NCBI RefSeq assembly: GCF_030384885.1 | Contig: NZ_CP128613.1 | Length of the DNA: 64,000 nt | From: Escherichia coli | GTDB taxonomy: Bacteria > Pseudomonadota > Gammaproteobacteria > Enterobacterales > Enterobacteriaceae | Reading direction: 5' to 3' (one strand) | Shown here: positions 1-64,000 of the stretch, one piece after another | Numbering within the stretch: the stretch's first letter is position 1 | Layout: each line of letters starts with the position of its first letter | Notes under the pieces: model-generated | The model's database searches: none | What the model was told of the DNA's origin: nothing | The model's input: only the letters and a program-made list of their open reading frames with translations | Program-made: the position numbers and the translations under genes

Positions 1-1261
1 CGAACTGGCTGCATACATGCCGGTTTCCGGTTCGTTTGCCACTTACGGTCAGAACTATGTTGAAGAAGGCTTTGGCTTTGCGCTGGGCTGGAACTACTGG
101 TACAACTGGGCTGTGACTATTGCCGTTGACCTGGTTGCTGCGCAGCTGGTTATGAGCTGGTGGTTCCCGGATACACCCGGTTGGATCTGGAGTGCGCTGT
201 TCCTCGGCGTTATCTTCCTGCTGAACTACATTTCGGTCCGTGGCTTTGGTGAAGCAGAATACTGGTTCTCACTGATCAAGGTTACGACGGTTATTGTCTT
301 TATTGTTGTCGGCGTGCTGATGATTATCGGTATCTTCAAAGGCGCACAGCCTGCGGGCTGGAGCAACTGGACAATCGGCGAAGCACCGTTTGCTGGTGGT
401 TTTGCGGCAATGATCGGCGTGGCAATGATTGTCGGCTTCTCTTTCCAGGGTACCGAGCTGATCGGTATTGCTGCAGGCGAGTCCGAAGATCCGGCGAAAA
501 ACATTCCACGCGCGGTACGTCAGGTGTTCTGGCGAATCCTGTTGTTCTATGTGTTCGCGATCCTGATCATCAGCCTGATTATTCCGTACACCGATCCGAG
601 CCTGCTGCGTAATGATGTGAAAGACATTAGCGTTAGCCCGTTCACCCTGGTATTCCAACACGCGGGTCTGCTCTCTGCGGCGGCGGTGATGAACGCTGTT
701 ATTCTGACGGCGGTGCTGTCAGCGGGTAACTCCGGTATGTATGCGTCTACTCGTATGTTGTACACCCTGGCGTGTGACGGTAAAGCGCCGCGCATTTTCG
801 CTAAATTGTCGCGTGGTGGCGTGCCGCGTAACGCGCTGTATGCGACGACGGTGATTGCCGGTCTGTGCTTCCTGACCTCGATGTTTGGTAACCAGACGGT
901 ATACCTGTGGTTGCTGAACACCTCTGGTATGACAGGCTTTATTGCCTGGCTGGGGATTGCGATTAGCCACTACCGCTTCCGTCGCGGTTACGTATTGCAG
1001 GGACACGACATTAACGATCTGCCGTACCGTTCAGGCTTCTTCCCACTGGGGCCGATCTTCGCATTCATTCTGTGTCTGATTATTACTTTGGGCCAGAACT
1101 ACGAAGCGTTCCTGAAAGACACCATTGACTGGGGCGGCGTAGCGGCAACATATATTGGTATCCCGCTGTTCCTGATTATCTGGTTCGGATACAAGCTGAT
1201 TAAAGGAACTCACTTCGTACGCTACAGCGAAATGAAGTTCCCGCAGAACGATAAGAAATAA
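1..1261 (+). CDS. lysP: Lysine-specific permease, C-terminal ~420 aa; 5' end lies upstream of the window
   Basis: Reading frame is open from the window start (frame of pos 2) into ORF 17..1261; multi-TM amino acid permease sequence matching my recollection of LysP; conserved position upstream of cirA. Confidence 0.85.
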   Translation, partial: ELAAYMPVSGSFATYGQNYVEEGFGFALGWNYWYNWAVTIAVDLVAAQLVMSWWFPDTPGWIWSALFLGVIFLLNYISVRGFGEAEYWFSLIKVTTVIVFIVVGVLMIIGIFKGAQPAGWSNWTIGEAPFAGGFAAMIGVAMIVGFSFQGTELIGIAAGESEDPAKNIPRAVRQVFWRILLFYVFAILIISLIIPYTDPSLLRNDVKDISVSPFTLVFQHAGLLSAAAVMNAVILTAVLSAGNSGMYASTRMLYTLACDGKAPRIFAKLSRGGVPRNALYATTVIAGLCFLTSMFGNQTVYLWLLNTSGMTGFIAWLGIAISHYRFRRGYVLQGHDINDLPYRSGFFPLGPIFAFILCLIITLGQNYEAFLKDTIDWGGVAATYIGIPLFLIIWFGYKLIKGTHFVRYSEMKFPQNDKK

Positions 1262-1281
1262 GTTTCCTCCCTTCCTTGCTA

Positions 1282-1308
1282 AGCCCTCTCAACCGAGAGG
1301 GCTTTTTC
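1282..1308 (+). terminator. Rho-independent terminator of lysP
   Basis: GC-rich hairpin agccctctc-aacc-gagagggct followed by TTTTT directly after the lysP stop. Confidence 0.7.
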
Positions 1309-1357
1309 AATTCTATTTCCCTGACAAATCATGCGGATATAAATTTTAACATTTGGA

Positions 1358-1386
1358 TTGATAATTGTTATCGTTTGCATTATCGT
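1358..1386 (+). promoter_or_regulatory. Fur box(es) in cirA promoter
   Basis: tgataattgttatcgtttgcattatcgtta resembles the Fur consensus GATAATGATAATCATTATC; cirA is a classical Fur-repressed gene. Confidence 0.6.
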
Positions 1387-1553
1387 TACGCCGAAATCAA
1401 AAAAGGCTGACAAATCAGGGGCTGTTCCGGCTTTCTGGGATGATCACCTGCATACAAATAAGTCCACCGCGATGCTGCCGTACGCAAGGGGACGTGAAGA
1501 AGATGTGAGCGATAACCCATTTTATTTTCGTAGTTACCTCATGGAGATATGGA

Positions 1554-3533
1554 ATGTTTAGGTTGAACCCCTTCGTACGGGTCGGGCTGTGTTTGTCCGC
1601 TATTTCTTGTGCATGGCCTGTGTTAGCGGTCGATGATGATGGCGAAACGATGGTTGTCACCGCATCTTCCGTTGAGCAAAACCTTAAAGATGCACCCGCC
1701 AGTATCAGCGTCATTACCCAGGAAGACCTGCAGCGAAAACCGGTACAGAATCTGAAGGATGTCCTCAAAGAAGTGCCTGGCGTACAACTGACGAACGAAG
1801 GGGATAACCGTAAGGGCGTTAGTATTCGTGGTCTGGACAGCAGCTACACCCTGATTCTCGTCGACGGTAAACGCGTTAACTCCCGCAATGCCGTCTTCCG
1901 CCACAATGATTTCGATCTGAACTGGATCCCGGTCGATTCCATCGAACGTATTGAAGTGGTCCGTGGCCCGATGTCGTCGCTGTACGGTTCCGATGCGCTC
2001 GGCGGTGTCGTCAACATCATCACCAAGAAGATCGGTCAGAAATGGGCAGGCACAGTAACTGTTGACACCACCATTCAGGAACATCGCGATCGCGGTGATA
2101 CCTATAACGGTCAGTTCTTTACCAGCGGACCATTAATTGACGGCGTGCTGGGAATGAAAGCTTACGGCAGCCTGGCAAAACGTGAAAAGGATGACCCACA
2201 AAACTCAACGACCACCGATACCGGAGAAACGCCGCGTATTGAAGGATTCTCCAGCCGCGACGGCAATGTGGAATTTGCCTGGACACCGAATCAAAATCAC
2301 GATTTTACTGCCGGATACGGTTTTGACCGTCAGGATCGTGATTCCGACTCGCTGGACAAAAACCGCCTGGAACGTCAGAACTACTCCGTCAGCCATAATG
2401 GGCGTTGGGATTACGGCACCAGCGAACTGAAATACTACGGTGAGAAAGTCGAAAACAAAAACCCTGGCAACAGCAGCCCGATAACTTCCGAAAGCAATAC
2501 GGTCGACGGCAAATACACGTTGCCGTTGACGGCGATTAATCAGTTTCTCACGGTTGGCGGTGAATGGCGTCACGACAAACTTAGCGATGCGGTGAACCTG
2601 ACCGGGGGAAGCAGCTCCAAAACGTCTGCCAGCCAGTACGCGCTGTTTGTGGAAGATGAATGGCGGATCTTCGAGCCGCTGGCGCTGACGACCGGCGTAC
2701 GTATGGACGATCATGAAACCTACGGTGAACACTGGAGTCCTCGTGCCTACCTGGTTTATAACGCCACCGACACCGTAACGGTGAAAGGGGGCTGGGCGAC
2801 GGCATTTAAAGCGCCTTCTCTGTTGCAACTTAGCCCTGACTGGACGAGCAATTCCTGCCGTGGCGCATGCAAGATTGTGGGTAGCCCGGATCTGAAACCT
2901 GAAACCAGCGAAAGTTGGGAGCTGGGGCTTTACTACATGGGTGAAGACGGCTGGCTGGAAGGGGTGGAGTCCAGCGTGACCGTTTTCCGTAACGATGTGA
3001 AAGATCGCATCAGCATCAGCCGTACGTCTGACGTCAATGCTGCACCGGGCTACCAAAACTTTGTCGGTTTTACAGCGGACGGTGTGCCAGTATTCAGCTA
3101 CTACAACGTTAACAAAGCACGTATTCAGGGCGTGGAAACCGAACTGAAAATTCCGTTCAACGATGAATGGAAACTGTCGATCAACTACACCTACAACGAT
3201 GGTCGTGATGTCAGCAACGGCGAAAACAAACCGTTGTCCGATCTGCCGTTCCATACCGCTAACGGTACGCTGGACTGGAAACCGCTGGCGCTGGAAGACT
3301 GGTCATTCTATGTTTCTGGTCACTATACCGGGCAGAAACGCGCCGACAGCGCGACGGCTAAAACTCCGGGCGGTTATACCATCTGGAATACCGGCGCGGC
3401 CTGGCAGGTGACCAAAGACGTCAAACTGCGTGCGGGTGTGCTGAACCTTGGCGACAAGGATCTCAGTCGTGACGACTACAGCTATAACGAAGACGGACGT
3501 CGTTACTTTATGGCAGTGGATTATCGCTTCTGA
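1554..3533 (+). CDS. cirA: TonB-dependent catecholate siderophore / colicin I receptor
   Basis: 659-aa ORF; N-terminal signal peptide, TonB box region (ETMVVTA) and C-terminal ...AVDYRF beta-barrel terminus; matches recalled CirA sequence. Confidence 0.95.
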
Positions 3534-3540
3534 TGCGAAG

Positions 3541-3567
3541 ATGCCCGGCGTCGATCCCGCCGGGCAT
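3541..3567. terminator. Hairpin between convergent cirA and transporter gene (probable bidirectional terminator)
   Basis: Inverted repeat atgcccggcg-tcgatc-cgccgggcat between two convergent stop codons. Confidence 0.5.
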
Positions 3568-3591
3568 AATTCCAGAAATTCGCTTCTGGCT

Positions 3592-4914
3592 TTATAACCG
3601 ATGAAATTTTGCCAGTAAGGCCAGTGAAAATGTTGTCAGCAAAATGGTAATGACTGCGTAAATATACACTCCTGACCATTCCCAACTGTTTTTCACCATA
3701 ATAACTGGAAGCCCTGCCATTGCCGCGCCTAAATAACTAAACAAGCCCCTGAATCCAGTAATGGAACCTGCCGCATCTTTATGCGTAACATCAAGACACC
3801 CGACAGCGAATAACATATGCGGTCCATACAATGCAAACCCCATGATTGTAAACAGAATAGCCGTTAATGTGTAGGAGACGTCCTGCACCAGCGGTACGAG
3901 AACGATGCAAATACATAAAGCGATGGCAAAGATTAATCCGGTCATCCAGCGGTTACTTTTAAACATGAAATCGGACAAGTACCCCGCCAGTAATCCCCCA
4001 GCAAGTCCACCTGCTTCAAACCAGGATATAATGGAGTTCGCTTTAATCAGGCTCCAGTTATGAACCTGAGAATAATAAATTTGTGGCCAGTCATTGAGGA
4101 TGGTGCGTGCAATATAGACCGACATATCCCCGAGGATAATGAGCCAAACTAATGGGTTGGTAAGAATATATTTAACGAATATTTGCCAAAAACTGAGATC
4201 AACCGGACTTGCTTTAACTTGTGCAAGTTCTGTCGGGTCGTTGCGCCACTTACCGACGTTAGGCAAACCGAGCGTGCCGGGACGATCTTTTATCGTAAAC
4301 AAGGCAACAATCCCCATAATCAGTGAGATTACACCCGGAACATAAAAGCCCATCTTCCAGCTGCCACTAAAAGCAATAGCAAAGCTTGTCAGGAGAGGCG
4401 CAAGACTACCGCCAATATTATGCGCAGCTTCAACAACTGCCCACCAGCGTCCGCGTTCATTTTTCGAGAACCACGAGGCCATAATTTTTGCCATTGGCGG
4501 AAAACTGGTACCCTGGAGAATAGCATTAAGGCTATACAGGATATAGAACGCAGCAACGCTGTCTGAAAAACCGAAAAGAATGTTAACAATACCGACGCCA
4601 ATAAGTACGGGGCCAGTCATCGCTCGTGGGTTAATTTTATCGACTAACATGCCACCTACAAACTTCATGGAGCCATAAAGAATGTAAAAGACCGACGACA
4701 TGATAGCGAAATCTTGTGCGGTTAATGACGTATCCGTTAACATCGCTGGCATGGCCGCAGAGAAATTCTTGCGGGTTAAGTAAAATACGGCATAAGAGAT
4801 AAATACAGAGGTGATGATTTCAATGCGAAATTTTTTATAAGTATGATCAACTTCTTCTTTTGGTTTGACCACCGGTTGGTCGGCCTGGCTGAAAATAAAT
4901 TTTTTCAAACTCAT
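3592..4914 (-). CDS. MFS transporter of the organophosphate:Pi antiporter family (UhpT/GlpT/PgtP-like)
   Basis: 440-aa 12-TM protein; segments such as WQIFVKYILTNPLVWL align to recalled UhpT (WQIFVEYVLKNKVIWL); AT-rich, part of inserted island. Confidence 0.75.
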   Translation of the reverse strand: MSLKKFIFSQADQPVVKPKEEVDHTYKKFRIEIITSVFISYAVFYLTRKNFSAAMPAMLTDTSLTAQDFAIMSSVFYILYGSMKFVGGMLVDKINPRAMTGPVLIGVGIVNILFGFSDSVAAFYILYSLNAILQGTSFPPMAKIMASWFSKNERGRWWAVVEAAHNIGGSLAPLLTSFAIAFSGSWKMGFYVPGVISLIMGIVALFTIKDRPGTLGLPNVGKWRNDPTELAQVKASPVDLSFWQIFVKYILTNPLVWLIILGDMSVYIARTILNDWPQIYYSQVHNWSLIKANSIISWFEAGGLAGGLLAGYLSDFMFKSNRWMTGLIFAIALCICIVLVPLVQDVSYTLTAILFTIMGFALYGPHMLFAVGCLDVTHKDAAGSITGFRGLFSYLGAAMAGLPVIMVKNSWEWSGVYIYAVITILLTTFSLALLAKFHRL

Positions 4915-4946
4915 TGTGAGTTTCCTTTTCTGTGAACCTTATGGCG

Positions 4947-5834
4947 CTATAATTTTTCTTCTATAAAAAAGAGAAGCGACTCGAAACCATTAAAATTAAT
5001 CTGGTCAGCAATTTTTTCCCGGGTTTTAGGTTTTGCTTTCCATGCCACGCCATTTCCGGCATGCAAAAGCATAGGAATATCATTGGCACCATCTCCACAG
5101 GCAATGATGTTTTCACGGCAGATAGCTAACTCTGTCGCTAAATTTATCAGGGTTTGCTTTTTCTTTTCTGCATTCATAATAGGTAAGGTAATTGTATCAG
5201 TTAACAGATCTTCCTTAATGCGCACAGAGTTAGAAAATGCAAAATCAAGTTGATATTTTTCCTTCAATCGCTCAGTAAAAATATCCAAACCTCCAGATAT
5301 AATTGCCGTCTTGAATCCTTTTTCTTTTAGTATGGGAAGAATAGTTTCAAGACCTGGTGAAAGAGTCATCTGTTCACAAACTTGATGCAATATATCTTTA
5401 TGCGTTCCTTTAAGCATGGCAATTCGCCGGGTAAAACTGGTATCAAAATCGATTTTCCCTTCCATCGCTTCACGGGTCAGTGCGGTGATTTTTTCAGAGA
5501 TGCCGAGTCTACGGGCTATTTCATCGACACCTTCTTCTTCAACAAAGGTGGAATCCATATCAAAGGCAATAATTCCCTGATCCGGTAAGACCCTGGGTTT
5601 ACGGAAAAAATCAAACTGATGATTATCAGCACGGTGACGTAAACCAGCATAAAAAGCAGGGTTGGTAACATCATCTGGTAATACTAGCTTTAGATACTCT
5701 TTATTTATTTGCCCACTGTAATTCGTTGTTAGCGAAAACACCGAGGGGGAAATCTTTAAATGTTGCAGATAATCTTCCAGACATTTTTGGGTGATGTCGA
5801 TGCCTGTTGGCGACAAGAAATAAATAATCGTCAT
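4947..5834 (-). CDS. HAD-family phosphatase, phosphoserine phosphatase (SerB)-like
   Basis: 295 aa; HAD motif I FDMDST, motif III K...GG, motif IV GDGANDIPML as in SerB. Confidence 0.75.
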   Translation of the reverse strand: MTIIYFLSPTGIDITQKCLEDYLQHLKISPSVFSLTTNYSGQINKEYLKLVLPDDVTNPAFYAGLRHRADNHQFDFFRKPRVLPDQGIIAFDMDSTFVEEEGVDEIARRLGISEKITALTREAMEGKIDFDTSFTRRIAMLKGTHKDILHQVCEQMTLSPGLETILPILKEKGFKTAIISGGLDIFTERLKEKYQLDFAFSNSVRIKEDLLTDTITLPIMNAEKKKQTLINLATELAICRENIIACGDGANDIPMLLHAGNGVAWKAKPKTREKIADQINFNGFESLLFFIEEKL

Positions 5835-5927
5835 TTACCGCTCCTTTTTATCTGCAATGATTATAATAAGATTTCATAGAGGCTGATGTATCTGACAATC
5901 ACAGTTGTGAATGTTAAATAAAAGATA

Positions 5928-5991
5928 AAAAAGTACTTTTTTTGATACTTTGAAATAATAAGATACTAAAAGTACCATTTTTGATATCTTT
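5928..5991. promoter_or_regulatory. Pair of ~23-bp imperfect direct repeats in divergent promoter region of the island (candidate operator)
   Basis: aaaagtactttttttgatacttt (5928-5950) and aaaagtaccatttttgatatcttt (5968-5991) in the AT-rich gap between divergent operons. Confidence 0.4.
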
Positions 5992-6044
5992 ACCAGGATA
6001 TAAAGAATAACTATTTTTCAACGTTGAAGGAATCATTTAAAAAT

Positions 6045-7397
6045 ATGGAAAGCTGCATAGATATATTCAAGATAGTTATTGGTCCATCCAGTTCCCGCAC
6101 AGTCGGGCCAATGCGTGCGGCTTATAATTTTGTGTCACAATTGAAACAGCAAGAAATGTTACCTTTGTTGCGGAAAATTGATGTCGAACTTTATGGTGCG
6201 CTGTCATTAAGCCGCAAGTGCCATAATGTTGATGTGGCGATTTATCTCGGTTTGCAAGGACACTTACCTGACAGCGTTGACATTCGCATGGAAATGTCCG
6301 CCATCAGGCGTGCAGAAACTGAGGCGACGCTGGAAGTTATGCCTGGTGTCAACGTCAGTGTATCCATTCTTTCTAATCTACAAGCGCATCCGGGGCACCC
6401 TTATGCGATGACATTTCGTGCCAGAGATGACTGGTTTACACTTTATGAAGAAACCTGGTTTTCTATCGGCGACGGTCAAGTGCTAAAAGCAGGAGAGGCG
6501 ATTATTCCTCCATCAGTCACTCCACATCCTTTTGAATTCCAGAACGCAAACGAATTATTAAAACTTTGTCAGCAAAACGGATTATCTGTCGCGGCATTAA
6601 TGATGAAAAACGAACTGCACTGCCAGACAGCAGCTTTTTTGCATGACGATCTTCATAAAAAATGGGAAGTAATGAAGGATGCGGTTTATCGCGGGATGCA
6701 TACAGAAGGATTACTTCCAGGTCCGTTTCAGGTTAACCGTCGTGCCTGTGCTTTATATAAATCGTTGCAGTCAAAGGGTTTTTCCAATGACTTCCTGACT
6801 GCGCTCAATTGGGTCAATACTTTTGCCATTGCGGTGAGCGAAGAAAATGCTGCGGGTGGACGTGTCGTGACAGCACCCACCAACGGCGCGAGCGGTATTA
6901 TCCCGGCTGTACTGTGCTGGTATGATAAATTCATTCACGAGCTTGATACATACTCCGTTACCCGCTTTTTACTGACCGCTGGTGCCATCGCCATTCTGTT
7001 CAAAAAAAATGCCTCTATTCTGGGTTCTGAAGTTGGATGTCAGGGGGAAATAGGTGTTGCCAGTTCAATGGCGGCAGCAGGATTAGCAGAACTTATGGGC
7101 GGGTCAGTGGCTCAGGTACTTAGCGCGGCAGAAATTGCGATGGAGCATCATTTAGGTTTGACCTGTGATCCAGTTGGCGGGCAGGTACAAATTCCTTGTA
7201 TTGAACGAAATGCTATTTCAGCTGTGAAAGCTATCAACGCAACGACGATGGCGTTGAGTCGCATAAGCGAGCCGTGCATTACGCTGGATGAGATAATTTC
7301 CGCGATGTATGAAACCGGAAAGGATATGAGCGCTAAATACCGTGAAACTTATCATGGCTGTCTGAGCAAATTGCAGCCAAGAAAAAAGGATGCGTAA
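6045..7397 (+). CDS. L-serine dehydratase (Fe-S, SdaA/SdaB family) homolog
   Basis: N-terminus [23 protein letters not shown] parallels SdaA [23 protein letters not shown]; ORF track start 6024 is a TTG, ATG at 6045 preferred. Confidence 0.8.
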
Positions 7398-7398
7398 G

Positions 7399-7788
7399 AT
7401 GAAATATAATACGATGAATAACAACGAAATTATTTTATCACTGTGCGCTCGCATTAAAGAAACGCGTATCTCATTATCATTGACCCAACAGCAGTTAGCC
7501 GAGCGTGCATTGGTGGGCATAGCAACGGTCAAGCGGATTGAAAAGGGGGGAAGTTTAAATCTTGATACTCTCATTTCTCTTCTGCGCGCGCTGAATAAAT
7601 TGCAAAATCTCGATGCCATATTGTTCGAAGCAGAAATGCGTAATTTCAACGAAAATAGTTCCAGCGGCGAAGGGGCAGGGCGACTACAGGTACGCCAGCA
7701 ACTGACAGATTTAAACCAGAAGTCTCCAGCCCCGCACGCAGATGACCATAATTTTAGTACGGCGCTGGAAAATACCCTCTGCTGGTGA
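7399..7788 (+). CDS. XRE-family helix-turn-helix transcriptional regulator
   Basis: HTH segment LSLTQQQLAERALVGIATVKRIEKG; start ambiguous (7390/7399/7414); overlaps end of upstream gene, stop abuts yeiG stop. Confidence 0.65.
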   Translation: MKYNTMNNNEIILSLCARIKETRISLSLTQQQLAERALVGIATVKRIEKGGSLNLDTLISLLRALNKLQNLDAILFEAEMRNFNENSSSGEGAGRLQVRQQLTDLNQKSPAPHADDHNFSTALENTLCW

Positions 7789-8658
<870 letters not shown>

Positions 8659-8882
8659 TCATCATACCGTTTATTCAATGTGCTGTGAGTAACTTTCACT
8701 TCCGTATATACATAACGATGTTTTAACATCTGCTGATGAAAGGCAGCGGCAATTACAATAATTATCGCTGTGAATACTGGATTATGTGCGCCGCCTCACG
8801 CACAATAATCAGGCTGTAAATCAGCTTAATAACTTTGCCCCCACGCAGGGCGGAGGCGTCACACCTGCAGGAGAAATCATAA

Positions 8883-9551
8883 ATGCCATCACTCAGTAAA
8901 GAAGCGGCCCTGGTTCATGAAGCGTTAGTTGCGCGAGGACTGGAAACACCGCTGCGCCCGCCCGTGCATGAAATGGATAACGAAACGCGCAAAAGCCTTA
9001 TTGCTGGTCATATGACCGAAATCATGCAGCTGCTGAATCTCGACCTGGCTGATGACAGTTTGATGGAAACGCCGCATCGCATCGCTAAAATGTATGTCGA
9101 TGAAATTTTCTCCGGTCTGGATTACGCCAATTTCCCGAAAATCACCCTCATTGAAAACAAAATGAAGGTCGATGAAATGGTTACCGTGCGCGATATCACC
9201 CTGACCAGTACCTGTGAACACCATTTTGTTACCATCGATGGCAAAGCGACGGTGGCTTATATCCCGAAAGATTCGGTGATCGGTCTGTCAAAAATTAACC
9301 GTATCGTGCAGTTCTTTGCCCAGCGTCCGCAGGTGCAGGAACGTCTGACGCAGCAAATTCTCATTGCGCTACAAACGCTGCTGGGCACCAATAACGTGGC
9401 TGTCTCTATCGATGCGGTACATTACTGCGTGAAGGCGCGTGGCATCCGCGATGCAACCAGTGCCACGACAACGACCTCTCTTGGTGGATTGTTCAAATCC
9501 AGTCAGAATACGCGCCACGAGTTTCTGCGCGCTGTGCGTCATCACAACTGA
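8883..9551 (+). CDS. folE: GTP cyclohydrolase I
   Basis: 222 aa, matches recalled FolE sequence. Confidence 0.95.
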
Positions 9552-9567
9552 TTAAAAGGCAGGAACC

Positions 9568-10725
9568 ATGGAGCGCAACGTCACGCTCGATTTTGTTCGC
9601 GGCGTCGCCATTCTGGGGATCCTGCTATTAAACATCAGCGCCTTTGGGTTACCAAAGGCGGCTTATCTCAATCCCGCCTGGTACGGCGCTATTACGCCGC
9701 AGGATGCATGGACCTGGGCATTACTCGATCTCATCGGTCAGGTGAAATTCCTCACGCTTTTTGCGTTGCTGTTTGGTGCTGGCCTGCAAATGTTGCTACC
9801 CCGTGGCAAACGCTGGATCCAGTCGCGGTTAACACTGTTAGTCTTGTTGGGCTTTATTCACGGTTTATTGTTCTGGGACGGCGATATTCTGTTGGCTTAC
9901 GGGCTGGTGGGCTTAATCTGTTGGCGGCTGGTGCGCGATGCGCCATCGGTAAAAAGCCTGTTTAATACCGGCGTCATGCTTTATCTGGTGGGGCTTGGCG
10001 TTTTGCTATTGTTGGGGTTGATTTCAGACAGTCAGACCAGCCGCGCCTGGACGCCGGATGCATCGGCTATTTTGTATGAAAAATACTGGAAGCTTCACGG
10101 CGGCGTTGAAGCGATCAGTAATCGTGCCGATGGTGTTGGCAACAGTTTACTGGCACTGGGCGCACAGTATGGCTGGCAACTGGCAGGGATGATGCTAATT
10201 GGCGCGGCGCTGATGCGCAGTGGCTGGCTGAAAGGACAGTTTAGCTTGCGCCATTATCGGCGTACCGGTTTTGTGCTGGTGGCGATTGGGGTGATCATTA
10301 ACCTTCCAGCGATCGCCCTGCAATGGCGGCTGGACTGGGCATATCGCTGGTGCGCCTTCTTACTTCAGATGCCGCGGGAACTGAGTGCGCCGTTTCAGGC
10401 GGTTGGCTATGCGTCGCTGTTTTATGGTTTCTGGCCGCAATTGAGCCGCTTTAAGCTGGTGCTCGCGATCGCCTGCGTCGGACGGATGGCGCTGACCAAC
10501 TATCTATTGCAAACGCTGATTTGTACCACGCTTTTTTATCACCTCAGTTTGTTTATGCAGTTTGACCGTCTGGAATTGCTGGCGTTTGTTATTCCGGTAT
10601 GGCTGGCGAATATTCTCTTCTCTGTTATCTGGCTGCGTTACTTCCGTCAGGGGCCGGTGGAATGGCTCTGGCGTCAGTTAACTTTACGTGCTGCCGGACC
10701 TGCATTATCTAAAACATCAAGATAA
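9568..10725 (+). CDS. yeiB: DUF418-family inner membrane protein
   Basis: 385-aa polytopic membrane protein in conserved position after folE. Confidence 0.85.
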   Translation: MERNVTLDFVRGVAILGILLLNISAFGLPKAAYLNPAWYGAITPQDAWTWALLDLIGQVKFLTLFALLFGAGLQMLLPRGKRWIQSRLTLLVLLGFIHGLLFWDGDILLAYGLVGLICWRLVRDAPSVKSLFNTGVMLYLVGLGVLLLLGLISDSQTSRAWTPDASAILYEKYWKLHGGVEAISNRADGVGNSLLALGAQYGWQLAGMMLIGAALMRSGWLKGQFSLRHYRRTGFVLVAIGVIINLPAIALQWRLDWAYRWCAFLLQMPRELSAPFQAVGYASLFYGFWPQLSRFKLVLAIACVGRMALTNYLLQTLICTTLFYHLSLFMQFDRLELLAFVIPVWLANILFSVIWLRYFRQGPVEWLWRQLTLRAAGPALSKTSR

Positions 10726-10755
10726 CGATCTGGATCACATTCATTAACAAAATGG

Positions 10756-10790
10756 TTGTAACCGTTTCCATTGCTGTGACTCGATTCACG
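10756..10790 (+). promoter_or_regulatory. galS promoter: gal-type operator-like palindrome plus CRP site
   Basis: ttgtaaccgtttccat resembles GalR/GalS operator GTGTAAACGATTCCAC; tgtgactcgattcacg (10775-10790) fits CRP consensus TGTGA-N6-TCACA. Confidence 0.5.
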
Positions 10791-10866
10791 AAGTCCTGAA
10801 TTCAGTGCTGACAAAATAGCCGCCAGCAAGCAGGCATTTACTGCAATCTCATAACAGGTAGTGAAT

Positions 10867-11907
10867 ATGATCACCATTCGTGATGTAGCGCGTCAGGCTG
10901 GCGTCTCTGTGGCAACGGTTTCCCGGGTGCTCAATAACAGCACGCTGGTCAGTGCCGACACGCGTGAAGCAGTAATGAAAGCAGTGAGCGAGCTGGATTA
11001 TCGGCCAAACGCCAATGCCCAGGCGCTGGCAACTCAGGTTAGCGATACCATTGGCGTGGTGGTAATGGACGTTTCTGATGCGTTTTTCGGCGCGCTGGTA
11101 AAAGCGGTGGATCTCGTCGCCCAGCAGCACCAGAAATATGTGCTAATAGGTAATAGCTATCATGAAGCGGAAAAAGAGCGTCATGCCATTGAGGTGTTAA
11201 TTCGTCAGCGTTGTAACGCGTTGATTGTTCATTCAAAAGCGTTAAGCGATGATGAATTAGCGCAGTTTATGGATAACATTCCCGGTATGGTGTTAATCAA
11301 CCGCGTTGTGCCAGGTTACGCCCATCGTTGCGTTTGCCTGGATAATCTCAGTGGTGCCCGAATGGCCACGCGCATGTTGCTCAATAATGGTCATCAACGT
11401 ATTGGTTATCTTTCTTCCAGCCACGGTATTGAAGATGATGCCATGCGCAAAGCAGGCTGGATGAGTGCGTTGAAAGAGCAGGATATTATTCCGTCGGAAA
11501 GCTGGATTGGCACTGGCACCCCGGACATGCCAGGCGGTGAGGCGGCGATGGTTGAACTGCTGGGGCGCAATCTACAACTTACCGCTGTATTTGCATACAA
11601 CGACAATATGGCCGCTGGCGCACTGACGGCATTAAAAGATAATGGTATTGCGATTCCGTTACATCTCTCAATCATCGGTTTCGATGATATTCCCATCGCT
11701 CGTTACACCGACCCACAATTAACGACCGTGCGTTATCCCATTGCTTCGATGGCAAAATTAGCTACCGAACTGGCCTTACAAGGGGCAGCAGGCAACATTG
11801 ATCCTCACGCCAGCCACTGTTTTATGCCGACGTTAGTGCGTCGCCATTCTGTCGCAACGCGCCAGAATGCGGCAGCGATCACTAACTCAACAAATCAGTC
11901 GATGTAA
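10867..11907 (+). CDS. galS: LacI-family repressor of mgl/gal regulon
   Basis: N-terminal [26 protein letters not shown]; matches recalled GalS; track start 10861 is 2 codons upstream. Confidence 0.9.
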
Positions 11908-11919
11908 CCGCTTTCAATC

Positions 11920-11935
11920 TGTGAGTGATTTCACA
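11920..11935 (+). promoter_or_regulatory. CRP-binding site upstream of mglB
   Basis: tgtgagtgatttcaca is a perfect TGTGA-N6-TCACA; followed by tgtaac-containing operator-like sequence (11961-11990). Confidence 0.5.
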
Positions 11936-12186
11936 GTATATTAACAATGCGATAGCTATGATTGCACCGTTTTAACGCTGTAACCTGTATGTAACAGTGA
12001 ATCATCACTTTCACCGAGGTAATAGCGTCATAACAACAATTAAAGCCGTTTTCTGGAGCGTTACCGGGCATGGAAGAACGAATTTTAAAAAGTGAGCTTC
12101 GGCGTTCAGTAACACTTCATTAACTCTACTGCCCCGCCGAGCATTTATCTCAAGCACTACCCTGCATAAGAAAAACCGGAGATACC

Positions 12187-13185
12187 ATGAATAAGAAGGT
12201 GTTAACCCTGTCTGCTGTAATGGCCAGTATGTTATTCGGTGCCACTGCACACGCTGCTGATACCCGTATTGGTGTAACAATCTATAAGTACGACGATAAC
12301 TTTATGTCTGTTGTGCGCAAGGCTATCGAACAAGATGCGAAAGCCGCGCCAGATGTTCAGCTGCTGATGAATGATTCTCAGAATGACCAGTCCAAGCAGA
12401 ACGATCAGATCGATGTATTGCTGGCGAAAGGGGTGAAGGCACTGGCGATCAACCTGGTTGACCCGGCAGCTGCGGGTACGGTGATTGAGAAAGCGCGCGG
12501 GCAAAACGTGCCGGTGGTTTTCTTCAACAAAGAACCGTCTCGTAAGGCGCTGGATAGCTACGATAAAGCCTACTATGTCGGCACTGACTCCAAAGAGTCC
12601 GGCATTATTCAGGGCGATTTGATTGCTAAGCATTGGGCGGCAAACCAGGATTGGGATCTCAACAAAGACGGTCAGATTCAATTCGTACTGCTGAAAGGTG
12701 AACCGGGCCATCCGGATGCAGAAGCACGCACCACTTACGTGATTAAAGAGCTGAACGACAAAGGCATCAAAACTGAACAGTTACAGTTAGATACCGCTAT
12801 GTGGGATACCGCTCAGGCGAAAGATAAGATGGACGCCTGGCTGTCTGGCCCGAACGCCAACAAAATCGAAGTGGTTATCGCCAACAACGATGCGATGGCA
12901 ATGGGCGCAGTAGAAGCACTGAAAGCACACAACAAGTCCAGCATTCCAGTGTTTGGTGTCGATGCGCTGCCAGAAGCTCTGGCACTGGTGAAATCCGGTG
13001 CACTGGCGGGCACCGTATTGAACGACGCTAACAACCAGGCGAAAGCGACTTTTGATCTGGCGAAAAACCTGGCCGATGGCAAAGGTGCGGCTGATGGTAC
13101 CAACTGGAAAATCGACAACAAAGTGGTCCGCGTACCTTACGTTGGCGTAGATAAAGACAACCTGGCTGAATTCAGCAAGAAATAA
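12187..13185 (+). CDS. mglB: Periplasmic galactose/glucose-binding protein
   Basis: 332 aa with signal peptide ...[12 protein letters not shown]; matches recalled MglB. Confidence 0.95.
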
Positions 13186-13193
13186 GACTGATT

Positions 13194-13221
13194 GGGCGCA
13201 GTCGTTTACTGCGCCCTTATT
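13194..13221 (+). terminator. Intercistronic hairpin / partial terminator between mglB and mglA
   Basis: gggcgcag-tcgtttact-ctgcgccc followed by ttattgtat. Confidence 0.5.
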
Positions 13222-13245
13222 GTATGGCCAACAAGGTAAAATTAT

Positions 13246-14766
13246 ATGGTCAGCTCAACGACTCCGTCTTCCGGGGAATACTTGTTGGAAATGAGCGGTA
13301 TCAACAAGTCTTTTCCGGGGGTTAAGGCACTTGATAACGTTAATTTAAAAGTCCGGCCACATTCTATCCATGCATTAATGGGGGAAAACGGCGCAGGAAA
13401 ATCAACATTATTAAAATGCCTGTTTGGTATTTATCAAAAAGACTCCGGCACCATTTTGTTCCAGGGTAAAGAGATCGATTTCCATTCTGCCAAAGAAGCA
13501 CTGGAAAATGGTATTTCGATGGTACACCAGGAATTAAACCTGGTATTGCAACGTTCGGTGATGGACAACATGTGGCTGGGGCGATATCCCACCAAAGGCA
13601 TGTTTGTCGATCAGGACAAAATGTACCGCGAAACCAAAGCAATTTTTGATGAGCTGGATATTGATATCGATCCGCGTGCGCGCGTCGGCACATTATCCGT
13701 TTCGCAAATGCAGATGATCGAAATCGCCAAAGCGTTTTCCTATAACGCGAAAATTGTGATTATGGATGAACCGACATCTTCGTTAACTGAAAAAGAGGTC
13801 AATCATCTTTTCACTATTATTCGTAAATTAAAAGAGCGCGGCTGCGGTATTGTTTATATCTCGCATAAAATGGAAGAAATCTTCCAGTTATGTGATGAAG
13901 TCACCGTATTGCGCGACGGTCAGTGGATCGCTACCGAACCGCTGGCAGGGCTAACGATGGACAAGATCATCGCCATGATGGTTGGACGCTCTCTTAACCA
14001 GCGTTTCCCTGACAAAGAAAACAAGCCGGGCGAAGTGATTCTGGAAGTGCGTAATCTGACGTCGCTGCGCCAGCCGTCGATTCGCGATGTCTCGTTTGAT
14101 CTGCATAAAGGGGAGATCCTCGGTATTGCCGGTCTGGTGGGGGCGAAACGTACCGATATTGTTGAGACGTTATTTGGTATTCGCGAGAAATCGGCTGGCA
14201 CCATTACGTTGCACGGCAAAAAGATCAATAACCATAACGCTAACGAAGCCATAAACCACGGATTTGCACTGGTAACTGAAGAGCGCCGCTCAACGGGAAT
14301 TTATGCCTATCTGGATATTGGCTTTAACTCGTTAATTTCCAATATCCGCAACTACAAAAATAAAGTTGGCTTGCTGGATAACTCGCGGATGAAAAGCGAT
14401 ACCCAGTGGGTAATTGATTCGATGCGGGTAAAAACGCCGGGACATCGTACGCAAATTGGTTCACTCTCCGGCGGTAATCAGCAAAAGGTAATTATTGGGC
14501 GCTGGCTGCTTACGCAACCAGAAATATTAATGCTCGATGAACCAACGCGCGGTATTGATGTCGGAGCGAAGTTTGAAATTTATCAGTTAATTGCCGAACT
14601 GGCGAAGAAAGGCAAGGGGATTATTATTATTTCCTCCGAAATGCCAGAGTTGTTAGGGATAACAGACCGTATTCTGGTCATGAGCAATGGTCTCGTTTCC
14701 GGAATTGTCGATACAAAAACAACAACGCAAAACGAAATTCTGCGTCTTGCGTCTTTGCACCTTTAA
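13246..14766 (+). CDS. mglA: Galactose/methyl-galactoside ABC transporter ATP-binding protein (duplicated ABC domains)
   Basis: 506 aa, two Walker A motifs (GENGAGKST and second cassette). Confidence 0.95.
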
Positions 14767-14781
14767 GATTAGGGGCCTCCC

Positions 14782-15792
14782 ATGAGTGCGTTAAATAAGA
14801 AAAGTTTTCTTACTTACCTGAAAGAGGGCGGTATTTACGTCGTTCTTTTAGTTTTGCTGGCGATTATTATTTTCCAGGACCCAACTTTTTTAAGTCTGTT
14901 GAACTTAAGTAATATTCTCACCCAGTCATCGGTGCGTATTATTATCGCGCTTGGTGTGGCAGGATTAATTGTCACCCAGGGGACCGACCTTTCTGCGGGA
15001 CGTCAGGTAGGGCTGGCAGCCGTGGTGGCAGCGACGTTATTGCAGTCCATGGATAACGCTAACAAAGTATTCCCGGAAATGGCGACGATGCCGATTGCGC
15101 TGGTAATTCTGATTGTCTGTGCCATTGGCGCGGTGATCGGTTTGATCAACGGCCTGATTATCGCTTATCTCAACGTGACGCCATTCATTACCACGCTCGG
15201 CACGATGATTATCGTCTACGGCATCAACTCGCTCTATTACGACTTTGTCGGGGCGTCGCCAATTTCTGGTTTTGACAGTGGCTTCTCTACCTTTGCTCAG
15301 GGCTTTGTCGCGCTGGGGAGCTTCCGTCTCTCTTACATCACTTTCTACGCGTTAATTGCGGTGGCATTCGTCTGGGTGTTGTGGAACAAAACCCGCTTCG
15401 GCAAGAACATTTTTGCCATTGGCGGTAACCCGGAAGCGGCGAAAGTTTCTGGTGTCAACGTTGGCCTGAACCTGCTGATGATCTACGCGTTGTCTGGTGT
15501 GTTCTATGCCTTTGGCGGGATGTTAGAAGCCGGACGTATCGGCTCTGCCACCAACAACCTCGGCTTTATGTATGAGCTGGATGCTATCGCAGCGTGCGTG
15601 GTGGGCGGCGTATCATTTAGCGGCGGTGTGGGGACGGTAATTGGTGTAGTGACCGGGGTAATTATCTTTACCGTTATCAACTATGGCCTGACGTACATCG
15701 GCGTAAACCCGTACTGGCAGTACATCATCAAAGGGGCGATTATTATCTTCGCCGTGGCGCTGGATTCACTGAAATACGCGCGTAAGAAGTGA
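14782..15792 (+). CDS. mglC: Galactose/methyl-galactoside ABC transporter permease
   Basis: 336-aa polytopic permease following mglA. Confidence 0.95.
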   Translation: MSALNKKSFLTYLKEGGIYVVLLVLLAIIIFQDPTFLSLLNLSNILTQSSVRIIIALGVAGLIVTQGTDLSAGRQVGLAAVVAATLLQSMDNANKVFPEMATMPIALVILIVCAIGAVIGLINGLIIAYLNVTPFITTLGTMIIVYGINSLYYDFVGASPISGFDSGFSTFAQGFVALGSFRLSYITFYALIAVAFVWVLWNKTRFGKNIFAIGGNPEAAKVSGVNVGLNLLMIYALSGVFYAFGGMLEAGRIGSATNNLGFMYELDAIAACVVGGVSFSGGVGTVIGVVTGVIIFTVINYGLTYIGVNPYWQYIIKGAIIIFAVALDSLKYARKK

Positions 15793-15805
15793 TGTGAATG
15801 TGGGT

Positions 15806-15855
15806 ATTGCCGGATGCGCCGCATCCGGCAATCGGTGCCAAATGCCGGATGCGTC
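15806..15855. repeat. REP (repetitive extragenic palindrome) elements between convergent mglC and preA
   Basis: tgccggatgcgccgcatccggca and gccggatgcg motifs. Confidence 0.7.
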
Positions 15856-15862
15856 TCTGATT

Positions 15863-17098
15863 TTACAACGTTACCGGGTGTTCTTTCTCTCCCTTCTTAA
15901 ACTTCACTTCCCCAAGATCAATACAACCCACCGGGCAGACGTGACCGCAAAGCAGGCAACCCACACATTTCTCGGTATTACAATGCGGTGTGCGGGTTTT
16001 CTCGCTCCATTCCATCGCCTGGTGACCGCCGTCATAACAGGAAATATAACAGCGTCCACAGCCAACACATTTATCGAGATTGATGTTGGGATAGACAATA
16101 TAACTGCGGTCTAAATCTTCCGCCGGAACAATATTGTGATTCGCCAGACCTACCATCTCCTGCAACGAATCAAACCCCTGATCGGCAAGATAGTGTGACA
16201 ACCCGCTCGCCATATCTTCCACTATCCGATAGCCGTACTGCATAATGCCGGTGGTCACCTGCAATGTCGCTGCACCGAGCAATAAAAACTCTGCCGCATC
16301 TTCCCAGGTTTCAATACCGCCGATACCGCTGATCGGGAAATCGCGCAGCTCTGGATGGGTGCGCATTTGCTGAATAAAGCGTAGGGCGATCGGTTTTACC
16401 GCTTTACCGGAATATCCGGAAATACTCGATTTACCGTTAACGATCGGCATACCAATTTTCTGATTAAGATCGATATTGGTGATGGATTTAACGGTATTAA
16501 TCGCCGCAATGCCATCTGCGCCGCCGCGCTTCGCAGCCAGCGCCACTTCGCACATATCACCGATATTCGGCGTCATCTTCGCCAGCATCGGCAGCGTAGA
16601 ACCACGTTTCACTGCCCGACAATATTTTTCTACCAGCTCCGGGCTTTGCCCGACATCACTACCCATCGCATGAGAAGTCATTTGCGGACAGGAGAAGTTA
16701 CACTCGATCATATCCGCACCAGCTTCTTGCACTAGCCGCGCCAGATCCTCCCACTGCTGTTCATTTTCGCCCATGATCGAAGCGATCAACACTTTGTCCG
16801 GATAATCTTCTTTCAGCCGACGCAGGGCGGCCAGATTCTCCTCCAGAGGATGTTCGGCAATCTGCTCCATATTTTTGAAGCCGATAAAACCGGTATCTTC
16901 TTTCACCAGATGATCAAAACGTGGTGAGACTTCGTTGGCGATAAAAAAGCCGATCGTTTTAAATACCACGCCACCCCAGCCCGTGTCGTAGGCTTTGGCG
17001 CACATCTCATAGCAATTGCCTACCGGCGAAGAAGAGAGGCAGAACGGGTTGGGAAACTTCACGCCGCAAAAGGTAATCGAAAGATCTTTCGTTAACAT
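15863..17098 (-). CDS. preA: NAD-dependent dihydropyrimidine dehydrogenase subunit PreA (4Fe-4S, FMN)
   Basis: Matches recalled PreA; C-terminal ferredoxin CxxCxxCxxxCP motifs; start taken at MLTKDL. Confidence 0.9.
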
Positions 17099-18330
17099 GA
17101 GCAAGCTCCCTCTAAATAGTGATGAATTGCCTCAGCGGCTTCTTTCCCGGTTTTCACGGCATAGACCACGGTTTTGTCACCCTCAACAATATCGCCAGCA
17201 GCAAAGACTTGCGGATCGCGGGTCTGGTAATTTTGTGTTTTGATGGTGTTACGCTGCGGCTCTAACTCCGCAAAGGCATCCAGTCTGGCATGCTGACCGA
17301 CGGCGAGAATAATTTTATCTGCCGCCATCGTCAGTTCGCCCGGTAAGCGTACATGCTTAAACGTGACTTTATTGCCTTCCACGGCCACTGGTGTGAATCC
17401 ATCGATGATCGAAACGCCCAACTCCCGGGCGCTGGCAAACTCTTTTTCGCTTGCCGGAAACTCATCTAACTCTTCACGTGCTACGCAGGTTACCGCCTGA
17501 CAGCCGAGAACTTTCAGCGTGCTGGCAACGTCCATCGCGACATCACCGCCGCCGATAATTAATGCGCTTTGTGGAATGCTGATATCGCCCTGCGCCTGCC
17601 GTGCACGTTGCAAGAAGTCGACGGCAATCTCAACGTCGCTATGCTCAAACAGCGGTAGCCCGGAACCGCCCGACAACCCTACGGTGACAAGTACTGCGCG
17701 GTTTTCCGCTTTCAGTTGCTCCAGGGTGAGTACTTTACCGATTTCGTTATTGCACTTAATGGTCACCCCCATTTTTTCGATACGGGCGATCTCTGCATCC
17801 AGCACGGATTGCGGCAAACGAAATTGCGGAATACCGTTACACAGCCAGCCACCGGGTTGCGCTTCTTTTTCATAAATAGTGACGTCGTACCCCATATTTG
17901 TCAGCGTCACGCTGGCCTGCAATCCAGCAGGACCTGCGCCAATAATGGCGACTTTGCCGAGCGTTTTAGTACCAGGCTGATAAATTTCCATCCCGGTTTG
18001 TTGTTCAAAATCAGTGATAAAACGCTGTAAGCGACCGATATCAATGGGATCATCAACACCGGCACGGGTACAACCGCTTTGACATAATTTCTCCGTTGGG
18101 CAAACTCTGGCGCATACAGCACCTAAGGCATTATTTTCGCGAATTGTCTCGGCAGCGCCTTTAAAATTACGAAAGTAGATTGAGCGTATAAATTTCCCCG
18201 GATCGGTTTGTGCCGGGCAAGCCTGACTACAGGGAGCGTCGTGACATAATAAACAGCGAGAGGCTTCTTTAATCGCCAGTAAAGGCGTAAAAGCCGGAGT
18301 GAGTTCATCCAGATAATTTTGTTGCGGCAT
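17092..18330 (-). CDS. preT: NAD-dependent dihydropyrimidine dehydrogenase subunit PreT
   Basis: 412 aa; FAD/NAD GxGxxG motifs (IIGAGPAG), N-terminal Fe-S cysteines. Confidence 0.9.
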
Positions 18331-18534
18331 GTGATCTTCCTTAATGCTATGAGTAATTAAGGCGAACGCTAAATATACTCGTCATACTTCAAGTTGCATG
18401 TGCTGCGTCTGCGTTAGCTCACCCCAGTCACTTGTCGCCTTCCTGCAACTCGAATTATTTAGAGTATAAATATTGCGTGCTGATATTAAGGCTAAGCGTG
18501 TGGGGAAATTTAAACTGTGAAAGGATTCACAAAT

Positions 18535-18565
18535 AGCTGCGGTTCAGAATGTTATATCCGCAGCT
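18535..18565 (-). terminator. Possible terminator downstream of yeiS
   Basis: Inverted repeat agctgcgg...ccgcagct with large loop; weak. Confidence 0.3.
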
Positions 18566-18616
18566 TATTAAGTGAAGTAATAATTATTCTCAATAATTAA
18601 CAGAAAAGGGAAAATA

Positions 18617-19693
<1,077 letters not shown>

Positions 19694-19725
19694 TGATGCG
19701 ACGTTTATCAGTGTGTCAGACCTGA

Positions 19726-20652
<927 letters not shown>

Positions 20653-20781
20653 GGCGTTGCCTCATAATCATGTAATGGGATAACAGTTTACGAACCCGTT
20701 ATGGCTTTATATGTGATCTGAATCTCATTAATTGTGCAACGAATGAAACTTACATCAAAAATGCGCGACGCATCGCAAATT

Positions 20782-21908
<1,127 letters not shown>

Positions 21909-22002
21909 TTAATTCGTAAAACGTGCTACCGATCACATTAAGAATTCTCAGCATAGTTGAATTACAGGGAAGTAACATCGGGCGAGTGCCCAGTTCAGCA
22001 CA

Positions 22003-22914
22003 CTAATTCTGCTGTAAAAAGTGCAGAAACTGACTTAAAGCATAAGAAGGCGTTTCGTTATTACGCCAAAACACACCGACGCTGCCTTTCTGTTCAATCT
22101 TTGGCAGGTTGAGGATTGCCAGTTGCCCCTGGCTGGCATAACGTTGCGCCAGGCGTAATGACAAAATAGAGATCATATTGCTGCTTTGTAACAGGTTGGT
22201 ACTGACGTTCATCGATGCCGACTCAATCGTGTTTTCTGGCAGCATCACGCCGTGGTCTACCAGCGCATTATCAATGCTGATGCGGATGGGGGTACCTGTC
22301 GGCCAGACTATCCACCGCCAGTTAGCAAGATCATTCCAGCTGAGGGTGGCGTATTTCGCCAGTGGATGCTCAGGACGGGCGACAAAGCATACCGGCTCGG
22401 TGTAGAGCACGCGATAATTCAGCGGCAGCTGCAACGCGCGACCGCCAATTCGCCCAACCACCACATCGACAGAACCTGCCAACAGATCTTGCAGCAATGG
22501 GGTCATCACCTTCTCTTCGATATTCAGGTGTAGAGTTGGCATCTCCTTGAGCAAATGCAAAATCGCCTGGGATACGCAGTCAGTGGCGACGGGAGAACAG
22601 CCAATTTTCAGACTGCCGACCAGTCCACCTTGTTTAAAGCGAGCCAGTTCATATTGCGATCTTTCCATGTCATTGATTAACCGTTGGGCATGTTGCAATA
22701 ACAATTTGCCGCCTTCGGTCGGACGAAGCCCTTTGCTGTGCCGCTCAAAAAGTGTGAGTCCGATCTCATCTTCCAGTTGTGACAACCATTTCGAAAGCGC
22801 GGGTTGGGTGATATTCATCATCCGCGCGACATGGGTCAGATTACCCTGTTCACCCAGCGCCACCAGCATTTGCAGGTGATGTAGTTTTAGTTTTTGCGCC
22901 CAGTTCGCCATTTG
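22003..22914 (-). CDS. mhbR: LysR-family regulator of the gentisate cluster (MhbR-like)
   Basis: N-terminal HTH LTHVARMMNITQPALSKWL, divergent from the catabolic operon; start uncertain (22914 or 22959). Confidence 0.75.
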   Translation of the reverse strand, partial: QMANWAQKLKLHHLQMLVALGEQGNLTHVARMMNITQPALSKWLSQLEDEIGLTLFERHSKGLRPTEGGKLLLQHAQRLINDMERSQYELARFKQGGLVGSLKIGCSPVATDCVSQAILHLLKEMPTLHLNIEEKVMTPLLQDLLAGSVDVVVGRIGGRALQLPLNYRVLYTEPVCFVARPEHPLAKYATLSWNDLANWRWIVWPTGTPIRISIDNALVDHGVMLPENTIESASMNVSTNLLQSSNMISILSLRLAQRYASQGQLAILNLPKIEQKGSVGVFWRNNETPSYALSQFLHFLQQN

Positions 22915-23037
22915 CCATAACCTCCAGGTTATCTCTCTGCCCGAAATGCCATTGTACATCTCATCTCTTTAATCACATTATCGCAACATATACAAAACAA
23001 AAGAAACATCTACCTTACCTGCACTGAGGCATTTACT

Positions 23038-24396
23038 ATGACTCAACGACGTGATTTACAAGCACTTATCGATGCCGCTCCGGTCGGCAAGATGCAGTGG
23101 CGCGTTATCATCTGCTGTTTTCTGGTGGTAATGCTCGATGGTTTTGACACCGCGGCTATCGGCTTTATCGCCCCTGATATTCGCACTCACTGGCAGCTCA
23201 CCGCAGGCGATCTCGCCCCGCTTTTTGGTGCGGGTCTGCTGGGATTAACCGCAGGCGCACTGCTTTGTGGCCCGTTGTCCGATCGCTTTGGTCGCAAGCG
23301 GGTGATTGAGCTGTGCGTCTTTTTGTTTGGCGCGTTAAGCCTCGCCTCGGCTTTCTCACCGGATCTGCAAACGCTGGTCTTCCTGCGCTTTCTCACCGGC
23401 CTGGGTCTGGGCGGCGCGATGCCGAACACCATCACCATGACCTCGGAGTATCTGCCTGCCCGCCGCCGCGGCGCGCTGGTGACGCTGATGTTTTGCGGCT
23501 TTACGCTGGGTTCGGCGTTTGGCGGGATTGTCAGTGCGCAGCTGGTGCCGGTGATTGGCTGGCACGGCATTCTGGTGTTGGGGGGCGTGTTACCGCTGAT
23601 GCTGTTTGTCGCACTGCTGGTAGTTCTGCCGGAATCGCCACGCTGGCAGGTGCGCCGCCAGCTACCGCAGGCGGTGATTGCGAAAACCGTCAGCGCCATC
23701 ACCCGCGAGCGTTATGTCGATACCCACTTTTATCTCATTGAATCAGCCTCCGTTACAAAAGGCAGCATTCGTCAACTGTTTATGGGACGTCAGTTACCCA
23801 TTACGTTGATGTTGTGGGTAGTGTTCTTTATGAGCCTGCTGATTATTTACCTGCTCTCAAGCTGGATGCCGACGCTACTGAACCATCGCGGCATAGACCT
23901 GCAACACGCGTCCTGGGTCACCGCCGCGTTCCAGATTGGCGGTACGTTGGGCGCGCTGGCGCTGGGCGTGCTGATGGATAAGTTCAATCCTTTCCGCGTG
24001 CTGGCGCTGAGCTATGCCATAGGCGCTATATGCATCGTGATGATTGGCTTAAGCCAGGATGGATTATGGCTGATGGCGCTGGCGATTTTCGGCACCGGCA
24101 TTGGCATTAGCGGATCTCAGGTGGGGCTGAATGCGCTGACCGCAACACTTTATCCAACACAAAGTCGCGCCACGGGCGTGAGCTGGTCAAATGCTATCGG
24201 CCGCTGCGGCGCGATTGTCGGCTCGCTTTCTGGCGGCCTGATGATGGCGATGAATTTCTCTTTCGACACCCTGTTTTTCATTATCGCTGTGCCCGCGGCG
24301 ATCAGTGCGGTGATGTTAAGCCTGCTGATCACCGTGGTTCGCCAGTCGACCTCTGTCCCTGACTCACTGCCTCGCGCAGGCGTTGTGAACGAATAA
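23038..24396 (+). CDS. mhbT: MFS aromatic acid:H+ symporter (3-hydroxybenzoate/gentisate transporter-like)
   Basis: 452 aa, 12 TM, MFS motifs ([11 protein letters not shown]). Confidence 0.75.
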
Positions 24397-24407
24397 GGAG
24401 CATCCTA

Positions 24408-25436
24408 ATGACTGATAACAATCAAAAAAGCCGCGAGCAATTTTATCAGCATATTTCCGGGCAAAACCTGACCCCGCTGTGGGAGTCACTGCACCACCTG
24501 GTGCCGAAAACGCCCAACGCCAACTGTGCGCCAGCGTACTGGAATTATCAGGAGATCCGCCCGCTGCTGCTGGAGAGCGGCAGCCTGATTGGCGCGAAAG
24601 AAGCTGTGCGTCGTGTGCTGGTACTGGAAAACCCGGCGCTGCGCGGGCAGTCTTCCATTACCGCGACTTTATATGCCGGTTTGCAACTGATCATGCCGGG
24701 CGAAGTGGCACCGAGTCATCGTCATAATCAGTCGGCGCTGCGTTTTATTGTTGAAGGCAAAGGGGCATTTACCGCCGTTGATGGCGAACGCACGCCAATG
24801 AATGAGGGCGATTTTATCCTGACCCCACAATGGCGCTGGCACGATCACGGTAACCCTGGCGACGAACCGGTTATCTGGCTCGATGGACTGGATCTGCCAT
24901 TAGTGAACACTCTGGGCTGCGGTTTTGCCGAAGATTACCCGGAAGAGCAACAACCGGTAACGCGTAAAGAGGGCGATTATCTGCCACGTTACGCTGCCAA
25001 TATGTTGCCGCTGCGCCATCAGACCGGGAACTCCTCACCCATCTTTAACTACCGTTATGACCGTAGCCGCGAAGTGCTGCACGATTTAACCCGCCTGGGC
25101 GATGCCGATGAGTGGGATGGCTACAAAATGCGCTACGTCAACCCGGTCACCGGCGGCTATCCGATGCCGTCGATGGGCGCCTTCCTGCAACTGCTACCGA
25201 AAGGGTTCGCCTCCCGCGTGGCGCGTACCACTGACAGCACTATCTACCATGTAGTGGAAGGTAGCGGACAAGTCACCATCGGCAATGAAATCTTCACCTT
25301 TAGTGCAAAAGATATCTTTGTGGTGCCGACCTGGCACGGCGTGTCATTCCAGATTACGCAAGATACCGTTTTATTCAGTTTTTCGGACAGACCGGTACAA
25401 GAAGCCCTGGGGCTGTTCCGCGAAGCGCGTTATTAA
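24408..25436 (+). CDS. mhbD: Gentisate 1,2-dioxygenase (bicupin)
   Basis: 342 aa; cupin His motif [12 protein letters not shown]; size and order as in gentisate clusters. Confidence 0.8.
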
Positions 25437-25451
25437 TTTGGGAGAGAGAAA

Positions 25452-26153
25452 ATGACTCAATATGTATTCGAACCACAAGCGCCCGTTACCGTACCGGTTG
25501 TTGGCAGTGATGAACAATTCCCCGTGCGCCGCGTTTACTGTGTCGGGCGTAACTATGCCGCCCACGCCCGCGAAATGGGCTTTGATCCGGATCGTGAACC
25601 CCCCTTCTTCTTCTGCAAACCAGCAGATGCCGTTGTTCCGGTCGCCGCTGGCGAAACGCTGGCGCTGCCGTATCCGGCGCAGACCGATAACTATCATTAC
25701 GAAATTGAACTGGTGGTGGCGATTGGTAAAAAGGGCAGCGATATCCCACTGGAAAAGGCCCATGAATATGTCTGGGGTTATGCCACAGGCCTTGATATGA
25801 CTCGCCGTGACCGTCAAATGGAAATGCGTCAGATGGGCCGCCCGTGGGAAATCGGCAAAGCATTTGATCTCTCGGCCCCCATCGCACCGCTGCACAAAGC
25901 CAGCGAAACTGGCGGTATTGATAACGCACCTATCTGGTTACAGGTTAACGGCGAAGATCATCAGCGCAGCGATATTCGTCATCTCATCTGGTCAGTGAAT
26001 GAAACCATCAGCTACCTGTCAGGCTTCTTTGAACTGCAACCGGGCGATCTAATCTTTACCGGTACGCCAGAAGGGGTGGGCCCAGTAGTCAAAGGTGATG
26101 TGATCACGGGCAACGTCGAGGGCTTAACCCCTATCGCGGTGAAGATTGTCTGA
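25452..26153 (+). CDS. mhbH: Fumarylpyruvate hydrolase (FAH family)
   Basis: 233-aa FAH-fold protein following the dioxygenase. Confidence 0.75.
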
Positions 26154-26161
26154 GGTGCATG

Positions 26162-26806
26162 ATGAAGCTGTACAGTTTTTTTAATAGTTCAGCATCGTAC
26201 CGGGTACGCATTGCGCTGGCGCTGAAAGGCATTAATTACCAGACCGAAGGGGTGAATATCCGTATTGGTCAGCAAAATGAACTGGCCTATCGGCGGATGA
26301 ATCCTGTCGGGCTGGTGCCGACGCTGCTGACTGACGAGGGCGAGTCACTCGGTCAGTCGCTGGCGATTATTGACTGGCTGGATCGTCACTACCCGCAAGT
26401 TCCGCTGGTGCCGCAGGAAGAACCGGCCCGCAATAAGGTGCTGGAAATTGTCTATGCCATCGCTTGTGATATTCATCCATTGAATAACCTGCGCGTGCTG
26501 CGCTATCTGACCGAAGAGCTGAACGTCAGTGAAGAAGAGAAAAAACGCTGGTATGCGCACTGGATCCAGCAAGGGTTAAGCGCGGTGGAACAGCTACTGC
26601 GCCAGAGCCAGTCGGGGCAATTTTGTGTGGGTGAGACGCCGACGCTGGCAGACTGCTGCCTTGTTCCGCAGTGGGCGAACGCGCTACGTATGAACTGCGA
26701 TCTGAGTGGATATCCGCGCTGCAAAGCGGTGTACGACGCCTGCACACAACTGCCAGCGTTCATTGCCGCAGCGCCAGAAAATCAACAAGATAAAATTTCA
26801 GCCTGA
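26162..26806 (+). CDS. mhbI: Maleylpyruvate isomerase (GST zeta-class)
   Basis: 214-aa GST-like protein. Confidence 0.75.
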   Translation: MKLYSFFNSSASYRVRIALALKGINYQTEGVNIRIGQQNELAYRRMNPVGLVPTLLTDEGESLGQSLAIIDWLDRHYPQVPLVPQEEPARNKVLEIVYAIACDIHPLNNLRVLRYLTEELNVSEEEKKRWYAHWIQQGLSAVEQLLRQSQSGQFCVGETPTLADCCLVPQWANALRMNCDLSGYPRCKAVYDACTQLPAFIAAAPENQQDKISA

Positions 26807-26820
26807 CCAGGAGAACCATA

Positions 26821-28014
26821 ATGACTAAAGTGACACGCGCAGTAATTGTGGGAGGCGGGATCGGCGGTGCGGCAACTGCGCTGTCACTGGCCCGCCAGGG
26901 GATCAAAGTGGTGCTGCTGGAAAAGGCGCATGAGATCGGTGAGATCGGCGCAGGTATCCAGTTGGGGCCAAATGCGTTTTCGGCGTTGGATAGTCTTGGT
27001 GTTGGCGAAATCGCCCGCCAACGTGCGGTATTCACCGATCACATCACCATGATGGACGCGGTGAACGCCGAAGAAGTGGTGCGTATTGAAACCGGGCAGG
27101 CCTTTCGTGACCATTTCGGCGGCCCTTACGCGGTGATCCACCGCGTTGATATTCATGCCTCGGTGTGGGAAGCGGTACTGACGCATCCGAACGTGGAGTA
27201 TCACACCTCTACGAATGTCGTGGATATTCGTGAGACGGAAGACGATGTCACCGTTTTCGACGATCGAGGTAATAGCTGGAGCGGCGATATTTTGATTGGA
27301 TGTGATGGCGTGAAGTCAGTGGTGCGCCAGAGCTTATTAGGCGATGCGCCGCGCGTCACCGGTCATGTGGTCTACCGTGCGGTTATCGATTGTGCGGATA
27401 TGCCGGAAGATTTACGTATTAATGCGCCGGTATTGTGGGCGGGGCCGCACTGTCACCTGGTGCATTATCCTTTGCGCGGCGGCAAGCAGTATAACCTGGT
27501 GGTGACATTCCACAGCCGCCACCAGGAAGAGTGGGGCGTGAAGGATGGCAGTAAAGAGGAAGTGCTTTCCTATTTTGAAGGCATTCACCCGCGTCCTCGC
27601 CAGATGCTGGATAAACCGACGTCATGGCGACGCTGGTCAACGGCCGATCGTGAACCGGTAGGGAAATGGGGGACTAACCGCATTACGCTGGTGGGCGATG
27701 CGGCCCATCCGGTGGCGCAGTATATGGCACAAGGTGCCTGTATGGCGCTGGAAGATGCAGTAACGCTGGGTAAGGCGCTGGCGCAGTGTGAGGGTGATGC
27801 GGCGCAAGCTTTTGCGCTGTATGAGTCGGTACGTATTCCGCGTACCGCGCGCATCGTCTGGTCGACCCGTGAAATGGGGCGGGTTTATCACGCCGCAGGG
27901 GTAGAACGTCAGGTACGTAACCTGCTGTGGAAAGGGAAATCGCAGGCAGAGTTTTATCGCGGCATGGAGTGGCTGTACGGCTGGAAAGAAGATAACTGTC
28001 TGCAACCACGCTGA
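26821..28014 (+). CDS. mhbM: FAD-dependent aromatic monooxygenase, 3-hydroxybenzoate 6-hydroxylase / salicylate hydroxylase family
   Basis: N-terminal VIVGGGIGGAATALSL dinucleotide fold, DG and GD FAD motifs. Confidence 0.75.
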   Translation: MTKVTRAVIVGGGIGGAATALSLARQGIKVVLLEKAHEIGEIGAGIQLGPNAFSALDSLGVGEIARQRAVFTDHITMMDAVNAEEVVRIETGQAFRDHFGGPYAVIHRVDIHASVWEAVLTHPNVEYHTSTNVVDIRETEDDVTVFDDRGNSWSGDILIGCDGVKSVVRQSLLGDAPRVTGHVVYRAVIDCADMPEDLRINAPVLWAGPHCHLVHYPLRGGKQYNLVVTFHSRHQEEWGVKDGSKEEVLSYFEGIHPRPRQMLDKPTSWRRWSTADREPVGKWGTNRITLVGDAAHPVAQYMAQGACMALEDAVTLGKALAQCEGDAAQAFALYESVRIPRTARIVWSTREMGRVYHAAGVERQVRNLLWKGKSQAEFYRGMEWLYGWKEDNCLQPR

Positions 28015-28042
28015 GTACTTCTTACCCAATCAGGTGCACGGA

Positions 28043-28084
28043 CGGTCCCCTCGCCCCTTTGGGGAGAGGGTTAGGGTGAGGGGA
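28043..28084. repeat. G-rich imperfect palindromic element at island junction
   Basis: ggtcccctcgcccctttggggagagggttagggtgagggg; family not recognised. Confidence 0.4.
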
Positions 28085-28173
28085 AAAATCTTGCCCGAAT
28101 TAATCAGTAAGTCAGTTTGTCTGCAAACACCAGAGGCGCTAACATAGCGCCTCATTTTTTTGCGGGTGATGAT

Positions 28174-29124
28174 ATGCGTGTGTTACTGGCGCCGATGGAG
28201 GGTGTACTCGACTCTCTGGTGCGTGAATTGCTGACCGAAGTTAACGACTACGATCTGTGCATCACCGAGTTTGTCCGCGTGGTGGATCAACTGCTGCCGG
28301 TAAAAGTTTTTCATCGCATTTGCCCGGAGCTACAAAACGCCAGCCGAACGCCATCCGGTACGCTGGTGCGCGTGCAATTGCTGGGTCAGTTCCCACAATG
28401 GCTGGCAGAGAACGCCGCCCGTGCGGTGGAGTTAGGTTCCTGGGGCGTGGATCTTAATTGCGGCTGTCCGTCGAAAACGGTTAACGGTAGCGGCGGCGGG
28501 GCGACACTACTCAAAGATCCTGAACTCATCTACCAGGGTGCAAAAGCGATGCGTGAAGCTGTACCGGCGCATTTGCCCGTCAGTGTGAAAGTGCGTCTGG
28601 GCTGGGACAGCGGTGAGAAGAAATTTGAAATCGCCGATGCGGTTCAACAGGCTGGCGCTACGGAGTTGGTGGTGCATGGGCGGACAAAAGAGCAGGGGTA
28701 CCGCGCGGAGCATATTGACTGGCAGGCGATTGGCGAGATTCGCCAACGGCTGAATATTCCGGTGATTGCCAACGGTGAAATCTGGGACTGGCAGAGCGCG
28801 CAACAGTGTATGGCGATCAGCGGCTGTGACGCGGTGATGATTGGTCGCGGAGCGCTCAATATTCCCAATCTGAGCCGAGTGGTAAAATATAACGAACCGC
28901 GAATGCCGTGGCCGGAGGTGGTTGCTTTGCTACAAAAATATACCCGTCTGGAAAAGCAGGGCGATACCGGGTTATATCACGTTGCGCGGATTAAACAGTG
29001 GTTGAGTTATTTGCGTAAAGAATACGATGAAGCAACAGAATTATTTCAGCATGTTCGGGTGTTGAATAATTCCCCTGATATTGCAAGGGCTATTCAGGCA
29101 ATTGCTATCGATAAGCTGCGATAA
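28174..29124 (+). CDS. dusC: tRNA-dihydrouridine(16) synthase
   Basis: Start at [10 protein letters not shown] (track start 28117 is upstream extension); Dus family TIM barrel. Confidence 0.9.
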
Positions 29125-29506
29125 TAGTGGAATCGCAGCTTACCAGAGACAATGAGTCGTTTATTCAGCTTCATCATCTTGTTGCGCTCCTTTCATGAGC
29201 TAAGCCATATATTGCCACTGGCGCAAGGCGCGCAGGGGAAGGACAATCGCCTCCTCCCCCTGCAAGCCCGGGCTCTGGCGAACAAAATCGCCGTTGCGCG
29301 GTACCTTCAGCTTATCCCCTTCGTCTACCGTGTCGTGCGCGAGTTAACGTATATGGACGCTCCCTCAGCCCACATTCATGTGGGCTGTCCCGGCCTTCGG
29401 GGAACGCTTCAGCGATTTTGACGCCACCAACACCGGAGCTGTTTGCAAATCAAGTACACAAAATATCGAGTTCCTGACCTGACAACTTATATGCCATATC
29501 TGATTT

Positions 29507-29590
29507 TTAAAATATCATCTTAAATACGCCAGTCACCACCAGTAGTCCAATCAGGAAAATAATCAATACAGCCCAGAGTATAATTTTCAT
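29507..29590 (-). CDS. yohP: Small membrane protein YohP (27 aa)
   Basis: Minus-strand ORF MKIILWAVLIIFLIGLLVVTGVFKMIF with AAGGA Shine-Dalgarno; below the ORF-track length cut-off. Confidence 0.8.
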   Translation of the reverse strand: MKIILWAVLIIFLIGLLVVTGVFKMIF

Positions 29591-29813
29591 TGGCGTTCCT
29601 TTATTTGTGAGTGTCGAATAAGTATAGGAAAAAACGAAGCCCTTTGCCGTTACTCATAAGTGATTAAGATAAATCGGAGAATATCATTCACTTACTGTAT
29701 ATTTTTCTGAATATGTCGTTTTATTGCCACTGATGTATTGCCACGCGAAACTAAAAAATATATTGAATCACACGGTAATCTCCGCGCACCTTTTCTTACC
29801 TGACTATTCCTCC

Positions 29814-31250
29814 ATGAATCGTGATTCCTTTTACCCAGCCATCGCCTGTTTTCCTCTGTTACTGATGCTGGCCGGGTGTGCGCCTATGCATGAAACCCGC
29901 CAGGCGTTAAGCCAGCAAACACCCGCTGCGCAAGTTGACACCGCATTACCTACGGCGCTGAAAAATGGTTGGCCAGACAGCCAATGGTGGCTGGAGTATC
30001 ACGATAATCAACTCACTTCATTAATTAACTATGCACTGCAGAACGCACCGGATATGCAGGTGGCTGAACAGCGCATTCAGCTGGCTGAAGCCCAGGCGAA
30101 GGCAGTTGCCACTCAGGATGGCCCTCAGATCGATTTTTCTGCGGATATGGAGCGGCAAAAAATGTCGGCAGAAGGGCTAATGGGGCCGTTTGCTCTGAAC
30201 GATCCTGCCGCAGGTACGACCGGTCCGTGGTACACCAATGGTACTTTTGGCTTAACGGCGGGCTGGCATCTTGATATTTGGGGAAAGAATCGGGCGGAGG
30301 TTACTGCTCGCCTCGGTACGGTTAAAGCACGGGCGGCGGAACGCGAGCAAACCCGCCAATTGCTGGCTGGCAGCGTTGCCCGCCTTTACTGGGAGTGGCA
30401 AACCCAGGCAGCGTTAAACACTGTTTTGCAGCAAATCGAAAAAGAGCAGAACACCATTATCGCGACCGATCGCCAGCTATACCAGAACGGGATTACTTCT
30501 TCAGTTGAAGGTGTGGAAACCGATATTAATGCCAGCAAGACCCGGCAGCAGCTCAACGATGTCGTGGGAAAAATGAAAATTATTGAGGCACGGTTAAGCG
30601 CACTTACAAATCACCAGATAAAGTCATTGAAGCTTAAACCGGTTGAGTTGCCGAAAGTGGCAAGTCAGCTTCCTGATGAACTGGGGTATTCATTGCTGGC
30701 ACGGCGGGCAGATTTGCAGGCAGCGCATTGGTACGTTGAGTCATCGTTAAGCACCATTGATGCGGCAAAAGCGGCATTTTACCCTGACATCAACCTGATG
30801 GCCTTCCTGCAACAGGATGCGTTGCACTTAAGCGATTTGTTCCGTCATTCCGCGCAGCAAATGGGCGTTACGGCAGGCCTGACGCTACCCATTTTCGATA
30901 GTGGTCGTCTTAACGCCAACCTCGATATTGCAAAAGCCGAAAGCAACTTGTCTATCGCCAGCTACAACAAAGCGGTGGTTGAAGCGGTGAATGACGTGGC
31001 GCGGGCAGCCAGTCAGGTTCAGACGCTGGCGGAGAAAAACCAGCATCAGGCGCAAATTGAGCGCGATGCCTTGCGTGTGGTAGGTCTTGCGCAGGCCCGC
31101 TTTAACGCGGGTATCATTGCTGGTTCCCGCGTCAGCGAAGCCAGGATCCCGGCGCTGCGTGAGCGGGCCAATGGCCTGTTATTGCAAGGGCAGTGGCTGG
31201 ATGCCTCCATTCAACTCACTGGTGCGTTGGGCGGGGGTTACAAACGCTGA
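29814..31250 (+). CDS. mdtQ: Outer membrane efflux lipoprotein (OMF/NodT family), apparently intact
   Basis: Lipoprotein signal ...LLMLAGC; TolC-like repeats; uninterrupted 478 codons from MNRDSF. Confidence 0.8.
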   Translation: MNRDSFYPAIACFPLLLMLAGCAPMHETRQALSQQTPAAQVDTALPTALKNGWPDSQWWLEYHDNQLTSLINYALQNAPDMQVAEQRIQLAEAQAKAVATQDGPQIDFSADMERQKMSAEGLMGPFALNDPAAGTTGPWYTNGTFGLTAGWHLDIWGKNRAEVTARLGTVKARAAEREQTRQLLAGSVARLYWEWQTQAALNTVLQQIEKEQNTIIATDRQLYQNGITSSVEGVETDINASKTRQQLNDVVGKMKIIEARLSALTNHQIKSLKLKPVELPKVASQLPDELGYSLLARRADLQAAHWYVESSLSTIDAAKAAFYPDINLMAFLQQDALHLSDLFRHSAQQMGVTAGLTLPIFDSGRLNANLDIAKAESNLSIASYNKAVVEAVNDVARAASQVQTLAEKNQHQAQIERDALRVVGLAQARFNAGIIAGSRVSEARIPALRERANGLLLQGQWLDASIQLTGALGGGYKR

Positions 31251-31302
31251 TGATATACGCCTTCTATACTTAACGTTTATTCAGCGTTAAGTGGAGAACT
31301 CG

Positions 31303-32064
31303 ATGGCACAGGTCGCGATTATTACCGCTTCCGATTCGGGGATCGGCAAAGAGTGCGCGTTATTACTGGCGCAGCAGGGTTTTGATATTGGTATTACCTG
31401 GCACTCAGATGAAGAAGGGGCAAAAGATACCGCGCGTGAGGTGGTTAGCCACGGCGTACGTGCGGAGATGGTGCAGCTCGATCTCGGTAAACTGCCAGAG
31501 GGGGCACTGGCGCTGGAGAAACTTATTCAACGGCTGGGGCGCATCGATGTGCTCGTGAATAATGCGGGCACAATGACCAAAGCGCCGTTTCTTGATATGG
31601 CTTTCGATGAGTGGCGCAAGATTTTTACCGTTGATGTTGATGGTGCATTTTTATGCTCGCAAATTGCGGCCCGCCAGATGGTGAAACAAGGGCAGGGCGG
31701 TCGCATCATCAACATTACGTCGGTACATGAGCATACGCCGCTGCCGGATGCCAGCGCCTATACAGCCGCTAAACATGCACTCGGTGGGCTAACCAAAGCG
31801 ATGGCGCTTGAGCTGGTCAGGCATAAGATTTTGGTGAATGCAGTCGCGCCTGGGGCTATCGCCACGCCAATGAATGGCATGGATGACGGCGACGTGAAGC
31901 CCGACGCGGAGCCTTCGATTCCCCTGCGGCGTTTCGGCGCAACGCATGAGATTGCCAGCCTGGTGGCGTGGTTATGCTCTGAAGGCGCAAATTACACCAC
32001 CGGGCAGTCGTTAATTGTCGATGGTGGCTTTATGCTGGCGAATCCGCAGTTCAACCCAGAATAG
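31303..32064 (+). CDS. yohF: Short-chain dehydrogenase/reductase
   Basis: TASDSGIG Rossmann motif, Y-x3-K catalytic motif (YTAAK). Confidence 0.85.
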   Translation: MAQVAIITASDSGIGKECALLLAQQGFDIGITWHSDEEGAKDTAREVVSHGVRAEMVQLDLGKLPEGALALEKLIQRLGRIDVLVNNAGTMTKAPFLDMAFDEWRKIFTVDVDGAFLCSQIAARQMVKQGQGGRIINITSVHEHTPLPDASAYTAAKHALGGLTKAMALELVRHKILVNAVAPGAIATPMNGMDDGDVKPDAEPSIPLRRFGATHEIASLVAWLCSEGANYTTGQSLIVDGGFMLANPQFNPE

Positions 32065-32193
32065 CACAGTGAGGTGCGTGGTTATTTCAATGGGTAATAT
32101 TTGGTAGGCATGGTAAGACGTGCAAGCGTCGCATCAGGCATGGTGCGACGGATGTCGGATGCGGCGCAAACCACCTTATCCGAGGCAATGGTT

Positions 32194-32772
32194 TTACGCC
32201 TGATCATCCGGCTTTTTCTTCCCGCGCCGTTTCAGCCACCAGCGCACGCCAACCACCAGAACCACGACCAGGATCAACCAGACCCAGTGCTTCAAATGCT
32301 GGTCGAGATTGTGCAACCACGGCGCAATCACCTGACCACCAGCATAACCGATAGTGGTAAAAATCAACGCCCAGGCAAATGCGCCGAGAATATTCAGCGG
32401 CAGAAAGATTTTCGGCGGCAGCTGGCTGGCACCAATCAGCGTCGGGCCAATGACCCGAAAGCCATACATAAAACGCGTACCAATGACAAACAGATACGGA
32501 TGGCGCTGGATAAGTTTCTGCGCCCGCTCAATTTTATCCTGATGCTTAGAGAAGCGGCGTAACAGCTTGCCACCAAACCGCCGCCCGCACAGATAAAGCA
32601 CCTGGTCGCCAATCATGCCGCCAAGCGCTACAGAAAGTACCACCAGCGGGAACTTTAATAACCCCTGATGTGCCGCAACGCCTCCCAGCAACGTCACGGT
32701 TTCACCTTCCGCCAGACTTCCGAGCACCAGCGCAGCATAACCATATTGTGAGATGAGTGTATTGAGATCCAT
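32194..32772 (-). CDS. yohD: DedA-family inner membrane protein
   Basis: Start taken at MDLNTLISQYGY. Confidence 0.8.
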   Translation of the reverse strand: MDLNTLISQYGYAALVLGSLAEGETVTLLGGVAAHQGLLKFPLVVLSVALGGMIGDQVLYLCGRRFGGKLLRRFSKHQDKIERAQKLIQRHPYLFVIGTRFMYGFRVIGPTLIGASQLPPKIFLPLNILGAFAWALIFTTIGYAGGQVIAPWLHNLDQHLKHWVWLILVVVLVVGVRWWLKRRGKKKPDDQA

Positions 32773-32941
32773 AGGCCCGTCTGTCTCCCTTTGGTTGCTT
32801 GTAAGCATACACCCTGTGAATCATTCACGCTGAAAAAGGACGCTCATCAGACGGTGCAAATTCTATGAATGCACAAAAAATAATCACAAGCTGACTTATA
32901 CTTGAACTGTCAGGTTCATGAACTCACAACAAGGGGGCGGT

Positions 32942-33529
32942 ATGAGCCATGTCTGGGGACTGTTTTCCCATCCCGATCGTGAAATGCAGGTGATTAATCG
33001 CGAAAACGAAACGATTTCTCATCACTACACCCACCACGTTTTGCTGATGGCGGCGATTCCGGTGATTTGCGCCTTCATTGGCACTACACAGATTGGCTGG
33101 AATTTTGGCGATGGCACTATCCTGAAGTTATCCTGGTTCACCGGACTGGCGCTGGCCGTCTTGTTTTATGGCGTTATGCTGGCTGGGGTCGCGGTGATGG
33201 GGCGGGTCATTTGGTGGATGGCACGCAATTACGCGCAGCGTCCGTCGCTTGCGCACTGTATGGTCTTCGCGGGCTACGTTGCGACGCCGCTGTTTTTAAG
33301 CGGTCTGGTGGCGCTTTACCCGCTGGTCTGGTTGTGTGCGCTGGTCGGCACGGTGGCGCTGTTTTACACCGGCTACCTGCTTTACCTCGGTATTCCAAGC
33401 TTCCTGAATATCAACAAAGAGGAAGGCCTTAGCTTCTCCAGTTCGACGCTGGCGATTGGCGTGCTGGTACTGGAAGTGCTGCTCGCCCTTACCGTTATAC
33501 TATGGGGCTACGGTTATCGTTTGTTCTAG
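32942..33529 (+). CDS. yohC: Yip1-family inner membrane protein
   Basis: Start taken at MSHVWGLF. Confidence 0.8.
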   Translation: MSHVWGLFSHPDREMQVINRENETISHHYTHHVLLMAAIPVICAFIGTTQIGWNFGDGTILKLSWFTGLALAVLFYGVMLAGVAVMGRVIWWMARNYAQRPSLAHCMVFAGYVATPLFLSGLVALYPLVWLCALVGTVALFYTGYLLYLGIPSFLNINKEEGLSFSSSTLAIGVLVLEVLLALTVILWGYGYRLF

Positions 33530-33702
33530 CAAGTTCTTTTGCGTTGCATTGCTGGCGTAAATGTCAGCAATGCAGCATTTCCTCACGATTCTTCTTTGAC
33601 GATCGCACTTTTTGCTCGTTATGATGGCGTCGCTAGCCTCAGTAAATCCTTACTCCGGCGGTGCGCAACCTGTGCGCGTGAACCACTATCTGAATGCTCA
33701 TC

Positions 33703-34635
33703 ATGCCGAAATTTCGAGTTTCTTTATTTAGCCTGGCCCTGATGCTGGCTGTGCCTTTTGCACCGCAGGCCGTTGCGAAAACGGCAGCCGCTACCACCGC
33801 TTCACAGCCGGAAATTGCCTCCGGTAGCGCTATGATTGTTGATCTGAATACCAACAAAGTGATCTATTCGAACCACCCGGATCTGGTGCGTCCGATTGCG
33901 TCTATCAGCAAATTAATGACCGCGATGGTTGTGCTGGATGCACGATTGCCGCTGGATGAAAAACTGAAAGTGGATATCAGCCAGACGCCGGAGATGAAAG
34001 GGGTCTATTCGCGCGTACGACTGAACAGCGAAATCAGCCGTAAAGATATGCTGTTGCTGGCGCTGATGTCTTCAGAAAACCGCGCGGCGGCAAGCCTTGC
34101 GCACCATTATCCCGGTGGTTACAAAGCCTTTATTAAGGCGATGAATGCGAAAGCGAAATCGCTCGGAATGAACAACACGCGCTTTGTTGAACCGACCGGA
34201 TTGTCGGTGCATAACGTTTCAACTGCCCGTGACTTAACCAAACTGCTCATTGCCAGCAAACAATATCCGTTGATTGGTCAGTTAAGTACTACCAGGGAAG
34301 ATATGGCAACCTTCTCTAACCCGACGTATACGCTGCCGTTCCGCAATACTAACCATCTGGTGTATCGCGATAACTGGAATATTCAGTTAACCAAAACGGG
34401 CTTTACCAATGCGGCGGGCCATTGTCTGGTGATGCGTACGGTTATCAATAATAAACCGGTAGCGTTGGTGGTGATGGACGCGTTTGGCAAATATACCCAT
34501 TTTGCCGATGCCAGCCGCCTGCGTACCTGGATTGAAACCGGTAAAGTGATGCCTGTTCCGGCAGCAGCGTTGAGCTATAAAAAACAAAAAGCCGCCCAGA
34601 TGGCGGCGGCGGGGCAGACGGCGCAGAACGATTAA
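33703..34635 (+). CDS. pbpG: D-alanyl-D-alanine endopeptidase (PBP7)
   Basis: Signal peptide, SxxK motif (SISK), SEN motif (SSEN), KTG motif. Confidence 0.9.
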
Positions 34636-34815
34636 GGGTAGGCAGGATAAGGCGTTTACGCCGCATCAGGCATTCGGAGCACGATGCCTGATGCGATGCT
34701 TGCGCATCTTATCAGGCCTACAAACGTGACGCGTCCGTAGGCAGGATAAGGCGTTCACGCCGCATCCGGCATTCGGTGCACGATGCCTGATGCGATGCTT
34801 CTATTTGCATCAGGC
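34636..34815. repeat. BIME: two tandem ~60-bp units each containing REP palindromes
   Basis: aggcaggataaggcgtt(t/c)acgccgcatc(a/c)ggcattcgg(a/t)gcacgatgcctgatgcgatgctt occurs twice. Confidence 0.8.
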
Positions 34816-34827
34816 ATCCAGCCGTAT

Positions 34828-36543
34828 TTACTCCACTTCCTGCCAGTTTTTCCGCTTACTGGTTTTACCGATCCCCGGATTCATGCTGTTGGTCGGATCG
34901 TTCTCGCGATAGAACTTCTGCAACGTCTCCGGTGCTTTATACAAATGACCGACGTTATGCTCGGCAGGGTATTGCGCGCCGCGCTGCTGTAGCAGTTCCA
35001 GCATCTGTTCTTTCAACGCATGCACATCCACGCCTTTTTTAACGATGTAATCCTGATGGAAGACATAGCACATAAAATGGCCGTAATAGAGCTTGTGCAC
35101 CAGCTGGCAGTCGATCTCCGGCGGTAAATGCTCATACCACTCGGTGTCGTTACGCCGCAGAGCGATATCCAGTGCCAGAATGTCTTCGACTTCATCGGAA
35201 TGCACCGCCTGATAACGAATTGCTGCGCCCGCAGCGGCGAAACGGTGTAAAAACGCTTTGCTGCCTTCTTCCGGCGTACAGACAAAGAAATCGCCCTCGG
35301 CCTGTTTGAAATAATCCACCAGCCACGATTTAGCTTCGCCGACGCCATCGCCCGCCATTTTTAACAGCAGATGATGTTCATATTTATCGCGCCAGCTTTT
35401 CATGCGCGGTGGTAAATGGCTGGGGAACAAGTGACCGAATTTTTGCATCGCACGGTCGGTAAAATGCGGACGGAAGAATTTCACTTTCTCCAGCATCGCA
35501 TCGGTGCGTCCCTTGAGATTAAAGAAGAACGGCATCTTGTCGGTGCCTAACTTATCAATCATCAGGAAGGTGTCTTTGCCGTATTTTTCCGCAATATCGT
35601 AGATATCCCGGTGCATATATTCCCCGGCAACTGGCAGATTTTCGAAATTAGCCAGGATATGGCGGCGGATTTCGGTCAGCACTTCCGGCTGGTTGGTGCC
35701 GATATAAAACACTTGCTGATTTTTTTCTGCTTCGAAGGTATCAAGACGTACCGCAAAGACGGCCAGTTTACCGGCGCAACCGGAGGATTCAAACAGGCGA
35801 TCCGGGTCGGCGTTATAACGTGCTGGTGTGTCGGCTTCAATATCACGAACGCGGTGGACATAGTCATAATCGTGGGCGTGACGACCATCGTGGCGCACAT
35901 CGTCATCTTTGATGCGATCGTCATCCAGCTTGCTAAGGATCTGCTCCGGCGTTTCGCCGAGATCAATCCCCAGATGGTTCACCAGCGTCAGTTTGCCGTC
36001 TTCATTTATACGCGCGAATAACGACATTTCGGTATACGCCGGGCCACGCTGCACCAGCGAGCCGCCGGAGTTGTTACAGATACCGCCGATGACTGATGCG
36101 CCTATACACGATGAGCCAATCACCGAGTGCGGTTCGCGTCCCAGCGGTTTGAGGGCTTTTTCCAGCGAATAAAGCGTGGTGCCCGGATAGGCCAGCACCT
36201 GTTCGCCCTTGCCAAGAACATGTAGTTTGTCGAGACGCAGGGTGCTGATGATCACGATATCGCGATCATAGTCGTTACCGTTTGGCGTCGAGCCTTCGGT
36301 CAGACCTGTATTGGCAGCCTGCATCAGAATAATTTTGTCGGCGGTGACGCAGGCTTTCAGCACCCGCCACAATTCCAGTAGTGAGCCAGGGAAAACGACA
36401 GCCAGCGCGTCGCCCTGACCAGAACGGAAGCCCTTGCGATAGCGGGCCGTTTTTGCGGGATCGGTGAGCAGGTGTGAATGACCGACCAGACGGGCAAGTT
36501 CATTCAAAAAGGCTTTATTATCAGTTGTTGTCATGGAAGACAT
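34828..36543 (-). CDS. dld: FAD-dependent D-lactate dehydrogenase (membrane-associated)
   Basis: Start at MSSMTTTDNK; matches recalled Dld. Confidence 0.9.
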   Translation of the reverse strand: MSSMTTTDNKAFLNELARLVGHSHLLTDPAKTARYRKGFRSGQGDALAVVFPGSLLELWRVLKACVTADKIILMQAANTGLTEGSTPNGNDYDRDIVIISTLRLDKLHVLGKGEQVLAYPGTTLYSLEKALKPLGREPHSVIGSSCIGASVIGGICNNSGGSLVQRGPAYTEMSLFARINEDGKLTLVNHLGIDLGETPEQILSKLDDDRIKDDDVRHDGRHAHDYDYVHRVRDIEADTPARYNADPDRLFESSGCAGKLAVFAVRLDTFEAEKNQQVFYIGTNQPEVLTEIRRHILANFENLPVAGEYMHRDIYDIAEKYGKDTFLMIDKLGTDKMPFFFNLKGRTDAMLEKVKFFRPHFTDRAMQKFGHLFPSHLPPRMKSWRDKYEHHLLLKMAGDGVGEAKSWLVDYFKQAEGDFFVCTPEEGSKAFLHRFAAAGAAIRYQAVHSDEVEDILALDIALRRNDTEWYEHLPPEIDCQLVHKLYYGHFMCYVFHQDYIVKKGVDVHALKEQMLELLQQRGAQYPAEHNVGHLYKAPETLQKFYRENDPTNSMNPGIGKTSKRKNWQEVE

Positions 36544-36738
36544 TTTCCACTCCTTGTGGTGGCGAAAAAATATCACAAACTAGAATAGCGCCTTGTATGA
36601 CAATTCAGCGAGTGAATATTTTGAAAATTCAGACAATAAACTGAGCATTCTTTTTCTCTCTCCATCATGCTTATGGCAAACTACGGTTTTTGCACCATTT
36701 TCGCTGCCTCGTCGGGCAACAGAGGAAGAATAATCCAT

Positions 36739-39036
36739 ATGAAATGGCTATGTTCAGTAGGTATCGCGGTGAGTCTGGCCCTGCAACCAGCACTGGCGGA
36801 TGATTTATTCGGCAACCATCCATTAACGCCTGAAGCGCGGGATGCGTTCGTCACCGAACTGCTTAAGAAAATGACGGTTGATGAGAAAATTGGTCAGCTG
36901 CGCTTAATCAGCGTCGGCCCGGATAACCCGAAAGAGGCGATCCGCGAGATGATCAAAGACGGGCAGGTTGGGGCGATTTTCAACACCGTAACCCGTCAGG
37001 ATATCCGCGCCATGCAGGATCAGGTGATGGAATTAAGCCGCCTGAAAATTCCTCTTTTCTTTGCTTACGACGTGCTGCACGGTCAGCGCACGGTGTTCCC
37101 GATTAGCCTCGGTCTGGCCTCGTCTTTTAACCTCGATGCGGTGAAAACGGTCGGACGTGTCTCTGCTTATGAAGCGGCAGATGATGGCCTGAATATGACC
37201 TGGGCACCGATGGTCGATGTTTCGCGCGATCCGCGCTGGGGACGTGCTTCCGAAGGTTTTGGGGAAGATACGTATCTCACTTCGATTATGGGTAAGACTA
37301 TGGTGGAAGCGATGCAGGGTAAAAGCCCGGCAGATCGCTACTCGGTGATGACCAGCGTCAAACACTTTGCCGCTTACGGCGCGGTAGAAAGTGGTAAAGA
37401 GTACAACACCGTCGATATGAGTCCGCAGCGCCTGTTTAACGACTATATGCCGCCGTACAAAGCGGGGCTGGATGCAGGCAGCGGTGCGGTAATGGTGGCG
37501 CTGAACTCGCTGAATGGCACGCCAGCAACTTCCGACTCCTGGCTGCTGAAAGATGTGCTGCGCGATCAGTGGGGCTTTAAAGGCATTACCGTTTCCGATC
37601 ATGGCGCAATCAAAGAGCTGATTAAACATGGCACGGCGGCAGACCCGGAAGATGCGGTGCGCGTGGCACTGAAATCCGGCATCAACATGAGTATGAGCGA
37701 CGAGTACTACTCGAAGTATCTGCCCGGTTTGATCAAATCCGGCAAAGTGACGATGGCAGAGCTGGACGACGCTGCCCGCCACGTGCTGAACGTCAAATAT
37801 GATATGGGGCTGTTCAACGACCCATACAGCCACCTTGGACCGAAAGAGTCTGACCCGGTTGATACGAATGCTGAAAGCCGCCTGCACCGCAAAGAAGCGC
37901 GTGAAGTGGCGCGCGAAAGCCTGGTATTGCTGAAAAACCGCCTTGAAACGCTGCCGCTGAAAAAATCGGCAACCATTGCGGTGGTAGGGCCACTGGCGGA
38001 CAGCAAACGTGACGTGATGGGCAGCTGGTCCGCAGCCGGTGTTGCCGATCAATCTGTGACCGTACTGACCGGGATTAAAAACGCCGTCGGTGAAAACGGC
38101 AAGGTGCTGTATGCCAAAGGTGCGAACGTTACCAGTGATAAAGGCATTATCGATTTCCTGAATCAGTATGAAGAGGCGGTCAAAGTCGATCCGCGTTCGC
38201 CGCAAGAGATGATTGATGAAGCGGTGCAGACCGCGAAACAATCTGATGTGGTGGTGGCTGTGGTCGGTGAAGCTCAGGGGATGGCGCACGAAGCCTCCAG
38301 CCGTACCGATATCACTATTCCACAAAGCCAACGTGACTTGATTGCAGCGTTGAAAACCACTGGTAAACCGCTGGTGCTGGTGCTGATGAACGGGCGTCCG
38401 CTGGCGCTGGTGAAAGAAGATCAGCAGGCTGATGCGATTCTGGAAACCTGGTTTGCGGGGACTGAAGGCGGTAATGCAATTGCCGATGTATTGTTTGGCG
38501 ATTACAACCCGTCCGGCAAGCTGCCAATGTCCTTCCCGCGTTCTGTCGGGCAGATCCCGGTGTACTACAGCCATCTGAACACCGGGCGGCCGTATAATGC
38601 CGACAAGCCGAACAAATACACTTCGCGTTATTTTGATGAAGCTAACGGGGCGCTTTATCCGTTCGGCTATGGTCTGAGCTACACCACTTTCACCGTCTCT
38701 GATGTGAAACTTTCTGCGCCGACCATGAAGCGTGACGGCAAAGTGACCGCCAGTGTGCAGGTGACGAACACCGGTAAGCGCGAAGGGGCGACGGTAGTGC
38801 AGATGTACTTGCAGGATGTGACGGCTTCCATGAGTCGTCCGGTGAAGCAGCTGAAAGGCTTTGAGAAAATCACCCTGAAACCGGGCGAAACTCAGACCGT
38901 CAGCTTCCCAATTGATATCGAGGCGTTGAAGTTCTGGAATCAACAGATGAAATATGACGCCGAGCCTGGCAAGTTCAATGTCTTTATCGGCACTGATTCC
39001 GCACGCGTTAAGAAAGGCGAGTTTGAGTTGCTGTAA
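36739..39036 (+). CDS. bglX: Periplasmic beta-glucosidase (GH3)
   Basis: Start at MKWLCSVG with signal peptide; GH3 motifs. Confidence 0.9.
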   Translation: MKWLCSVGIAVSLALQPALADDLFGNHPLTPEARDAFVTELLKKMTVDEKIGQLRLISVGPDNPKEAIREMIKDGQVGAIFNTVTRQDIRAMQDQVMELSRLKIPLFFAYDVLHGQRTVFPISLGLASSFNLDAVKTVGRVSAYEAADDGLNMTWAPMVDVSRDPRWGRASEGFGEDTYLTSIMGKTMVEAMQGKSPADRYSVMTSVKHFAAYGAVESGKEYNTVDMSPQRLFNDYMPPYKAGLDAGSGAVMVALNSLNGTPATSDSWLLKDVLRDQWGFKGITVSDHGAIKELIKHGTAADPEDAVRVALKSGINMSMSDEYYSKYLPGLIKSGKVTMAELDDAARHVLNVKYDMGLFNDPYSHLGPKESDPVDTNAESRLHRKEAREVARESLVLLKNRLETLPLKKSATIAVVGPLADSKRDVMGSWSAAGVADQSVTVLTGIKNAVGENGKVLYAKGANVTSDKGIIDFLNQYEEAVKVDPRSPQEMIDEAVQTAKQSDVVVAVVGEAQGMAHEASSRTDITIPQSQRDLIAALKTTGKPLVLVLMNGRPLALVKEDQQADAILETWFAGTEGGNAIADVLFGDYNPSGKLPMSFPRSVGQIPVYYSHLNTGRPYNADKPNKYTSRYFDEANGALYPFGYGLSYTTFTVSDVKLSAPTMKRDGKVTASVQVTNTGKREGATVVQMYLQDVTASMSRPVKQLKGFEKITLKPGETQTVSFPIDIEALKFWNQQMKYDAEPGKFNVFIGTDSARVKKGEFELL

Positions 39037-39045
39037 TGCTTTAGT

Positions 39046-39070
39046 AAGGGCGCGACGTCTGCGCCCTTTA
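39046..39070 (+). terminator. Terminator after bglX
   Basis: aagggcgc-gacgtct-gcgccctt followed by T-rich stretch. Confidence 0.55.
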
Positions 39071-39184
39071 AGTATTTCTCTGATTCTGCAATTGAATCCC
39101 TCCGCTCAGGCTAACCCCGCCATTATCAACTATGCTTTTCTCTTAATTCGCTGAAAACAACAGTAAAAGAATGAGGAAAGCATC

Positions 39185-40102
39185 ATGCCACTCTCAAAGC
39201 TCTGGGCAGGTTCACTGGTTTTGTTGGCAGCCGTGAGCCTGCCGCTACAGGCGGCTTCTGCCGTTAAAGTCGGTTCAAAAATCGATACCGAAGGCGCGCT
39301 ACTCGGCAACATTATTTTGCAAGTGCTGGAAAGCCACGGCGTACCGACGGTGAATAAAGTCCAGTTGGGAACCACGCCGGTGGTGCGCGGCGCGATCACT
39401 TCTGGCGAGCTGGATATCTATCCGGAATATACCGGTAATGGCGCTTTCTTCTTTAAAGATGAAAATGATGCGGCGTGGAAAAATGCCGGACAAGGCTACG
39501 AGAAAGTCAAAAAGCTCGATGCAGAGCAAAACAAGTTAATCTGGCTAACGCCCGCGCCTGCAAATAACACCTGGACCATCGCCGTGCGTCAGGATGTGGC
39601 AGAGAAAAATAAACTCACTTCGCTTGCCGACCTGAGTCGTTATCTGAAAGAGGGTGGCACCTTCAAACTGGCAGCCTCGGCTGAGTTTATCGAACGCGCC
39701 GATGCCTTACCCGCTTTTGAAAAAGCCTACGACTTTAAACTCGGTCAGGATCAGTTGCTGTCACTGGCCGGTGGCGACACGGCGGTGACAATCAAAGCTG
39801 CTGCCCAGCAAACATCCGGCGTTAATGCGGCGATGGCTTACGGCACCGACGGCCCGGTCGCGGCGCTGGGGCTGCAAACCTTAAGCGATCCGCAAGGCGT
39901 GCAACCTATCTACGCGCCTGCACCAGTGGTGCGTGAATCGGTGTTGAAGGAGTATCCGCAAATGGCACAGTGGCTACAGCCAGTCTTCGCCAGCCTCGAT
40001 GCAAAAACATTGCAGCAACTGAATGCCAGCATTGCTGTGGAAGGACTGGATGCCAAAAAAGTGGCTGCCGACTACCTGAAACAAAAAGGGTGGACGAAGT
40101 AA
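39185..40102 (+). CDS. osmF: Glycine betaine-binding periplasmic protein
   Basis: 305 aa with signal peptide; first gene of osmF-yehYXW. Confidence 0.85.
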   Translation: MPLSKLWAGSLVLLAAVSLPLQAASAVKVGSKIDTEGALLGNIILQVLESHGVPTVNKVQLGTTPVVRGAITSGELDIYPEYTGNGAFFFKDENDAAWKNAGQGYEKVKKLDAEQNKLIWLTPAPANNTWTIAVRQDVAEKNKLTSLADLSRYLKEGGTFKLAASAEFIERADALPAFEKAYDFKLGQDQLLSLAGGDTAVTIKAAAQQTSGVNAAMAYGTDGPVAALGLQTLSDPQGVQPIYAPAPVVRESVLKEYPQMAQWLQPVFASLDAKTLQQLNASIAVEGLDAKKVAADYLKQKGWTK

Positions 40103-40108
40103 TTTCCC

Positions 40109-41266
40109 GTGACTTATTTCCGTATTAATCCTGTTCTGGCGCTGCTGCTGTTGCTGACGGCAATCGCAGCGGCGCTGCCGTTTATCAGTTACGCGCCTAA
40201 TCGTTTAGTCTCGGGTGAGGGGCGTCATCTCTGGCAGCTGTGGCCGCAAACGATCTGGATGCTGGTGGGCGTTGGTTGCGCCTGGCTGACCGCCTGTTTT
40301 ATTCCCGGTAAAAAAGGCAGCATTTTTGCACTCATTCTGGCGCAATTCGTCTTCATATTGCTGGTGTGGGGCGCGGGAAAGGCGGCGACACAACTGGCGC
40401 AAAATGGCAGTGCGCTGGCGCGTACCAGCCTCGGCAGTGGTTTCTGGCTGGCTGCGGCGCTGGCACTGCTGGCCTGTAGCGATGCCATCCGCCGAATCTC
40501 CACGCATCCGCTGTGGCGCTGGTTGTTGCATATGCAGATTGCCATTATTCCGCTGTGGTTGCTGTATTCCGGCGCGCTTAACGATCTCTCGCTAATGAAA
40601 GAATACGCCAACCGTCAGGATGTGTTTAATGACGCGCTGGCGCAACATCTGACGTTGCTGTTTGGTGCGGTGCTGCCTGCGTTAGTGATTGGTGTGCCGC
40701 TGGGCGTCTGGTGCTACTTTTCCACTGCGCGGCAGGGGGCGATTTTTTCTCTGCTGAATGTCATTCAGACCGTGCCTTCGGTGGCGCTCTTTGGCCTGTT
40801 GATTGCGCCGCTTGCCGCGCTGGTTACGGCCTTTCCGTGGCTGGGAACGCTCGGCGTAGCAGGAACCGGAATGACACCCGCACTGATTGCCCTGGTGCTC
40901 TATGCCTTGCTGCCGCTGGTGCGCGGTGTGGTAGTCGGCTTGAACCAGATCCCGCGCGATGTGCTGGAGAGCGCCAGAGCGATGGGCATGAGCGGGGCGC
41001 AGCGATTCCTGCATGTTCAGTTACCGCTGGCGTTACCGGTATTTCTGCGCAGCCTGCGGGTGGTGATGGTGCAAACCGTCGGCATGGCGGTGATTGCGGC
41101 GTTAATCGGCGCAGGTGGTTTTGGTGCGCTGGTTTTCCAGGGGCTGCTAAGCAGTGCCATTGATTTAGTGTTGCTGGGGGTGATCCCGGTAATCGTACTG
41201 GCGGTGCTGATCGACGCACTGTTCGATCTGGTTATCGCACTGCTGAAGGTGAAAAGTAATGATTGA
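40109..41266 (+). CDS. yehY: ABC transporter permease
   Basis: 385 aa, GTG start, overlaps yehX start. Confidence 0.85.
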
Positions 41267-42185
41267 ATTTAGCCATGTCAGCAAACTGTTCGGCACACAA
41301 AAAGCCGTTAACGATCTCAACCTCAATTTTCAGGAAGGGAGTTTCTCGGTGCTGATTGGTACATCAGGCTCCGGTAAATCCACCACATTGAAAATGATCA
41401 ACCGTCTGGTAGAGCATGACAGCGGAGTGATCCGCTTTGCCGGAGAAGAAATTCGCTCGCTGCCAGTGCTGGAGTTACGCCGCCGGATGGGCTATGCCAT
41501 TCAATCTATTGGCCTGTTTCCCCACTGGAGCGTGGCGCAAAACATTGCTACTGTGCCGCAATTACAAAAATGGTCGCGGGCGCGGATCGACGACCGTATC
41601 GACGAATTAATGGCGCTACTGGGGCTGGAGCCAAATTTGCGTGAGCGTTATCCGCATCAGCTTTCCGGTGGTCAGCAGCAACGTGTGGGAGTGGCCCGCG
41701 CGTTGGCTGCCGATCCGCAAGTCTTACTGATGGATGAACCTTTTGGCGCACTGGACCCGGTAACGCGTGGTGCGTTGCAACAAGAGATGACGCGTATTCA
41801 CCGTTTGTTAGGGCGCACCATTGTGCTGGTCACTCATGATATTGATGAGGCGCTACGGTTGGCAGAACATCTGGTATTGATGGATCACGGTGAAGTGGTG
41901 CAGCAGGGCAATCCTCTGGCGATGCTGACTCGTCCGGCGAATGATTTCGTCCGCCAGTTTTTTGGCCGTAGTGAACTGGGGGTCCGCCTGCTTTCGTTAC
42001 GTAGCGTGGCGGATTATGTGCGCCGCGAAGAACGGGCAGAAGGTGAGGCACTGGCAGAAGAGATGACGCTACGCGATGCGCTCTCCCTGTTTGTCGCGCG
42101 GGGATGCGAAGTGCTGCCGGTGGTAAACACGCAGGGCCAGCCTTGCGGCACGCTGCATTTTCAGGATCTGCTGGTGGAGGCGTAA
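41259..42185 (+). CDS. yehX: ABC transporter ATP-binding protein with C-terminal CBS-like domain
   Basis: Walker [10 protein letters not shown], signature LSGGQQQRV. Confidence 0.9.
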
Positions 42186-42189
42186 GCGT

Positions 42190-42921
42190 ATGAAGATGTT
42201 GCGCGATCCGCTGTTCTGGCTCATTGCTCTGTTTGTGGCACTGATTTTCTGGCTGCCTTACAGCCAGCCGCTGTTTTCTGCCTTGTTCCCACAACTGCCA
42301 CGCCCCGTTTATCAGCAAGAAAGTTTTGCTGCTCTGGCACTGGCTCATTTCTGGCTGGTGGGAATTTCGAGTTTGTTTGCGGTGATCATTGGCACAGGTG
42401 CCGGAATTATTGTTACTCGCCCGTGGGGTGCGGAATTTCGCCCACTGGTGGAAACTATTGCCGCCGTTGGGCAGACTTTTCCGCCCGTTGCGGTGCTGGC
42501 GATTGCCGTTCCGGTGATTGGGTTTGGTCTGCAACCGGCGATTATCGCCTTGATCCTGTACGGTGTGCTGCCCGTCCTGCAGGCGACACTTGCCGGGCTG
42601 GGAGCGATTGATGTCAGCGTGACAGAAGTTGCGAAAGGTATGGGAATGAGCCGTGGTCAGCAACTGCGTAAGGTCGAGCTACCGCTGGCGGCTCCGGTGA
42701 TTCTGGCGGGCGTGCGAACTTCGGTGATTATCAACATTGGTACGGCGACGATCGCCTCAACGGTAGGGGCCAGCACGCTGGGTACGCCCATCATCATCGG
42801 GCTTAGCGGATTTAATACCGCGTATGTGATCCAGGGGGCGTTACTGGTGGCACTGGCGGCGATCATCGCAGACCGCCTGTTTGAAAGGCTGGTGCAGGCG
42901 CTTAGCCAGCACGCAAAATAA
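42190..42921 (+). CDS. yehW: ABC transporter permease
   Basis: 243 aa permease. Confidence 0.85.
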
Positions 42922-43009
42922 AGGTATAACCTGCGAGCATGACGCCACCAATTCCGCCTAACGCCATAAAAAGGAACAGGGCGATGACCCCAATTTTAGC
43001 TATGCGCAT
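42902..43009 (-). CDS. yohO: Small membrane protein YohO (35 aa)
   Basis: Minus-strand [38 protein letters not shown] preceded by AAGGAG; 3' end overlaps yehW 3' end by 20 nt; absent from ORF track. Confidence 0.8.
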
Positions 43010-43068
43010 AATGCACTCCTTATGTTAACGAAAGGATTGTACAGTAAAGCGCATTTGTTAACGAATCA

Positions 43069-43800
43069 TTAAATGCCGAGTGGGAAAATATCATGGCCTT
43101 GTTCCTGCCAACTGGTAAGTTGCTGCTGTTGGGCAGAGGTTCGATTTTCACCGCACCACACCAGCAATGTACGGCCTTCGAACAGTTCTGGGCGTAGTTG
43201 ATTGAGCGAGTGGGCGAGGACATCAATGCGCCATCCTTGTTGACTGGCAATCCAGCCCTCTAGCCACAGACGGGTGGTATCCTGAATATTCCAGCCAACC
43301 ACCAGCGCATCTTTACCCTGTTTTTTACGTGCCGAAGCCAGACAAATGGCGATGTAGTTGATCAGTACGCCGTCGAGGATCGCCAGCAGCGCCTGGAGAG
43401 TCGGTTGTTGGCACTGAAGCCGTCGGCGCAGAGGAATAAACAGGTGCGTGGTGAGTGTCTGGGCGGGGTAATCCTGACCGCGCTCTTTGATCCACGTTCG
43501 CAGGCTATGCAGATTGCCGCTTTGCAGGTAAGTCAGTAATGTTTCTTGCTGATCGCGCCAGCCGTTCTGCACATCAACATTTTCATTACTGAGCAGCATT
43601 TTAACTTTGCTGACCTGCACGCCGTTGTCGATCCAGCGTTTGATCTCGCGGATCCGGTCAATATCGGCATCATTGAACAGCCGATGACCGCCGTCTGTCC
43701 GTTGCGGTTTCAGCAATCCGTAACGCCTCTGCCACGCGCGTAACGTGACAGGGTTAATATCACAAAGCAACGCCACTTCACCAATTGTGTAAAGCGCCAT
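43069..43800 (-). CDS. mlrA: MerR-family regulator (curli/csgD activator)
   Basis: 243 aa; N-terminal MerR HTH MALYTIGEVALLCDINPVTLRAWQRRYGLL. Confidence 0.9.
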   Translation of the reverse strand: MALYTIGEVALLCDINPVTLRAWQRRYGLLKPQRTDGGHRLFNDADIDRIREIKRWIDNGVQVSKVKMLLSNENVDVQNGWRDQQETLLTYLQSGNLHSLRTWIKERGQDYPAQTLTTHLFIPLRRRLQCQQPTLQALLAILDGVLINYIAICLASARKKQGKDALVVGWNIQDTTRLWLEGWIASQQGWRIDVLAHSLNQLRPELFEGRTLLVWCGENRTSAQQQQLTSWQEQGHDIFPLGI

Positions 43801-44021
43801 CGTCTCACCCTTGCTCGCGAGGTCCCAGTTTAACTTTAGACGCAGTTTTGCGAACCAGGTAGTTTTGCCCGTTTTTTGTTCATCTATAGGGTGATTTTAT
43901 TTTTGCCAGGCGATTTTGAGTGATCGTACTCACGAATTCTCATTTTTCTGCAAGAGTTCAAAGAAAGTTAAACGCAGGCAATGTATGTTACGCGTTTTAA
44001 AGGGAAGTGTGGTTTGCGGGT

Positions 44022-45707
44022 ATGTACGATTTTAATCTGGTGTTGCTGCTGCTTCAGCAGATGTGCGTTTTTTTAGTCATTGCGTGGTTAATGAGTAAAA
44101 CGCCATTATTCATACCGTTAATGCAGGTCACGGTTCGTCTGCCGCATAAATTTCTCTGCTACATCGTCTTTTCCATCTTCTGCATCATGGGCACCTGGTT
44201 TGGGCTGCACATTGACGATTCTATTGCCAATACCCGTGCGATTGGTGCGGTAATGGGCGGCTTACTCGGCGGTCCGGTCGTCGGTGGGCTGGTTGGTCTG
44301 ACCGGCGGGTTACATCGATATTCGATGGGGGGCATGACCGCGCTAAGTTGCATGATCTCGACCATCGTTGAAGGATTGCTCGGCGGCCTGGTACACAGCA
44401 TCCTGATCCGTCGCGGGCGTACTGATAAAGTCTTTAATCCCATTACCGCGGGTGCCGTCACGTTCGTCGCTGAAATGGTGCAAATGCTGATCATCCTGGC
44501 TATCGCCCGACCTTATGAAGATGCGGTGCGTCTGGTGAGTAATATTGCTGCGCCAATGATGGTCACCAATACCGTCGGCGCGGCGCTGTTTATGCGTATA
44601 TTGCTCGATAAACGCGCGATGTTTGAAAAATACACCTCGGCTTTTTCTGCCACCGCACTGAAAGTGGCGGCTTCGACGGAAGGCATTTTGCGCCAGGGTT
44701 TTAACGAAGTGAACAGCATGAAAGTGGCACAGGTGCTGTATCAGGAGCTGGATATTGGTGCAGTCGCGATTACCGATCGAGAGAAATTGCTGGCTTTTAC
44801 CGGAATTGGTGACGACCACCATTTACCCGGCAAACCGATTTCTTCGACTTATACCTTAAAAGCGATTGAAACCGGTGAAGTGGTCTACGCTGATGGCAAC
44901 GAAGTACCTTATCGTTGCTCTTTGCATCCGCAATGCAAACTGGGGTCGACGCTGGTAATTCCGTTGCGTGGTGAAAATCAGCGGGTGATGGGTACCATCA
45001 AATTGTATGAAGCCAAAAACCGTTTATTCAGTTCAATCAATCGCACGCTGGGCGAGGGGATTGCGCAATTGCTTTCGGCGCAGATCCTCGCTGGGCAATA
45101 TGAGCGGCAAAAAGCGATGCTCACCCAGTCAGAGATCAAACTACTTCACGCCCAGGTGAACCCCCATTTTCTGTTCAATGCGCTTAACACCATTAAAGCG
45201 GTGATCCGACGCGACAGCGAACAGGCCAGTCAGCTGGTGCAGTATCTTTCCACTTTTTTCCGTAAAAACTTAAAGCGGCCTTCGGAGTTTGTGACTCTCG
45301 CCGACGAAATTGAACATGTGAATGCTTATCTGCAAATTGAAAAGGCGCGCTTCCAGTCGCGGTTGCAGGTCAACATTGCTATTCCGCAAGAATTATCCCA
45401 GCAGCAACTGCCCGCGTTTACCCTGCAACCGATAGTGGAAAACGCTATTAAACATGGGACATCACAACTGCTCGATACAGGGCGAGTGGAAATCAGCGCC
45501 CGACGTGAGGGGCAACATTTGATGCTGGAGATCGAAGACAATGCTGGTTTGTATCAACCGGTAACCAATGCCAGTGGGCTGGGGATGAATCTGGTGGATA
45601 AGCGTTTACGTGAACGGTTTGGCGATGACTATGGGATAAGCGTCGCCTGTGAACCTGATAATTACACCCGAATAACGTTACGACTGCCATGGAGGGACGA
45701 GGCATGA
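44022..45707 (+). CDS. btsS: LytS-type sensor histidine kinase (pyruvate sensing)
   Basis: 5TM-LytS N-domain, GAF, His-kinase motifs; start at MYDFNLV. Confidence 0.9.
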
Positions 45708-46423
45708 TTAAAGTCTTAATTGTCGATGACGAACCGTTAGCACGGGAGAACCTGCGCGTATTTTTGCAGGAGCAGAGTGATATTGAAATTGTCGGCGAGT
45801 GTTCAAACGCTGTAGAAGGGATCGGCGCGGTGCATAAACTGCGCCCGGACGTGCTGTTTCTCGATATCCAGATGCCGCGTATTAGCGGTCTGGAAATGGT
45901 GGGGATGCTCGACCCGGAACATCGTCCGTATATCGTTTTTCTCACCGCGTTTGACGAATACGCCATTAAAGCCTTTGAAGAACATGCATTTGATTATCTC
46001 CTGAAGCCAATTGATGAAGCGCGGCTGGAGAAAACGCTGGCGCGTTTGCGTCAGGAGCGCAGCAAGCAGGATGTTTCGCTGTTACCGGAAAATCAACAGG
46101 CGCTGAAATTTATCCCTTGTACGGGGCATAGTCGGATTTATTTGCTGCAAATGAGAGATGTAGCATTTGTCAGCAGTCGGATGAGCGGTGTCTACGTTAC
46201 CAGCCACGAAGGGAAAGAAGGTTTTACCGAACTGACTTTGCGCACCCTGGAGAGCCGTACACCACTACTGCGCTGCCATCGTCAGTACCTGGTTAACCTC
46301 GCGCATTTACAGGAGATTCGTCTGGAAGATAACGGCCAGGCCGAGTTGATTTTACGTAATGGCTTAACTGTTCCGGTCAGCCGCCGCTATCTGAAAAGTT
46401 TAAAAGAGGCGATTGGCCTGTAA
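45704..46423 (+). CDS. btsR: LytTR-family response regulator
   Basis: Receiver domain VLIVDDEP...D, LytTR C-terminus; ATGA overlap with btsS. Confidence 0.9.
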
Positions 46424-46469
46424 AAGACTGCTAAAATGGTTTTTTGCCTCATCAACACCTGAAGGCCTC

Positions 46470-46940
46470 ATGCTAAGTAACGATATTCTGCGCAGCGTGC
46501 GCTACATTTTGAAAGCCAATAATAACGACCTGGTGCGCATTCTGGCGCTGGGTAATGTCGAAGCCACTGCGGAACAGATCGCCGTCTGGCTACGCAAAGA
46601 AGACGAAGAAGGGTTTCAGCGTTGTCCGGACATTGTTCTGTCTTCATTCCTGAATGGCCTGATTTATGAAAAACGTGGCAAGGATGAGTCAGCTCCGGCA
46701 CTGGAGCCGGAACGTCGCATTAATAACAACATCGTGCTGAAAAAATTACGTATCGCGTTTTCGCTGAAAACTGATGATATTCTGGCGATCCTTACCGAAC
46801 AGCAGTTCCGCGTTTCGATGCCGGAAATTACGGCGATGATGCGTGCACCGGATCATAAAAACTTTCGTGAATGCGGCGATCAATTCATGCGTTATTTTCT
46901 GCGTGGGCTGGCAGCGCGCCAGCATGTGAAGAAAAGCTAA
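46470..46940 (+). CDS. yehS: DUF1456 protein
   Basis: Start at MLSNDILRS, internally duplicated domain. Confidence 0.8.
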   Translation: MLSNDILRSVRYILKANNNDLVRILALGNVEATAEQIAVWLRKEDEEGFQRCPDIVLSSFLNGLIYEKRGKDESAPALEPERRINNNIVLKKLRIAFSLKTDDILAILTEQQFRVSMPEITAMMRAPDHKNFRECGDQFMRYFLRGLAARQHVKKS

Positions 46941-46947
46941 GACGGGT

Positions 46948-46978
46948 ATGGCGGCCATGCGAAGAACATGGCCGCCGA
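46948..46978. terminator. Bidirectional terminator hairpin between convergent yehS and yehR
   Basis: tggcggccatg-cgaagaa-catggccgcc. Confidence 0.55.
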
Positions 46979-46982
46979 CAGA

Positions 46983-47444
46983 TTATTTCACTTCTTTAAA
47001 ACCAGCGGCTTTCATCACCAGTTCCATTTGCGCCATAGTGATACCTTTTTTGGCATCTTCAGCAGAAACGTTGATACCTGAAATACCCTGCAGGGCTTTA
47101 AAATCAACTTTTTCCATATCGATAGTCACGTTTTCCTGAGCATAGGTATCGGTAAAGGTTAATTTTTCTTCAACGCCAGGGATGTTTTTATATTTGGCAC
47201 TTAACGGCTCAAGTGTCTTGGCAGCATCTTCTTTGGTGGTTGCACCAATGGAGGCAAATTGAATTTTGGTTTCAGAAGATTGCTTAAGAACCTTGTCACC
47301 TTTGTAGACATAGGTAATAGCAATTTCAGTACCGTTCAGATTAGCGCTAAATTTCTTCGATTCTTCTTTGTCACCGCAGCCAGCAAGAGAGAAAACCAGA
47401 ACAGATGCAACAACAAGGGAAAACAGCTTATTGAAAGCCTTCAT
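46983..47444 (-). CDS. yehR: Lipoprotein (DUF1307)
   Basis: Lipobox FSLAGC; start at MKAFNKLF. Confidence 0.8.
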   Translation of the reverse strand: MKAFNKLFSLVVASVLVFSLAGCGDKEESKKFSANLNGTEIAITYVYKGDKVLKQSSETKIQFASIGATTKEDAAKTLEPLSAKYKNIPGVEEKLTFTDTYAQENVTIDMEKVDFKALQGISGINVSAEDAKKGITMAQMELVMKAAGFKEVK

Positions 47445-47575
47445 GTAAAACTCCATTTTATTTAATCAAGGAACTGGTGACCACACCAGGGGCCATATAG
47501 GATATGCCTAATACCTTGGCGTGAGCAGTCCGGAACTGGAGTAGAACTCTTTGTAAAAAGCACTATTTGTTCTTG

Positions 47576-49567
47576 TTACTCAAGCAAGGTTAATAATTGT
47601 TCGCAAAGCAAAACGCAGTTATTCATTGCTTCTCCCCGTGCCTCGCCTTCTGTATTACGAAATTGTCCCAACACATGTGCCAGCCGATAAAAACCCATCG
47701 CGGTGAGTTCATTGACCAGCAACTCTGACTGACTAATGGCACTCTGTTCCTGATAGCGCCAGCCATTATGGAGCAGTTGAATAAGCAACGCCTGACAGCG
47801 CATCAGTAACTGATGAGTGGTAGACGGTACAGGCAGAACGCTGGTAGAAGGTAGCGGTGCCACAGGCGAAGTTTCTGCGTCCAGTGCCCAGGCGCGGGTT
47901 TGCGTCATCATTACTCGTGGTTCCAGTGTCAATTGCCCCTCAGCAAAATTGATAAACCCAGAAACCAGACTAACGGGATCTTCTGTTTGTTGTAACAGAG
48001 CTGCCATGCGTTCAACAGCAAAGGGCGCACTGGCTGAAGCTGGCAGTGATAACGTCAGCACATTATCGTCACCTTCGCCACTGATTACCTGCGCATCCAG
48101 TGTCTGCCGACTGCTGTCCCAACCGAGTGAAATGCACTCTTCTACTGGCAGAATAAATAAGTTATCGACCTGGTTAAGCGGTCGTATGGCGGCTGGCGGA
48201 CGTTGGCGTAAATATTCCCGCAAAGCCACAATGCCCGGCTGGCGCAGTGGTGCGCTCAACATTTGCCAGGCATCAGGCGACAGCGGAACAACACTGCTTA
48301 AGCGGTTGCGGGTAGCTAACAGCAACTCGCCATCGGCACTGCGTTTTGCTGCTTGTGAAACAATTTGCCCACCCGCCAGCGCGCCAGCCTGAAAACTAAA
48401 CAGCCGCCGTTTTGCCGCTGGAGAGTTATCCTGTTCACTTCTCGGCCAACTGCGCGAAAGATGCAAAATACTGCCGGTGTCGGGATCGGTGAACCAGATG
48501 CGTAAACCATACCGCTCATTATCCTGCCAGCAACGCATACCTAGTGACACCAGCCGCAAATGATCAAGCTTTGCTTCGCCAGCAATGCCTGCGCCGACGA
48601 GCGTGCGCCACGGTATGGGCGGTACCTCACCGACACTGTCACGTCGCGCCATCTCTTGTGCACTGTTCAAGCGACTGGTTAACGCCGCAATCTGGCACAA
48701 GCATTTTCCGGCATGATAGTGGCTGGCGCGGGCGTGGAAGGCATCAACGCTTGCCCGTAGCTGTCGTAGTGATTCACTTACCCAACGCCAGTTGCAGCGT
48801 TCCGCCGCTTGCTGCGCGCGGCTGAAAGCGGCCTCGTAGTGGATTGGCGGTTGGCTGATCCCGCCCAGCCATAATGCCTGACTTAATTGCTGAACATATT
48901 GACGACATGCTTTACCTTCGTCGCTGGAAAACGGATCGTCAGATGATGTGACGTGTTCACTGTGCATCTGCCAGATCAAATGAGTAAATTCCGCTTGTTG
49001 ATTTTTGGCCTCGACGAAGGCCTGCACAGCCAGTGCTACGTGTTCACACAGCGTTCCTTCAATACAATCACAACGGGCGAAACGAATGCTGCTGCGGGAA
49101 TAAAAACGCACATCGCTCATCGGTAAGCGGGCAGAGGGAATTTCGCCCGGTGTGCAGAACAACTCAATGGTGATGCCTTTAGCGACCAGCGCCTGCGCGC
49201 GTTTACGCGTGGTATTGGGCAGGGTAGCCAGTTCTTCCTGCCAGATTGCCGGATCCCACTCTTCTTCTTTTTCCGTAGGCTGGGCGGTGGCACAAAGTCG
49301 TTGATAACTTAACACCAGCATCACGCGATGACGGCACATGCCGCTGGCCCCGCAGCTACATTGAGCCTCTTTCAGTGCCTGACTGTTCGCCAGCCGGGTA
49401 CGGACACCGTCACTGAAGGTGGCGATTAAAGCGCCGTTCTCATGGCAGATTTCCGGGACATTGCCATTTTCCAGTTCCTTAAGGCTGCGCTTCACAAAAC
49501 CAGCATTGCTTAACGCCGTCAGGGCCTGCGGTGTCAGTTCTAATAATTCCGGACGTAGTGAATTCAT
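47576..49567 (-). CDS. yehQ: SWIM zinc-finger protein, last gene of yehLMPQ
   Basis: CxC...CxH SWIM signature (CSCGASGMCRH) near N-terminus; start at MNSLRPEL gives ATGA overlap with yehP. Confidence 0.75.
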   Translation of the reverse strand: MNSLRPELLELTPQALTALSNAGFVKRSLKELENGNVPEICHENGALIATFSDGVRTRLANSQALKEAQCSCGASGMCRHRVMLVLSYQRLCATAQPTEKEEEWDPAIWQEELATLPNTTRKRAQALVAKGITIELFCTPGEIPSARLPMSDVRFYSRSSIRFARCDCIEGTLCEHVALAVQAFVEAKNQQAEFTHLIWQMHSEHVTSSDDPFSSDEGKACRQYVQQLSQALWLGGISQPPIHYEAAFSRAQQAAERCNWRWVSESLRQLRASVDAFHARASHYHAGKCLCQIAALTSRLNSAQEMARRDSVGEVPPIPWRTLVGAGIAGEAKLDHLRLVSLGMRCWQDNERYGLRIWFTDPDTGSILHLSRSWPRSEQDNSPAAKRRLFSFQAGALAGGQIVSQAAKRSADGELLLATRNRLSSVVPLSPDAWQMLSAPLRQPGIVALREYLRQRPPAAIRPLNQVDNLFILPVEECISLGWDSSRQTLDAQVISGEGDDNVLTLSLPASASAPFAVERMAALLQQTEDPVSLVSGFINFAEGQLTLEPRVMMTQTRAWALDAETSPVAPLPSTSVLPVPSTTHQLLMRCQALLIQLLHNGWRYQEQSAISQSELLVNELTAMGFYRLAHVLGQFRNTEGEARGEAMNNCVLLCEQLLTLLE

Positions 49568-50700
49568 GACTGAAGATTCTCCGCAAGCCAGGTAGCCAGT
49601 TCGCCCGGTGTCATGGCAGCTATTTGTGCGCCGACATTTACCAGCGCCTGGGCTGTATCGCGGTCGTAGCAAGGTGTTGCGGTGCTATCGAGCGCTGCCA
49701 GTCCCAGCACTTTGATGCCGCTCTGGACACACTTTTTCACCTGATGCGTCAGCAAAGATGATGAACCCCCTTCATAAAAATCGCTCACGAGTATGATGAC
49801 GCTTTTCGCTGGTTGTTCAATAAGTTGCCGACCATATTCCACGGCACTGGCGATATTGGTCCCGCCGCCCAATTGTACTTTCATTAATAACTCTACCGGA
49901 TCGGCAACGTCGGCAGTGAGATCGACGACGTTAGTGTCAAAAGCGACCAGATGGGTACGAATGCCGGGTAACTGCCATAAACAGGCCGCCATCACCGCTG
50001 AGTGGATCACCGAGTCAACCATCGATCCGCTTTGATCAACCAGTAACACCAGCTGCCATTGTTCGCTATGGCGCTTAATGCGACTGTTAAAGCGGGGGGA
50101 TTCGATATACAACTTGCCGTGTTGCGGGTGCCAGTGTTGCAGGTTGGCGCGCAGAGTACTTTTGAAATCGAAATTACGCGCCAGTGGAATAAATGAGCGG
50201 CGACGGCGATCGCGGACACCAGAAAAAGCCTGACGAACTTCCTTTGCCAGTCGCGCCATAATTTCTTCAACAACCTGGCGCACTATCCGGCGGGCGGCAG
50301 CCAGCACTTCGGGATTCATCAGATGTTTGGTGTGCAAAACGGCGCGTAACAGGCTTTCAGAGGGCTGCATACGTTCCAGCACGTCGAGATTTGTCACTAC
50401 ATCTTCAATGCCATAGCGCAGTACAGCATCGCTTTCCAGCCGCTCAATCACCTGTTGCGGAAACAGCGTGTGAATACTGTTGATCCAATCAGGGGTGGTG
50501 AGATTTGAGCCACCTAATCCACCGGAGCGTTCACCACGCTGGAGCCGTTCAGGATCGCGCCCGTACAGCCACTCCAGCGCGTGGTCCATCCGCCGGGCGT
50601 TGTCATCCAGCCCACAAAGCGTCGTTTCTGCCGCTTCGCCAAGAATTAATCGCCAGCGTTGTAGCTCACGAGTGGTCAGAAGATCGTTCAGTTCAGACAT
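49564..50700 (-). CDS. yehP: von Willebrand factor A (VWA) domain protein
   Basis: MIDAS motif LLVDQSGSM; start at MSELNDLL; overlaps yehM stop. Confidence 0.8.
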   Translation of the reverse strand: MSELNDLLTTRELQRWRLILGEAAETTLCGLDDNARRMDHALEWLYGRDPERLQRGERSGGLGGSNLTTPDWINSIHTLFPQQVIERLESDAVLRYGIEDVVTNLDVLERMQPSESLLRAVLHTKHLMNPEVLAAARRIVRQVVEEIMARLAKEVRQAFSGVRDRRRRSFIPLARNFDFKSTLRANLQHWHPQHGKLYIESPRFNSRIKRHSEQWQLVLLVDQSGSMVDSVIHSAVMAACLWQLPGIRTHLVAFDTNVVDLTADVADPVELLMKVQLGGGTNIASAVEYGRQLIEQPAKSVIILVSDFYEGGSSSLLTHQVKKCVQSGIKVLGLAALDSTATPCYDRDTAQALVNVGAQIAAMTPGELATWLAENLQS

Positions 50701-52972
50701 GGAAAACTCCCCAGTGTTGCAGTGATGCCAGTGCCTGCTGTTCGAGCTGTTGATGATGTGCAATGGCTTGCGGTGGGCAATGCAACGGCATTTGCAGCGC
50801 CGAAACGGGAAGCTGAGCGAGCTGGTAATGCTCAAGCACCTGATGCGCCAGCGTCCCGCGTTCTCGTGGCGGTAGCCAGGCCATCGCCGCGCGTAAATCG
50901 GGCAGGGCGTTAATAAAATCGGCGTCACTCAGTTGATTCAAATGGCTGCTGAAACCGGCGATAAATGCAGGCTGACTGGCCAGTTGATGGCGGGCTAATG
51001 CCAGCAAACCGTGCAGCGCCTCGCCAGATTGTGCCGGGGATAATTGTGCCAGCATCGTCAGCGCCGCTTCGGCACTGGCGTTGGGATGTTCCAGACGCAT
51101 CAGCGCGCCAAGGGCCGCACCGCGATCCAGCGCTGGGGCATGAATCGCCTGACTGCGACGTTCCAGTAAGGCTACCGCCGCAGAAAGCGAAACGCCGGGT
51201 AAATTAACGCCGCTATTTAGATCGCGCAGGATATGGCAAAGCGCCTGCCAGCTATGCAGGTGAGCGTGAAACTCCTTCTCATCCGGCCTGCCGTTGGATT
51301 CACATAGCCACAGTGTGCGATCGATAGCCGCGTATAACGTCGTCTGTAATATCTGCGCGCCTTGCATACCGCTGATTTCATCGAGCTGCCACAAGGCGTA
51401 AAGCACTTCCAGCGCCTGGCCCATTTCGGCAAACTGATTTTCCTGGGCGATTAATAATGTGAGTTGTTCCAGTAATTGCTGACTGAAGGACGCCAGACCC
51501 GCTAACGCTGCCTGGCTAAGACATGTGGTGATGCCGCTGATTCCACCCGCGTCCAGCATATCGGCTTCTAATTTATTGCGTGCGGCCTCCTGGAGTGTGG
51601 CACCAAAGCAGGCGGCTTCAATCAATGCCGCATGTTGGCTAAGTGGCTGGGTTAATGTCCAGCGTTCTTCACCGTTGCCCGCCAGCGTCAGTGTACTTCC
51701 TTGCTCGCGCACAATGCCGGGAATCTCCAGTATTGCCAACCGATGTAGCACCTGACTTTGCGCCAGTCCATCGGGGGTAAAGCGATTTAAGGTAAGCTCC
51801 GCCGGAAGAGAGATTCCGGTACGTTCCAGTTCGCAGGTGACATCTTTTGGCAGAGGTGGCTGTGGCGTCGAGGGGGCAAGTTTACCGAATCCGTCACCTG
51901 CTAATGTGTCTATCAACGTTACCAGTATCGGATCGGTATCGGGATGAATAACGCCGCGATAGCTCCACGGCAACGGCGCATTCAAGGCTTCTTTAATCAG
52001 CGAGCCTGCTATGGCATCCAGCCAGTCAGCGCGTAACGGTAGTGTATGACCGCGCAGCTGTGCCAGCGCCATCGCATGTAGATGAGCGGCAGCCATATCC
52101 GCGGTTGAAGCAGGCAAGTGGTGCTGGCGCAAACGGGTAAGAACCGTTTTTAGTAGTTGTTCACCTGCCTGCTGCAAACCTGACTGCCAGCACCAGTTTT
52201 GCCAGACCGGGGCTGGCATTCCTGAAAGGTATCCTGCCAGCACATCAAGGCGCTTTTCACTGTATGGCGTGAGATAGCAACCTGTAACGGCATCATCCTG
52301 TGAGAGCAATTCTGGCTTGTTAATTTCTTGCGGGCATTCGCGCCACATTTTTGCAAGTGCCGGAGCGTGCCAGCCTCCGCAGACGACTAATACGTCGCCA
52401 TTATTTTGCTGCATCGCCCATGCAATCCAGCGGGCCATAAAGGCTTCGCGCTGACGATTGAGTGCATCGCCGGAGGCGTCGCCCCGCAGTTGTGCAAAAT
52501 AGTGCGCCAGTGCAGAGGGTAATATAGTTTGCTGGCTTTCATCTTCGAACAAGTGATCCCACAAGGTGTCGCTGTTATCCATGCGGGTGGCACGCAGCAG
52601 CAAGGCCTGGCTTTCCTCTTGCATATCAGGCGAATCATCCTCTTCTTCACTTTGTGCCCAGCAAGGCAAATCGATGAAGTAAGTTTGTGCCTGAATACGA
52701 CGTGCGGCTTGTAGCGCCTGCCACTCCGGCGAAAATTCAGCAAATGGCGTCCAGGCACCACGCCCAGGGGCCGCACCGTCCTGATACTGGCAATAACTGT
52801 AAATAGCTACCGGAAGCTGGTGGGCTAACAACAGTTCGTCTACCCGGTCATTAAAATCAGCAGGGCCTTCAATCAATACGTATCGTGGCCGCTGTCTTTC
52901 GATTAACGATTTCACCAGCCTGGCACAGGCTGGGCTATGATGCCGGATGCCGACAATTAACGGCTCGCTCAT
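50693..52972 (-). CDS. yehM: Large uncharacterized protein of yehLMPQ operon
   Basis: 759 aa from MSEPLIVG; no motif I recognise. Confidence 0.75.
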   Translation of the reverse strand: MSEPLIVGIRHHSPACARLVKSLIERQRPRYVLIEGPADFNDRVDELLLAHQLPVAIYSYCQYQDGAAPGRGAWTPFAEFSPEWQALQAARRIQAQTYFIDLPCWAQSEEEDDSPDMQEESQALLLRATRMDNSDTLWDHLFEDESQQTILPSALAHYFAQLRGDASGDALNRQREAFMARWIAWAMQQNNGDVLVVCGGWHAPALAKMWRECPQEINKPELLSQDDAVTGCYLTPYSEKRLDVLAGYLSGMPAPVWQNWCWQSGLQQAGEQLLKTVLTRLRQHHLPASTADMAAAHLHAMALAQLRGHTLPLRADWLDAIAGSLIKEALNAPLPWSYRGVIHPDTDPILVTLIDTLAGDGFGKLAPSTPQPPLPKDVTCELERTGISLPAELTLNRFTPDGLAQSQVLHRLAILEIPGIVREQGSTLTLAGNGEERWTLTQPLSQHAALIEAACFGATLQEAARNKLEADMLDAGGISGITTCLSQAALAGLASFSQQLLEQLTLLIAQENQFAEMGQALEVLYALWQLDEISGMQGAQILQTTLYAAIDRTLWLCESNGRPDEKEFHAHLHSWQALCHILRDLNSGVNLPGVSLSAAVALLERRSQAIHAPALDRGAALGALMRLEHPNASAEAALTMLAQLSPAQSGEALHGLLALARHQLASQPAFIAGFSSHLNQLSDADFINALPDLRAAMAWLPPRERGTLAHQVLEHYQLAQLPVSALQMPLHCPPQAIAHHQQLEQQALASLQHWGVFHV

Positions 52973-52982
52973 GCATCTTTCC

Positions 52983-54071
52983 TCACGGCAGGCGGTGGCG
53001 AGCTTGATAATAAGCCTGCCAGTGAGCTTCTTTATGTGTAGCGACACGCTGTTCGAAGTAACGGCGCAGACGTGCGCGATCTTCTTCGTTATCTTTGACG
53101 ATGGTTCCGGCAATACAGTCTACCAGGTCGGCAGGCTCCCCAGCGCGATTCGCTAAAAACCAGGCGCGGAAACCCACGGCGTGTGCTACGTTAACGGCTT
53201 CAGCGGTGGACATAATCGCTGTAAGGGTATCCATTGAGGTTTTCTTTTCGCCGTTGGCACGCAGATCGCGGAAGGTGCGGACCAGTAACTCCAGTACCGC
53301 GTCAGGCACTTTATGCGGAATACCGCTATGGGCCAGCAAACGTGCCGAAGCGCTGGCGACAAGCTCCAGCTCCTGGGCGAAATCCATAATCGGAAAGACA
53401 GTTTCAAAATCGAAGCGACGCTTGAGTGCGGCACTCATTTCATTGACGCCGCGATCGCGGGTATTGGCAGTAGCAATAATATTAAAGCCTTCCCGCGCAT
53501 AGAGCTGACTGGCTTCACCAGTGAGTTCCGGCACCGTCATAACCCTGTCAGAAAGCATACCTAACAGACAGTCTTGTACTTCCAGTGGTGTACGCGTTAT
53601 CTCTTCAAAACGGACAATTTTGCCGTCGCGCATTCCCTGGTAGAGCGGGGCAGGGACCAGCGCTTCCGTTGACGGACCATGGTTGATAAGCAGGGCGTAG
53701 TTCCAGCCGTACTTGATTTGATCTTCGGTGGTAGATGCGCCGCCCTGGATGGTTAACCCGGCATCGCCGCTAATAGCGGTTGCCAGTAATTCAGACAGGA
53801 GCGATTTTGCGGTGCCAGGTTCCCCCACCAACATCAAACCGCGCCCGGTAGCGAGAGTGACTAACATGCGTTCGACAGCGGAGGGGCTAATCACGACTTT
53901 ACGGCTAATATTTTGTGCTTCGTCGCCAAGGATAAAAACACGGGCCGCAGGCAAACTTAACTGCCAACCGGGCGGGCAAGGTGCGTGATCATTTTGTTTT
54001 AATTTTGCCAGTTCATCGGCGTATAACACAGCGGCAGGCGGACGCTGCAGATGATTATTCTGCGGTGACAT
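52983..54071 (-). CDS. yehL: MoxR-like AAA+ ATPase
   Basis: Walker A LVGEPGTAKS, Walker B/sensor motifs; start at MSPQNNHL. Confidence 0.85.
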   Translation of the reverse strand: MSPQNNHLQRPPAAVLYADELAKLKQNDHAPCPPGWQLSLPAARVFILGDEAQNISRKVVISPSAVERMLVTLATGRGLMLVGEPGTAKSLLSELLATAISGDAGLTIQGGASTTEDQIKYGWNYALLINHGPSTEALVPAPLYQGMRDGKIVRFEEITRTPLEVQDCLLGMLSDRVMTVPELTGEASQLYAREGFNIIATANTRDRGVNEMSAALKRRFDFETVFPIMDFAQELELVASASARLLAHSGIPHKVPDAVLELLVRTFRDLRANGEKKTSMDTLTAIMSTAEAVNVAHAVGFRAWFLANRAGEPADLVDCIAGTIVKDNEEDRARLRRYFEQRVATHKEAHWQAYYQARHRLP

Positions 54072-54181
54072 ATATTCATCCCTGAAATGTATTAATGAAA
54101 TAAACGATATTTTACGCGCAATAAATGTTTGGCGCATTAGTTGTTTGAGCGGAAAATATCTGGAAAGCAGATCACAGTAAA

Positions 54182-54265
54182 TAAAAAAACCTGCTGGTGA
54201 GGCAGGTTCTTTTATTTACTACTTTCAGGCCTAACACCACGGCCTGTGCAACATCGTGTTCCAAC
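54182..54265 (-). ncRNA. orzO: Antisense antitoxin sRNA (OrzO-like) of type I TA locus
   Basis: Minus-strand promoter TTGCAA-17 nt-TATAAT (-10 at 54272-54277), 5' region complementary to toxin leader (54246-54265 vs 54412-54431, 19/20), hairpin acctgc..gcaggt + U7 terminator at 54182-54207. Confidence 0.7.
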
Positions 54266-54294
54266 GAACGAATTATAACCATCGGTGGACCCCG

Positions 54295-54322
54295 TTGCAA
54301 TTAAGATAATGAGATTTATAAT
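54295..54322 (+). promoter_or_regulatory. Promoter of toxin mRNA (TTGCAA-16 nt-TATAAT), giving ~175-nt 5' leader
   Basis: -35 ttgcaa 54295-54300 (palindromic, shared with divergent sRNA promoter), -10 tataat 54317-54322. Confidence 0.65.
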
Positions 54323-54502
54323 CCTGACTGTTGGGACGTTGCGCCGGATCGAACCCATTTCAAGTCCTGGCTACCGGACGGGTGGTGCCGCAGGTAGTGC
54401 CCTGATCCGGAGTGCAACATCGTGGTCCAACATACGTAAACCAGTATCGACAGGCAGTGTAAGGGTAAGATGCTGGTGTTGCGCTCCTTAATAAGGAGAG
54501 CG

Positions 54503-54592
54503 GATGGACACGCTGACACAAAAGTTAACCGTGCTCATTGCCGTACTGGAGTTATTAGTGGCTCTGTTACGGCTGATTGATTTGTTGAAGTA
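54503..54592 (+). CDS. zorO: Type I toxin, 29-aa hydrophobic peptide (ZorO-like)
   Basis: ORF MDTLTQKLTVLIAVLELLVALLRLIDLLK preceded by strong SD taaggagag; matches my recollection of ZorO from E. coli O157:H7; not in ORF track (too short). Confidence 0.7.
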
Positions 54593-54615
54593 ACGGGCAA
54601 ATTGAAACGCATCTA

Positions 54616-54645
54616 AGGGGGAAAATACCGCTTCCCCCTTTAATA
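54616..54645 (+). terminator. Rho-independent terminator of toxin mRNA
   Basis: agggggaa-aataccgc-ttccccct followed by ttaataaaat. Confidence 0.6.
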
Positions 54646-54792
54646 AAATGATTATTGCTTCCATTAATTCACCCGATAACTTTTTTCTTATTTATTAATT
54701 CATCGATTTTATAATTAACGTACATTTGACCGGGATGTGAGTATTTATGGTGGCTATTGGCGAAAAATATCTGGAAACCAGATCGCGGAAAA

Positions 54793-54874
54793 TAAAAAAA
54801 CCTGCTGGTGAGGCAGGTTCTTTTATTTACTACTTTGACGATAACTTGCTGATTGTGCAACATTTCGTACCAAC
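54793..54874 (-). ncRNA. Second Orz-like sRNA (orphan: no cognate toxin ORF downstream)
   Basis: Intact minus-strand promoter TTGCAA(54904-54909)-17-TATAAT(54881-54886), terminator hairpin 54800-54818 + U-run; seed gtgcaacatttcgtaccaac differs from unit 1. Confidence 0.6.
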
Positions 54875-54986
54875 GAGTAAATTATAACCATATCCACACT
54901 CCATTGCAATTCAGTGAGTGAGATTTATAATCCTGCCCCTTGGGAGGTTGTGCCGGATCGGACCAATTTGAATTATTTAGAGTATA

Positions 54987-55304
54987 TTATTCTATTTCTT
55001 GGTTGAATATGTTCTGTAGTTCACGATTAAAAATGGCTATTACCGTTTCTGGTGATTCACCTCGTAATTTTCGCTCATCAATAAATTCATCTCTTATATA
55101 AATCAACGCATCATTTATTAGCGGGTCGGCATCTTCTCCATCACGTTGATGAAATGTTGGACGTAGCCGGAATCGTTCCTGTCGATAGACGGAACCTGTA
55201 AATAATTCAGAGCATTTATGGATCTCAAGTCTGAAGGAAAACGGATCTTCAGGTACAGGGACTTCATAATCATAAGTAGCGACCAGCTCTTTTTGCACGA
55301 TCAT
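54987..55304 (-). CDS. yehK: Uncharacterized small protein
   Basis: 105 aa in conserved position between yehL and yehI. Confidence 0.75.
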   Translation of the reverse strand: MIVQKELVATYDYEVPVPEDPFSFRLEIHKCSELFTGSVYRQERFRLRPTFHQRDGEDADPLINDALIYIRDEFIDERKLRGESPETVIAIFNRELQNIFNQEIE

Positions 55305-55364
55305 CGCTTTTCCCGGTGGTAAGTCGTGTTGATAACGGGCAGTCGCATCACTGCCCGCTGTGTT

Positions 55365-58300
55365 TTAATGGAAAATGACGTCAGGTGCGCTTAACGCTTC
55401 ACTCAAATCAAACGTATCGAGTTCGGCAAAAGTGACAGATTTATTGTCACGGTACACTCGAAGAGAACGGAAGCTCATTAGCGCTTTGCTATCAGCACTG
55501 TAGTGGTTAAAACCGGGTGAAAACTTAAGGACCAGCCGATACTCGCCCAGGTCATAGACACATGCGTCCTCAAAACCTGACTCCCAGCCTTTGTATCGCA
55601 TTCCCATAAGTTGCCCAACGGTTGCGGATTTACCTTCCCAGCGAGTCAGGCTGTTACTGGCTGACTCGTCAGGTGTGAGCAGCACTGTGCGCCGCATCAA
55701 CTGGCGAAAAGGCGGCATAATTTCGTAATCGGCAAAAACCTGTGCAAATTCACTGCGCATTTCTGCTGTCATTTCTAACGGGTGGGCAATGCCAATCAGA
55801 GCATCCGCAGGCAGGTCAATTGGCTCATCTTGTGCGTTGCAGAACTCCCTCTCAGCGGCCACACGAAAGGCGTTAAGTAAACGACGCGGTTCATTTGCCG
55901 GATAAACCGCCCATATTAATCGCTGAGTAACCAGGCGAGTAAAGGGATGATTAACAAACAGAGAATGAAAATCTGCCAGCGACCAGCGTCGAGTGGTGCG
56001 TAGGGCAGTTTCAAGACGCGGGAGCAGGTTTTTGCTCACCTGAGTGGCATCTTTTTTTAGCCCTTTTAGTCGGGCCAGTGCCTCGGGTGCTTTCAGCTGA
56101 TCGTCATCGGCGCGCAACCGGGGAACACTTTTCTGGCGAACGTTTTGCTGATCAAAGATAACCGGGTTGAGGTTTTCATCGAAGCGAACGGTAAACTGCC
56201 GGGGTCCAAAATCAAATATCAACGCCTGCGGATCATCCAGGCCCAGTGTTGGGACTAATCTGTCCGCTAACTCTTCCTGGCTTAGTCCACGATTTTCTGC
56301 GACCACCTGAAGAAATTCCGCCGCGTTATCACGTAAGGGACGGGATTTCGCCCGTTGCGATATATGATGCAGCTGTATCAGCGCCATATCATTATTCATC
56401 AGGGTAAGTATATTCAGACCACTGACAGCACGGGCAGATTTGCCCTCTTGAGGCCAGGCAAGGATCTGTGTCGTCAGATCCCGTGCCGTGCTTTCGTCGC
56501 CAAAGAGACTTAACGCCAGAAATGCCCAGTTGTCTTTTGCGGGAGCACCAGCTTGTTGCCACGCGGTGAAAAGATCCCAGGCAAAAGCGGCCAGCGTTTG
56601 TGGCTGGCAGAACGTTTTCAGTTGTTCCAGCCCGCAATAAAAACGTCCGCCCTGGGTAAAGCGCAGCATTTCGCCAATAATTTCCAGAGCGTCATCAGTA
56701 ACAGGTTGATTATTCGTGATAAGTCTCGGTCTGGACCACATTGTCGGATGCCAGAAATCAGGAGCTTTTGGAATGCGTGTTGGGTAAATCTCTATTGGAC
56801 TCTGTTTAAGTAATTGATCCAGGGCAGGCCATACATCTGTACGCTGCCAGCGGTTTGCCACGGTTTGCAGTAATTCGCCATGCCCTTGTTCATACAGTAA
56901 ACGCAGAGCGCTGAGTGCCGCTTCGCTGTTATCGCCAGACCTGGCAAAGATTAATGGGATCAGCGCCGTAGCCGTATGCTCCGGCCATTGTAAAATCCAC
57001 TGGCGAGCCAGATTACGCTGGCCCGCAAAACGATGCCAGACGCGGGCAACGGGCAGCGCCAGTTCTGTTGCGCCAAAATGAATCAGCAGCGGAAATATCT
57101 CTTTGGGATGTCGGGCAAAGGCGGTGATTAATCCGGGCAAAGCATCGGTACCCAGGACACTTAACAGATATTCTACCCCGGTGTAATGAAAATCAGCCGC
57201 AACAATTTGTTGCCAGCACGATACCGCCATTTCGCGCGGCATCTGCGCGATAAGGTACAGATTCCACACTCCCCAACGCTTTTCATCAGTGTAATTAAAT
57301 TTGCGTTGGAAAGTTCGCCACCCCTCCATCAACGCAACGCTATCTTGTGCCAGTAATGCGCTGGCGGCCTCTTCCCGGTAGTGTTTATTTTCAGTCTGTT
57401 TTGCCTGATAATTGAGCAATCTTCCTAATGAAGTATGTGTCTCTAGTTGATCGGTATCCAGAGCATCCAACTGTCCTGTGAGAATAAACTCATTAAACTT
57501 CCACCTGTGATCTTCAAAACCTAATTCCCGCAAGAAGGTATCTGCCCCTCTGCTTACGAGACGTTCGTCAAAAGACATGGCGCTAAAATGGTCAATTGCA
57601 GTTTGCTGTTCCGGCGTCCAGTGTTTATTCGGCGACCTATACGCTTGCGGTACAAGCGTAAGTTCAGGTAGCGAAAAGTGAGTTATGGAAGTCTTTTTCC
57701 TGCCACGCCATGGTGGTGAAACGAGGATTTCAGGCAGACTGCTGTTATCGGTGCTATCAATAACCGGTTTTGGCGATGCCGATAAATAACTATTCACCAC
57801 TGCCCGGGCTTGAGTACTTAACCACGGGATCACCTCTTCTGCCAGTTGTGGCTGCGATGCCATCAGCGTTTGTAACAGCGTACGCCAGTATTCATCACGT
57901 GCTTTTTGCTGTGCAGGCAGCTTTTTGTCTTCGATGATAGGATAACCAGGGCGCGTAGGGGGGGCTTTTAACGCCAGTAGTTCTGCCAGTGCGGCGAGCG
58001 TCGCATGGGGAAAGTTTTTACTGTATTTAGCCACACGCTGCAGGCTGGGTTTGTTTTTATCGGCAACTAACAGCAAGATGCGAATAATTTGCGGATGGTT
58101 AATTTGTACCAGCAGGCTACCGCAATCTTCTTTATGGGCATACATTGCCAGGTGTGGAATGGCTGCCAGTCCTTGTTCGCGCAAAAGGGCAGCGCAGGCC
58201 GCGTAGCCGAAGTGGTTTTCATGCGACATGTAGCTGGCTTCCCGATCGCTAAATATATCCTGGCTCCAGTAGCGTTCGAGTTTTTTCACCGCTCTGGGGT

Positions 58301-59015
58301 CATTAGCAACAACTTTTAACCACTCCTTAGAATGAAAATGAGTCCGCGGGCATTCAAGGCCTACCAACTCATTGGCGATTTCTGGTTTCTCCGGGAGGAT
58401 GAGTGCAATAAAAGGACGGCGAACTTTGGGTATTCCTGGCAGTGCGGCAATGAGTTTGTCGGCGCAACGCTGCCAGCAGCTTTCCTCTGCCAGAGAGAGA
58501 TGCTTACGCAGTCGGAGATCGAATTCGTTATAGGTTTCTGAGCGATAACCATAACCATCGTCCTCGTTCTGATACTGCAATGTTACTACCAGAGGATCAC
58601 TCTCATAACACCGTACAATAAACTGGCGTGCAATCACCACTTCAGTCGCATATTCCAGTCCCTCTTGTTGGACGATTTCGTCGAGCAACTGTTGGCTATC
58701 ATTTTGCGCGATACAGGCTAGCGCCGCCATTGTCCGGGCCGGAATTGAGGGTTTGTGCTCGCCGATCAAGTTGATGGCTTGCGTAATGGCCGACTGCCAC
58801 TCCAGTGAAAAATTTTCATAACGCCAGACGATGTTTTTTTTCTTCTCAGCAATGTGTAGCAATTTATCACCCAGTGTCTGGATGAGGCTTTCAGTGATAA
58901 CAGGCACCGGTTCGCCCGGCCAATTGCGATGGCTGAGTGGTGTTTTGCCTTTTTTATATTTCAGTTCCAGTTGGGCGTTATCCGCCAGCCACGGTAATTC
59001 CTTGTCCATGCTCAT
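55365..59015 (-). CDS. yehI: Giant uncharacterized protein, MolR/YehI family (DUF4132)
   Basis: 1216-aa ORF paralogous to the two upstream genes; start may be 2 codons downstream. Confidence 0.8.
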   Translation of the reverse strand: MSMDKELPWLADNAQLELKYKKGKTPLSHRNWPGEPVPVITESLIQTLGDKLLHIAEKKKNIVWRYENFSLEWQSAITQAINLIGEHKPSIPARTMAALACIAQNDSQQLLDEIVQQEGLEYATEVVIARQFIVRCYESDPLVVTLQYQNEDDGYGYRSETYNEFDLRLRKHLSLAEESCWQRCADKLIAALPGIPKVRRPFIALILPEKPEIANELVGLECPRTHFHSKEWLKVVANDPRAVKKLERYWSQDIFSDREASYMSHENHFGYAACAALLREQGLAAIPHLAMYAHKEDCGSLLVQINHPQIIRILLLVADKNKPSLQRVAKYSKNFPHATLAALAELLALKAPPTRPGYPIIEDKKLPAQQKARDEYWRTLLQTLMASQPQLAEEVIPWLSTQARAVVNSYLSASPKPVIDSTDNSSLPEILVSPPWRGRKKTSITHFSLPELTLVPQAYRSPNKHWTPEQQTAIDHFSAMSFDERLVSRGADTFLRELGFEDHRWKFNEFILTGQLDALDTDQLETHTSLGRLLNYQAKQTENKHYREEAASALLAQDSVALMEGWRTFQRKFNYTDEKRWGVWNLYLIAQMPREMAVSCWQQIVAADFHYTGVEYLLSVLGTDALPGLITAFARHPKEIFPLLIHFGATELALPVARVWHRFAGQRNLARQWILQWPEHTATALIPLIFARSGDNSEAALSALRLLYEQGHGELLQTVANRWQRTDVWPALDQLLKQSPIEIYPTRIPKAPDFWHPTMWSRPRLITNNQPVTDDALEIIGEMLRFTQGGRFYCGLEQLKTFCQPQTLAAFAWDLFTAWQQAGAPAKDNWAFLALSLFGDESTARDLTTQILAWPQEGKSARAVSGLNILTLMNNDMALIQLHHISQRAKSRPLRDNAAEFLQVVAENRGLSQEELADRLVPTLGLDDPQALIFDFGPRQFTVRFDENLNPVIFDQQNVRQKSVPRLRADDDQLKAPEALARLKGLKKDATQVSKNLLPRLETALRTTRRWSLADFHSLFVNHPFTRLVTQRLIWAVYPANEPRRLLNAFRVAAEREFCNAQDEPIDLPADALIGIAHPLEMTAEMRSEFAQVFADYEIMPPFRQLMRRTVLLTPDESASNSLTRWEGKSATVGQLMGMRYKGWESGFEDACVYDLGEYRLVLKFSPGFNHYSADSKALMSFRSLRVYRDNKSVTFAELDTFDLSEALSAPDVIFH

Positions 59016-59018
59016 TCC

Positions 59019-62000
59019 TTATTCAAACAGGGCTTCGATGTCGTTAATTAACTCGCTAGCGGTGATGTCATCGAGTGCGGAGAACAGCGCTTCCTGTGTT
59101 GAATTAATCCCCCAGCCATAGCTTTCTGCTTTGCCTTCCCATAGCCACAGCTTGCTTAAGAGTTGCTCGGCACTGAGTTCGGCTGGCGACATACCAACTG
59201 CAAATCCTTCATCGATTTCCATGATTAATGACCAGCGGCCCAGAGGTTTGATCATCCAGCCGATCCAGCCACCGTCCTGCGGTTCACCACGCACCCAGCC
59301 TTTATTCGACAGCCCCATAACCCGACCGCTCGGGCATTTTCTGCCTGCCCAGCGGGTTAGTTCGCTGGTGTTTCGTTCGACTTCAGTCAGGGCATAACTG
59401 TTGCGGTCGAGCTGGCGGAACGGCGGTAACAGCTCGTAGTCGGCAAAAAGCTGACCAAAGGCGGCGGCATCCGTCGGTGATATTTCCAGAACGTGAGGAA
59501 TACCTATAGAGATATCGCCTTCCGGCAGGGTGAAAAGATCATCGTCAGCGGTGCTGTAGCTGTTATCTTCCGCCACACGGAAGCACGCCAGTAACTGGTT
59601 GTCTGCGCTATAAATGCCCCAAATCAGACGGCGGGTTAAGTGGCAGACCAGCGGATTCTCAACCAGAAAGAGCTGAAAGTTTTCTGGCGACCAGCGGCGG
59701 CGCAGGCACATGGCGGATTCCAGCCTTGCCACCTGCTGGGCGGCAACGGTACGCGCATCTTTTTTCAGCAGTTTGTAGCGGTTAACTGCATCGTTCGCTT
59801 GGGTTTCATCATCGCTTTTGTTCGGTTTAGGCAAGTCTTTCAGGCGGCTGCCGGAAGCATCACGCACAAACGGTTTTAAGGTTTCATCAAAGCTGACGGT
59901 GAACTGCCGTGGCCCGAAATCCAGCAGCAGCGAACCGTTATCATCCAGACCGAGATCGGGCGCTAAGCGATCTTCAAGTTCTGCCACTGTGAGTTCGCGG
60001 CTTTCGGCAATGTCGGCAATTTTTTCTTTTGCCCGCTCCTGTAATGCTTTGAATTTCAGTTTCTGGGCGATGCCGTTAAGCTGCATCAGGGCGATATCAC
60101 TACCGATAGCAGCGAGAATATCCAGCCCGACGGTGGCGCGTTTATGCTGGGATTCACCAGGCCAGGCGCGGATTAATGGCGTCAGTTTGCGGGCGGTGTC
60201 ATCGTTGCCAAGAACACCTAATGCAGTGAACGCCCAGCTCTCTTTCGACGGCGCGCCAGCGGTCTCCCAGGCGGTAAACAGATCCCAGGCAAACTCAGCC
60301 AGTGAGTCGGCAGTACAGGCGTCTTTCACCTGTAATAACCCCGCATACAGCGTATCTTCCTGAGGGAAGCGGAGCATTTCACCGAGGTGGAAGAGGGCGC
60401 TATCTGGCAGTGATTGGGCGTTTGCTTTTAATACCGGGCGTGTCCAGAGCGATGGCTGATAAAAGGCCGGAAGTGTCGGGATTTTAGTCGGGTGATTATC
60501 TAAGGGATCGAGCGCAAGTAGAGCGTTCACCGCATCGGTTACTTCCGGCTGGTTATAACGCTGGGCGATTTCTTGCAGTAATGACGGATAACCACTTTCA
60601 ATCAACATACGTAAGGCGGCGCGGGCGTTATCCTGGGCTTCACCAGCTTTGCCGAGTGCCGCAGGCAACAGGCCGATAATGGCATGTTCCGGATATTTCA
60701 GCAGCCAGGTGCGGGCGTCTTGTCGTAGAGTTTTGAGTTTGTTAAAGGCGCGGGCGACGGCAGGAGCCAGCTCACTCGCTGCGAAGTAATTCGTTATGGG
60801 CAAGGCTTCCTGTGGATAGCGTGCAAGTGAGTTTACTAACCCAGGTAATCCTTTGAGTCCAAAATGTAACATGGCGTATTCGGTATCGGTATGCGGAGAT
60901 ACAGTAAGGGCATTCCATGCTCTTATTGCTTTCTCCAGCGGCAATGTTGTCAAAATCCCCAAATGCCAATAATGCCCGGTAGGTGAATGAAACACCTTAA
61001 ATTCACTTATTAAGGTTGAATAATCTTCATTTAGCCATGCCTCAACTACCGCTTCGGGAGCTTTAATATATGTACCAGCGATCCGTCGTTGAAAACCCAT
61101 CCTTGCCAACAGATTGGCAGTACTTTCTTCATGACTAACCGTGATGTGTTTTGAATACCAGATATATTTCGCCAAAAGTTGATTACTGATTTCTTCTGTC
61201 AGATAACTGATTGGCTCAATGCCTAATGGTGCTAAATCAAGCACCGGAATCGACGATTTTTTCTTTTTCGAAAGCCATGGTGGGGAGACTACTATGGCCG
61301 GCAGTAGATCGGTGCTGGCATGGTTTGAGGGCTGTGTCAGTTGTTGCTGGCATGATTTCAGCACTGCAGCTGCGGGTGTCGAAAGCCAGGGAATGACCTG
61401 TTCTGCCAGTGCTGGTTGCGAGATAAGCATCGTCATTAGCATAATGCGCCAACTATTCTCTTCTTTTTGCACTAGAAGTTCCGCCAGTGCTGCCAGTGCT
61501 GCGTGTGGGAACGCAGCGCAGGCTTTCGTCATTCGATCGTGACAGCGTTTAGTATGCCCGGCTACACGTATAAGCAGTGTTAATGCGAACGGATGATTGA
61601 TATGACGCAACACATCGGCGCAGTAGTCACTTGCGGCATAGGGAGCAAATCGGGGCAGGGCTGCAACACCTTGCTCCTGTAATACGGTGGCTGACCATAT
61701 CGCACCACAATAGTAATCATCAAAAATGGCATATGGCTCGTGATATTTTTCTAATGAGGCAAGAATGTGCTCATCAGTCGCCACTATTTTTAGCCACTCA
61801 AGCGAGGGTAATTTTTTTTTCCCCAGTAGACGCTGGGCAATTTCATGTGCAATTTCTGGTTTTTCGGGTAATAACAAAGCAATTAATGGTTGCCGCCATT
61901 CTGGAATATGTGGAATTGCGGCAATGAGTTTTTGTGCACATTTTTGCCAGAGAGACTCTTCCGCCAGTGATAAATGTTTCCGTAGGCGTAATTCAAAACT

Positions 62001-62813
62001 GGAATATTGCTGCAAGTTATCAGGTGCAATGCCAGACGGCAGAATAATAATGATATTATTCGCATAATTCCATTCAATATCAATCTGTTGAAGGTGTATT
62101 ATTACATCAGTAGCATATTCCAGACCGCCTTCCTGAATGATCTGATCCATAACATCCTCACGCACTTTATATCTTGTGCATTTCATTTCAAGTGCCGTGA
62201 GTACAGCCATTACTGGTGATGGTAACTGTGTTGTTTTCAGGCAGTCGATCTGACTGATCGCCTGGGCGACGGTGTTTTGCCATACTAAAGAACAGGCGCT
62301 GAAGTCAAATGTGGCTGTTTTATTATCCCGTTGCGACACGCTACAGGCTAAGCGACGTAACTGGGTCAAGTTGTCTGCTTGCTGAACAGGAACTCCGGGA
62401 AAGCGGCGATGGCTTAACGTGGTGTGTACAACTTCGGGCGGAAAAACGACAGCAATATCTTTCGCCAGCCACGGTAAAACATCATCTGTATTTTTGTCAG
62501 CCACACGGGCTTCTGCTACGCAAAAGGGTTGTTCCTGAATAATGGTGGATAAGGCCGCTACCTTGAGAGAATCCGTTACCGTTTGGGAAGGTTGCAAAGA
62601 ATTATCCTTCGCTTGCTCCACATACCCCTTCTTCATCTTCTCCGCAATCAGCCTCAGTTCCGCTTTTTCCGCCGCCGCAGCATCAGCAAAGCTTTTTACC
62701 TGGCTTTGCCCGTTGGTACCAACTTTGCCCCAACTAATATGCAGCTCGTTTCCCTGTTGCTCCACTGCCCAGAATTTATGTGATTTTTCGTCCTGATAAA
62801 TATAGGTTTTCAT
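59019..62813 (-). CDS. molR: Giant WGR-domain + DUF4132 protein (MolR), intact
   Basis: 1264 aa; N-terminus KFWAVEQQGNELHISWGKVGTNGQ...AELRLIAEKMKKGY fits WGR domain; stop 3 nt from yehI start. Confidence 0.8.
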   Translation of the reverse strand: MKTYIYQDEKSHKFWAVEQQGNELHISWGKVGTNGQSQVKSFADAAAAEKAELRLIAEKMKKGYVEQAKDNSLQPSQTVTDSLKVAALSTIIQEQPFCVAEARVADKNTDDVLPWLAKDIAVVFPPEVVHTTLSHRRFPGVPVQQADNLTQLRRLACSVSQRDNKTATFDFSACSLVWQNTVAQAISQIDCLKTTQLPSPVMAVLTALEMKCTRYKVREDVMDQIIQEGGLEYATDVIIHLQQIDIEWNYANNIIIILPSGIAPDNLQQYSSFELRLRKHLSLAEESLWQKCAQKLIAAIPHIPEWRQPLIALLLPEKPEIAHEIAQRLLGKKKLPSLEWLKIVATDEHILASLEKYHEPYAIFDDYYCGAIWSATVLQEQGVAALPRFAPYAASDYCADVLRHINHPFALTLLIRVAGHTKRCHDRMTKACAAFPHAALAALAELLVQKEENSWRIMLMTMLISQPALAEQVIPWLSTPAAAVLKSCQQQLTQPSNHASTDLLPAIVVSPPWLSKKKKSSIPVLDLAPLGIEPISYLTEEISNQLLAKYIWYSKHITVSHEESTANLLARMGFQRRIAGTYIKAPEAVVEAWLNEDYSTLISEFKVFHSPTGHYWHLGILTTLPLEKAIRAWNALTVSPHTDTEYAMLHFGLKGLPGLVNSLARYPQEALPITNYFAASELAPAVARAFNKLKTLRQDARTWLLKYPEHAIIGLLPAALGKAGEAQDNARAALRMLIESGYPSLLQEIAQRYNQPEVTDAVNALLALDPLDNHPTKIPTLPAFYQPSLWTRPVLKANAQSLPDSALFHLGEMLRFPQEDTLYAGLLQVKDACTADSLAEFAWDLFTAWETAGAPSKESWAFTALGVLGNDDTARKLTPLIRAWPGESQHKRATVGLDILAAIGSDIALMQLNGIAQKLKFKALQERAKEKIADIAESRELTVAELEDRLAPDLGLDDNGSLLLDFGPRQFTVSFDETLKPFVRDASGSRLKDLPKPNKSDDETQANDAVNRYKLLKKDARTVAAQQVARLESAMCLRRRWSPENFQLFLVENPLVCHLTRRLIWGIYSADNQLLACFRVAEDNSYSTADDDLFTLPEGDISIGIPHVLEISPTDAAAFGQLFADYELLPPFRQLDRNSYALTEVERNTSELTRWAGRKCPSGRVMGLSNKGWVRGEPQDGGWIGWMIKPLGRWSLIMEIDEGFAVGMSPAELSAEQLLSKLWLWEGKAESYGWGINSTQEALFSALDDITASELINDIEALFE

Positions 62814-62825
62814 TGCAAAGTCCTT

Positions 62826-64000
62826 TTAATCAAAAAGTGATTCAACATCGTTAATCAACTCGCTGGCGGTGATGTCGTCGAGCATGGAAAAAGTAAGTAA
62901 AGGTTGTTTACCGTAGCGATCATCTGGCGAGGTGATTTTTACGCTTTCAACAGGTAACAGGTCGCCATAACCTGTTTCACCATAAATTAATGAAAAATGT
63001 TCTGTTTCAAGTTCGAGATCGCCATAAGGGGTAGATTTGCGCATCGCATAGACGCTGCCGCTTTCTTCCAGACGTTGCCAGCCTCGGCGCTCTAGCCCGA
63101 CAATACGTCCGGCCTGACAGAGCTGTCCTTGCCAGCGTGTCAGGTCGTGGGTATTCCGTTCATTATCAGCAAGACGATAACTACCACGATCGAGCTGTTG
63201 GAAGGGGGGAAGCAGTTCGTAATCAGCGTAAATTTGCCTGAATGCAGCGGCAGATTCAGGGGGGATTTCCAGCACATGCGGTATACCGATGTTTCCTGCT
63301 GGCAGCGTGAATAACTCATCCTGCGCATCGCTGTAAGTGCTGTCTTCTGCGACCCGGAAGCAGGCAATCAGCGTGTTTTCTTCAGTATATACTCCCCATA
63401 ACAGCCGTCGGGTTAAGTGACGTACCAGCGGATGCTCCACCAGAAACAGGCGGAACTGTTCTGCCGTCCAGCGTCTGCGCTGGCACATAGCCTGCTCCAG
63501 ACGATCAATCTGCTGACTGGCAATGGCGCGCACATCTTTCTTCAATTGTTTGAAGAGGTTAACGGCGTCAGTTGCCAGTGTTTTATCATCGCTCTGATTT
63601 GGTTTGGGTAAATCTTTCAGGACTTTGCCGTTTGCATCGCGCACTACAGGTTTTAAGGTTTCGTCAAAACCAACGGTGAATTGACGTGGGCCGAAATTAA
63701 GTATCAGCGAGCCGTTGATATCAAGCCCTAAATCTGGAGCCAGGCGGTCTTCCAGTTCGGCCATAGTCAGCCCACGGTTTTCAGCAACTATGTTGATTTT
63801 CTCGCGGGCATGTTCCTGTAATACAACGAATTTAATCTTTTTCGCAATGCCATTAAGCAGCATTAGCGCAACATCGCTGCCAATATCAGCTAATACATCC
63901 AACCCGGACACCGCCCGTTTATGCTGTGATTCCCCAGGCCAGGCACTGATAAGCGGGGTTAATTTACGCGCGGTGTCGTCATTGCCTAAAATCCCCAGCG
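62826..64000 (-). CDS. Third MolR/YehI-family paralog, C-terminal part (gene continues beyond window end)
   Basis: Frame open to window edge; protein and DNA alignable to molR (59019-60300); C-terminal ...LDDITASELINDVESLFD. Confidence 0.75.
   Translation of the reverse strand, partial: LGILGNDDTARKLTPLISAWPGESQHKRAVSGLDVLADIGSDVALMLLNGIAKKIKFVVLQEHAREKINIVAENRGLTMAELEDRLAPDLGLDINGSLILNFGPRQFTVGFDETLKPVVRDANGKVLKDLPKPNQSDDKTLATDAVNLFKQLKKDVRAIASQQIDRLEQAMCQRRRWTAEQFRLFLVEHPLVRHLTRRLLWGVYTEENTLIACFRVAEDSTYSDAQDELFTLPAGNIGIPHVLEIPPESAAAFRQIYADYELLPPFQQLDRGSYRLADNERNTHDLTRWQGQLCQAGRIVGLERRGWQRLEESGSVYAMRKSTPYGDLELETEHFSLIYGETGYGDLLPVESVKITSPDDRYGKQPLLTFSMLDDITASELINDVESLFD

Follow-up and report, generated by a model that had tools for sequence, protein, structure and literature searches.

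Tandem zor-orz units between yehL and yehK

The stretch of Escherichia coli DNA analysed here, 64 kb in length and hereafter called the window, carries two tandem zor-orz units with a period of ~610 nt, bracketed by yehL, which lies on the minus strand and starts near 54071, and by yehK (Table 1). The second unit occupies 54760-54972, and its kinship with the first is apparent from two repeat blocks, with 54760-54836 matching 54149-54225 at 94% identity and 54854-54972 matching 54245-54363 at 77% identity. Both units contain two divergent promoter-like sites that have one palindromic TTGCAA -35 hexamer in common, together with a terminator hairpin, and the second unit accordingly displays the yehL-yehK placement and the divergent promoters of a zor-orz pair.

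Table 1. Features of the two zor-orz units and the adjoining gene, in window coordinates
Feature	Position	Strand	Details
Unit 1 sRNA gene, orzP-type (V1 = ACG)	54183..54265	-	83 nt; Rfam 98.9 bits
Unit 1 intact toxin transcript	54330..54645	+	174-nt leader from 54330, equal to the published length of 174 nt
Unit 1 sRNA pairing site in toxin leader	54412-54431	+	within the 54330..54645 transcript
Unit 1 toxin ORF	54504-54593	+	translation MDTLTQKLTVLIAVLELLVALLRLIDLLK
Unit 1 toxin terminator hairpin	~54615-54645	+	3' of the toxin ORF
Unit 2 left end of repeat	54760..54793	.	3' of the orz terminator; small inverted repeat ATCTGGAAACCAGAT at 54769-54783
Unit 2 orphan orzO-type sRNA gene	54794..54874	-	81 nt; 5' end GUUGGUACGAAAUGUUGCAC; 3' end formed by terminator hairpin and U-run
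Unit 2 orz terminator hairpin	54799-54819	-	3' end of the orphan sRNA gene
Unit 2 orz promoter	54881..54909	-	-35 TTGCAA (54904-54909), 17-nt spacer, -10 TATAAT (54881-54886)
Unit 2 orphaned zor (toxin) promoter	54904..54931	+	TTGCAA-16-TATAAT; palindromic -35 hexamer common with the orz promoter
zorO 5' leader remnant	54939..54969	+	31 nt; start-equivalent base is C here, G in O157
Deletion junction	54969/54970	.	ccaattt/gaattat; 325 bp missing (L001 2371-2695); 2 nt (TT) of microhomology
yehK	54987..55304	-	in the ORF list, and annotated by RefSeq at the identical locus of strain 2013C-4282; transcribed towards the orphaned zor promoter

The first unit is intact, and its sRNA matches Rfam family RF02083 (OrzO-P) at 54183-54258 on the minus strand over the full length of the model, differing from O157 OrzP by two substitutions. 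The sRNA of the second unit, which we refer to as the orphan, is likewise assigned to the OrzO-P family by the covariance model, with a match at 54794-54867 on the minus strand that covers model positions 1-76 of 76 at 90.6 bits (E = 5e-15) against a gathering score of 60. Its 5' end was set 7 nt after the -10 hexamer, a position that fits the published pairing of the first 18 nt of OrzO with zorO. Relative to O157 OrzO the orphan has three substitutions in 81 nt, all of them past the first 24 nt, and this divergence, in an element carried by three genomes, is similar to the ~5% of the surrounding region. Its promoter has the same hexamers and spacer as O157 unit 2, from which it departs by a single substitution in the stretch that separates the -10 from the start. 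The first-pass annotation had described a second unit that keeps its sRNA, both promoters (54909..54881 and 54904..54931) and its terminator, and each of these elements could be located. Northern evidence exists for two such antitoxins only, EDL933 OrzO and the MG1655 orphan, OrzPmg (PMC3919570; PMC11264685). Because the -35, spacer and -10 are the same as those of O157 orzO and the orphan of K-12 is detectable by northern, the window orphan is probably still transcribed, as an expressed sRNA that would lack a cognate target.

No second toxin accompanies this antitoxin. A tblastn search with ZorO returned 54504-54593 as its sole match in the window, and three-frame translation downstream of 54931 yielded no ZorO-like ORF; the initial report of a second unit devoid of a toxin ORF thus withstood a search past 54931 for a missed ORF with a Shine-Dalgarno sequence. 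The 29-aa hydrophobic Zor ORF that follows a leader of ~174 nt is missing from unit 2, and with no second ORF and a leader that is cut at +31 the unit represents the antitoxin half of a locus and not a toxin-antitoxin pair. Two ORFs considered as candidate toxins, 54914-55006 and 54940-55101, were rejected: neither begins downstream of the transcript start, and both lack a Shine-Dalgarno sequence and hydrophobic character.

Unit identity and extent of the deletion

The target specificity of OrzO and OrzP is set by the V1 triplet, which is GAA in OrzO and ACG in OrzP (Wen et al. 2014, PMC3919570), and ZorP differs by definition from ZorO in the substitution T3S (Shore et al. 2024, PMC11264685). 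By these markers the yehL-proximal unit of O157, with S3 and ACG, is zorP/orzP, and the yehK-proximal unit, with T3 and GAA, is zorO/orzO. The first 24 nt of the orphan, V1 = GAA included, are identical to O157:H7 OrzO and place it in the OrzO subtype. Intact unit 1 of the window combines an orzP-type sRNA and the leader site gtgcaacatcgtggtccaac with a toxin of ZorO amino-acid sequence. Judged by pairing region, the unit names of the first-pass annotation were swapped: unit 1 is of the zorP/orzP type and the orphan is orzO. The seeds of the two units do differ at several positions, 4 of 20, as had been noticed. The orphan seed had also been called altered, and this description has to be withdrawn, since its first 24 nt are those of canonical OrzO from O157:H7 and EDL933 with V1 unchanged; the seed is thus ancestral, and what separates it from unit 1 is the distinction that already existed between OrzO and OrzP.

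The deletion was mapped against two reference genomes, O157:H7 strain 7636 (L001) and strain 2012C-4221 (L010), in which both units are complete within the same yehL-yehK interval. The intergenic region measures 943 nt in the window, 1268 nt in strain 7636 and 1267 nt in strain 2012C-4221, so that the two-copy regions are longer by 325 and 324 nt, respectively. Alignment with O157 is collinear through ...ggatcggaccaattt, after which the window goes on as gaattatttagagtat, a sequence that the two-copy genomes have 325 nt later, shortly ahead of the stop codon of yehK. This comparison, which had been proposed as the means of finding the deletion endpoint, places the junction 17 nt before the stop codon of yehK and reveals a clean 325-bp loss of the toxin half, in agreement with the original suggestion that a second toxin-antitoxin copy has decayed and kept its antitoxin gene. 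The deleted segment comprises the zorO leader from +32, including the 18-nt OrzO pairing site (gagcaacgtttcgtaccaac in the O157 zorO leader), the 29-codon ORF, the terminator and a short ERIC-like palindrome. With a published zorO leader of 174 nt, the O157 start falls at L001 2340 and the equivalent base of the window, by alignment, at 54939. The homology had been said to end about 40 nt past the plus-strand start and to run into the 3' region of yehK; the second part of that statement stands, and the distance is corrected to 31 nt. The opposite order of events, in which the short form would be ancestral and the toxin inserted later, is ruled out because the orphan keeps the toxin promoter and a truncated leader.

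Several further features of the deleted interval and its borders were observed. Window position 54939 is C; its counterparts in O157 and unit 1 (position 54330) are G, and transcription from the orphaned promoter might start elsewhere or less efficiently as a result. The ERIC-like repeat between the zor terminator and yehK (L001 2670-2700 in strain 7636) varies in extent, being absent, a short palindrome, partial or full. In the single-copy relatives L004 and FDAARGOS_1303 (L007) the palindrome is expanded to a partial or full element carrying AAGCTCCTGGGGATTCAC, which we take to be the ERIC repeat core. On the right, the 325-bp deletion stops at the outer inverted-repeat end of the ERIC-like repeat (acttgaattat); on the left, the leader includes atttcaagt and attttaagt, which resemble the terminal acttcaagt of the same repeat. 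A different, independent deletion is present in GTEN_97 (L006, ~1120-1150), where the zor terminator runs straight into ...ctatttttctatttcttgg; it removes the ERIC-like segment and alters the 3' end of yehK (321 vs 318 nt).

Pairing potential and competing explanations

Repression of a zor mRNA requires 15 continuous or 17 near-continuous pairs (Wen et al., PMC3919570), which provides a yardstick for the antitoxins of the window. In duplex predictions, OrzO pairs with its site in the O157 zorO leader through 18 continuous pairs from nt 1 (-31.3 kcal/mol), and the unit 1 sRNA pairs with its own leader in a 6(1)13 arrangement (-34.0 kcal/mol). The orphan and the unit 1 leader, which is the sole zor leader in the window, yield a 5(2)2(2)9 duplex of -24.4 kcal/mol. 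Because this pairing is discontinuous and falls below the measured requirement, the orphan is not expected to repress the remaining toxin, and across the 64-kb window it is predicted to form no pairing of at least 15 continuous or 17 near-continuous pairs with a toxin leader. A search of the same 64 kb for off-locus targets of the 20-nt orphan seed gave a best match of 14/20, compared with a mean of 14.3 for shuffled seeds. The earlier suggestion that the orphan has specificity for another target is not upheld by these results, as the cognate zorO leader site lay in the deleted segment and no other target was found in the 64-kb window; the orphan probably has no cognate target in its genome.

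We consider it highly probable that the second unit is the yehK-proximal zorO-orzO unit after a 325-bp deletion, and that the orphan is a recently orphaned and near-neutral relic rather than a regulator of new specificity. The deletion took away the zorO leader from +32 onward, and with it the pairing site, ORF, terminator and ERIC-like palindrome; what persists is orzO, complete with promoter and terminator, as well as the zorO promoter and the 31-nt leader. The orphan OrzO would then be transcribed without a cognate target and would be selectively near-neutral. The lack of a cognate target, together with sub-threshold pairing to the remaining leader, makes a relic the most likely state of the orphan.

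Three other explanations were weighed against this one. Maintenance of the orphan OrzO for toxin-independent regulation of another mRNA in trans is unlikely, even though the gene, its promoter and its terminator are all intact and the K-12-type orphan is both expressed (PMC11264685) and conserved in roughly one in three E. coli (1,789 records with an identity of at least 99%). Shore et al. raised exactly this question for orz-only strains, but no target of orz-only antitoxins is known (PMC11264685), the best seed complementarity outside the locus in the window (14/20) equals the shuffled expectation of 14.3, and the occurrence of the orzO-type orphan in 3 of 5,426 genomes is a rarity easier to reconcile with a recent neutral state than with a selected one. 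Somewhat less likely again is a role for the orphan as a backup of the unit 1 antitoxin, with partial repression of the zorP-type toxin mRNA that remains. In this combination every position of the specificity-setting V1 triplet is mismatched, OrzP with 15 nt of complementarity is unable to repress zorO, and engineered 16-nt discontinuous pairings such as 5(2)11 fail to repress (PMC3919570); these points outweigh the 16 predicted pairs, which include a 9-bp run at a dG of -24.4 kcal/mol, and the fact that the published cross-talk test covered OrzP on zorO and not OrzO on a zorP-type leader (PMC3919570). Weak cross-repression by the orphan is therefore a slim possibility.

The perfect match of the orphan seed to the canonical zorO leader would also suit an anti-addiction element that neutralises zorO arriving on mobile DNA, and a few plasmid records with zor do exist, for example two 181-kb plasmids at 94% identity. 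We regard this explanation as very improbable, since most of the "plasmid" matches are multi-megabase records resembling chromosomes, the survey of Shore et al. contained a single plasmid-borne locus (PMC11264685), and zor-orz otherwise occupies one fixed site on the chromosome. Plasmid-borne zorO was also considered as a trans target of the orphan and set aside, the matches being few and mostly mislabelled chromosomes.

The orphaned toxin promoter raises a separate possibility. With the zor terminator deleted, this promoter faces yehK without an intervening terminator, and the next plus-strand terminator-like hairpin of this region (window 54904-55367) lies at 55336-55357, past the yehK start, so that a transcript from the promoter would be antisense to all of yehK; the orphaned promoter of K-12 is on the same strand. 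It is conceivable, at long odds, that the orphan OrzO has a non-zor target in trans or that the orphaned, still-strong zor promoter drives a ~420-nt yehK antisense RNA ending at 55336-55357. If true, this would amount to a rewiring of the yeh operon common to the third of E. coli that has the same junction, K-12 included.

Relation to known loci and origin of the deletion

Among the 2,212 assemblies surveyed by Shore et al. (2024, mSystems, PMC11264685), 42% have two full loci and 25% have one. Loci with orz only, found in ~30% of E. coli assemblies, keep 27-29 nt of the zor leader, and 96% of them are orzP-like (PMC11264685). The "1.5-copy" class, defined by one full locus and an additional orz, accounts for 6 of the 2,212 assemblies (PMC11264685). 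The window has precisely this composition, a full unit and an extra orz with a leader of about 27-29 nt, counted here as 31 nt, and without pairing site or ORF. The orphan is therefore a rare arrangement that Shore et al. 2024 have already catalogued and is already known (PMC11264685); our literature search found no paper on orz-only loci after theirs.

Like the orz-only and 1.5-copy loci (PMC11264685), the second unit has an antitoxin gene, intact promoters, a zor leader of ~30 nt and no toxin at the yehL-yehK site, but unlike the 96% of orz-only loci that are orzP-like it is of the orzO type. Its junction sequence, ggatcggaccaatttgaattatttagag, is identical to that of the K-12/MG1655 orphan; the window orphan adjoins a surviving unit, whereas the K-12 orphan stands alone and is chimeric. 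Compared with zorO-orzO of O157:H7 EDL933 (Fozo 2010; Wen 2014, PMC3919570; Wen 2017, PMC5397157), the 5' pairing domain of the sRNA is identical over 24 nt, and the promoter architecture, terminator and genomic position are alike; the differences lie in three substitutions of the sRNA body and in a toxin mRNA cut at +31, without pairing site, ORF or terminator. The tisB/istR-1 and shoB/ohsC systems resemble this one in having an sRNA that is divergent from the toxin, does not overlap it and pairs with a long 5' leader, but they belong to different families, and the resemblance of the orphan to ohsC in Rfam is weak and sub-threshold (28.5 bits vs a gathering score of 50). An antitoxin-only state is very rare for shoB/ohsC, with two strains, and none is mentioned for tis/istR (PMC11264685). 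Toxin-independent function of such antitoxins was raised as a question in the same work (PMC11264685), so that whether solo type I antitoxin sRNAs act beyond toxin control was posed with experimental backing in 2024. To this the window orphan adds detail and no new kind of element, namely a rare orzO-type orphan beside a surviving unit, and strains of this type would naturally lend themselves to testing for cross-talk of OrzO with a zorP-type leader.

The exact orzO-type orphan with its junction, in one contiguous piece, occurs in 3 of 5,426 complete genomes. The interval is identical to the window in strain 2013C-4282 and differs by one substitution in 2020CK-00188. The third carrier, VCSW5 (L009), has one substitution in the orphan seed and a unit 1 of a third pairing type. 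An intact zorO unit is present at the same position in ~2,100 of the 5,426 complete genomes, and the K-12-type orphan, at >=99% identity, in 1,789 records (33%). Unit 1 of VCSW5 (~620-700 and 830-850) has the sRNA gene sequence ctgcaacatggcatctcaac and the leader sequence gtgcaacatggcgactcaac, and may correspond to the zorQ/orzQ type of Shore et al.; FDAARGOS_1303 carries a single unit similar to it.

Comparison with K-12 bears on how these states may be related. The junction in K-12 DH10B (L002 1551-1790, set against window 54149-54363 and 54854-54990) is exactly that of the window, and the K-12 unit is a mosaic: its sRNA, its promoters and its leader as far as nt 13, up to gggacgttgcgcc, are orzP-type, and the bases adjoining the junction, ggatcggaccaattt, are orzO-type. 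This pattern is consistent with formation of the K-12 unit from a window-like 1.5-copy locus by recombination of unit 1 with truncated unit 2, and the window has the appearance expected of an intermediate that links the two-copy state with the antitoxin-only state of K-12. However, an identical mosaic accompanies an intact toxin in GTEN_97, a single-copy strain, so that more than one order of events is possible.

The flanks of the junction were compared among five deletion alleles. Position 54977 is T in each of the five and C in four intact alleles, and the five do not differ from one another between the junction and 55010. Past 55010 the deletion alleles fall into three yehK haplotypes with 15-20 substitutions across yehK (window 54963-55320), and K-12 yehK is nearly identical to the yehK of two-copy strains. 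The window orphan and the common K-12 orphan thus combine one and the same junction and adjacent T with clearly distinct yehK haplotypes. The shared T at 54977 and the identity as far as 55010 favour one old deletion that would have moved between backgrounds by recombination ending at the edge of the indel. Independent recurrence of the deletion is a possible alternative to a single origin.

Signs of decay are visible elsewhere in the yeh cluster beside zor-orz in some lineages, where RefSeq annotates a frameshift in yehK of the single-copy strains L004, L005 and FDAARGOS_1303 and an internal stop in yehM of O157:H7 strain 7636. Two other RNA elements in the window, both unrelated to the orphan, exceed their Rfam gathering scores: a Peptidase-S11 RNA motif at 33618-33698 on the plus strand (73.1 bits) and naRNA4/CssrE at 34641-34718 on the plus strand (74.2 bits).

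Follow-up and report, generated by a model that had tools for sequence, protein, structure and literature searches.

We found that three very large tandem paralogs in Escherichia coli belong to a protein family, DUF4132, whose genes recur beside an ATPase gene cluster. Among 75 loci from four phyla, about 50 have a DUF4132 gene immediately ahead of same-strand homologues of yehL, yehM, yehP and yehQ, in that order. We give roughly even chances to the reading that the three proteins (P3, MolR and YehI) serve a YehLMPQ remodelling machine as variable adaptor or sensor subunits and function in connection with DNA damage or nucleic acids; it is their genomic linkage that suggests the tie to YehLMPQ.

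The window (the whole stretch of DNA analyzed, 64,000 nucleotides) matches its source genome, E. coli 2013C-4282 (NZ_CP027579.1), at 100%. The relevant features are as follows.

62826..64000, minus strand: P3, the C-terminal 390 codons within the window, frame open to the window end
P3, full gene, with its start beyond the window (locus L001, position 25624): 1265 aa, WGR and DUF4132 domains (RefSeq CDS WP_106907450.1)
59019..62813, minus strand: molR, intact, 1264 aa (ORF, Pfam, AlphaFold model)
62607..62795, minus strand: WGR domain of MolR, residues 7-69 (PF05406, E 3.5e-17; PDB 2ra8, E 7e-17)
59295..59852, minus strand: DUF4132 domain of MolR, residues 988-1173, within the conserved C-terminal module (about 950-1264)
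55365..59015, minus strand: yehI, the paralog without WGR (ORF, Pfam match to DUF4132 only, junction sequence)
54987..55304, minus strand: yehK, a 105-aa orphan (annotation; no Pfam family; tblastn matches in Escherichia loci only)
52983..54071, minus strand: yehL, MoxR-type AAA+ ATPase (AAA_5), Walker A GEPGTAKS
50693..52972, minus strand: yehM, DUF5682 protein of 759 aa (Pfam E 1e-97), a conserved neighbour
49564..50700, minus strand: yehP, VWA_CoxE-type von Willebrand A protein with an intact MIDAS (DQSGS at residue 222)
47576..49567, minus strand: yehQ, SWIM protein with two zinc-finger motifs CxCx6CxH (residues 70 and 166)

The original prediction had described three tandem giant open reading frames, and these are confirmed on the minus strand, with the third exceeding the window. 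P3 appeared in the ORF list as a 361-aa ORF with a GTG start; residues upstream of this GTG still align with MolR, and in 2013C-4282 P3 is a 1265-aa CDS. The gaps of 3 and 12 nt between the genes were also reproduced. Twelve nucleotides separate the P3 stop from the molR ATG, with AAGGA located 7 nt ahead of the latter, and the gap between molR and yehI is 3 nt when counted to the first yehI ATG (1216 aa). RefSeq starts yehI at the second ATG (position 59009), which gives a gap of 9 nt, a product of 1214 aa and a well-spaced AAGGA. Judged from the spacing alone, P3, molR and yehI would be translationally coupled. Open reading frames of about 1200 codons with Pfam matches of E 1e-17 to 1e-51 far exceed what chance would produce. 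No frameshifts or internal stops were found in the three paralogs of 2013C-4282, in agreement with the earlier statement that molR is intact. The fragmentation of molR in K-12 was stated correctly as well: there it is represented by yehF (b2115) and the yehH pseudogene (b4499).

Pfam scans of MolR, P3 and YehI reached significance for WGR and DUF4132 only. The WGR domain proposed at the MolR N-terminus is well supported: residues 7-69 cover positions 7-77 of the 79-position PF05406 model (E 3.5e-17), phmmer aligns the region with residues 3-71 of 2ra8_A (E 7e-17), and the central motif reads WGKVGTNGQ in MolR and WGRIGTxGQ in the family consensus. That assignment was incomplete, as P3 also carries the domain (residues 8-69, PF05406 E 1.6e-17) and YehI does not; the latter has no Pfam match to WGR, and its alignment begins only at MolR residue 108. 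The profile search suggested with the original prediction matched both families significantly in MolR. DUF4132 (PF13569) is present in all three proteins, with E values of 9e-50 in MolR, 6e-47 in P3 (residues 999-1182) and 3e-51 in YehI (residues 960-1144), and its 179-position model is covered at positions 1-179 in MolR and P3 and 3-179 in YehI. In PARPs, the WGR domain binds DNA breaks. WGR is also described in the literature as DNA-binding (PMC7824862). The parallel with poly(ADP-ribose) polymerases that had been drawn holds for WGR and stops there, with no other significant Pfam family and no PARP catalytic domain in the Pfam scans or among PDB fold matches of the C-terminal module. The finding of WGR plus DUF4132 is by itself already catalogued and, as written, nothing new: RefSeq names the product "WGR and DUF4132 domain-containing protein", and the term "MolR-like" WGR proteins is already in the literature.

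MolR shares 37% identity with YehI over 1186 aa and 44% with P3, which bears out the view that the three are true paralogs. Their conservation is uneven: the N-terminal part and the middle solenoid are 12-40% identical between paralogs, and identity in the C-terminal core reaches 66-84% when MolR is compared with P3. In MolR, the WGR domain is followed by a disordered linker and then, in the AlphaFold model (pLDDT 88.8, pTM 0.83), by an alpha-solenoid of about 850 residues whose structure matches are karyopherin-like repeats only and an alpha/beta C-terminal module containing DUF4132. For this module (pLDDT 94), neither a solved homologue nor a significant PDB fold match was detected, and it is predicted to represent a novel fold. 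P3, MolR and YehI are paralogs sharing one plan without a recognisable catalytic domain. At the N-terminus stands a WGR head, which YehI has lost; a flexible linker connects it to a predicted HEAT/ARM-like alpha-solenoid, long and quick to evolve, and the C-terminal module, whose sequence is strongly conserved, completes the plan.

The neighbours downstream of the array carry motifs whose sequences look functional: Walker A in YehL, MIDAS in YehP and two SWIM motifs in YehQ. One of the MoxR subfamilies takes its name from YehL, its founder (PMC3893208). An AAA_5 MoxR ATPase with Walker A adjoining a VWA protein with MIDAS, as seen here, agrees with assignment to that subfamily. The best sequence matches of YehL among solved structures are the AAA domains of midasin (E 7e-10); NCBIfam yielded only weak GvpN, MadB and McrB matches for YehL and, for the WGR domain, a match to the LIC_11051 N-terminus (E 9e-17). 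In E. coli, yehK and a type I toxin-antitoxin locus stand between the paralog array and yehL. The N-terminus of YehM was considered as a TraB/Tiki-type metallo-enzyme on the basis of GxRHH...E...GGxHA motifs, and this was unsupported at the sensitivity used: comparison with E. coli YbaP gave an hhalign probability of 0.17 over 14 columns, and Pfam and PDB offered no support.

A neighbourhood and distribution analysis had been proposed together with the original prediction, which missed the yehLMPQ partnership that this analysis revealed. The first homologue search was dominated by near-identical E. coli proteins; the DUF4132/MolR-YehI family comprises 5878 clusters at 50% identity. Loci carrying the module were found in Enterobacterales, Burkholderiales, Xanthomonadales, Neisseriales, Trichlorobacter and Mycolicibacterium, with the gene order reversed in Burkholderia. 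Scored from the DUF4132 loci, the YehL-subfamily cluster includes the DUF4132 protein among its conserved components. Clustering of all flanking ORFs from the 75 loci revealed no sixth recurrent gene. For part of the family, notably the majority of the Massilia copies and several metagenomic contigs, yehLMPQ is absent from the surrounding 10 kb. When E. coli proteins are compared with those of other phyla, identity is 71-76% for YehL, 63-71% for YehP, 43-48% for YehM and 31-38% for YehQ; the DUF4132 protein is 40-45% identical, with only the C-terminal 500-600 residues conserved. Klebsiella, Duganella, Massilia (where an array can hold six copies) and others each evolved tandem arrays of their own. 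Literature searches on DUF5682, yehLMPQ, or the WGR domain with phage defence returned nothing relevant.

Within E. coli, identities are 98-99% for YehL, 97-98% for YehP, 94-96% for YehM and 90-92% for YehQ, vs 74-94% for MolR and P3 and 81-84% for YehI; MetG and ApbC, for comparison, are 99-100% identical. The paralogs are thus the most variable genes of the locus, and they are mosaic. For example, two strains share only 37% identity over residues 451-600 of YehI but 94-98% on either side, and one MolR allele shows 49-67% identity in its first 750 residues and 89-97% in its last 500. Gene-wide dN/dS is 0.16-0.31 over these 1200-codon genes, indicating purifying selection. Pervasive positive selection was rejected, with dN/dS not exceeding about 0.46 gene-wide and in 150-codon windows where dS was measurable. 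Mosaic exchange among segments that diverged long ago accounts for the variability better than such selection does. The idea that triplication reflects diversification is borne out by the variable solenoid, the mosaic E. coli alleles and the independent arrays. The locus shares 90-95% nucleotide identity with most E. coli; this apparent divergence is partly due to the strain itself, which belongs to a divergent lineage (metG only about 96% identical).

Regulatory context that the original prediction did not see was observed upstream of the array. A putative LexA box (AACTGGATATAAATACAGGG, L001 25632-25651) lies 7 nt ahead of the ATG of P3, the first gene of the array, and matches the consensus at 15 of 20 positions. 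With its CTG-N10-CAG pattern, AT-rich spacer and promoter location, it has the features expected of the E. coli LexA regulon. The box occupies the same position in K-12, E. whittamii, Escherichia sp. and K. oxytoca, against a background rate of 0.014 boxes per kb. It is confined to Escherichia and Klebsiella; a search with the gamma/beta-type motif found none ahead of 95 other WGR gene starts. In K-12, molR is listed as a LexA-regulated gene with a known SOS box, LexA binding and induction by damage being reported for it (PMC6590174). The DdrO radiation-response regulon of Deinococcus radiodurans takes in a WGR gene as well as an operon with DUF4132 (PMC8533742). Regulation in E. coli is separate, with LexA and BglJ-RcsB acting at molR and H-NS at yehL.

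YehL and YehP are the most conserved and the DUF4132 proteins the most variable within E. coli, a pattern of constant engine and variable adaptor. In the adaptor or sensor reading, the conserved C-terminal module would dock on a constant engine made up of YehM, YehQ, the AAA+ ring of YehL and YehP as VWA/MIDAS adaptor, and the WGR head and variable solenoid would pick the target, such as a nucleic-acid end or nucleoprotein complex. By analogy with other MoxR-VWA pairs and midasin, the engine might then use ATP to remodel this target. In Escherichia and Klebsiella, DNA damage would turn the array on via the LexA box at its first gene, and several paralogs with mosaic alleles may widen the target range. 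We infer the docking of DUF4132 on YehP/YehL, the nucleic-acid binding by WGR, the identity of the target and a role in DNA-damage tolerance. Several observations speak against this reading: the LexA box is limited to two genera, part of the family lacks yehLMPQ nearby, the E. coli array is set apart from yehL and regulated separately from it, the locus can be dispensed with (see below), and none of its proteins is a recognisable effector.

Several other explanations deserve consideration. One is anti-phage or anti-mobile-element immunity, in which the WGR-solenoid paralogs detect DNA ends or proteins of an invader, upon which the MoxR-VWA engine triggers an effector, perhaps YehM or YehQ. Immune loci show a similar combination of constant engine, variable sensor, mosaic alleles, changing copy number and frequent loss. 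The cluster also contains a type I toxin-antitoxin locus, and SOS induction would coincide with prophage induction. MoxR-VWA pairs do drive known conflict systems (PMC7159879), but WGR, SWIM, YehL, YehP and DUF4132 all go unmentioned in that survey, and none of the eight proteins matched PADLOC-DB 2.0 at E values up to 0.01 (PADLOC). Moreover, the immediate flanks are housekeeping genes with no PADLOC match (a small sample of ten flanking proteins from five distant genomes), and about 99% of E. coli genomes have the module at the same fixed site. The DUF4132 module turned up in none of 50,697 phage records and rarely on plasmids (31 of 72,556 records), the dN/dS values are not above 1, and no nuclease, NADase, protease or pore-forming domain was recognised; indeed, no effector or enzyme is recognisable in the array and module proteins. 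We regard immunity as unlikely. As to phage origin, PHROGs gave near-full-length, enormous-score matches for every gene, including yehK and yehQ. A phage origin was rejected because of the absence of the DUF4132 module from those phage genomes and because the PHROG lengths look like fragments of host proteins; most likely, these matches are host genes swept into prophage predictions.

It is also conceivable, if distinctly improbable, that the locus encodes a MoxR-VWA maturation chaperone for a metal centre or molybdoenzyme, with the DUF4132 proteins as scaffolds, which would explain the high-molybdate need of the molR mutant. Among MoxR-VWA pairs, CoxD/CoxE, NorQ/NorD, CbbQ/CbbO and BchI/BchD serve in the maturation of metal centres or enzyme complexes. 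K-12 makes active molybdoenzymes. Such maturation by MoxR-VWA pairs (see also PMC3893208), the CoxE-type VWA family of YehP and the derivation of the molR name from a molybdate-utilisation mutant favour this explanation. However, K-12 molybdoenzymes are active with molR split, the locus is deleted in the reduced-genome strain DGF-298, a molybdoenzyme or cofactor gene recurs beside the module in none of the 75 loci, molybdate genes do not respond jointly with the Deinococcus homologues, and LexA control, WGR and SWIM point towards nucleic acids. The legacy annotation of MolR as a DNA-binding transcription factor for molybdate metabolism survives in names such as 'MolR family transcriptional regulator', and the DNA-binding description of WGR cited above speaks for it. 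It appears highly improbable: Pfam found no helix-turn-helix or other regulator DNA-binding domain in the 1264 residues of MolR, YehI is entirely without WGR, and a solenoid of about 850 residues with strict AAA+/VWA linkage would be atypical. Finally, the E. coli array could be a decaying functionless relic, its intactness in 2013C-4282 being incidental. A stop or frameshift occurs in at least one component in five of the eight sampled E. coli genomes, which, along with the deletion in DGF-298, indicates that the locus is dispensable, and an ST131 sublineage has a resistance transposon inserted in the region (PMC9334617). Against this stand the integrity of all eight genes in 2013C-4282 and two other strains (M00057 and MEI7BO1-21), the purifying selection noted above, the exact MolR sequence indexed in 584 blocks of the assembly collection, and a LexA box conserved across genera; we find a relic very doubtful.

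We return to the adaptor or sensor reading. A broader version of it, which we put forward only tentatively, is that WGR-DUF4132 and YehLMPQ form a previously unrecognised, widespread ATP-driven machine that would be controlled by DNA damage through LexA in enterobacteria and through DdrO in Deinococcus. Its solenoid sensors of damaged or foreign nucleic acid, each with a PARP-type WGR head, would be interchangeable and diversifying, and a midasin-like AAA+/MIDAS engine would remodel or dismantle the bound nucleoprotein complex. If true, this would provide a function for a whole MoxR subfamily, DUF4132 and DUF5682, and a bacterial counterpart of eukaryotic WGR-based break sensing. What is at stake is a very large family, an entire MoxR subfamily and two domains of unknown function in the best-studied bacterium. 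The MolR/YehI family has no assigned function, as had been stated, and to our knowledge the YehL MoxR subfamily has had no assigned function since the 2006 classification. The linkage, the LexA box, the Deinococcus regulon, the variability gradient and the mosaic alleles turn this vague "unknown function" into testable specifics. K-12 is unusable for studying the system because its molR is broken; 2013C-4282, in which yehLMPQ and the three paralogs are all intact, can serve as a natural model, and so can M00057 and MEI7BO1-21.

Among known systems, the MoxR/VWA chaperone pairs (RavA-ViaA, CbbQ-CbbO, NorQ-NorD and CoxD-CoxE) resemble this locus in that the gene for the YehL MoxR ATPase adjoins a gene for a VWA protein with an intact MIDAS. 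The YehL subfamily was reportedly defined by Snider and Houry in 2006; in contrast to it, the characterised MoxR systems are without the three extra conserved partners (DUF5682, SWIM and WGR-DUF4132). The yeh parts also bear a likeness to midasin/Rea1, which remodels assembling ribosomes in eukaryotes and unites AAA_5 modules with a long helical linker and a MIDAS domain for gripping and pulling its ligand; midasin is, however, one giant polypeptide with six AAA modules, whereas the YehLMPQ and DUF4132 parts are separate genes. The one hint towards ribosomes is the slow growth of a K-12 molR1/lepA double mutant. PARP1-3 and bacterial WGR-repeat proteins (2ra8 from Bacteroides fragilis and the LIC_11051 family) share the WGR domain of about 70 residues, N-terminal in MolR, but the catalytic and helical regulatory domains of PARPs are absent from MolR, in which WGR is joined to a solenoid and DUF4132. 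The vWA-MoxR ternary conflict systems (Kaur, Burroughs, Iyer and Aravind 2020) likewise pair a MoxR-VWA engine with diversifying partners, although the yeh locus has no recognised effector or death-like adaptor domain and lies outside defence islands. Like the E. coli SOS genes of unknown function yebG, ydjM and ybfE, the locus has a promoter LexA box and a LexA-regulon listing; unlike them, it is a multi-gene array of 1200-aa proteins linked to a putative ATPase machine.

The window is 100% identical to a stretch of NZ_CP027579.1 from E. coli strain 2013C-4282, and coordinates of the source-genome locus L001 are converted to window coordinates by adding 40999. The genes are arranged as follows.

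Genes of the locus in gene order (window coordinates)
Outside the window, minus strand: metG and its terminator, first in gene order, ahead of P3
62826-64000, minus strand: P3, the third WGR/DUF4132 paralog; last 390 codons in the window, full gene 1265 aa (ORF and RefSeq CDS)
59019-62813, minus strand: molR, 1264 aa (ORF)
55365-59015, minus strand: yehI (ORF)
54987-55304, minus strand: yehK, 105 aa (annotation)
yehK-yehL interval: AT-rich gap, ~850 bp
Downstream of yehK and the AT-rich gap, minus strand: yehL, yehM, yehP and yehQ, last in gene order

In the ORF listing, P3 appears as a 361-aa ORF starting with GTG; it is not confined to this ORF, since the reading frame continues without a stop as far as the window edge, the upstream residues align with MolR and RefSeq holds the full CDS. 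P3 and molR are separated by 12 nt containing a well-spaced AAGGA, and molR is followed after 3 nt by the first yehI ATG and after 9 nt by the second, which is the RefSeq start and has better Shine-Dalgarno spacing. The original prediction of three tandem paralog genes with an intact molR was borne out in the source strain, where none of the three (0/3) carries a frameshift or stop. Its statement that molR is fragmented in K-12 was also correct: the gene is split there into yehF ('PF05406 family protein') and a yehH pseudogene, and K-12 has no P3.

The small gene yehK, which has no Pfam family and is confined to Escherichia loci (88-95% identity within E. coli), lies between the DUF4132 array and a toxin-antitoxin locus. 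The latter, a zor-orz type I locus, occupies the yehK-yehL gap (54138-54986) and consists of tandem units 609-611 bp apart (54149-54363 and 54760-54972), with a toxin ORF in the first unit only. It matches z3289/z3290 of O157:H7, absent from MG1655 (PMC2887945).

Features of the zor-orz locus
54183-54258, minus strand: OrzO-P antitoxin sRNA 1, 98.9 bits
54794-54867, minus strand: OrzO-P antitoxin sRNA 2, 90.6 bits
54504-54593, plus strand: ZorO-like toxin ORF, 29 aa, MDTLTQKLTVLIAVLELLVALLRLIDLLK

The yeh proteins (47576-64000) are also matched nearly end to end and with very high scores by PHROGs families (YehQ 1-662 against profile positions 1-663 of 667, for example), which probably derive from host genes taken into prophage predictions.

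Profile searches upheld the proposed WGR domain of MolR. Both WGR (residues 7-69, E 3.5e-17) and DUF4132 (988-1173, E 9e-50) were significant in Pfam, and the WGR of PDB 2ra8 (E 7e-17) is the sole solved relative by sequence. P3 contains WGR (E 1.6e-17) and DUF4132 (E 3e-51), and YehI DUF4132 alone (E 6e-47). This domain content is already known: the RefSeq and UniProt name is 'WGR and DUF4132 domain-containing protein'. The alignment of YehI to MolR begins at MolR residue 108 (37% identity over 1186 residues). MolR and P3 share 44% identity overall, unevenly spread, with a very similar WGR head and C-terminal 300-400 residues and a scarcely alignable middle.

With MolR residues 65-1264 as the query, a search of 1.84 billion representative proteins yielded 5878 clusters at E <= 0.001 and 2604 at E <= 1e-30. 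Most of the top members begin with a WGR domain, a minority being WGR-less like YehI, and conservation lies mainly in the last 500-600 residues. The AlphaFold model of the same MolR region is confident (mean pLDDT 88.8, pTM 0.83), and in the predicted architecture WGR is followed by a disordered linker, then by an all-alpha solenoid of ~850 residues and a C-terminal alpha/beta module (about residues 950-1264). In Foldseek, the solenoid matched generic HEAT/ARM proteins only (karyopherins, SF3B1; TM-score <= 0.14). The C-terminal module, modelled alone at pLDDT 94, has no solved homologue by profile search against PDB sequences, and its AFDB50 matches are family members only, from Proteobacteria, Myxococcota and Actinomycetota. 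No catalytic domain could be recognised.

The neighbourhood of the family was surveyed by scanning one genome per species, and the resulting 75 loci were searched with the E. coli Yeh proteins. In about 50 of these 75, a DUF4132 gene is followed 30-300 nt on, on the same strand, by yehL, yehM, yehP and yehQ homologues; in Burkholderia the order is reversed. The linked loci come from Enterobacterales, Burkholderiales, Xanthomonadales, Neisseriales, Trichlorobacter and Mycolicibacterium, and identity to E. coli across phyla is 71-76% for YehL, 63-71% for YehP, 43-48% for YehM and 31-38% for YehQ. Clustering of all flanking ORFs in the 75 loci revealed no sixth recurrent gene, and nearly all loci without nearby yehLMPQ belong to Massilia, which has many extra copies. 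This five-gene linkage indicates that P3, molR and yehI are multiplied copies of a single component in a module of five parts.

As for the other components, YehL is an AAA_5 MoxR ATPase (Walker A, GEPGTAKS), YehM (50693-52972) a DUF5682 protein, YehP a VWA protein of the CoxE type whose MIDAS motif (D222, S224, S226) is intact, and YehQ a protein with two SWIM motifs (CxCx6CxH). The nearest solved relatives of YehL by sequence are midasin AAA domains (E 7e-10), and its MoxR subfamily is not known to have been assigned a function. That subfamily takes its name from YehL as founder (PMC3893208). The first 270 residues of YehM contain the strictly conserved motifs GxRHHSPACARLV, LIEGPxDFN, SPEWQAL, VVCGGxHAP and GYxSGMP, which suggest an enzyme-like DUF5682 N-terminal domain; a TraB/Tiki-like assignment of this region was unsupported (hhalign probability 0.17).

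A LexA box, AACTGGATATAAATACAGGG, with 15/20 consensus matches, is located outside the window at L001 25632-25651 (minus strand), downstream of the metG terminator and 7 nt ahead of the start codon (ATG) of P3, with which the array begins. TATAAA, a candidate -10 element, lies inside it. The box is conserved at the equivalent position in E. whittamii, another Escherichia species, Klebsiella oxytoca and K-12, where it reads AACTGGATAAAATTACAGGG and immediately precedes yehF; the background is 0.014 per kb. Using the gamma/beta-type motif, none was found ahead of 95 other WGR gene starts. In a published table, molR appears among the genes under LexA control in E. coli for which an SOS box is known (PMC6590174, Table 1). 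[quoted passage not shown]

Within E. coli, the locus displays a gradient of variability. Part of the apparent divergence of the locus reflects the strain itself: 2013C-4282 belongs to a divergent lineage, its metG having ~96% nucleotide identity to nearly all other complete genomes and matching only two records at >= 99%.

Amino-acid identity of 2013C-4282 proteins to those of other E. coli
MetG, ApbC: 99-100%
YehL: 98-99%
YehP: 97-98%
YehM: 94-96%
YehQ: 90-92%
MolR: 92-94%; 74% in one strain
P3: 86-94%
YehI: 81-84%

Paralog alleles are mosaic. YehI residues 451-600 (window ~57200-57670) share 37% identity between 2013C-4282 and MEI7BO1-21, with saturated synonymous divergence and flanks at 94-98%, which suggests that old, divergent cassettes have been exchanged. 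One MolR allele is deeply divergent across the first 750 residues, with no such divergence in the last 500. dN/dS is 0.16-0.31 for the paralogs, 0.04-0.07 for YehL and YehP and 0.01-0.03 for MetG; these values give no sign of pervasive positive selection in the paralogs and, together with the mosaic alleles, indicate purifying but relaxed constraint with swapping of old divergent segments.

P3 was found in 1643 of 5426 complete E. coli genomes. Among a sample of eight complete genomes, three (2013C-4282, M00057 and MEI7BO1-21) are fully intact, and in the other five one or more components are disrupted: K-12 (molR), O157:H7 (P3, molR, yehM), strain 190693 (yehM, yehL), strain 042 (yehI) and O22:H8 (yehM). 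The disruptions (loci L080 and L084-L087) are independent and affect different components in different lineages, comprising an internal stop or frameshift in yehM (three strains), a frameshift in yehL, internal stops in yehI and P3, and a frameshifted or split molR, although some of the frameshifts could be assembly errors. A resistance transposon has been reported in the region in an ST131 sublineage (PMC9334617). Tandem arrays have formed outside E. coli as well, for example in Klebsiella with three copies, in Massilia with up to six and in Duganella; in several of these arrays a downstream copy is WGR-less. Seven Massilia loci (L030, L046, L054, L055, L069, L075 and L076) have four to six tandem DUF4132 paralogs each; Massilia genomes possess several array loci, most without yehLMPQ within 10 kb, an expansion much larger than that of E. 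coli.

The best-supported reading, which we hold with about even confidence, is that P3, MolR and YehI may be variable adaptor or sensor subunits of a YehLMPQ remodelling machine. The overall shape of the locus would also fit an immune system, yet PADLOC gave no match for the eight proteins from P3 to YehQ, the site is a fixed chromosomal one, the flanks in the five distant loci sampled are housekeeping genes, no effector is recognisable, and the DUF4132 module has no match in 50,697 phage genomes, making this unlikely. A maturation chaperone for a metal centre or molybdoenzyme, suggested by the CoxE-type VWA protein YehP and the old gene name molR, appears less probable still, given LexA control, the broken molR of K-12 and the lack of linkage to molybdoenzyme genes. 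That the locus is a decaying relic is slightly harder again to accept, as the genes are intact in 2013C-4282 and under purifying selection, and the legacy label 'transcriptional regulator', for which no regulator domain was found, is very improbable.

Of the elements of the adaptor or sensor reading, the linkage of the genes, the predicted architecture, the LexA box and the gradient of variability are results of this analysis, whereas docking, nucleic-acid binding, target and physiological role are inferred. Docking would fall to the conserved DUF4132 module and target selection to the WGR head, which might bind nucleic acid, together with the solenoid; in enterobacteria DNA damage would induce the array. 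With its intact genes, 2013C-4282 makes the function of WGR/DUF4132 proteins easier to test. The last helix contains an invariant Ser-Glu pair (S1253/E1254 in MolR). By analogy with midasin substrates, this pair is a candidate ligand for the MIDAS site of YehP.
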